A stretch of DNA of 37,108 bases from a virus (Duplodnaviria; Caudoviricetes), in the IMG/VR virus record IMGVR_UViG_3300027732_000061, positions 1-37,108 of that record, one strand, 5' to 3'. Below are positions 1 through 37,108 of the stretch, piece after piece; position 1 is the first letter of the stretch; each line of letters opens with the position of its first letter. Position numbers and translations under genes: made by a program. The notes below the pieces were generated by a model. The model did not search any database, was not told where the DNA came from, and saw nothing but the letters and a program-made list of their open reading frames with translations.

Positions 1-1382
1 TCAAATGATTGATTTTTTTGAATAAAAGTAGTAAGTTCACTAATAATTTCGTAGTCATTAAAAATAAGTTTATCGTCTTCAATAATTGTTTTTAGATTTG
101 AGCAACCAACTCTTTTAACTGTTTTTGACATCTTTACGCCAAGTTGTGTTTTCTTTCCAGAAAATCCTTGCCCAACAAGTTGCCCTGCTCTTCCTCTCAT
201 TGCACACATTAAAATATTATCATACTCCAAATCAAAATGAAGAATACTTGTAACTTGTTCTCCAATATCATTTACTTCTGCTAACACAAATGATTTATTG
301 TATGCTTTTGCTACATCTAAAATTATATTTGGGAATAACATTGGTTTAATTTCATTATTCCTATATTTTGCTACTATTTTATAAGGAAAGGTTGATATAT
401 CAAAAATAACAAATGCCGAATAATCGTTATTCAATCCTCTCGAAACGTCCACTGTAATTATATAAGTATGCTCGTCTTTCGGTTTTTCGTATACATCTAA
501 CCCCCCACTTCTTTTGATTGGTTCATCATAAACCAAAGTTTTTATTTTTGATGGATTGATTAATGTTCCAATAGAACCCAAGAACTCGCATTCAAACTCA
601 ACTTGAAACTGTTGTTCACTTGTGTTTTCTATTGTTTGTTTTTTCCATACCTGATCTCTACCAGGAACTTCACTCCAATGAACTTCGGTAGGAATGTATT
701 GATTTTTTGATCTTTCAGCATCATGCCAAATTTTATAAAAATGATTCATTCCGTGAGGAGTAGAAACAATAATTAATTTGGTAGATTGCCCAGAAGATAT
801 GGTAGGATAAACAGAACTGAAAAAATCTTCAGCAATATGGTTAGGAACGAATGCAAATTCGTCCAAAAAGATGATATTATAAGAACCACCACGCACCGCA
901 GAGGCAGACGTAGAGGCAGCAAGAATCTTTGAACCATTCTCTAGTTCTAATGAACCCCTATTCCATATTAAAACCCCTTGCTGCATCCATTTAGGTAGGT
1001 TTTCGTATGCTAATTGAAGTCTTCCAAGAAGGTCTCTAGCAGTAGACGCTTTATTAGCAAGAATCGCAATATTGACATTATCATTAAATAGTGCGTAATG
1101 AAGCAAATAAGAAACGACAGTGGTAGATTTACCAGACTGTCTTGGCATTTTGCATACGTTAAATCTGTGATCATGGAAATTCTTAATAAGTTTTTCTTGA
1201 AACTTGTACATATTAAAAGGCACAAGACCGTGATCAAGTGAAACAATTTTTATGTAGTTTTTCGCAAAATACACAGGATCTTTTTTACATTTTATAAATT
1301 GCTCAATTTGATCCTTGGTAAACTCTATTGGCGTATTTGCCTTTTTTAATAGAGGATTACCCAGATATTGATCGTTACTCAT
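1..1382 (-). CDS. gp17: Terminase large subunit (T4 gp17-like), 3' end truncated by window edge
   Basis: Hand translation from ATG at 1382: MSNDQYLGNPLLKKAN...; Walker A CKMPRQSGKST, Walker B IIFLDEFAF, coupling motif IIVSTPHGMNHFY, nuclease motif TVDVSRGLNNDYSAF; frame open to position 1; downstream of gp16. Not in ORF track because no stop is in the window. Confidence 0.98.
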   Translation of the reverse strand, partial: MSNDQYLGNPLLKKANTPIEFTKDQIEQFIKCKKDPVYFAKNYIKIVSLDHGLVPFNMYKFQEKLIKNFHDHRFNVCKMPRQSGKSTTVVSYLLHYALFNDNVNIAILANKASTARDLLGRLQLAYENLPKWMQQGVLIWNRGSLELENGSKILAASTSASAVRGGSYNIIFLDEFAFVPNHIAEDFFSSVYPTISSGQSTKLIIVSTPHGMNHFYKIWHDAERSKNQYIPTEVHWSEVPGRDQVWKKQTIENTSEQQFQVEFECEFLGSIGTLINPSKIKTLVYDEPIKRSGGLDVYEKPKDEHTYIITVDVSRGLNNDYSAFVIFDISTFPYKIVAKYRNNEIKPMLFPNIILDVAKAYNKSFVLAEVNDIGEQVTSILHFDLEYDNILMCAMRGRAGQLVGQGFSGKKTQLGVKMSKTVKRVGCSNLKTIIEDDKLIFNDYEIISELTTFIQKNQSF

Positions 1383-1385
1383 TAT

Positions 1386-1574
1386 TTATTCGCCCTTAAA
1401 CTGCCCTAAACCAATACAACTTAGTGTCTCTTGTTGTTTAAAATATAACTTCACATAACACTTACAAATGTTTTTAATTGACTCAATATCTTTACATTCA
1501 TTCAAATCTCTTGATATCTTTTCGTATTCGAATATTTTATTTAAATTTTGCAATTCAATAAGATTTGGGTCCAT
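1386..1574 (-). CDS. Small helical protein (62 aa), possible NblA-like phycobilisome degradation adaptor
   Basis: Likely start ATG 1574 with AGGAG (1585-1581) 6 nt upstream; MDPNLIELQNLNKIFEYEKISRDLNECKDIESIKNICKCYVKLYFKQQETL has the size and two-helix pattern of NblA-like proteins. The ORF is likely real; the function is inferred. Confidence 0.5.
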   Translation of the reverse strand: MDPNLIELQNLNKIFEYEKISRDLNECKDIESIKNICKCYVKLYFKQQETLSCIGLGQFKGE

Positions 1575-2637
1575 TTGGTTCTCCTGTAAATAATAATGGT
1601 TTGGTTGGATCATTTGCTGAAGGATTAAATGCTAATACAATTGCATTTGGATAAACTTTTTGTATTTCTCTTGTTACTTCCGTTTTTGTTGGTCTAGTAA
1701 ATTTTTGAAAAAACATTTGATTCGTTATGTATTTTCCTCTCCAATTTATTAGTATAGTATATGTAGACCCACGAGTCTGTATTCGTAAATAGTTTTCATC
1801 TATATTTGTCTCCTCATTTTTTGTGCTATTTCCCCAATTAGCAGCACCAACTTTACGGCATTTTACTAAAGCCCCCGAGGCATAGGCAGAAGGCCAGACG
1901 GAATATCTTGATTTTACTTTAGTGTAACAAGCATCTTTGGTTCCACTACCTTTACCTGGTTTATCTTTTACTTCTTGGAGATCCATTTCTTCTGTTCTTA
2001 CATTTGTTGGTTTTGCAGCACCAGATTTTTCTTGTTGTCCTGAATCTTCTACTTTTTTTCTTATTGATGCTGATAATCTTTCTTCTTTGGACATATTTGC
2101 TCTTCTATGAGAAGATACGCACTTTGGAACTCCTTCTCCAGGTTCGTCACTTGCACAAGTTCCACCAGTTACAACATTTACCCAACCTGGTTTTTTATCT
2201 TTTGATTCTGATTTGCCAAACCAATCAAGAAGACCTTGATCTCCCGATTTGGTTTCTTCTACTTTTACACAGTTTGGGTATTTTTTCCCAAACATTTTTT
2301 TCATACCTTTTTTCTTATAACCTTTCCAACAAGCTTCTCCAATTTCTTGACTATCAACATAATCTGCTGCAGTATCAATATAATCTGCTGCTTTAGTAAT
2401 TTTAGATTGCACCCAAGCTTTGATGTCTCCCTCACCTTTCATTTTTTTACGAAGTCTTTTTGCAGCATTTGAAATTGTAGATAATTCCGAACGAGCCATT
2501 GAATATTCGTGGTCTACTTCTTTTGAAGATTCCTCGATATTGCAATCGTTAGTTCCGTGTGAAGGACAATATTTTCCTTTTTTAGTTTTATTGCAAATAG
2601 ATTTTGTTTCTAACACAAACTGCCTAAAACTTTTCAT
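1555..2637 (-). CDS. Modular K/E-rich protein, putative internal head protein with capsid-targeting sequence
   Basis: N-terminus MKSFRQFVLE resembles the T4 internal-protein CTS (IPIII MKTYQEFIAE); modules are separated by [ILV]-x-E motifs; late promoter CTAAATA at 2653-2659. Confidence 0.6.
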   Translation of the reverse strand: MKSFRQFVLETKSICNKTKKGKYCPSHGTNDCNIEESSKEVDHEYSMARSELSTISNAAKRLRKKMKGEGDIKAWVQSKITKAADYIDTAADYVDSQEIGEACWKGYKKKGMKKMFGKKYPNCVKVEETKSGDQGLLDWFGKSESKDKKPGWVNVVTGGTCASDEPGEGVPKCVSSHRRANMSKEERLSASIRKKVEDSGQQEKSGAAKPTNVRTEEMDLQEVKDKPGKGSGTKDACYTKVKSRYSVWPSAYASGALVKCRKVGAANWGNSTKNEETNIDENYLRIQTRGSTYTILINWRGKYITNQMFFQKFTRPTKTEVTREIQKVYPNAIVLAFNPSANDPTKPLLFTGEPNGPKSY

Positions 2638-2651
2638 AAGAAATTTTTTAA

Positions 2652-3083
2652 CTATTTAGAAATGTCTTCTGCATTTAAACCATTTTTAAGAAGTTTTTGT
2701 AGTTCCGCAGTAGAACCAACAAAAAGTGCATTTGTAACATTTTTTGGTCCAGATTTTTCTTCTTTCTTGAGGTCTTTTACTTTTTGGTGAATATCCATTA
2801 GCTTATCTGTAGAATCTGCAACATTTTTAATTAATTGTCCAAACACTTCATATGCTCTTGGTTGTTGTCCATCTTGTGCAAGTTCCAAAAGACTTGTAGC
2901 TGCTTCTTGTCCTTTTTCAATTAAACTATAAAGAGTTCCACGAATATAATCATAATCTAATTCGGAGTGATCTTTATTTTCGATAATTTTTATTTCTTTT
3001 TTTGATTGCTTAATAATTTCTTTTGCAGTAATAGTTGCTTTAATATCTAAAGTTTGATCTATTTTATCGAAATTATTTTTCAT
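2652..3083 (-). CDS. gp16: Terminase small subunit (T4 gp16-like)
   Basis: DYDYIRGTLYSLIEKGQEA, PRAYEVFGQLIK and NALFVGSTAELQKLLK motifs; lies between gp15 and gp17. Confidence 0.95.
   Translation of the reverse strand: MKNNFDKIDQTLDIKATITAKEIIKQSKKEIKIIENKDHSELDYDYIRGTLYSLIEKGQEAATSLLELAQDGQQPRAYEVFGQLIKNVADSTDKLMDIHQKVKDLKKEEKSGPKNVTNALFVGSTAELQKLLKNGLNAEDISK
2653..2659 (-). promoter_or_regulatory. T4-like (gp55) late promoter, CTAAATA
   Basis: Plus-strand TATTTAG 15 nt upstream of ATG 2637; matches the cyanomyophage late consensus (A/C)TAAATA. Confidence 0.6.
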
Positions 3084-4132
3084 ACATCAATACCTTTTGT
3101 TGGACTATAAGTTTTTCCATCACCATAATCATAACGATATTCAGTAAATCCAAAATCATCATCCTGTTCAATTAAAGCATCGTCTGCATTATTGATAATA
3201 TTAATATTAGATCCGGATTCGTGTGGTGTAATTATAGTATTATCTTGACCTCTAATTACTTTAATTTCATTTCCAGTGATTGAAGTAATCATCATCTCTT
3301 CATCTTCAATTATTATATAATCATTTTTTGATAATAAAGTAGCATCACTGACAATAAACTCCGTAACCTTATCGTCTATCTCTTGAGAAAGTGTATTAGT
3401 TTGGTCATCATTATAATCTCGAATCGCTCTTGGTTCTGCAATATAACGAAGTTGTCTGGATGCATTTTTAGTAACCGTATTGGTATAATAATCGACCTGT
3501 ACCTTTTTAATAAGACCTTCTGTAGAATCTGGCACTGGACCAAATAGATATGTTTTTGCCGTAAAATCTAGATTGTGAATTATAATTCTTTTTTCTTCAT
3601 ATCCACTTTCGTAATTATCTTTAAAATTTATACCTCCAAGAATTAATGGTATATCACGTTTTTCACCTATAGAAGACACTAAATCAATTGTTATATTAAA
3701 AGATGGTTGAAAGTATGGAAGAATTTGCTCTATGATTTGAAGAGCATCATCATTATATTGAGACATAATTGAAAGTTGTATTCCCAAATTATAAGGAACA
3801 GGCATAAAAACTTTATTTACTGTTTTATCGTCTACGATACTTTTAGCTATAAATGTCTGCATAGTAGAAACTTTTCTGCTACTATCATATTGAATACTAT
3901 TCATTTCAAATGCAAGTCTTGGAAGAGTCATTGCTACTCTTTTTCTCAAATCTGGTTTTTGCTCTAATCTTGCTAAAAACTTTTCTACTGGTCCATATAC
4001 AATAGGAACTTTTATGACACTATAATTAGTATCATTTTGTAGTTTGTGTTTGATGTCAATATTGTTAAATAAAGTACCAAAGGCAATAATTGTCTTACGA
4101 ATTATTTCGTGATAATAGTATTGACCTAACAT
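3080..4132 (-). CDS. gp15: Tail sheath stabilizer / completion protein (T4 gp15-like) with C-terminal extension
   Basis: YYYHEIIRKTIIAFGTLFNNI, VPIVYGPVEKF, TLPRLAFE, QIIEQILPYFQP, FTAKTYLFGP; synteny gp13-14-15-16. Confidence 0.95.
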   Translation of the reverse strand: MLGQYYYHEIIRKTIIAFGTLFNNIDIKHKLQNDTNYSVIKVPIVYGPVEKFLARLEQKPDLRKRVAMTLPRLAFEMNSIQYDSSRKVSTMQTFIAKSIVDDKTVNKVFMPVPYNLGIQLSIMSQYNDDALQIIEQILPYFQPSFNITIDLVSSIGEKRDIPLILGGINFKDNYESGYEEKRIIIHNLDFTAKTYLFGPVPDSTEGLIKKVQVDYYTNTVTKNASRQLRYIAEPRAIRDYNDDQTNTLSQEIDDKVTEFIVSDATLLSKNDYIIIEDEEMMITSITGNEIKVIRGQDNTIITPHESGSNINIINNADDALIEQDDDFGFTEYRYDYGDGKTYSPTKGIDV

Positions 4133-4151
4133 AATAATACCTTTTATTAAT

Positions 4152-4158
4152 TATTTAG
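4152..4158 (-). promoter_or_regulatory. T4-like late promoter, CTAAATA
   Basis: Plus-strand TATTTAG in the gp14-gp15 intergenic gap. Confidence 0.6.
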
Positions 4159-4160
4159 AT

Positions 4161-5588
4161 TTAATAATCCCCAAAAGGGTTTCTTTCATTGAAGTCTAAA
4201 ATTTCATCTGCTTCATTTTCTATTGGTATATTATCTGCATCATCATCAATTTCGTCTTGTTTATTGATTGAATATACTTTATAACTTGCATCTGACCCTC
4301 CACTTGTTGTTCCCATCCCGACAATACTTTCTCCGGGAGTAAAGCTTCCACTTACTATTTTTACCTGAAGAACTCTCGTGTCGTAATCCCAATTATTTAC
4401 ATATGCACTAGTTCCTGTAGAAACACCTCGTACAACCTCGTTAAATATATAACTTCCAGTAGAAATACCAGAAGGAGACGATAGGGTTATTACGGGTGCT
4501 TGTGTGTACCCTACCCCAGCATTTATGTAACGAATTGAAGTCACAATACCAGAAGAATTGAGGAATGCTTGTGCGGTTGCACTAATTACACCAACCGAAG
4601 CAGTAGATATGGAAACAACAGGAGCAGAAGAATACTTAAGTCCTCCATCTGTAATAGTAAATGCACTTAATGAACCACTCTGAATAATTGCAGTAGCAAT
4701 TCCTCCACTATTGCCATCAATCGTAACTATTGGAGCAATTGTATATCCAATACCTGGATTGGTGACTAATATCTTATCAATAGAACTTCCTTTTTGCTCC
4801 GAACGACGTGTCATTATTGCTACTGCAGTAGCATTTATTCCTCCGGTAGGTGCTGTAGAAATTCCTATAATTGGTGCAGTTAAGTATCCAGTTCCATCAT
4901 TAATTACATCTATTCTTTCTACTGATTTTCCTACATTAGTTCCTCCAATTCCAGTATTAAATAAAGTTGATGCAAGTTGAACTGTTGTAGTTGCAGTTTG
5001 TGAATCTGAAAAAGTCATTTGTATAGTTTGAATATAACCAAAATCTTGAACAGATTTATCGATTTCTTCTATTGAAGTTTCTATACTATCATCTGCTTCA
5101 TAATCCATTACTTCGCATCTCAGTTCGTAAATATATAAATTATTCAATTGATAAAATGGTTTTTTCCCTTCTACGTATTTTATTTCAAAAATAGTATCAT
5201 CCAATGGAAAATAAATCAAATCCCCCTCTTGTGGTCTGGTCGATAATTCTATATTTGGGTCTCCAGAAATAAATGGCGAAATAAAATCTTCATATCTTTC
5301 TTTTGATATTACAAAAGTAACTTCATCGGTAGTTTTTACTCCAAATTTTGATAAAATATCACCACCACCACCGAAACCGTCATAGTTAATTAGATATGCC
5401 TCAAGTCTAAATGCATCTTCAAATTTTGATACTGTTATTTCTCTTAATACTGTTTTTTTATTATATATTTTTTTTGGAAGATATACTACATCTTGCCCAT
5501 ACATTTTTAATTGTTCATTGATTAAATCTTGTACTAATCTCTGTTCACTTGCAGATCCTTGAAGAAAATATGAGTTAAGTGGCGACAT
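4161..5588 (-). CDS. gp14: Neck / head completion protein (T4 gp14-like) with inserted repeat domains
   Basis: EQRLVQDLINEQLKMYGQDVVYLP, DILSKFG, RPQEGDLIYFP, PFYQL and C-terminal DFNERNPFG; inserted GxGYxxAPxVxI repeats. Confidence 0.93.
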   Translation of the reverse strand: MSPLNSYFLQGSASEQRLVQDLINEQLKMYGQDVVYLPKKIYNKKTVLREITVSKFEDAFRLEAYLINYDGFGGGGDILSKFGVKTTDEVTFVISKERYEDFISPFISGDPNIELSTRPQEGDLIYFPLDDTIFEIKYVEGKKPFYQLNNLYIYELRCEVMDYEADDSIETSIEEIDKSVQDFGYIQTIQMTFSDSQTATTTVQLASTLFNTGIGGTNVGKSVERIDVINDGTGYLTAPIIGISTAPTGGINATAVAIMTRRSEQKGSSIDKILVTNPGIGYTIAPIVTIDGNSGGIATAIIQSGSLSAFTITDGGLKYSSAPVVSISTASVGVISATAQAFLNSSGIVTSIRYINAGVGYTQAPVITLSSPSGISTGSYIFNEVVRGVSTGTSAYVNNWDYDTRVLQVKIVSGSFTPGESIVGMGTTSGGSDASYKVYSINKQDEIDDDADNIPIENEADEILDFNERNPFGDY

Positions 5589-5592
5589 TTCA

Positions 5593-6408
5593 CTAACCTA
5601 TCATATCCATTGGAGGTAATTCGTATTCCGTTTTAAGTTGATTTTCTGCTTCTTCTATTTCTTTAACTGCATCATCAAAAATCTGTCTTCCATTAAGTTG
5701 GACACCGCCGGGAAGTAATACTCCTTGAAATTTAATCATATTCTGTCCCCACTGTCTTTTAATTATTGAAGTCAAATATTTCTTTAACCACCAATCATTA
5801 TATACTCCAGATGCATTTGTTGGATCTACTAATCTATAACAATCAAATATAAGATAATTATCAGGACCCATTTGGCTCCAATCAATATCTAAATATAATC
5901 TATGATTTTTTTTATTAAATCTAATTTGAATATCTGGAGTAATAATTCGGCTCAAATCTTCCAAATATGTTTTGGTCATTGCATAATTTAAAATATCAAG
6001 TGCTCCATAATAGTATAAATCATTTAAGAATAATTGATACTTAATATTAAATAATCCACTTGAAATTGTACTGGAATCTATTTTGAATACATTATTTACG
6101 CCAATTACATGGTCTGGAAGTTGTAAAAAATTATTACTTTCAGTGTAAGAAAGAGTAGCAATTCCAACAGTAGATGTGGCAGTTGTAGTGGTAACGCCTG
6201 TCCTTATTGTATCTAAATGATTTTGCGTTAATTTGTGCTTAAGAAATACTTTTTCGATACCATCATAATGTCTTTCATTATAATATTGAATCGCATCATC
6301 AACTAAATCATCAATTTGGTCATCATCTACATTAATTTCAATTACTGGATACCCAAGTTTTCTTAAGCAATAATCTATCAATCCTTGACGAGATGATGGT
6401 TGAGTCAT
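5593..6408 (-). CDS. gp13: Neck protein (T4 gp13-like)
   Basis: LIDYCLRKLGYPVIEINVDDDQIDD, HYDG, WLKKY...KRQWGQNMIKFQGVLLPGGVQLNG. Confidence 0.96.
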   Translation of the reverse strand: MTQPSSRQGLIDYCLRKLGYPVIEINVDDDQIDDLVDDAIQYYNERHYDGIEKVFLKHKLTQNHLDTIRTGVTTTTATSTVGIATLSYTESNNFLQLPDHVIGVNNVFKIDSSTISSGLFNIKYQLFLNDLYYYGALDILNYAMTKTYLEDLSRIITPDIQIRFNKKNHRLYLDIDWSQMGPDNYLIFDCYRLVDPTNASGVYNDWWLKKYLTSIIKRQWGQNMIKFQGVLLPGGVQLNGRQIFDDAVKEIEEAENQLKTEYELPPMDMIG

Positions 6409-6647
6409 TGTTGAATTCCTGCCTCTTCGTATTTATCTTCCGATTTTACTTTTCTTTTTGATTTTAATATTTCATCATTATGTTGTTGCAATTCGAGATT
6501 TGTTCTTAATAAAATATTTTTTTGATCTTCAAAATCTTTAGTTAGTGATTGCAATTTTGCCTCTAATAAAATATTTTGATTTGTTAATGCTGAAATTTTT
6601 TGATTATACAGATTAACTAAGATATTCACATCAACTTCACTATTCAT
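6405..6647 (-). CDS. Hypothetical coiled-coil protein (80 aa)
   Basis: ATG start, ATGA overlap with gp13, heptad-like L/Q/N pattern. Confidence 0.75.
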   Translation of the reverse strand: MNSEVDVNILVNLYNQKISALTNQNILLEAKLQSLTKDFEDQKNILLRTNLELQQHNDEILKSKRKVKSEDKYEEAGIQQ

Positions 6648-6649
6648 AA

Positions 6650-9106
6650 CTAGAATGTTCCTCCGTCTAAAGTGCTAGTCCACATTGGTTTATTTGTATA
6701 AACTACTGAAGCAACAATTGCAGTAGTTCCAATGCCAATATTGCTTCCATTTTTAAGCAAAATGGAGTTATTTGTTGTATTGAAAGTTCCTTCTACTCCA
6801 ATTAAAGTTATTATGGTTGTTGAAGCAACACTAGTTTTGACAATACCATAAGCACCACCGGTATTTTGTAGAATAATATCTCCGACAGTTACTGTAGTAA
6901 GTCCAGATAATGTAATATTTGCTTCAGTTACTGCAGTTAGAATCTGTTTGGATGTGATTGTCGGGGATGCTGGATCATTCGTGGAATTTTGAAGTCCTGT
7001 ACTATCAAAATAAACCACTCCATGAGTACTGAAATCTCCAGATTGGTAATAAATACCTTTAATATCCAAATAACCCTTTGTTCCAGATACTACACTATTT
7101 GAAATACTAGCATCTGGAACATAAGTAAAACGTCCTGTACTATCATCAAATCCAAAAAATCCTGATTTTTGATTTGCCGTTCCTACACCGGTATTATAAT
7201 CAAAAGCAATACCTCTATCAGTATTTGTATCATAGGCATGAGTTATAGTTAATTGAGTTGTTGAGGTAATTCCAGAACTTGTGGTTCCAGTAATTGTAAT
7301 AATCTTTGTGGATGTATTATATGCCGTAATCGTAGTCAGTCCACTATTAGGTAAAGCAGCATTACCTGAAATAATATCACCAGTATTAATTCCAACAACG
7401 GAATCCAAAGTAATTGTGGAAACACCCGATGCAACTGCTACAACTACGGTTCTATTACTTGTTACATCACCTAGTGAAATAATTGAACCATTTACAGTAA
7501 CACTACTGGAGTCTACTGTGGTTGTTGTTCCATCAACTTGAAGATCTCCCTTAATAATAACTAGCCCTTGATTACTTAATCCGTCAGGATATGGGTCAAT
7601 GTATAATACATTTCCGCCACCAGATCTAGTTGAAATTACATTTGAACTAATTCCAATATTATCAATCGTAACTCCACCAATATTGGTAAGACGTCCGGTA
7701 TGAGTAAGTATTCCTGTAATTGTTATAGTGTCTGTTGATTCACTCCCTAGAGTTGTATTACCATCAACTTGAAGATTTCCTGTGAGTGTTAAATTTGAAC
7801 CAGATTGATTTCCAGTTACATCTAAAATTCCGCCAATATAAACATTCTTTGCAATACCAACACCACCGGCAACTCTTAATGCACCAGATGTTGTAGTTGT
7901 TGCATTTGTAGTTGCGGCAATCGAAACAAAGGAAGTGTTTGAAGTGCTTGGGAAAGTAACACTTGTTGCAGAAGATGTTGCACCAAGATTTAGTATAGTC
8001 GCATTTGGAACACTTAAAGTCGCATTACGAATGGTTGCAATACCTGTCGTAGCACCAATACTAATTGCAGTAGCAGCACCAAAAGCATTAACTGTAGTAG
8101 CAGTGGTGTTATAAAGGTTCTGTGTTGCATTTACACCTACAACGGTATTAGGTCTTAAGGTTAATGTTGCAGATGTTGAACCAATTCCTATTGTTGATGC
8201 ATCACCAAAGGCATTAACTGTGGTTGCTACTGTATTATAAAGGTTTTGAGTTGTTTGGGTACCTACAACCGTTGGGTTGTTAATAGTTACTGTACCAGTA
8301 ATAGAACCAATACCTATTGCAGTAGCAGCACCTAATACATTGGCAGTAGTTACAGTTGCATTAAAAAGATTAAGTGATGCAGTATTACTAGTAACATCCC
8401 CACCATCAATATTCAGGTCTCCAAGAATTTGGGTATCTCCAGTTTTAGTAACACTGAATTGTGTAGTACTTCCAATTTGAAGATCAATAAGTTTAGATGC
8501 TGCCGCAGAAGCAGTATTTGTAATATTTAATTTTATTCCATTAAATGTTACTCCACCGGCATTCCAAGTACTTGTGGCACTTAATATTGGATTATCTGTG
8601 GTTATTGATCCTTGGGTTATTGTTACAGACCCATTAACACTATTAACAGAAAATCTAGTAGTTGATCCATCAGTAATATCAAATGTTTGTGATTCACCTC
8701 CAATAAATTTTAAATCTCCAGTTCCAGCTGGATCTAATTCTATATCACCATTTGCATTTGTAGATGAAATTTTATTTGCATCTAATGTTAAGTTATCGAC
8801 ATTCCATTGATTAACTTTACGATTCTGATCAAGAATAGCAACAAAACCATTTGCACCAATTGTTGGATTGGCTTGATCCGCAACTAATCCAGGAGCAATG
8901 CTTAACAGATCTGTATAGTATTTACCACCAATTACTACTGGATCTGTATCAGCAGTATCTGGAGATGCTGAGTTATCACCTACAAATAATCTACCACCAA
9001 AATTGCCATGACTACCTATACCAATTGTAAGACCAAGTTCTCCATAATAAAGAGATCCTGGAGCAACAGTTCCTGTAGACCTCTTAATCCTGATTATGCT
9101 TGCCAT
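6650..9106 (-). CDS. Fibre-like virion structural protein (818 aa)
   Basis: N-terminus IIRIKRSTGTVAPGSLYYGELG typical of phage fibre anchoring domains; G/T/S/V-rich beta repeats (GDLQVDGTTTTVDS, SGALRVAGGVGIAKNVYIGG); C-terminal LDGGTF. Confidence 0.8.
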   Translation of the reverse strand: MASIIRIKRSTGTVAPGSLYYGELGLTIGIGSHGNFGGRLFVGDNSASPDTADTDPVVIGGKYYTDLLSIAPGLVADQANPTIGANGFVAILDQNRKVNQWNVDNLTLDANKISSTNANGDIELDPAGTGDLKFIGGESQTFDITDGSTTRFSVNSVNGSVTITQGSITTDNPILSATSTWNAGGVTFNGIKLNITNTASAAASKLIDLQIGSTTQFSVTKTGDTQILGDLNIDGGDVTSNTASLNLFNATVTTANVLGAATAIGIGSITGTVTINNPTVVGTQTTQNLYNTVATTVNAFGDASTIGIGSTSATLTLRPNTVVGVNATQNLYNTTATTVNAFGAATAISIGATTGIATIRNATLSVPNATILNLGATSSATSVTFPSTSNTSFVSIAATTNATTTTSGALRVAGGVGIAKNVYIGGILDVTGNQSGSNLTLTGNLQVDGNTTLGSESTDTITITGILTHTGRLTNIGGVTIDNIGISSNVISTRSGGGNVLYIDPYPDGLSNQGLVIIKGDLQVDGTTTTVDSSSVTVNGSIISLGDVTSNRTVVVAVASGVSTITLDSVVGINTGDIISGNAALPNSGLTTITAYNTSTKIITITGTTSSGITSTTQLTITHAYDTNTDRGIAFDYNTGVGTANQKSGFFGFDDSTGRFTYVPDASISNSVVSGTKGYLDIKGIYYQSGDFSTHGVVYFDSTGLQNSTNDPASPTITSKQILTAVTEANITLSGLTTVTVGDIILQNTGGAYGIVKTSVASTTIITLIGVEGTFNTTNNSILLKNGSNIGIGTTAIVASVVYTNKPMWTSTLDGGTF
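8010..8380 (-). repeat. Three tandem 42-aa (126-nt) repeats inside the fibre gene
   Basis: LNLFNATVTTANVLGAATAIGIG / QNLYNTVATTVNAFGDASTIGIG / QNLYNTTATTVNAFGAATAISIG; equivalent positions at 8363, 8237 and 8111. Boundaries approximate. Confidence 0.85.
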
Positions 9107-9107
9107 T

Positions 9108-9332
9108 TTAGAAATTTCCTCCGTTGATGACTAAATTCTGTGTTGCGCCTGGGGTTAATGCTAATGTAGAGTCCCATTTACCGGTTATGGCATTATAAAC
9201 AAGAATTTCACCACCAGTTGGTGATACAATATTGACATCATCCAATCCCTCCAAAGTTCCAGTTGTACCGGAAATAGAAGATACAACTTTAATAGCATTT
9301 TGCGAACCGACTCTAACTTTTATGTCTGCCAT
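9108..9332 (-). CDS. Small virion structural protein (74 aa)
   Basis: LEGLDDVNI...GEILVYNAITGKW fibre-associated repeat unit; C-terminal INGGNF resembles the neighbour's LDGGTF. Confidence 0.7.
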   Translation of the reverse strand: MADIKVRVGSQNAIKVVSSISGTTGTLEGLDDVNIVSPTGGEILVYNAITGKWDSTLALTPGATQNLVINGGNF

Positions 9333-9337
9333 TTTTG

Positions 9338-9676
9338 TTATCCTGTGGTAATTCCAGCAGTAACAATTGCGCTACCTTCAATGACTCTAGTTTTTACAAA
9401 TCCATCATTCACTAATATATCATAACAATATCTTCCCGGTTTCAATCCAGAAGTTATCGATGAACCCAAAGAAATTGTTAATTGTCCATTAATTGGGCTC
9501 GGAAAAGATACAGAAAATGATGCAGCAGTAGTCATAGAAGAAGAATGCTTCTTCATTTTTGAAGTGGCAGTATGTCCAGTTAAGTTTACTGGGGTATTTG
9601 CTACATTTTCAAGATAAAAGGTCTGAACAAAATCAGATCCAACATCAATTACTATGTTACTAACATATGCTGCCAT
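9338..9676 (-). CDS. Conserved virion structural protein (112 aa, beta-rich, possible fibre/baseplate adaptor)
   Basis: NIVIDVGSDFVQTF...NLTGHT...LKPGRYCYDIL...RVIEGSAIVTAGIT pattern common in T4-like phage tail clusters; late promoter upstream. Confidence 0.7.
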   Translation of the reverse strand: MAAYVSNIVIDVGSDFVQTFYLENVANTPVNLTGHTATSKMKKHSSSMTTAASFSVSFPSPINGQLTISLGSSITSGLKPGRYCYDILVNDGFVKTRVIEGSAIVTAGITTG

Positions 9677-9703
9677 TGGATGAAAATATACTACTTTCTA
9701 ATA

Positions 9704-9710
9704 TATTTAT
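9704..9710 (-). promoter_or_regulatory. T4-like late promoter, ATAAATA
   Basis: Plus-strand TATTTAT 27 nt upstream of ATG 9676; overlaps the upstream stop codon. Confidence 0.55.
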
Positions 9711-9928
9711 CATTTAGATAATATTAATTTTTTTAATAAATCTTTTATTTCGTCAATATCATTTTTAATCTTTATTACATCTTCTTCTATTTGTTTTGAT
9801 TTTTCAATTTCTTTCATTTTATCTTCCTTTACTTTCAAATATTTTTGATATTCAAAGTCAGAACAGTTAATAATAGCATTGGTATTTTCATCACGAAATA
9901 AAAATTTATTACTTTCTACTGGTATCAT
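9710..9928 (-). CDS. Conserved hypothetical protein (72 aa)
   Basis: IPVE...LFRDENTNAIINC followed by a coiled coil; ATGA overlap with the upstream 2494-aa gene. Confidence 0.75.
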   Translation of the reverse strand: MIPVESNKFLFRDENTNAIINCSDFEYQKYLKVKEDKMKEIEKSKQIEEDVIKIKNDIDEIKDLLKKLILSK

Positions 9929-12900
9929 GATTTAGTTGCAATTACTCGTAAATCTTTAATTTTTGGATATAATGCTTGATTTGTTCCAGACATTAAAATT
10001 TTAATTTGAAGTCCATTAAATAGTGGAACATCATTTGCTGTAAATTCATAATTTCCAAAATCATTAAAACCCAAAGAAGGAAGCACGAAAGTATCGGACA
10101 AACCATCATTGTCTTTTGGATTTATTACCTTTCCATTATTGTCTAAATTTTTATATCCTGGAAATAATTCAAATATTTGTTGATTCGATAATGTATCATC
10201 TCTGAATATTCTATATAATACTCTAATATCACTAGATGCGTCTCTATAAGCATCAAATAATACTTTTATACTATCTGCAGATTGTTTTAGTTTAATAATT
10301 TTTGAAATATAAATTGCTGCATGTGGGTCACGAATTGAACTATTTACTCTAGGGTCTTTTGCATAATTACTTATTGGTTTGTTTAATCTTGCCATTGTAG
10401 TAGTAATATTGACTCTATCTAAATCGATCATTGGCGATACTTTTGTATCCTTAGTAGAAAGGACCATTTCTAGAGTAAATGATTTTGCTCCTGGATAATT
10501 TAATAATTTTGCTTTTTCATTTATTTCTGAAGCAATAATTCGCGGTGAGGTTAAAATATTATCAGAAATTAAAGAAATATCTTCAAATCCTTGATCTACA
10601 AATGATATTTCATTACCATCAGCACTTGTTCCGGAAAAAGTTCTTATTTTAGCACTAATTTCTGTGGATTGTGGTAATAATGTTCCAACAATTGGTCTTA
10701 CTATATTAAATTGGATATTTTGAGATGCTTTTGGTCCTCTTATAGATCCAACAACAGGCGAAAATGCTTCATATGTTCCTCCTGATTTTGTTTCATTAAA
10801 AAATAATTCAGGATGTGTGGCGTTATTTGCAGTAGATCTATTTAAACCTTCCGTTGTTTGGTCTAACTTGATGCTATATTCATCCAAATCGATATTATAA
10901 TCATTAGAAATTGTATGAACTTTATTAATTCTTTTTAATGATACACCGTTCATTTCATATTTAAACACTAATTGATTAGCATCATATGACTCTGGAATAG
11001 TACCTCTGACGATTCCGGTTATAGTATTTGTTGCCACATCTGCCGATGTATATCCAACAATTTCATCTTTAATTAATATATAACCCGTATTTCCTGCACC
11101 TACTGGAATATTTTCAAACGTTGTAAGTATTCCAACAGAAGAGGTAAATGATATTGGATTATTGCCAGATAATGTTTTACTGTATGATGCCGATAATGAT
11201 AATGGCGTTAAATCAGATTCAATTCCACTCAAAATTACTTTATTTTGTGAAGAATACATTCCGTGATTATTATGATTAACTTTAAATCTTAATCCATCCG
11301 TAATTTCAGAGACAGATGTTATATTCGAATTTGATATTACATTATTACTTCCATATTTAAGAGTTTTTGTTGGATCATTGCTAATTAATTGCCCTTGAAT
11401 ATTGTTAACAATTAAACTATTTACTGATGTAATAATTCCAGAACTGTTTGGGATACTTAATATAAGGTTTTTTCCAAGATTGTCTGTATTTTCTGGTGAA
11501 ATAGTTAGAATGTCACCTTTAGCATAACCAGTTCCACCAACAGAAACTGTTGCTGCTACTGCTACTCCACCGTTTATGGTTAGATTTACTTTAGCTCCTC
11601 TACCAAAACCACTAAGACTAACCAAATCTGTATTTGAATATAGTTTTGAGGTATTCGTATATCCTGTTCCTGGATTTGTTATCGTTAATGTTCCTGGTGT
11701 TCCTGTGCTAATACCACCCAGAACTTTTAATAACTTTGAAGAAAAATTAGCATTATCTGTTTGTGTAATTTTAACACCAGAAACTAAATTAGATTGGTCT
11801 GCAGAAGAAATACTGGTCCCAATACCAATAAAACTCGATTTTGAATACATTTGAATTGGATTTGACCTTAATGATACAACTTGATCATTTCCAACATCTA
11901 AATTTGGATTATAAAATCTTACAGATGCAGAAGTAGTTACAAAATTTGCACGATAAAGAGTAAATTTCAAATCTTCATATTGACTTGAGTCCCAAGTGGA
12001 ACCATTTTGAGATTTAAAAAATGATCCCAAAAGTGGTTGTTCTGAAACTGTTTTTTCGTCATTTGTTCCTATTGTAGAAACCACAATAGACTTCCTTCCG
12101 TCTCCTGCCATTGCAGAAATCCAAACTACATACTCTGTAGATGCAGTTAAAAGAACCAAAGCAAATTCGGTTCTTCCAAGGTAAACGGGAGATGGGAAGG
12201 TGAATGTGGTTGGAGTTAAACCAGTATCAGATACAGATACATCTTTTGCATCCAAAACAACTTCACCAAAAGGTAAAATTACTTGAGTAGGAGAACCATC
12301 ACGCATCGTTCTAATTTGTAATGTAACTGGAAGATCAGATGTTGATTTATTTTTAAAGAAAATATCACACTTAGTTACAAATACGCCATTATTATCTGTA
12401 ACTTCAAATGATTGTGCGAGAGGATCTACATATACAGTATTTTGTGTAGTTGTGAAATTATTTGAAATATTTGATACTAATCTAATATCTGTGGATTCTG
12501 ATGATCGAGGAACATCAGTTTTTGCAGTTCTTGATATTTCTGCATTTCTAATACTTAATGTTACGTCTTCGACATTATCTAAAGTTCCACTAGAAGAAAA
12601 ATTAGACTCAGCTTTACTTTGACTAGTAGAACCAGAAAATGATTCATTTGTTTTACTTGTAGATAATACAAATGTTTTTGTTCCTGTCGTAAATTGAGGT
12701 GCTGATGGAGAAATCGAATCTGGTATAAAGAATGACCCAATGAATACTCCTAAGTTATCACAAATTAATCTTAAATTTGAAACTTTTGCTTCTGCTCCAC
12801 TACTTTTACCTATTAATTTCATTCCAATATCAATACATCCATAAAAACTAGATTCTGATTGTAATTCCAAACTTGCAGTATCAACATTCAATATTTTGGT

Positions 12901-15900
12901 AGTTGAAGAATATGATGAGGAAATTATGTTTTTTGCATCATATGGGTCTAATGTATATGGATTTTCAGAACTAATGTAAGGACCATATTTATGATTTTGG
13001 GTTGCTAATCTAAATCTAATAGATTTAGATCCTAATACTCCGGTAACAGTTTCTCCATTAGTAAAGGTCCCACTAATCATGGAAACTTCTAATAATTTTG
13101 GTGTTATATATTTCGTAACATCAACATTATCAAAAAATGCAGTAAATTGACTAAATGGCAAAAGTCTCTTTGCGATTATCTCAATATTTCTAGATCTCAT
13201 AAATTTTACAATTTCTCTAGAAACTACTCTATCACCAAGATTTACAGAATCAGATTTTGGAGAAACTTTGTACTGTATTCCTTGTCTAGATTGATTTGTT
13301 GTTGTTGTTGTTGTTTGATTTGAAAAATTAATAAAACTATTTTGAAATGTATTAGTTGTAGTTATTGGAATTCCAAAGTTTTGTCCATCATTTGTAAATC
13401 CACCACTTTGAACTGAATTTTGTCCAACTAATGTACTTCCTGTTTGTGATGTAAAAATTGGATCACTTATTGATTGGTCAGTAACTCCAGACCAATCTGT
13501 TTCCCAAGCACCCCAATCTATTGGAGATAATCCAGTATTTGTATCGGCATTTAGTTGTTGCATTGCTGAAGTATATGAACCCTCAACATCTAAAGGTCTT
13601 TTTGTTTTTCTGGTTTCAATCCAGGTATCAGATGATGGATTCAGTTCAATACCACCTATCCAAGTCGAAACATGAAATGGATTTACATTACACTCTGTTG
13701 TTGCATATTCATTTTTAACAAGCACTGCTTCGGTATAGTTCAAACATATAACATCACCAACTCTTTTAATGTCATTAGACCCAAGATCTGTTACGAATCT
13801 TAAATCTGCATTTGGGTTTGAATTTTCTCCAATGCCAATATATGATTCTGACCCCAGTAAAAGATCAATCCCTACAGTATATGGTTGTGGTTTTAATTCT
13901 CCAGCATTTGCATCAACACTAGATTTATATTGAGAATTTGCAATATCACCACCATTGTATGATTTAAAATTATCTACAAAAAAACCACATTTAAATCTAT
14001 CTAATTTTGTAGTTTCGTCTCTAATTGTTAAGTTTTGAGTATCAGACTCAAGTAAAGATAAAGAAGTGTAATATTCTACATTTGTAAGTCTTTTATCGAG
14101 ACTCGAAATGTCTTTCATTCTATATCTTTTATGTGTCGATAAAGATATTTTTACATTTGATGTATCGAATACATATGCTGGCAAATATAAGGTTGCTATC
14201 TCTAATGATGTATCAAGTCCATTTGGTAGTTTTGGAGTAAGTGATGGAATTCCTTTTTTTACAATAAAAACACCATCTTTATCTAAAAATAATCTATCTA
14301 TTCTAGGTAAATAATAATCATAAGATAAATTTATGTTTTTGTCTTTTGCGAAAATATCAGTCGATGAACCATTTGATGATTCAAATATTCTCGATCTAAA
14401 ATCAAATGGCGAAAAACTTCCAGAGTAATTAGATATTCTTGGTCTACAATCCAAAACATCGGACAATCTAATACCATCAACAAATGGTATATCTCGTTCA
14501 TAACGATCTTTGTCGTAAGAATTTACACCAACAAAATCACCAGTATCCGAAGAAGATATAGTATAATGATTATAAATTATTCTAATTCTTTTGGAAGGTT
14601 CAATACCATCAGACTTTCTTATAATTCTTGAAAAATCCAAATATTCAGATCTTTGTCCATTATCGAATATATAATTATTTTTTATATTTTTATCACCAGG
14701 AAACAAAGACGAAACAGATGCTTGAATTTTTGATTCCTGAAAAATGACAGTTTCATTTACGGTGAATAAATTTTCATTTAAATAAACCATATCAACTGTA
14801 TTTGCTCCTACAGATGATACTAATGTTGCTACTGCCCCACTATCATTTCCTACAATTAACTCTCCTTTTACTGCGTTTAAAAGGTTTGATGATATATTTA
14901 AAAGTTGCAAACTTGGTAGGGATGGATCTCCATCTGTCGATGATTCGATAATTGCAATAATATTCGAAACATCTGGAACATTTAAGGAAATTTCTTCATC
15001 TTGAACTCTAAGACCATATGTTTGACTATGAGACAATCCATTAACGGAACTAGTAGATGTTGATTTATTAACAACAAGTGACGAACATCTATTAAAGATT
15101 TTCTTTTTAGTTTTGGTATTTATTTTATTTAAAGTATAAGTAAATCTTGCTTCTCCATTTTTGCTTATATTGAGTAATTTTTTATTTGAAATATCAACTT
15201 TTTGACTTGAAAGTTCCTCTACGGATCCATCTGTAAAAGTTAAATTGTAATCTTCTTCATCAAATGGAACAAAAGTTAAATCTGCAGAAGTTAATAATGA
15301 ATTTAAAGAACATCCACCATTAGAAACGGTAACTGTCGAACTTCTTCTGATTGTAATATCGGACCCGGTTAAATCTAAATTAGCAACATTTGATTTGTTT
15401 ATCTTAGAATACAAAGATACCTCTGAAGTATTTAAAACTTCAAGAGTAACTTTTTTGAGGTCATTAGTTGTAATTTGAGAACTTGGAAGATTTCCCGAAC
15501 AAATTCCAGAAACAGATGGTAATGATACAATTGTTAAACTTCTACCGGAAGTATTAATTGCACTCACCTTATTAAATGTAACAACATTTTCTCCTGTTTT
15601 GCTGTAAGAAACAATATCTCCAATTTTCATTCCAGTATAAAAATTTTGATTTGAAGATGTGATTGTACTAATACCGCCGGAAATGCTAGAAATAGTAAAT
15701 GTTGCTGCAGATGGTGCAATTGAAATATTATAAGAAAGTAATGGGTCACCAGTAAAAGATACTCCATTTCCAACTATTTGATGAACATCTGAAAAATTAT
15801 AATCCCTAATATCAATAATTGTCCTTTCTATATTTTCATTTATTTCTATTGTTTCTTCTTTCACAAAAGAACCAGAAACCTGATACAATTTCATAGTAGA

Positions 15901-17409
15901 TGATTCATTAATCGCATCGACAAGATATCCAGACGCTCCACTATTTTTTCCTTTAATAAATGCTGGTAATGTCTGAGATAAAGAAGAATTTAAGGTTAAA
16001 ATTGTATATGTTTGTATATCATACAATGATATTTCATATTGAGTTGTTGCATTAACGTGTGGACTATTTTTTAATTTAAAATCATAAACTCTAGAAACGC
16101 CAATTTGTTCTCCCGAAGATATACCAGCAGTTACAGTTCTGCCATTGTATAGATTTATATGAGAATCTGTATTAAAACCAACTGGAACAGAACCGGTTAC
16201 GTTATTTAAAATTATTTGTCTACCAAGATTAAATGGAATTGCTTGATTATAATCGTTTTCTGTAGTTCTTGACTTTTCAATATCAATTATTACATTATCA
16301 ATTGTTTCTACTTCATAACCTCTTATATAAGCTTTTCCTGGACTTACTGAAAGGCAAAGTAAATCTTTTGATACTTGATTTCCTTGTTTTGTTTTTTGGC
16401 CTTCGAGATATATTCCATTATTTCCAGTCCTGTCATTTAAGCATTCCTTTGAATCTATATCAAATGGTTTAACATAATAATCACCACTTTCATCATATGT
16501 TCTTCTTGCAAATTCATCACGAATGAAACTATATTCTGTAGTGTCTTTAAATTTTACTGGTATTCCATTTTCTACTCTTATAAGTTCAACAAAATTTTCA
16601 TCATTTATATCTTCAATGCTTTTTTTGATAAATGTTGTAGATATTTTTAATCTATCTGCTCCTGGAGCTGCATAATTTGAAAAACCTTGAGCATTATCAA
16701 ATAGGTCAAGATACTGATCAGATGCTGTAACTATCTCCTCATTAATTAATAAACCTATTCTATAACTTGGTCTATTTGTATATTGATCGAGTATTACTGT
16801 TTGCCTACCTACAGTTACAAAAAAACCATTAACGAAATAGATACCTTCTTCGATTTTAGCAGCGGAACCAACAGCAATAGAATTTGAAATTATTGAAGTT
16901 GCAAATGTCGTCCCACTTCTTATTGTTGATAATGAATAAGAAACATTTTCTAAAGATATTAAATTTTCTCCATCTACAAATGTTTTTGTATTAAAATCGA
17001 CTGTACCAGAACTTTGATATTTAATGTAAAGTGTGTAGTTACCATTATCAGATTCTACATCTGTAATATAATTTTCTACTATTGCTTTAACTCCACTAGT
17101 TTCGCCCTGAATTGTTTTATTAATCAAATTATCAATATAAAGAGAAACGGGAAGACCCAAATGAGATTCATCTATTTGGACACAAGTATATTGTGGATCA
17201 TATACTGCTTGTCCAGGAATAATCATCGCACCTTCTTTAAATAGGTGCCTACCAAATTTTTCAACTTGATTTTGTAATATTGACTGTAATGTTGTTAACT
17301 CTCTAGCTTGTATTGGAGTTCCGGGTTTGAATAAAACTCTTTGATAATTATTTGAATCAGAAAAATCATCAAAATATGGTGATACATTTAAATTGGTGTT
17401 TTGTGGCAT
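9925..17409 (-). CDS. Large virion structural protein, VrlC / DUF4815-like (2494 aa)
   Basis: MPQNTNLNVSPYFDDF, VLFKPGTPIQARELTTLQSILQNQ, APGADR, ARRTYDESGDY, RFKCGFFVDNF, DPLAQSF, FFKSQNGSTW...EDLKFTLYRANF, PKIKDLRVIA; follows gp8 as in cyanomyophages. Confidence 0.85.
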   Translation of the reverse strand: MPQNTNLNVSPYFDDFSDSNNYQRVLFKPGTPIQARELTTLQSILQNQVEKFGRHLFKEGAMIIPGQAVYDPQYTCVQIDESHLGLPVSLYIDNLINKTIQGETSGVKAIVENYITDVESDNGNYTLYIKYQSSGTVDFNTKTFVDGENLISLENVSYSLSTIRSGTTFATSIISNSIAVGSAAKIEEGIYFVNGFFVTVGRQTVILDQYTNRPSYRIGLLINEEIVTASDQYLDLFDNAQGFSNYAAPGADRLKISTTFIKKSIEDINDENFVELIRVENGIPVKFKDTTEYSFIRDEFARRTYDESGDYYVKPFDIDSKECLNDRTGNNGIYLEGQKTKQGNQVSKDLLCLSVSPGKAYIRGYEVETIDNVIIDIEKSRTTENDYNQAIPFNLGRQIILNNVTGSVPVGFNTDSHINLYNGRTVTAGISSGEQIGVSRVYDFKLKNSPHVNATTQYEISLYDIQTYTILTLNSSLSQTLPAFIKGKNSGASGYLVDAINESSTMKLYQVSGSFVKEETIEINENIERTIIDIRDYNFSDVHQIVGNGVSFTGDPLLSYNISIAPSAATFTISSISGGISTITSSNQNFYTGMKIGDIVSYSKTGENVVTFNKVSAINTSGRSLTIVSLPSVSGICSGNLPSSQITTNDLKKVTLEVLNTSEVSLYSKINKSNVANLDLTGSDITIRRSSTVTVSNGGCSLNSLLTSADLTFVPFDEEDYNLTFTDGSVEELSSQKVDISNKKLLNISKNGEARFTYTLNKINTKTKKKIFNRCSSLVVNKSTSTSSVNGLSHSQTYGLRVQDEEISLNVPDVSNIIAIIESSTDGDPSLPSLQLLNISSNLLNAVKGELIVGNDSGAVATLVSSVGANTVDMVYLNENLFTVNETVIFQESKIQASVSSLFPGDKNIKNNYIFDNGQRSEYLDFSRIIRKSDGIEPSKRIRIIYNHYTISSSDTGDFVGVNSYDKDRYERDIPFVDGIRLSDVLDCRPRISNYSGSFSPFDFRSRIFESSNGSSTDIFAKDKNINLSYDYYLPRIDRLFLDKDGVFIVKKGIPSLTPKLPNGLDTSLEIATLYLPAYVFDTSNVKISLSTHKRYRMKDISSLDKRLTNVEYYTSLSLLESDTQNLTIRDETTKLDRFKCGFFVDNFKSYNGGDIANSQYKSSVDANAGELKPQPYTVGIDLLLGSESYIGIGENSNPNADLRFVTDLGSNDIKRVGDVICLNYTEAVLVKNEYATTECNVNPFHVSTWIGGIELNPSSDTWIETRKTKRPLDVEGSYTSAMQQLNADTNTGLSPIDWGAWETDWSGVTDQSISDPIFTSQTGSTLVGQNSVQSGGFTNDGQNFGIPITTTNTFQNSFINFSNQTTTTTTNQSRQGIQYKVSPKSDSVNLGDRVVSREIVKFMRSRNIEIIAKRLLPFSQFTAFFDNVDVTKYITPKLLEVSMISGTFTNGETVTGVLGSKSIRFRLATQNHKYGPYISSENPYTLDPYDAKNIISSSYSSTTKILNVDTASLELQSESSFYGCIDIGMKLIGKSSGAEAKVSNLRLICDNLGVFIGSFFIPDSISPSAPQFTTGTKTFVLSTSKTNESFSGSTSQSKAESNFSSSGTLDNVEDVTLSIRNAEISRTAKTDVPRSSESTDIRLVSNISNNFTTTQNTVYVDPLAQSFEVTDNNGVFVTKCDIFFKNKSTSDLPVTLQIRTMRDGSPTQVILPFGEVVLDAKDVSVSDTGLTPTTFTFPSPVYLGRTEFALVLLTASTEYVVWISAMAGDGRKSIVVSTIGTNDEKTVSEQPLLGSFFKSQNGSTWDSSQYEDLKFTLYRANFVTTSASVRFYNPNLDVGNDQVVSLRSNPIQMYSKSSFIGIGTSISSADQSNLVSGVKITQTDNANFSSKLLKVLGGISTGTPGTLTITNPGTGYTNTSKLYSNTDLVSLSGFGRGAKVNLTINGGVAVAATVSVGGTGYAKGDILTISPENTDNLGKNLILSIPNSSGIITSVNSLIVNNIQGQLISNDPTKTLKYGSNNVISNSNITSVSEITDGLRFKVNHNNHGMYSSQNKVILSGIESDLTPLSLSASYSKTLSGNNPISFTSSVGILTTFENIPVGAGNTGYILIKDEIVGYTSADVATNTITGIVRGTIPESYDANQLVFKYEMNGVSLKRINKVHTISNDYNIDLDEYSIKLDQTTEGLNRSTANNATHPELFFNETKSGGTYEAFSPVVGSIRGPKASQNIQFNIVRPIVGTLLPQSTEISAKIRTFSGTSADGNEISFVDQGFEDISLISDNILTSPRIIASEINEKAKLLNYPGAKSFTLEMVLSTKDTKVSPMIDLDRVNITTTMARLNKPISNYAKDPRVNSSIRDPHAAIYISKIIKLKQSADSIKVLFDAYRDASSDIRVLYRIFRDDTLSNQQIFELFPGYKNLDNNGKVINPKDNDGLSDTFVLPSLGFNDFGNYEFTANDVPLFNGLQIKILMSGTNQALYPKIKDLRVIATKS

Positions 17410-17415
17410 TTTCTT

Positions 17416-18987
17416 TTAAAATTCCAATACGATTTTTACATCTTCTTTTTGGCTAGAAGATCTGGGAATTGCTGATCTATTATCTATGTATATGATCTCT
17501 CCGGATTTTTTATTATATTCTTCTGATGCAATACCGGATATAAAATTATTTCCGAGTTGATATGTTCGATTGTTTATGACTGTGGATACTCCAGTAAAAC
17601 CGGAATCAATTGATAATGGTGTAGTTCCATTCATAGATGAACCAGTAATCAATAAACTACCACCAGACCCAGGAGATGAAGTAAATTTATTTATTTTATA
17701 TCCAACACCAGTTGTTCCCAATCCAACTGGTTGGTAATATTTAAGAACTCCTGTAATGTTATCCCAAGATGCCACAAAACCAATCGCAGTAGATCCTGTG
17801 CTAATAGTTTGAGTAATTGTTGAATCTGCTGCATAAGTTGTAGCAGTTGTTGCTGATCCGGTAAATTTAAGTGCTTTTAGTCCACTTACTATAGATGTAT
17901 TTAAAAGTTCTACTTGACTTCCGGTAATTGTTGGGTTTTTTATAATACCAACTCTTGCAAAATCATTACCAGAAATTATATCTGGATTTGATTCTAAAGT
18001 TTCATATCTAGAATATACAAGAACACGATGTGCTCCTAGTTCTCTGTAAATATCATATCCATGCCCACCTTTTGGTGGTATGATTACATCAAATGTAGCA
18101 AATGTTGAAGTACTATTTGTCAAATCTGTAATATCTGGAGCACCTGGTTCAAATTTTATAGTACCATAAGTATAACCATTTCCGCCGTCAGTAATATAAA
18201 CTTCTGATACTTTTCCAAAAGAATCTGTAGTTATTGTTACTTCACCACCAGACCCATCTCCTAAAATTGGTATATTTGTAAATGTTGAAGATTTTGGTTC
18301 ATATTTATCTCCTCTAGTTTTAATCACAACTGCGTGTATTTTTCCGTCTATAGCATTTTCTTTGACTGATATGCTTTCTCCATCTATTCCCCAATTTTCC
18401 GGAACAGGTATAAATTCAATTGAATCAAACTTTACAATTTCTGATGGTTTGATTGTATAAAGATATTTCCAAATATATTCATCTCCACTTGTTCCTGCTG
18501 CTCTTTGTTCCAAATCAACAAATATTGGTTGGTCATATGATGGTCTTCCGTTTGGATTTTCAAAATCTGTTCCATTTTGAATGCAAATATAAACTCTTAG
18601 ATCTTCATTAACTACATAATAATTTGACTGATACAAACTTGATTGTTGTGTTACTGGTGTCCTATTGTAAATATGATAATCATGTCTATACATTTCATAA
18701 GTTGTTCCAGCAGTCCAAGTAATTTTTCGAATCATTCTACGAACATCATTCGTAGTGACCTTTTTCATTGCAATTATTGTATCTTTGATATCATTTTCCT
18801 CTTTAAATCCATCTAGTGGAGATGGACCAGTTCCCCAAGAAGATGATCCTCCAGCTAAAGGATTTGTAGAATTCGGTTGACCAATAAATGTATAGTATCC
18901 ATTTGAAGTATTTCCAACTCCAACAAAACTTTTAACGAAAGTTTCAGCATTTAATATTCTAAATTGGTCAGATATAATAGCAGGCAT
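17416..18987 (-). CDS. gp8: Baseplate wedge subunit (T4 gp8-like)
   Basis: MPAIISDQFRILNA, WTAGTTYEMYRHDY, YYVVNEDLRVYIC, DEYIWKYLYTI, PPKGGHG, DFARVGIIKNP, SGEIIYIDNR...EDVKIVLEF. Confidence 0.92.
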   Translation of the reverse strand: MPAIISDQFRILNAETFVKSFVGVGNTSNGYYTFIGQPNSTNPLAGGSSSWGTGPSPLDGFKEENDIKDTIIAMKKVTTNDVRRMIRKITWTAGTTYEMYRHDYHIYNRTPVTQQSSLYQSNYYVVNEDLRVYICIQNGTDFENPNGRPSYDQPIFVDLEQRAAGTSGDEYIWKYLYTIKPSEIVKFDSIEFIPVPENWGIDGESISVKENAIDGKIHAVVIKTRGDKYEPKSSTFTNIPILGDGSGGEVTITTDSFGKVSEVYITDGGNGYTYGTIKFEPGAPDITDLTNSTSTFATFDVIIPPKGGHGYDIYRELGAHRVLVYSRYETLESNPDIISGNDFARVGIIKNPTITGSQVELLNTSIVSGLKALKFTGSATTATTYAADSTITQTISTGSTAIGFVASWDNITGVLKYYQPVGLGTTGVGYKINKFTSSPGSGGSLLITGSSMNGTTPLSIDSGFTGVSTVINNRTYQLGNNFISGIASEEYNKKSGEIIYIDNRSAIPRSSSQKEDVKIVLEF

Positions 18988-18996
18988 TTTATTTGA

Positions 18997-19004
18997 TATT
19001 TATA
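18997..19004 (-). promoter_or_regulatory. T4 late promoter TATAAATA (second ATAAATA at 19007-19013)
   Basis: Plus-strand TATTTATA is the exact T4 late consensus, 9 nt upstream of the gp8 ATG. Confidence 0.7.
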
Positions 19005-19009
19005 TCTAT

Positions 19010-22000
19010 TTATTTACTTTTAAACAGACCTCTAGTTCTTGTAACTTCCGGAGCAGTCGAAAGTCCAATTAAACCATTATTAGTGTTTAGTATAAATTCT
19101 TTTGGAGAACCAAGTGATCTATTTTCATAATCATATATCTTACCCCAACTATAATTTCCATAATAACCATTTGTTGTTATTCCGGGATTTATTGTAAAAT
19201 CAATTCCAACCGGAATCGCTGGTGTTGGATTGGGAAGAAATCTACAAGTGACAGTTACAATTCCTACCACAGAGGAATTGATTGGTTTTTCTACTACTTC
19301 TGCATAATAAACACCATCGATAAATGAAGTTGCAGTACCAACAACAACATTATCAGTAGTTATACAAGTTAAGGCATGTCCACACTGAATATTGCTATTA
19401 TATATCACAAAATAATCTCCTACCGAAATTCCACTTGATTGTATGCCATAACTATTAAGAGCAGAATATCCTATTCCCAATTGAGTATTATCATAAGATT
19501 CTGTTTTTAATTTAAATTTTATTCGTGGTATAGTATTAATTCCGGCAATTATTGTTAAAGAAGTATCAACACCTACTATAACACCAAAATCACCTTCTGC
19601 CTCGATTGATTTGATTTCTTCTATTTTTGTTTTTTCTGATTGAATTAATACTTTAGGTGGATCTGATTGATTATATCCAAAACCAGGATTTGTAATTGTG
19701 ATAGATGTTACGGTTCCAGATGTTGCATTCGATGTTGCAGATGCAAAATTATAACTAGGAATAGAATAAATCGAAGTGGCCCCAAGTCCAACAGAAATAT
19801 ATCTATCTTCAACAATTGAATAATTAATATCTTTTAATGCATTTGATTGATTTGTAGATTTTTGAGTCCAATTTTGAAGATCGAATGAATAATATAATAT
19901 CCCATTTGAATTTAATAATGTATATAAGTTGTAATATGAATTGTAATGTATATTTGTAAAATTACCAAAAATATTGGGAATAATTTGCACCCAACTAGTT
20001 CCATTAGTAGAAGTTCTAATTTCAGAATTATTACCAACAGTTATAAATTGAGATCCAGTCCAAATAACTTTATTTAAATCGCCATTATCTATATTCACCC
20101 AAGATGTTCCATCAATACTTCTTACTCCACCAGTATTACCAACTACAACAATAGAACCAATACCTACTGCAATCGATCTCAAATTGCTAGTTGTATTTGA
20201 TGATACTAATTTAAATGAAGTACTGCCAACTCCAACTGCATCAAAAATCGAACCACCAGCACCAACACAAATCCATTTATCGTAATCTGATGAATATATA
20301 ATGTCCGCAAGTGCAGCAACAGAAACACTTTCTAGTGGTTCTTTGCCTCCAAGAATATTGCTAAATTCGAATTTTTTAATTTCTGACCAAGATGATATTG
20401 TTGTACCAAATCCAACAGATCTTACAATTTTTCCTTGTTCTCCAACAGCAATATAGTAATTAGTTGCTCCCAATCCAACAGAATTGAAATTAATTGTTCC
20501 GGCATATCCAATATTTGACGTTGTATTGAATGATTTTCCATCTATTGAAGTTACCACAATTCCACTTTGCCCAACTGCAACTATAGGATTTCCAATAACC
20601 ACTGATAGTAATGAAGAAGTCGTCGATAAACCGCTCGTAGGTAACCAATTAAAAATTGGTTCTTTAATTTGTGATTGTGGATGAGAAAACGAAACTGTCG
20701 GAGAATTTATTGTATATCCAATACCTCCAGTAGAAATTGCAACATAAGAAATTGTACCTGCAACTGATACTACTGCTGTCCCAAGTCCTGATAATGTTTC
20801 TTTATTATCAATTATTAATATATTATCTTCTGACCCTTGAATTGGATCAACATCATTAAATAGAGGATATGCATTATTTACATATATTGACGTGTCTGTA
20901 GTATTTAAGTTTTTAATAATTCTAGTTGTAGGTCTAATTGTCGGAATTAAATTTGGTCTTGCTTTAGAAACTAAAGAACCAAGAATAACTCTATCTTCTG
21001 TTTGTTTTGTCCATTTTAATGGTCTAATTTTATCAGAATTTGTATTGATGCCAATACTATCATAATTATAAGTATCAAGTTGATCTGATGCTACAATCTT
21101 TTTAACTACTCTTTCGAATTGTTCTCTATCCAAATTGTCATTAATATTTTCACCAATTTGAACAATGTCCCCCTCCTTAATTGTTTTTAGTGGAGTAACA
21201 GTTTCTACGTCTAAAGACGAACCTCTGTAAAATATAACAGAACATAATGAATTTGGTTTTGGTGCTTCACTAAAAACTATCCTAGATCCAAAGAAGGTAT
21301 AAGCTTCACCAGGAACTTGAAGTATATCATTCAAATATATAAAAATATTATTTTGCAATACAATATCAGATCCAAATTCTTTTCTCAAATCAATTATTTC
21401 AGTAGTTCCACCATTAGTTTGTGTTAATGTAAATTTTTTGCGAAATCCATTAAAATATTGAGAAAAATCATCAAAATAAATAAATTGTCCAGGATAAAAC
21501 CCACTAAATTTATCTGTTAAAGTTTCTGTCACTGTAAGTTTAAACTCTACAAATTCTGCACCAATCGTTGGATTTGTAGTTAATCCGACTACTTTAAGAA
21601 TATCCCCAACTTTATACCCAACTCCAGGATTATCTAAATTAAAACCAATAATATTTGAACCAGATCCAACTTGAACTGAAACTTTTGCATTAGTTCCAAC
21701 TCCAGAAGAACCTCCAGTGTAAGCAACGCCAAGATTGCTGTATCCAAGAGGTAGATCAATATTTACATATACAGGGGAAGATGGCATATACCCACTTCCA
21801 CCTCCAACAATTGAAAGTGAAGATAAACTACCACCAACACCAACAGTGGCCGTTATAGTAGCACCAGAACCAACATCAGAGGCAATACTGATACTTGGAG
21901 GAGTTCTATAAGCACTACCACCACCTTTTATAGTAATTGAGGTAATTGTCCCTGCAGATGAAACTGATGCTGTTGCTGCTGCTCCAATCAATGGTTGATA

Positions 22001-25000
22001 ACCAAATCCAGTCGTAATTGCAACATTTACAATTTTTCCAGCATTTGGGACACCAGTTAAAAACTTAATAGTATTATTTCCGGGAGTATCAATTGAATAA
22101 TCTACTTCTGGCCTTTGGAAAACATTGTTTATAAGTATAATTGGATTATTGTTAATATCTGTAGAACTATTTGTGTCTGTATACAATCCAACAACACCGT
22201 TTCCATTTGATTTTAAATTAAATTGTGTTGCTGCAATTCCAGTAAAATCAGCAGAAATATCATCTAAAATTAAATTTTTATCATTTGGACTTGAAGAATC
22301 AAATGCCCTAGAGAATGCTCTACCGGAGAAGAAAGATGATACTTTAAACTGAGGATCTGTTGATGCTATTGCTGGCCCATATGGTGGAGTAGAAAAATAT
22401 ATCACATCCTTTACAATATTAAAATCACCAGTATGAACAGTAACCGCAGAACCTATCGTATGCCCAGCAGCAACTGTTCCCATAAATGAACGAGCAACAT
22501 CTATTTTATTCGTAGATCCAATACCAACAGAAATGATTTTTAAAAATTCATTGTTAATTTTTAAAATGTCTGATCCTGATATAGAATTAATACCAGAAGA
22601 AATATATATTGCGGTTGATCCAATACCGATTGATGTGGAAAGACCTATTGTGATATTTTTTTGATGAACTGCACTTTGGATTATATTATCTATAGAAATG
22701 ATTACATTTTCATTTTGATTTTTAAAACTAAATGATTGAGTCCCAGTACCAAGAGATGTCAAATCAAAAGGAGATGAAATTGCTGTAGGTACTCCGCAAA
22801 GTTGAAAATTATTTACGTCAATTTTACGAACAAAAACATTTGATGGTAAAGTTGTTCCGGGTGCATGAAATGTCGCAGCAATTCCTATAGAGGTTCCAGC
22901 TCCAGAATTATAGATTATTTCTTGTCCACTTTGAAACCCATGATTTGAAATAATAAATTTATTATTTGCCAAATCAACAAAAGAAGTAGAAGAACTAACA
23001 AACTCATTATAAAATAATGAATTTCCTAAACTTTTAAGTTTAAATGAAGACAATCCAACAACTTCTCCACCAATTGTACTAGTAATTCCTGTAAATTGTG
23101 AACTAATATCATCAATTGATGAAACTTTATTGGTTTTATTTAATATAAAATTCATCAATTCAACTCCTTCTGGAAAATATATTCTTTCCACAGATTCGTC
23201 ATCTAACACATCTTCTTCATATACCATTGAAAAATTGTGTTTTGTGTGCAAAGAATTAAAACTATCCATATTCACAAGCAATGTTGTTTCTGATGATGCA
23301 ATAGAAACTTTCATATTTGTAGATTTGGCAATTCCAATATTGACTGGACCAATATTGGGCATTGTAATTATATCTAAATCAGAAAACTCTTTAAATCCAG
23401 ACGGATGTATAATTGATTTTACAGATTCTTTCCAAGTCGAATATGGAATTTCACTTTTGATTGAATATGAAAATTTTTGATAATAATTATTATCTGATAT
23501 TCTTTGTTGATAATCATTCAAAATACCATTTTTATCATCAAAATCATTAATTTTGTCTCTAGAAACTCCTAGAGATGCAGAAAGGTCAAATGTAGATACA
23601 AATTTTACTACTCCATTTAATTTTGATTTTTCTCCATAAAGTTTATCGCCAACATTTAATACTCCTTTGGAATTTATCAATCTTAATTGATTTATATCAT
23701 TATCCCAACCATCTTCCATTACTTGTGCCGAAAAATTTGTAGATGATACTTTTTCTCCAGAAAAATATTGGGAATCATCAATTATATTCATTTCAAAAAT
23801 GGGCATATCTTTTTTGTTGACAACATGACCAAAAGTAAAATCAGAATTATATAAACCAAAATCCGCATTAATTGGTTGCAGCCCATTCATATTATAGTTT
23901 ATAGTCCTAGTGGTTGTGGTTATTCCTGTCACTGTGAAAAAGTTATACCCATAATCTTTCGAATTAAAAGTATTTTTGGTTTTAGTTGCATCAGTCAATC
24001 TACATTTTTCAATAAAAATACTATCACCAATTGCAAATGGAAATTTTGTTATTGTTGACCCATATCCAATTGCGATTGGTTCGAATAAAACCGGATCATT
24101 TACTAAATTTATTGTTCCATCTCCAGAATTATTCACATTTATATCATCAATTTCATATCCATTTGAATTATTATACGGAACAATGTTAAATGGATTTTTT
24201 AAATTAAAAACATTTTTTGTTATTTCTACATTAATTACAGATCCACCTTGAATTTTGGATGTCAGTTCGATTTGATCATTTCCAATAACTTTTAATTTTG
24301 GTGGAGTATTGTAATTTTTTCCTCCTGTTAAAATACCAATAGAATCTACTCTAGATATTTCTTTAATAATACAAACAGCAGGAACACTCAACTGTGGCAA
24401 TATAGTAGGATCTGTAGGGTAGTCAAATCCATTTTTAATTCTATCAAGTGATAAGATTTCTCCAATTTCATCTGAAATTGGTGTTAATGATGCAGATTTT
24501 CCAGAAGAAGTTTTAACAAAATTTATAGATGGAAGAATTGGATAAGATATTCCTTTTGAATTAATTTTGATTTTTGATATTGGACCACTTGCATTTTTAG
24601 AATCTGTATCATAAAAGACTGAGGAAATTCCTGTCGTTTGTGTATATTCTACATATTCTGGTTTTTGTTTTAAATTAAATTTAAAAATATTGGAACTGAC
24701 ACCAATAATAGAGTGTTCGCTTGATAGGTTACTTGATCGAATATCGATTCGATTAAAACCAAAAACTTCTTTATCAATAGATAATTGATTTTTTTCTGGA
24801 TCTGAAGATACTGGAGTAAAATTATAATAAAATGTTTTTGGAATGAATCTCTCCTTAGTTTGCAAACTTACTGAGGTATCAGTCCTTCCAATTGCTAATG
24901 TATTTTCTTGTTTTTTATCAATTTCAAATTGTTTTTTAAAATCTTGATCTGTATAAAAATTTAATATAAATTTATCATTATTGTTATTGTTTATAGACAA

Positions 25001-28000
25001 ATTTGATACATCAAATTCTATTTTATTTCCTTTTGAAAATGATAGTGGCGGATTTATAAGAGCAATATTTTGAGTACCAATTCCAGCATTAGAAAATGAT
25101 ATTCCCAATCCAATAGTCACGTCATAAGAATATTTACAAAGTTGTATTTTATCTGGGTGCTCTTTTAACACATAATAAACTGATTCATTTTCTAAACCAC
25201 CAATAGCAGTAGTTCCAGAATAATAAACAATTTTATCTCCATTTTTTAATATATTAAGTCCAATATCAATTGTTGATGTAGAACCGGTAGAAACTTTTGC
25301 TGTAGAAAATCCTATAAGACCGGTTGTAATTTTTCTATTTTTTTTATCAAATCTAAAAGATACATTTTCTGTCCTTGATGGTATAATTGTAAATTTAATT
25401 TTATCCCCACCAAGTAAATTGTGGGGTTCTGAAGTAGACACAATTCCAGAATAATTTTCAACTCTTGCAGTTACTGTTTTATATGTTGTTTTGAATGAAT
25501 TTAAATCGCTAACATTTGCATTGGATATAAAATACAAAGAGTTTAATGTACTTCCAATTCCAATTGAAGTAGTAAAACCCAATGTAGATATTCCTAGATA
25601 ATTATTTCCCAAATTTACAGCATATATTGTTTGGTTTTTAGTTAAACTGAATGATAAAGAAGGATTGCTATCATATACACTTACTCCTATACCAGAACCA
25701 ACAGGACAATCATATGTTAATTGTTGTCCAGTATAAAAATTATGATTCGGAATATAAATCACTCGTGATGGAACAAATCTATTCACTATATTACTTATTC
25801 CAATACCAACAACTGAATAATTAGTTCCAGTAGTTCCAAATCCGACACTATTTTTTGGGTTAAAATATATTTCTCGATTTTCTGGTAAAAATGAAGAAAT
25901 TGGGTTAACTTCGGTAAATTCAAACTTTTTAGGAAGTAATCTCACACTTTCGATTCCTGCAGTATGAATTCCACCAGAAGAAGATCGGTTGACTAATAAT
26001 TGTGATGTTTCTGGTATAATATTCGTAATAATTAATATTTCTGTTCCAATTTCAATTGAATCATTAACTTCAAAACCAGAAATATCCGTAACATTTATAT
26101 TTGTGGAAACTCCAGTAACACCAATGTTTTGTAAACTAGATGTCAATCCAACTACTTTTTGATTTACAAATATAGTTTTTGTACCTTCAAGTTGAGATAA
26201 TGAAAATGCAGATATTCCTGAAATGATTATTTTATCATTAGATACTAAATTATGTACAGTTGAAGCAATTCCTACAATTTTATTGCCTCTGGTTGCAAAT
26301 ACAACATCATTGAAAGTAGATACTCCAACAATTAAATTTGATATTGTTTTTCCAAACACTCTATCAATTTCCGCACCTGCACCTACTCCTTCTTTTTCGT
26401 TTTTAAAAATTATAGCATCTTTTGCACGATAATTTTCACCAGAAGAATCAATTGATATAGATGTAATACCAGATTTTTTGATTTGTTTTACTATAAAATC
26501 CTGTTTTAACTCTGGAGCATTTTTAGTTAAAGCATCATAACCAGAGTTTTCAGAATCCAAAAAGTAATTTGAGGTATTTCTTATTAAATTAAGATTCTTG
26601 AAGTCTAAATTTTGAGTAAAAGTAGGATCAAAATTTTCAATAACTGGAATATCTTTAAAATAATTTCCAATTACATATGGATATTTTGGATTTGTTTCCT
26701 TTGTATCTCCATTAGATATAATCTCAAAAGTCGCAAAATAGGCATATGTTCCATATGGATATTCTGGTGTTGTGCAAAATCTTCCATTATATTCATCCAA
26801 ATCTCCAGAAGAATCAAACTTATAATCGTTTACAAAATAACCATTATCAAAAGAATTTGGTCTTTCTTTACCATTAGGTTCAGATTTTTTTTTGTAACTA
26901 GAATTAATTAATTTAATAGTATTATCTGTTATACTAGTTCTTCCATATGGTCCATAAATCGGATTTCCATCATAAGCCCATCCAATAATTGGACTATGTT
27001 GGGGTGGTGTTATTTCGGTATTATTATCATTATTAATATTATCACCGATATTTTTTCTTAATGCTTTTGGTAGATAAAAATTAATTACTTTTAGCCCAAG
27101 AGATTGGTCGATATTTGGAAATGTTATTGTTTCGTCATTTCCACTAAATTTATTTTTTTTAACTTGATTGATTTTCCACTCAAATACATTTGCAATAAAT
27201 TGTAAATCTTTTCCTCTTCTGACTACTTCTATTCTTGTGTTTGATTTTGTATATCCAACACCATCATCAATAACCAAAAATGAAGTAATTTTTCCGTCTG
27301 TAATAACTGGTTTAATGTCAGCATATTTTCCTTCCCCATAAATTATTACTTCAAACCCATTATCATATCCTTTTCCCGAAAAAATAATTTGAATATCTGT
27401 AATAGATCCATTTATAATTACCGGTTTTAGCAAAGCAGAAGTAATTGGTTTTAAATTAACATTTGGCCTTCTGTGAAAATTAATAATCTCAGAAGAACCA
27501 TAAGAAACCCCACCATTTTCAATATAAACACTCTCGGCACTTCCGAGCACTATTGGAGTCAGTATTGGGGATACGATTGATGTTGAACCTATTCCCGATA
27601 AAGTCTCTATTTTAATACTAATTGGAGGATATGCAAATGTGTGCGTACCAACTCCTAAAGAATTAAATTTAGTGTATTTTTTATTAATATAATTTAAATT
27701 AGTTGATGTAGTTCCAATACCAGCATCAGATAGTTTAAATTTATCTTTATCAATAATTGTAATATAATATTCTGTAGTAGTGGATAATCCAGATATTGAA
27801 GTACCAGTATGAGAATATATAACAAAATCACCATTTTTAAATCCATGCATTTTGGCAAAAATGTAATCATCAAATGTACTAATCCCAGAAATTTGATAAT
27901 CCAAAGACGGATATGAAACAGAGGATACTTTAACTAATCTATTTGAATATCCAGAACCTGGATTTTTTACATAAATTTTATTAATAATATTTTTAATATT

Positions 28001-30676
28001 AAGAGTCCTAAATTCATGAAATCCAGAACTTATACCAGTAATATTAATAGTGGCAATTCCTACTAAAACGTCTGATATATTTTTATGTAATTTGATTTGT
28101 TTTGGATTTATAATATTTACGAAATATTTTGAGTTCTCTATTAGTCCAGGAACAACTGTATTTCCATTTGAATGATATACTATTTCTTCATAATTAACAA
28201 AATTGTGATTACTTATAAATGTTATTGTATCTGTAGAGGTATCAATCGATTCTGAATCTGATTTAAATATTGCAGTAATATTTGTTTTAACTAAATTGGG
28301 TTCTAATACTGCACCAGAACCATTACCACCCATTAAAGTTAATATTGGTTTTTTGACATATCCAATTCCTGGAGAATTTATTTGTACTTCTTTTAATGAT
28401 CCAGAAAGAATTAAATTTGCTTTACATTCAGATCCAATGTTTTTTATGTTTAAACCAATACCTACAGAATCACTTATAATTAATTCGGGAGGATTTATTA
28501 CATCATAATTTTTTCCTGGATTTGTTATTTGGATCGAATCTACTTTTCCATAATAAATATTCTCATCAAATAGAGTAGGTGAATATAACTCTACGCCATT
28601 AATAAATAATCCAAGATTTCTATTGAATGTGGTTCTGCTAGTTTCATTATCAAAATAATTAAGATTGTCGGTTAAATTAAATTTTCTTAATATTTTTTGA
28701 TCTTTAATAGTTTTATTTTCATAACCAAGTTTAAAGATAAAACCATTTGTGGTTGCAATACCAACATTAATATATTCTTCAGCAAATAAGTTATTATCAC
28801 TATAGGATAATGATATATTCTCGTCATTGATTTTTTTTACAAAATAAATTCCAGTTTCAATTCCTACAGAAGTTTTTGGATCATAATAAATTTTATCTCC
28901 AGATGATAAATTATGATTAATTATTTTCAAAATTGTAGTTGACCCTGTTCCTATAGGAACAACTTTTTTTGTATCTGTAGAACTAATTTCATAATTTGGA
29001 AAACCAGAAGTTGTTACATATAAATATTTTCCTTCTTTGTCGATATAAGTATTTTGAATTGCTGAATTTATACTTGATATACCAATAAAATTTAAAAAAT
29101 TAGTTTTATTAATTGTTTTTTGAATTCTAATTTTATTAACATCCGAAATATCGAATCCACTTTCACTTGCTTCTAAACCAATTATAGTAGAATTTGTAAT
29201 ACCCGTAATTTTTGCAGGTATATTTTTTGGAATTGTGGTTGCAATATTAATAATAACCTTTTCATCTTTGTAAAATTTAATATTATCTTTTAATGTTATG
29301 GTATAACTACCAGCAGCATTAGATGTTATTCCACTTATATTATGATATGTTGGTATATTATAAATCCAACTATCAAAATTTGTATTTCCTGATAAGTTTT
29401 TTCCAAAAGAACTGAGTGATATTTTATCTCCAATTTTTAATCCAGAAGAATTTTTAGTATCAATTTTATCAATTACACTAATAATTCTAAATTCATTTAA
29501 AGATGGTGTATCTGATTGGTTGTCATATGCATATGCTAATTTGCTTTCGTAAATAAAGTCTCCAAAATTTAAAGTTTGGTCAATACCAGTAACATTTAAA
29601 AATTGAGTACTCGTTTTATCTGTATATGATAAATTTAATTGTGTTAAATCTGTTTTTTGTGCAATAATTGTTCCTGACTGTGCAAATCCAACTGTAGAAT
29701 CGACAGTAATTGTATTATTTGATGCAAGAACAGTTTCAACTACTTTAGTTGATCCTGTAATTTCAAAGTTTCCAGTAAAAGATGTAGAATCTAAAGATAC
29801 TTCATAAAAATCTTTATCCCGTATTGGCCTATACTCAACATTATAGATAGCAGCAGTAACTGTACCAATTCCACTTATAAATTGATTTAATGTTTCGCCC
29901 TTTAATGAAGTAGCATTTTTCCCAGAAATTTTTTCAACTAAAATATTTTTTGTTACAAAATAATTACTGTCAGATGGACTCAACATATATTCTTGAGGAT
30001 TTATTGTTTCTATTTCTGATCCATATAATATCGAAAAAAGAATTTTAAAAGATTGTGATGTTCCTTTTGAAGAATAAAAATCCTTTGCTCTTGATAAAAT
30101 ATTTCCCAAAGAAATATTAGGAGAAAGATTTCTTTCTTCAAAACCAGGCAAAAACTGATATTTAAATTTTTTAAATATTTCAAAGAAGAATATAAAATTT
30201 AAATTTTGTAAAGGTGTATCTTTTTTATGTTCAGATGCTTCAGTAATTGAAAAATTTAAAAGTCCTGGATTATTATCTTTTTCTAAACTATCGATACCAC
30301 TAAATCCACGAATACACCCAGTAAATTTATTTGTTGTTATTCCTGTATAAGTAATAATTTCATTATCAATTTTAATTAATCCATATTTACTTGGATATCC
30401 AATTGTATGAGATACGGAAATAGTATCATCAAAAGATAAAACATCATCTGTTAATATCGAAGGAACATTTAGATCTATTAATGTTTCACTATTAAAATTT
30501 TGTATTTTTTTATATTTTTGAATATTAGATGATAAGTCTACTATTCCTGTTTGATGTTCCTGTGATGTATAATATTGATCTAAAAATTCCTGAAAAAGTG
30601 GTGATTCCTCATTCAAAAATTCAGGAATTTGTGAATCTAAAATGTGATTGATTTTTATTCTTTTGATTTCCGTCAT
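19010..30676 (-). CDS. gp7: Giant baseplate wedge protein (cyanomyophage gp7-like, 3888 aa)
   Basis: Lies between gp6 and gp8; ILDSQIPEF...FLDQYY, KDFYSSKGT..SFKILF, HSPIIGWAYDGNPIYGPYG...GDLDEYNGRFC.TPEYP.GTYAYF (YHYH-like segment), DNNYYQKFSYSIKS...HPSGFKEF; many GxGY repeat domains. Confidence 0.8.
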   Translation of the reverse strand: MTEIKRIKINHILDSQIPEFLNEESPLFQEFLDQYYTSQEHQTGIVDLSSNIQKYKKIQNFNSETLIDLNVPSILTDDVLSFDDTISVSHTIGYPSKYGLIKIDNEIITYTGITTNKFTGCIRGFSGIDSLEKDNNPGLLNFSITEASEHKKDTPLQNLNFIFFFEIFKKFKYQFLPGFEERNLSPNISLGNILSRAKDFYSSKGTSQSFKILFSILYGSEIETINPQEYMLSPSDSNYFVTKNILVEKISGKNATSLKGETLNQFISGIGTVTAAIYNVEYRPIRDKDFYEVSLDSTSFTGNFEITGSTKVVETVLASNNTITVDSTVGFAQSGTIIAQKTDLTQLNLSYTDKTSTQFLNVTGIDQTLNFGDFIYESKLAYAYDNQSDTPSLNEFRIISVIDKIDTKNSSGLKIGDKISLSSFGKNLSGNTNFDSWIYNIPTYHNISGITSNAAGSYTITLKDNIKFYKDEKVIINIATTIPKNIPAKITGITNSTIIGLEASESGFDISDVNKIRIQKTINKTNFLNFIGISSINSAIQNTYIDKEGKYLYVTTSGFPNYEISSTDTKKVVPIGTGSTTILKIINHNLSSGDKIYYDPKTSVGIETGIYFVKKINDENISLSYSDNNLFAEEYINVGIATTNGFIFKLGYENKTIKDQKILRKFNLTDNLNYFDNETSRTTFNRNLGLFINGVELYSPTLFDENIYYGKVDSIQITNPGKNYDVINPPELIISDSVGIGLNIKNIGSECKANLILSGSLKEVQINSPGIGYVKKPILTLMGGNGSGAVLEPNLVKTNITAIFKSDSESIDTSTDTITFISNHNFVNYEEIVYHSNGNTVVPGLIENSKYFVNIINPKQIKLHKNISDVLVGIATINITGISSGFHEFRTLNIKNIINKIYVKNPGSGYSNRLVKVSSVSYPSLDYQISGISTFDDYIFAKMHGFKNGDFVIYSHTGTSISGLSTTTEYYITIIDKDKFKLSDAGIGTTSTNLNYINKKYTKFNSLGVGTHTFAYPPISIKIETLSGIGSTSIVSPILTPIVLGSAESVYIENGGVSYGSSEIINFHRRPNVNLKPITSALLKPVIINGSITDIQIIFSGKGYDNGFEVIIYGEGKYADIKPVITDGKITSFLVIDDGVGYTKSNTRIEVVRRGKDLQFIANVFEWKINQVKKNKFSGNDETITFPNIDQSLGLKVINFYLPKALRKNIGDNINNDNNTEITPPQHSPIIGWAYDGNPIYGPYGRTSITDNTIKLINSSYKKKSEPNGKERPNSFDNGYFVNDYKFDSSGDLDEYNGRFCTTPEYPYGTYAYFATFEIISNGDTKETNPKYPYVIGNYFKDIPVIENFDPTFTQNLDFKNLNLIRNTSNYFLDSENSGYDALTKNAPELKQDFIVKQIKKSGITSISIDSSGENYRAKDAIIFKNEKEGVGAGAEIDRVFGKTISNLIVGVSTFNDVVFATRGNKIVGIASTVHNLVSNDKIIISGISAFSLSQLEGTKTIFVNQKVVGLTSSLQNIGVTGVSTNINVTDISGFEVNDSIEIGTEILIITNIIPETSQLLVNRSSSGGIHTAGIESVRLLPKKFEFTEVNPISSFLPENREIYFNPKNSVGFGTTGTNYSVVGIGISNIVNRFVPSRVIYIPNHNFYTGQQLTYDCPVGSGIGVSVYDSNPSLSFSLTKNQTIYAVNLGNNYLGISTLGFTTSIGIGSTLNSLYFISNANVSDLNSFKTTYKTVTARVENYSGIVSTSEPHNLLGGDKIKFTIIPSRTENVSFRFDKKNRKITTGLIGFSTAKVSTGSTSTIDIGLNILKNGDKIVYYSGTTAIGGLENESVYYVLKEHPDKIQLCKYSYDVTIGLGISFSNAGIGTQNIALINPPLSFSKGNKIEFDVSNLSINNNNNDKFILNFYTDQDFKKQFEIDKKQENTLAIGRTDTSVSLQTKERFIPKTFYYNFTPVSSDPEKNQLSIDKEVFGFNRIDIRSSNLSSEHSIIGVSSNIFKFNLKQKPEYVEYTQTTGISSVFYDTDSKNASGPISKIKINSKGISYPILPSINFVKTSSGKSASLTPISDEIGEILSLDRIKNGFDYPTDPTILPQLSVPAVCIIKEISRVDSIGILTGGKNYNTPPKLKVIGNDQIELTSKIQGGSVINVEITKNVFNLKNPFNIVPYNNSNGYEIDDINVNNSGDGTINLVNDPVLFEPIAIGYGSTITKFPFAIGDSIFIEKCRLTDATKTKNTFNSKDYGYNFFTVTGITTTTRTINYNMNGLQPINADFGLYNSDFTFGHVVNKKDMPIFEMNIIDDSQYFSGEKVSSTNFSAQVMEDGWDNDINQLRLINSKGVLNVGDKLYGEKSKLNGVVKFVSTFDLSASLGVSRDKINDFDDKNGILNDYQQRISDNNYYQKFSYSIKSEIPYSTWKESVKSIIHPSGFKEFSDLDIITMPNIGPVNIGIAKSTNMKVSIASSETTLLVNMDSFNSLHTKHNFSMVYEEDVLDDESVERIYFPEGVELMNFILNKTNKVSSIDDISSQFTGITSTIGGEVVGLSSFKLKSLGNSLFYNEFVSSSTSFVDLANNKFIISNHGFQSGQEIIYNSGAGTSIGIAATFHAPGTTLPSNVFVRKIDVNNFQLCGVPTAISSPFDLTSLGTGTQSFSFKNQNENVIISIDNIIQSAVHQKNITIGLSTSIGIGSTAIYISSGINSISGSDILKINNEFLKIISVGIGSTNKIDVARSFMGTVAAGHTIGSAVTVHTGDFNIVKDVIYFSTPPYGPAIASTDPQFKVSSFFSGRAFSRAFDSSSPNDKNLILDDISADFTGIAATQFNLKSNGNGVVGLYTDTNSSTDINNNPIILINNVFQRPEVDYSIDTPGNNTIKFLTGVPNAGKIVNVAITTGFGYQPLIGAAATASVSSAGTITSITIKGGGSAYRTPPSISIASDVGSGATITATVGVGGSLSSLSIVGGGSGYMPSSPVYVNIDLPLGYSNLGVAYTGGSSGVGTNAKVSVQVGSGSNIIGFNLDNPGVGYKVGDILKVVGLTTNPTIGAEFVEFKLTVTETLTDKFSGFYPGQFIYFDDFSQYFNGFRKKFTLTQTNGGTTEIIDLRKEFGSDIVLQNNIFIYLNDILQVPGEAYTFFGSRIVFSEAPKPNSLCSVIFYRGSSLDVETVTPLKTIKEGDIVQIGENINDNLDREQFERVVKKIVASDQLDTYNYDSIGINTNSDKIRPLKWTKQTEDRVILGSLVSKARPNLIPTIRPTTRIIKNLNTTDTSIYVNNAYPLFNDVDPIQGSEDNILIIDNKETLSGLGTAVVSVAGTISYVAISTGGIGYTINSPTVSFSHPQSQIKEPIFNWLPTSGLSTTSSLLSVVIGNPIVAVGQSGIVVTSIDGKSFNTTSNIGYAGTINFNSVGLGATNYYIAVGEQGKIVRSVGFGTTISSWSEIKKFEFSNILGGKEPLESVSVAALADIIYSSDYDKWICVGAGGSIFDAVGVGSTSFKLVSSNTTSNLRSIAVGIGSIVVVGNTGGVRSIDGTSWVNIDNGDLNKVIWTGSQFITVGNNSEIRTSTNGTSWVQIIPNIFGNFTNIHYNSYYNLYTLLNSNGILYYSFDLQNWTQKSTNQSNALKDINYSIVEDRYISVGLGATSIYSIPSYNFASATSNATSGTVTSITITNPGFGYNQSDPPKVLIQSEKTKIEEIKSIEAEGDFGVIVGVDTSLTIIAGINTIPRIKFKLKTESYDNTQLGIGYSALNSYGIQSSGISVGDYFVIYNSNIQCGHALTCITTDNVVVGTATSFIDGVYYAEVVEKPINSSVVGIVTVTCRFLPNPTPAIPVGIDFTINPGITTNGYYGNYSWGKIYDYENRSLGSPKEFILNTNNGLIGLSTAPEVTRTRGLFKSK

Positions 30677-30677
30677 C

Positions 30678-32546
30678 TTATCTTGTATAGTATCCGTTTA
30701 AATAACTCGATGTTGATGCATATTCAGTAGCAGAAGTATTTTCTCCTGAACTGATTACATCTTGTATAGTATTTACCACAGTATTAAACATATCTATTTT
30801 TAAATAAATATCCTTTAACGCAAGTATATCATTTGATTCTGGCATTGCTTGTATTTCTATTGTATTATTTGGCAATGATGTTGATGAAATATTTACTATA
30901 TTTAATTTGATTTCTCCATTTAAATAATCAACTGTTCCTGCATTCGAAGATACAATTGTTGGAATATTATTTACAAGTTTAAAAAATATTATATTTCCAG
31001 TTAAAGAATCATTTGGAGAATCAGTCAAGTATAAGGTGTCTGCAACATCTTTAATATTAAATCCTGAAGATTTGATATTATATTTTTCTGTTTTTTGGTG
31101 AAATTTATTTCCAAAACATATTTCATATGTAGCAAACTTATTCAGTTCTGCCGAAAGATCTCTTCTCATTCTAACTTTAGTGATATTTGAAGTAATTGCT
31201 CGATTAGTATTATCAATTATTGTATTTAATTTACTGTATTTAAATCTTCCTCCAAAATTATTTACATCAGAAGAATTTGAATAAAAACTTAAACTATTTA
31301 AAACTTGATTTTTGAGCAAAACAGGATCAGAAGTAAATGATGTGTCATAATAAATTGTAGAATCAATTTCGACATATAAGTATTTCAAATCGATAATTTC
31401 CGGTTTAATCCCAGCAATTGAATATTGTTTTAGTTTTTTCTTAATTTCATTTTTTGTAATTTCTGATAGAAAATTTCCATTTCTTGGTTTGATTGAAATA
31501 AAAACTTTTCCATATTGTGGTGGTGTCAGTTCATCACCACCATATGCAGTCACCGAATCTACATTCGAATAAAGAAAAGGAATTAAACCTTTATAATCAT
31601 TTGCAGTTACAGCTCTATATTGAGAAGCATATACTCTTGGTGCAAGATATTTGATTGAGTCTATCGTTTCAATATCATCTCCATTTTCTGATGATACTAG
31701 TGTAGTAACTAAAGAAATGCCACTTGTAATATTGTTTCCGTTATTATCTTTAATATTTCCAGAAAAAGTAAAGTTTGCAGATCCATTTGCGGATTTTCCA
31801 TTAGTTACAATATAAGAAATATTAATTACACTGCCGTTTTTTGGTTTTTTTCCTATAAGATCATCACCAAATAAAATTTGATATTTCTCATCATCAATTT
31901 CTTGAATTAAAAATAATTTAGATGTTTTATCTACATTTATAAAATTTTCATATAATGAATATACTTCAGTTGTAGTACCAGTTGTAGTCACACGAATTGT
32001 TGATGTATCTACATTTGAATTTGGTATTATAAATTTTTGATTTGATTGACTATAATCAATTGTATATTGTTTTGTTAAATAAGATCCTTCGTAAATATCT
32101 AAATTATTAAAAATTGCTTCATTTAAATTATTTACGGAGACTGTTACCTCAGATGGTATTGAGAATATATAATTACCATCTTGAACTGCTCCTAATGCAA
32201 CTGGACCTGCCTTTAATGTTACTGTTTTAGATTGATATGATTGCGTATTTACTGAAAAATTTATTTTTGCTTTGGAAGCTCTTTTTGAACGAGGCACATA
32301 ACCAATATTACGAGCATGAGAAACTACATTTTCTCTTAATGTTGCACTATCTAAAAATGCTTCATTTGCTTGCATATTAGTATTATATGCAGTAATATAT
32401 GAATTGTATGCAAGAGTATCAATCAGGACGGAAAAATTTGATCCTTCAAAATCGAAGTCAGTAAAATTAGAATTTGATCTCAGATAGTCTTTAATCTGAG
32501 CACGTAAATCATTAAAATCTAAATTAGTAAACTGATTAAATGCCAT
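30678..32546 (-). CDS. gp6: Baseplate wedge subunit (T4 gp6-like)
   Basis: LDFNDLRAQIKDYL, FTDFDFEGSNFSVLIDTLAYNSY, EAFLDSATLRENVVSHARNIGYVPRS, RAVTANDY, PPQYGKVFISIKP. Confidence 0.96.
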   Translation of the reverse strand: MAFNQFTNLDFNDLRAQIKDYLRSNSNFTDFDFEGSNFSVLIDTLAYNSYITAYNTNMQANEAFLDSATLRENVVSHARNIGYVPRSKRASKAKINFSVNTQSYQSKTVTLKAGPVALGAVQDGNYIFSIPSEVTVSVNNLNEAIFNNLDIYEGSYLTKQYTIDYSQSNQKFIIPNSNVDTSTIRVTTTGTTTEVYSLYENFINVDKTSKLFLIQEIDDEKYQILFGDDLIGKKPKNGSVINISYIVTNGKSANGSANFTFSGNIKDNNGNNITSGISLVTTLVSSENGDDIETIDSIKYLAPRVYASQYRAVTANDYKGLIPFLYSNVDSVTAYGGDELTPPQYGKVFISIKPRNGNFLSEITKNEIKKKLKQYSIAGIKPEIIDLKYLYVEIDSTIYYDTSFTSDPVLLKNQVLNSLSFYSNSSDVNNFGGRFKYSKLNTIIDNTNRAITSNITKVRMRRDLSAELNKFATYEICFGNKFHQKTEKYNIKSSGFNIKDVADTLYLTDSPNDSLTGNIIFFKLVNNIPTIVSSNAGTVDYLNGEIKLNIVNISSTSLPNNTIEIQAMPESNDILALKDIYLKIDMFNTVVNTIQDVISSGENTSATEYASTSSYLNGYYTR

Positions 32547-32947
32547 TATACTCTAGTTGGTTGTAAAATAAATTCTATATTTTGAATAGGAAAAGGCAAT
32601 CCAACAATATCATATGAAATTTTTATATTTAAATTATTTAAATCTTCTATAAATTCAAGTAAAACACTTTTTAGATTAATTCTTGGTTCAAAGTTATTCA
32701 ATAAAGTTGTAATTTCTTCTTCCAAAAAGGAGAATGTGTCAGAATCTCCTACTTCAAATAATGTATTATCAACTGATGTTCCTAATAAATCATTAAAAAA
32801 TCTTTCATTTAAACGAGTCCTAACAAGATTTATAACAGATTTTTTAATAGCATCTTCATTTTTTAAAATAACCAAATCATTAGTAACTGGATGTTTCGCA
32901 AAAGATAAACTGATATCTTTAAAACTACGAGAAATTGTTACTGCCAT
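32546..32947 (-). CDS. gp25: Baseplate wedge subunit (T4 gp25-like)
   Basis: FKDISLSFAKHPVTND, NEDAIKKSVINLV.T..NERFF, LLNNFEPRI; directly upstream of gp6. Confidence 0.95.
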   Translation of the reverse strand: MAVTISRSFKDISLSFAKHPVTNDLVILKNEDAIKKSVINLVRTRLNERFFNDLLGTSVDNTLFEVGDSDTFSFLEEEITTLLNNFEPRINLKSVLLEFIEDLNNLNIKISYDIVGLPFPIQNIEFILQPTRV

Positions 32948-32984
32948 TCATTTGTTTTTCGCCTTTATATATCTATAATACTTT

Positions 32985-33224
32985 TTACCAAGTTTTTCCA
33001 TAATTTGGTTCCGTTCCATATTCCCAATCATCATAATCCTCATCATTACGAATTTTTTCATGAAGATCAGTTTGTTTTTTTAAATCATGATTGGGTGCCA
33101 AATCATGCATAATTTCTTGAATGATTCTTTTTGGCGGTTCTGTTTTATAATCCGTAATCAAATGTGTAGTTCCCCACATTTGACGCATATATTCTTTGTC
33201 TCTATCGACTGGTAAATTAGACAT
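32985..33224 (-). CDS. Conserved hypothetical protein (79 aa)
   Basis: ATG preceded by AGGAG; YMRQMWGTTHLITDY and acidic DEDYDDWEYGTEP tail; upstream of gp25. Confidence 0.75.
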   Translation of the reverse strand: MSNLPVDRDKEYMRQMWGTTHLITDYKTEPPKRIIQEIMHDLAPNHDLKKQTDLHEKIRNDEDYDDWEYGTEPNYGKTW

Positions 33225-33231
33225 TTTTCTC

Positions 33232-33290
33232 CTGTTTTAAAAATAAAACAGAACTTTTATGATGGAGGTTTCTATCTCCAAATATATTTA
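33232..33290 (-). promoter_or_regulatory. Late-promoter-like TAAATA followed by a structured 5' leader overlapping the RBS
   Basis: TAAATA at 33290-33285; minus-strand GGAG-N8-CTCC weak stem; perfect 8-bp stem CTGTTTTA-N4-TAAAACAG (33232-33251) whose 3' arm runs into AGGAG. Confidence 0.45.
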
Positions 33291-33629
33291 ACGATTTATA
33301 TTTCTTATGTTATAATTGCAAGAATTAAAATATTTTAAAAGTTCAATTGCAATAATTTTTGGATTTCCTTCACCGCAAGTGTAAATGTCTACTGTTAGGC
33401 ATCCATTTTCTGGCCAAGTATGACAAGAGACATGACTTTCTGCAAGTGCAATTACGATAGTGCAACCTTGAGGAATAAAACGATGAGAAAAAATATTTAG
33501 TATTGTCATTTTAGCACGTTCGATTCCACGTACCATAATCTCCCGAATAATATCACTATCATTCAGGAGATTAAAATCTATATCGTATACCTCCAAAAGG
33601 AGGTGAGTACCCATTGAAAATTTTTTCAA
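33288..33629 (-). CDS. speD: S-adenosylmethionine decarboxylase proenzyme-like (class 1B, pyruvoyl)
   Basis: GTHLLLE, F.PQG.T...LAESHVSCHTWPE.G...VDIYTCG with the E-S-H autocleavage site; start is TTG 33629 or ATG 33614. Confidence 0.92.
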   Translation of the reverse strand: MKKFSMGTHLLLEVYDIDFNLLNDSDIIREIMVRGIERAKMTILNIFSHRFIPQGCTIVIALAESHVSCHTWPENGCLTVDIYTCGEGNPKIIAIELLKYFNSCNYNIRNINR

Positions 33630-33650
33630 TTTTCGGTCTAGTGAAAAAAT

Positions 33651-34307
33651 CTATTTATTATGTTTTTCTTCTATAGTTTGGTAAAAATATTCATCAGTGT
33701 CTCCAAGTCTACCCCAACTTATATCATTTTCAACTTCAAAATATTGAGTTGACACTTTAAAATCTGGAGTTTTTGCATTTGTTGGAGTTAATGATACATC
33801 GTAAATACGACAACGATTATTTGGATATAATGCATACTGTCCATTTTGAAGTTCAATTAAATTGAATGATTTGTGTTCTTGTGGTATTTCGCTTACACTA
33901 TAATCGATTTGATCTGCTCCTTCGTGATAATTATCTAATGTTGAAATATATGATCCGCTAATTTCTCCAAAATTACGAGTATAAATTTTCCAATGCATCG
34001 ATCCAATAAATTGTTTATGTATATTTGTTACCCCATAATCCATACAATTCCAAAATTGTAAATTTTGCAAATCTAAGTCTGGATCTGGTAATTGTGGACG
34101 AGACAAAAAAGCAGAAATTGGTAATTTATCGAACATTGCCGCATATTCTGGTAAATATGTTTCAAAATAAAAAGCACGTCCAGGTATAGATTTTGCCGAT
34201 ATCCAAACACCTTCTACGAATTCTCCATGTCCATCTTTTAGGTCTAAAAGATATTCTTTACGTACCCATACTTTTTGGGCTGGTAAATTAGTAATTAAGC
34301 AACTCAT
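33651..34307 (-). CDS. Conserved aquatic-phage hypothetical protein (218 aa)
   Basis: NLPAQKVWVRKEYLLDLKDGHGEFVEG, SIPGRA, FDKLPISAF, LQFWNC, EHKS, NGQYALYPNNR motifs recalled from aquatic myoviruses; function unknown. Confidence 0.8.
   Translation of the reverse strand: MSCLITNLPAQKVWVRKEYLLDLKDGHGEFVEGVWISAKSIPGRAFYFETYLPEYAAMFDKLPISAFLSRPQLPDPDLDLQNLQFWNCMDYGVTNIHKQFIGSMHWKIYTRNFGEISGSYISTLDNYHEGADQIDYSVSEIPQEHKSFNLIELQNGQYALYPNNRCRIYDVSLTPTNAKTPDFKVSTQYFEVENDISWGRLGDTDEYFYQTIEEKHNK
33652..33658 (-). promoter_or_regulatory. T4-like late promoter ATAAATA upstream of speD
   Basis: Plus-strand TATTTAT overlapping the upstream stop codon, 22 nt before the TTG start. Confidence 0.55.
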
Positions 34308-34441
34308 CCTTTACCTTGACCTCTATATTTTTTTCTAGAATCATTACGGCTTGTTTTTGAATATCTAGTATTTTTTCCTTGCCCCTGACTAGTGTTTTTT
34401 GGAGTGCTTTCGATTTTTGCTTCTTTTTTATTTAAAGCCAT
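34304..34441 (-). CDS. Small basic protein (45 aa), missed by the ORF track
   Basis: MALNKKEAKIESTPKNTSQGQGKNTRYSKTSRNDSRKKYRGQGKG; GAGG RBS upstream; its TGA overlaps the next ATG (ATGA). Confidence 0.8.
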   Translation of the reverse strand: MALNKKEAKIESTPKNTSQGQGKNTRYSKTSRNDSRKKYRGQGKG

Positions 34442-34489
34442 TTTTTTATTTTCCTCTTATGTTTAAGAAACGGTTTTTGACGAATTTTT

Positions 34490-34541
34490 TATAAGAACTA
34501 TAAGAACTATAAGAACTTACAAAATAAGTAAGTTCTTATAG
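34490..34541. repeat. 3x TATAAGAAC tandem repeat running into a perfect 14-bp inverted repeat
   Basis: TATAAGAAC at 34490, 34499 and 34508; CTATAAGAACTTAC (34507-34520) + 7-nt loop + GTAAGTTCTTATAG (34528-34541). Confidence 0.9.
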
Positions 34542-34604
34542 TTTAATCCTATGAAAGAAGATGAGAAAGTTCTGAGAGAAGTTTATGCATATGCATTTAT
34601 ATTC

Positions 34605-35357
34605 TCAAATCACTCTCATCTTTTCATGACCTACACGAATCTGTGGATCACACCAGATTTCAAATCCTGCTTCTTTTGCATCTAAACAGAAAGAAACATC
34701 TTCTCCACACATATCTTGAACTTCTCCAGATTCAAATACTTGCATCTTAGGAGCAAACCAAGGGTATTCGAGATTTTCAAATACTCCTTTTTTAATCAGT
34801 ACCCATCCAAATCCCGTATAATCAACTGTAAATGATTTGCGCCTCTTGCTCATTGTATCTCCAGTTTCATGATTCATGACTCCTCCATTGCCCCTAAAAT
34901 CGTCCTCCTCTAACCAATGAGCAACTGAGGTAGTATGACCATCTTCAGTCATATACCAACCTGCTGCGATGTCTTTATCCATTGCTACAAGACGATAAAA
35001 CTTTTCAGTATCAAATACAATATCACTATCAATCCATAATTGATAATCATAATTCAATTTTCCATCCCATGGAACTTGCTTTGGTCCTCGTAGTACATTT
35101 GCACCAAGGCATTTGCAACGTGCAAAGTTTACCATGGAAGAATAATCCTGTGATATTTGAATGCTTGCACCATTCTGCACAAGATCAAAACATAACTGAA
35201 CAAAATTTTTCAAATATGTATATGATACTCCACGACCTGGAAGACAAAATACAATAGACTTTCCTTTAATTGATTCTTTAGCTGCCTGTAAATTAAATTC
35301 ACCATCTGATGATGTACTTAATGGTGCCTTTGCTTTAACTGTAAATCCTTTTGCCAT
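34605..35357 (-). CDS. GT-A fold glycosyltransferase-like protein (250 aa)
   Basis: DxD motif in YDYQLWIDSDIVF, VNFARC, VDYTGFGWVLIKKGVFE, MCGEDVSFC, IWCDP...VGHEK are GT2-like; ATG 35357 preferred to the track's TTG 35375. Confidence 0.7.
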   Translation of the reverse strand: MAKGFTVKAKAPLSTSSDGEFNLQAAKESIKGKSIVFCLPGRGVSYTYLKNFVQLCFDLVQNGASIQISQDYSSMVNFARCKCLGANVLRGPKQVPWDGKLNYDYQLWIDSDIVFDTEKFYRLVAMDKDIAAGWYMTEDGHTTSVAHWLEEDDFRGNGGVMNHETGDTMSKRRKSFTVDYTGFGWVLIKKGVFENLEYPWFAPKMQVFESGEVQDMCGEDVSFCLDAKEAGFEIWCDPQIRVGHEKMRVI

Positions 35358-35382
35358 AAAAATTAAAATCCCCAACGTTTAT

Positions 35383-35411
35383 ATTATATCACCACAATTC
35401 AATTATTGCAA
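35383..35411 (-). promoter_or_regulatory. Sigma70-type (early) promoter TTGCAA-N17-TATAAT with extended -10
   Basis: -35 at 35411-35406, -10 at 35388-35383, TGn extension; 25 nt upstream of ATG 35357. A late-type CTAAATA lies at 35431-35425. Confidence 0.7.
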
Positions 35412-35569
35412 GGTGATTTCGATTTATTTAGAATAACTTCAATATCTTTATCATTTCCCCCAGAAGTCCATACAAGTCCTCTGATAAGTTTCAGATTCTC
35501 TTGTAAATCATTCTGAGGGATTTGATCTAATATACTTACACCCTTTACCTCAATATTATAAGTATTCAT
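35399..35569 (-). CDS. Hypothetical protein (56 aa)
   Basis: MNTYNIEVKGVSILDQIPQNDLQENLKLIRGLVWTSGGNDKDIEVILNKSKSPCNN; overlaps the upstream ORF by 14 nt; below the track cutoff. Confidence 0.65.
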   Translation of the reverse strand: MNTYNIEVKGVSILDQIPQNDLQENLKLIRGLVWTSGGNDKDIEVILNKSKSPCNN

Positions 35570-35708
35570 CTTCTTCTATCTTTCGGAGTAACTCTGTGAG
35601 TTCTCCTTTTAGTGAATTGTTAATTATTAATACCTTATCTGTGTCCAACCTATGATGAACTGTTTCAATTAGTAGATCTTTTTCAAATTCGTCAAATTCT
35701 AATTTCAT
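35556..35708 (-). CDS. Hypothetical protein (50 aa)
   Basis: MKLEFDEFEKDLLIETVHHRLDTDKVLIINNSLKGELTELLRKIEEDEYL; amphipathic pattern, same strand as neighbours. Confidence 0.65.
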   Translation of the reverse strand: MKLEFDEFEKDLLIETVHHRLDTDKVLIINNSLKGELTELLRKIEEDEYL

Positions 35709-36080
35709 CTTTTTATCTTGATACTTAAAAAATATATATACACAAATATTTTTATGGTGCCTTCTTTTTTTGTATATTTTTTTCCTCGGAATTTTTTTTT
35801 ATAAGATGGTAAGTATCTTTGAAATCTAAAATGGACTCTTATATACTCTCTCGGTTTGGAACCTTTGTAGGTTAGGGTAGTTTGCGGTTTTCACTTTAGG
35901 CATCGGTTTATAATAACAAACAAACAACGTTGAATATAACTGTCAAAACAGTGCTGTATAATACTTTACACGAACTACAAAATGTTGATTATTATTTTAA
36001 ATTGATTGATTTTAATATAAACTATACCCGGGGTATGTGAAATAACTGTACCGGGGGTACTAGAATTATGAGAACTGAGA

Positions 36081-36396
36081 GTTTTCCACAGGACGATAGA
36101 AGTTTTCCACAGGTAAACGAAGAGTTTTCCACAGGTATTCCACAATCTTATGAGGTTTTCCACAGGTTTGTGTAGTTTTCCACAGGTAAACAAAGAGTTT
36201 TCCACAGGTAAACAAAGAGTTTTCCACAGGATGATAGAAGTTTTCCACAGGTTTATGAGAGTTTTCCACAGGGTAAATCTTATAAACCCTTGCAAATACT
36301 ACAACTACTTCTAAACCTGTGGAAAACTATTACAACGAACAGTTCTTATACTCTATACTACCACGAACAACCTGTGGAAAACTACTTTTCCACAGG
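36081..36396. repeat. Array of cyanobacterial-type DnaA boxes (TTTTCCACA; extended GTTTTCCACAGG)
   Basis: Forward copies at 36082, 36103, 36125, 36156, 36176, 36198, 36220, 36241, 36262 and 36386; reverse copies at 36318 and 36373; variant TATTCCACA at 36136. The repeat is certain; DnaA binding is inferred from the consensus. Confidence 0.85.
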
Positions 36397-36526
36397 ACGA
36401 AGTAGTATCATACTCACAGATGCACGAAGTTATTATCTCAGTCCACGAAGTCATTATAACACACGAAGTCGGGGGTCGTCAAGTGTCTCAGAATGTGTCG
36501 GAAATCTTATAATCCCTTGGAAACAC

Positions 36527-36555
36527 TTGACAAATAAACTGTGCTGTGTTATAAT
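36527..36555 (+). promoter_or_regulatory. Perfect sigma70 promoter TTGACA-N17-TATAAT with extended -10, antisense to all genes
   Basis: TTGACA 36527-36532, TG 36547-36548, TATAAT 36550-36555. Confidence 0.8.
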
Positions 36556-36692
36556 TAACAGGCTTAGAAGACAATAAGAACTTATAATACTCTATAATAA
36601 CAGTCATTATACTATAATAACACAATATAACACATATGTTTTAATTAACATTAATTAATGATTTCTAATTACATCAATAGCAGACACACATA

Positions 36693-36821
36693 TTACATTT
36701 CTTGTACTTTAGCAATCGCATCACAGATAAATGTAGTCAGTAATATACACTGACCAGAGAGATCACATACTACATAAACAGTTTGCTTTGTGTGAATGTC
36801 TTGAGTGAAACGGATAGTCAT
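36693..36821 (-). CDS. Hypothetical protein (42 aa)
   Basis: MTIRFTQDIHTKQTVYVVCDLSGQCILLTTFICDAIAKVQEM; short, no obvious RBS. Confidence 0.5.
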   Translation of the reverse strand: MTIRFTQDIHTKQTVYVVCDLSGQCILLTTFICDAIAKVQEM

Positions 36822-36864
36822 TTGAGTAATGAATGAAGTGAGTTAATAATAAGAATTAAGTATT

Positions 36865-37029
36865 CTAAATCATCTTTGCGGGAGACCCACATGATTGATA
36901 GAACCTTATCATTGACAGTGCTTCTTTCATACTACTAAACGATTGAGTTCTCCACTCTTCTAGCAATCCCTCTGATGGATAAGGAACTTGGTATTGTATC
37001 ATAAACACTGTTGCTGTTGAAGAGATCAT
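36865..37029 (-). CDS. Small hypothetical protein (54 aa)
   Basis: MISSTATVFMIQYQVPYPSEGLLEEWRTQSFSSMKEALSMIRFYQSCGSPAKMI; YQVPY...EWRTQSF...FY.SCGSPA resembles small cyanomyophage ORFs (from recall). Confidence 0.65.
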   Translation of the reverse strand: MISSTATVFMIQYQVPYPSEGLLEEWRTQSFSSMKEALSMIRFYQSCGSPAKMI

Positions 37030-37108
37030 TTGAGAGAAAGGTTTGGGACAAATAACCAGACGTATTCACTATATTCAGGTTCAATTCCATTCACAAGAAA
37101 TTCAGAAT
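37026..37108 (-). CDS. 3' end of a hypothetical protein (5' part outside window)
   Basis: Open frame ...SEFLVNGIEPEYSEYVWLFVPNLSLK-stop with ATGA coupling to the next ORF. Confidence 0.5.
   Translation of the reverse strand, partial: SEFLVNGIEPEYSEYVWLFVPNLSLK

Follow-up and report, generated by a model that had tools for sequence, protein, structure and literature searches.

A control region of a freshwater T4-like cyanophage carries, within 313 bp (36082-36394), twelve perfect copies of the cyanobacterial DnaA box TTTTCCACA and one variant box, an array that probably docks the DnaA protein of the host and that may act, in the reading that we tentatively prefer from its sequence, as an optional platform assisting a predicted origin of phage replication that is primed from a promoter. 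The element is real, consistently placed and optional among relatives, and it is a variant of known DnaA-box modules that lies outside the oriC family.

The stretch of DNA analyzed, hereafter the window, is 37,108 nt long, and all of its long genes, including gp25 and speD, lie on the minus strand; judging from the translations, we also assign genes for terminase, neck and baseplate proteins. Two giant structural ORFs (2494 and 3888 aa) occupy positions 9925-17409 and 19010-30676 in a baseplate block. The control region adjoins a core cyanophage gene, glycosyltransferase-like, which was used as a synteny anchor (the anchor gene) and which found matches in 106 phage records, 96 of them named Synechococcus, Prochlorococcus or Cyanophage, with identities of up to 85% to Synechococcus phages. 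As the closest relatives by this protein infect cyanobacteria, the proposal of the initial annotation that the DNA belongs to a T4-like phage pointing to cyanobacteria is upheld. Metagenome runs containing the stretch were of freshwater or lake origin wherever labelled (20 rows, 14 studies). The window is that of a freshwater T4-like cyanophage, and we infer that its host is a freshwater picocyanobacterium. The anchor gene and the elements of the control region are the following:

34605..35375, minus strand: anchor gene, glycosyltransferase-like, core cyanophage (phrog_1574)
35867..35875, plus strand: conserved cyanophage motif GTAGGTTAG at the left end of the control region, with blastn matches in many cyanophage isolates
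36082..36270, plus strand: direct run of nine perfect TTTTCCACA boxes and one TATTCCACA, in 20-22-bp units with the extended core AG-box-GG
36271..36317, plus strand: conserved 47-bp gap from the last direct box to the converging box (56 bp start to start)
36318..36326, minus strand: reverse DnaA box converging on the run, invariant in nine distinct relatives
36371..36396, no strand assigned: inverted box pair 13 bp apart (36373-36381 reverse, 36386-36394 forward)
36453..36482, minus strand: predicted sigma70-like promoter with extended -10, 11/12 match, aimed into the array
36502..36527, plus strand: the 26-bp motif of the gap again (88%), directly next to the -35 hexamer
36527..36555, plus strand: predicted perfect sigma70-like promoter with extended -10, 12/12 consensus match
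36556..36700, plus strand: AT-rich repeat tract downstream of the 36527 promoter, candidate unwinding element

Forward copies of TTTTCCACA start at 36082, 36103, 36125, 36156, 36176, 36198, 36220, 36241, 36262 and 36386, reverse copies start at 36318 and 36373, and the single variant TATTCCACA occupies 36136-36144. This recount agrees exactly with the ten forward and two reverse perfect boxes and one variant in about 315 bp reported initially, and the start-to-start spacings given then (21, 22, 11, 20, 20, 22, 22, 21 and 21 bp) were reproduced. The count against expectation that had been proposed as a check revealed no exact TTTTCCACA in the window outside the array, with 0.8-1.2 copies expected per whole window and about 0.01 per 315 bp (Markov orders 1-4). 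Phasing of the ten direct sites was strong (resultant length 0.91 at 10.5 bp and 0.94 at 10.6 bp), so that the boxes do fall on about one helix face, as had been claimed, but this is partly inherent in a 20-22-bp repeat unit; because the run grows by duplication of such units, the phase within a single array carries little weight on its own. The array also proved non-coding, as first described: the ORFs that cross it are repeat-derived, the longest (106 aa) is without PHROG match, and deletions of 22 and 43 bp in lake variants would break reading frames across it. An Rfam search over the region gave no family at the gathering score and none below E 0.3, and the interpretation of the array as coding DNA or structured RNA was dropped because no PHROG or Rfam family matched.

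Contig L052, possibly from the same sample as the window, has the same box spacings between flanking proteins that are 100% identical. Contigs from other runs join each flank to the array, one spanning 35893-36203 with zero differences (X2 record 4) and one spanning 36239-36812 (X5 record 21), and lake runs contain unit deletions of 21, 22 and 43 bp. As contigs from other runs bridge both flanks and unit deletions occur, the array is neither a chimera nor an assembly error, and L052 together with the bridging contigs rules out a chimeric join with host DNA. RNA runs yielded contigs with only 5-7% of the words, which are uninformative on strand or level.

Among relatives, one to nine perfect direct boxes precede the 56-bp step. 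The 47-bp gap, which includes the 26-bp motif (36275-36300) and a run of degenerate NAN triplets (36294-36308), has the same length in 15 distinct homologous gaps, and a second group of phages has a step of 78-79 bp instead of 56, about two helical turns longer. In close relatives the converging box is usually followed after about 55-59 bp by an inverted pair with the 13-bp offset. This pair is predicted to fold into an 11-bp stem containing a whole box (DNA fold -11.4 kcal/mol, z -5.5), and on the minus strand the hairpin is followed by a T-rich tail with a terminator-like score (RNA fold z -3.4). Box pairs 12-14 bp apart were found in 22 of 44 phage loci versus none of 48 host origin loci. 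The inverted pair at 13 bp could simply be a back-to-back arrangement of two extended boxes. A short spacer motif chosen post hoc, which we take to resemble an IHF site, was present in 16 of 55 host spacers versus 0.7 in shuffles, and in 8 of 14 listed phage gaps.

To the right of the array, the predicted 36527 promoter is antisense to the genes and directed away from the boxes into the AT-rich tract (AT 0.72-0.79 over 36501-36700, compared to 0.56-0.63 over the array). Of 20 related loci, 19 have a predicted plus-strand promoter close to the array that matches at least 10/12 positions, with a 12/12 match in 12 of these, and in three of those related loci the promoter is upstream of the boxes. 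An antisense promoter was found in five of eight isolate stretches, and a promoter in range in 9 of 13 loci with boxes versus 8 of 38 without (protein-picked loci, 1.5 kb upstream). The minus-strand promoter at 36453..36482 is present at that site only in the closest relatives. Other recurrent elements were observed in this region. The conserved stretch around GTAGGTTAG (35760-35900) has long T runs, matches many cyanophage isolates and belongs to no Rfam family; it is possibly a leader or small RNA. ACGAA occurs eight times in 35970-36467, always on the plus strand and five times as ACGAAG (0.08 expected), and is frequent in relatives L002, L020 and L050. Two similar TACC-GGGG-TA palindromic elements lie directly left of the array (36024-36061) and are retained in relatives. 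A second recurrent motif, TCTTATAAG-like, has seven matches in 35799-36587, and in S-SKS1 (L523) five 22-bp repeats with such a motif lie ahead of three boxes.

A scan of viral sequences for three boxes at a 19-23-bp pitch gave 73 loci, 33 of them with the anchor gene within 3 kb; such scans select for that spacing and were excluded from the estimates of pitch and frequency. In a set free of that selection, the best 80 of at least 598 loci, chosen by anchor protein alone, the DNA upstream of the anchor gene (278,935 nt) held 69 boxes and the downstream DNA (551,129 nt) held 8; at least three boxes within 500 bp occurred in 10 of the 43 loci of this set having 2 kb of upstream DNA. Thirteen of 23 named cyanophage records carry at least two boxes within 300 bp upstream of gp25 or the anchor gene (6/14 plus 7/9, the latter set also accepting TTATCCACA; six of the 23 were chosen by DNA similarity to the region, and the protein-chosen remainder is 8/17), and the other ten have no cluster. 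The search for the same cluster at the syntenic locus of relatives, which the initial annotation had suggested, thus located it upstream of the glycosyltransferase/gp25 block, yet as an optional element. The part in host takeover that the same annotation proposed is conjectural, for an array that 10 of 23 cyanophage records do without. In isolates, the distance from cluster to gp25 downstream is 1.6-8.8 kb, and the clusters are situated where a cluster of small ORFs ends. Smaller versions occur in the cultured phages Syn9, S-SM1, Syn1, S-RIM2 and DSL-LC03 and none in P-SSM2, P-SSM4 or S-CRM01, so that natural controls exist. A close same-direction pair is absent from three of four near-complete viral records. 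Across nine related sequences, which are not independent, none of the 27 columns in the three right-hand boxes varies versus 47 of 97 other columns. One record of a T4-like phage of a Methylophilales host had no cluster, and a search of plasmids for similar DNA found none.

Two further viral records deserve mention in their own right. A 284-kb record (G338; L018, L216) has two anchor genes and two differing arrays, one of them identical to that of G339, and is probably a mis-assembly. In Microvirus mar31 (L078:3162-3319), a small single-stranded DNA phage, eleven intergenic copies of TTTTCCACA follow each other at an exact 11-bp pitch with a twelfth besides, possibly a DnaA-based priming site.

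The identification of the motif as the cyanobacterial DnaA box is sustained by host loci and by published work, the available text of which describes cooperative binding by domain IV of Cyanothece DnaA (PMC4674748). In a genome scan (11 of 64 parts), 76 of 121 loci were cyanobacterial by title. A flanking G at -1/+1 was found in 71%/81% of 181 phage boxes and 59%/81% of 137 host origin boxes, compared to 25%/41% of 12 scattered boxes, and same-direction spacings peak at 11-12 and 21-22 bp in phage (n = 37) and host (n = 110) alike. Phage and host origin boxes have these flanks and spacings in common despite unrelated spacers. In S-SKS1, TTTTCCACA and TTATCCACA are intermixed at a 21-bp pitch, and host origins mix them likewise. 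DnaA domain IV was absent from all five phage records searched, and 34 of 41 picocyanobacterial genomes, a group recognized indirectly through a CsoS2 match, had a DnaA over the cut-off. From these sequence comparisons we consider it very probable that DnaA of the host binds the array cooperatively.

The initial annotation had called the array a mimic of oriC, a description that does not stand, as the host-type unwinding module (TAG trios, 4-nt spacer and tandem box pair) is missing from the window and from 44 of 44 phage clusters. At least two TAG among the four triplets beside a box were found in 28 of 30 dnaN-anchored picocyanobacterial regions versus none of 44 phage clusters (boxes with up to two mismatches), and beside the boxes of the window, within 16 bp, the count was one. 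The dnaN-anchored set was used because host loci L336-L365 had been chosen by the trio pattern, which made them circular for this count. Neither a tandem box pair next to trios nor a dnaN neighborhood was found in the window, where the flanking genes are phage genes, and none of 69 viral matches to the host trio pattern had a gene of this locus within 2 kb. As the melting signal of the host origin is missing, the array is probably a docking helper for DnaA and not a full copy of a host origin.

Perfect sites are more numerous in the array than in the host origin, since the 500 nt upstream of dnaN hold zero to two perfect boxes in 30 picocyanobacterial genomes (three regions being only 170 nt long); two origins picked by pattern have five to six. 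Owing to the degeneracy of picocyanobacterial boxes, the strict host pattern was found in only 2 of 151 genomes of this group, and a second pattern matched 85 of 151 class-wide. For S. elongatus DnaA, the available text of PMC8287927 states that unwinding requires boxes plus trios, and gives a loose trio rule of at least three NAN within 16 bp of a box on the correct strand. Under this rule, which is often satisfied by chance, the window has five NAN triplets (36294-36308) on the correct strand 9 bp from box 36318; its TAC triplets were rejected as ordinary DnaA trios by the strict TAG test. Runs of at least four NAN occur in 13 of the 15 homologous gaps versus 26% of shuffles and 42 of 356 other phage boxes, their middle A is retained in 67-100% of the 15, and none was seen in six gaps of the 78-79-bp group (at most three triplets). 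Like cyanobacterial oriC as available in PMC8287927 and PMC4674748, the array combines TTTTCCACA boxes, G flanks, an 11/21-bp pitch and a long step of about 54-55 bp; unlike it, the array is without TAG trios or tandem pair, lies away from dnaN, has many more perfect boxes and includes the 13-bp inverted pair.

Several other box loci came to light in these searches. Picocyanobacterial origins L435-L464 combine strict trios with mostly degenerate boxes, many of them with a short conserved motif past the tandem boxes. Three viral contigs of 95-162 kb (L366, L390 and L421) have the full trio and tandem-box module with ten TTATCCACA boxes and could be phage-plasmids or host fragments. Many cyanobacterial chromosomes (L085, L086, L097, L123 and others) carry a lone triple at a 20-22-bp pitch away from dnaN, adjoining guaA, a cation-efflux gene or an nfeD-like gene, with at least two TAG in none of 34; these are candidate elements of the datA/DBC type.

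T4-like cyanophages are thought to replicate through their own T4-type machinery, and DnaA boxes alongside another initiation mechanism are familiar from plasmids. We tentatively favor a role of the array as a helper because the cassette to its right fits the plan of T4 oriF/oriG by sequence and because of the box hairpin. Host DnaA would occupy the phased run cooperatively, and host RNA polymerase would fire from the 36527 promoter into the AT-rich tract, leaving an R-loop as at T4 oriF/oriG. DnaA on the array, together with the box hairpin once single-stranded, might then help to maintain the opened region or to load a helicase in the early phase of infection, prior to takeover by the phage replisome (gp59/gp41), and slippage of the 21-22-bp unit could tune the amount of bound DnaA. 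The fixed geometry of 56 or 78-79 bp suggests a structured complex.

The available text of PMC3016281 describes T4 oriF/oriG as a promoter plus an AT-rich unwinding element that holds an R-loop, and oriE as having repeats at even spacing. The cyanophage region is like oriF/oriG in its strong predicted promoter (by consensus match) firing into an AT-rich tract and in the phage's own gp59-like loader, and unlike them in that the promoter is of the host sigma70 type with a full -35 hexamer instead of the MotA type of T4. It is like oriE in the evenly spaced direct repeats nearby, with the difference that the repeats here are host DnaA boxes, a word ("DnaA") that does not occur in the text of PMC3016281 available. 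In E. coli, a hairpin whose stem contains a box is where DnaA loads DnaB onto single-stranded DNA (PMC6127211, available part). The predicted hairpin of the array, with a complete DnaA box as its stem, is like this A-site of the ABC primosome, and differs from it in being embedded in double-stranded phage DNA adjoining a nine-box run.

Against the helper role, the array is optional among relatives, the order of boxes and promoter differs between phages, with the boxes upstream in some and downstream in the rest, and three of the eight isolate stretches are without an antisense promoter by the rule used. The gp59-like loader was found in five of five phages at E < 0.001 (two over the cut-off), and as the phages encode it, help from the host is not obviously needed. 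Location alone does not prove a link to an origin, because the control region is among the few non-coding places. The skew analysis that had been suggested initially gave no support either, as fourfold sites of DSL-LC03 or S-RIM2 showed no sign change at the cluster. Cumulative G-C climbs throughout in three genomes, and cumulative A-T has a peak at about 50-60 kb in Syn9 and S-RIM2 that is absent from DSL-LC03; these peaks are uninformative on the origin because structural genes begin there.

The twelve perfect boxes, set against the zero to two upstream of dnaN in the 30 picocyanobacterial genomes, would also suit an array that titrates or inactivates host DnaA and stalls host initiation as phage genomes multiply, which we regard as possible though unlikely. 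The absence of host-type trios, the expansion and contraction of the copy number and the likeness to the solitary box triples without trios that cyanobacterial chromosomes carry at a distance from dnaN (two genomes have such a triple plus a separate origin) favor this explanation, and there is precedent in the B. subtilis DnaA-box clusters outside the origin (DBCs) that restrain initiation (PMC3245932, available text) and in the impaired initiation caused by additional datA copies in E. coli (PMC5742627, available text). Like both, the array consists of same-direction boxes outside oriC without trios; unlike both, it lies on a lytic phage in a fixed link to a promoter and AT-rich tract. datA, moreover, requires an IHF site, for which the array offers at most the candidate spacer motif. 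Titration fits poorly because many relatives have only two to three boxes, too few for the purpose, a single incoming genome brings just 12 sites, and neither the fixed 56-bp geometry nor the hairpin would be needed. Another explanation draws on the position of isolate clusters at the end of the small-ORF cluster and on the control of neighboring genes by some B. subtilis clusters (PMC3245932, available text). DnaA sitting on the DNA that separates the early-gene cluster from the baseplate block might be a roadblock or regulator, with the hairpin as terminator, coupling expression to the replication state of the host. Back-to-back predicted promoters at 36482 (minus) and 36527 (plus), the former reading through the terminator-like hairpin and the array, agree with such a gate, which we nevertheless judge improbable, as the minus-strand promoter is limited to close relatives and RNA contigs of relatives, possibly DNA, span the array in two runs.

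Decidedly less credible is a true DnaA-opened origin, in which box 36318 and the NAN run would form a basal unwinding module and DnaA alone would melt the 47-bp gap. The loose rule of PMC8287927 (available text) is satisfied by the five triplets at 9 bp, NAN runs with a conserved middle A recur in the homologous gaps, and the next box is 55 bp away compared to 53-54 bp in host origins. However, the 15 gaps are homologous and in effect one event, the triplets are TAC/CAC/AAC, unlike the host TAG, and the 78-79-bp group is without such runs, for which reasons this origin keeps only a small probability; a tandem box is also lacking and the gap is just 66% AT. That the repeats are iterons for a phage protein, containing a DnaA box by chance, is very unlikely. 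The TCTTATAAG-like motif is about 11-fold enriched in control regions (25 of 43 loci, against a mostly coding background), the five 22-bp repeats of S-SKS1 have the same spacer and no box, and T4 oriE has repeats of this kind (PMC3016281, available text); the enriched motif suggests that a phage protein may bind alongside. Yet the invariant part is exactly the 9-mer, variation follows only the degeneracy of DnaA itself, flanks and pitch agree with host sites, and the T4-like phage of a non-cyanobacterial host (one record) is without a cluster. Least credible of all, at the edge of dismissal, is a neutral minisatellite or an assembly artefact: the direct run clearly grows through slippage, but the boxes are invariant among diverged spacers, the clusters keep one location across many genera, and independent runs bridge the flanks.

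A bolder combination of these ideas, to which we give a low probability, would have the first replication rounds of the phage use the host initiator, with DnaA polymerizing on the phased run, melting the 47-bp gap at the degenerate trios or capturing the box hairpin exposed by the R-loop, and loading the helicase of the host; at the same time the expandable run would deprive host oriC, with its largely imperfect boxes, of DnaA. A literature search that covered mainly open-access papers, judged by the entries listed, found no report of a DnaA-box cluster of this kind in phages, and the word "DnaA" is absent from two cyanophage reviews (PMC2984593 and PMC3037559), the former of which mentions, in its available text, only one predicted single origin, in Syn9. 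The conserved but optional host DnaA sites and the promoter/AT-rich cassette make up a concrete 700-bp origin candidate, and with the array one can ask directly whether a lytic T4-like phage exploits or disables the host initiator while contributing no protein itself. If the bolder combination were true, the element would mark the unmapped origin of T4-like cyanophages and would be a DNA-only device that at once steals DnaA and puts it to use.
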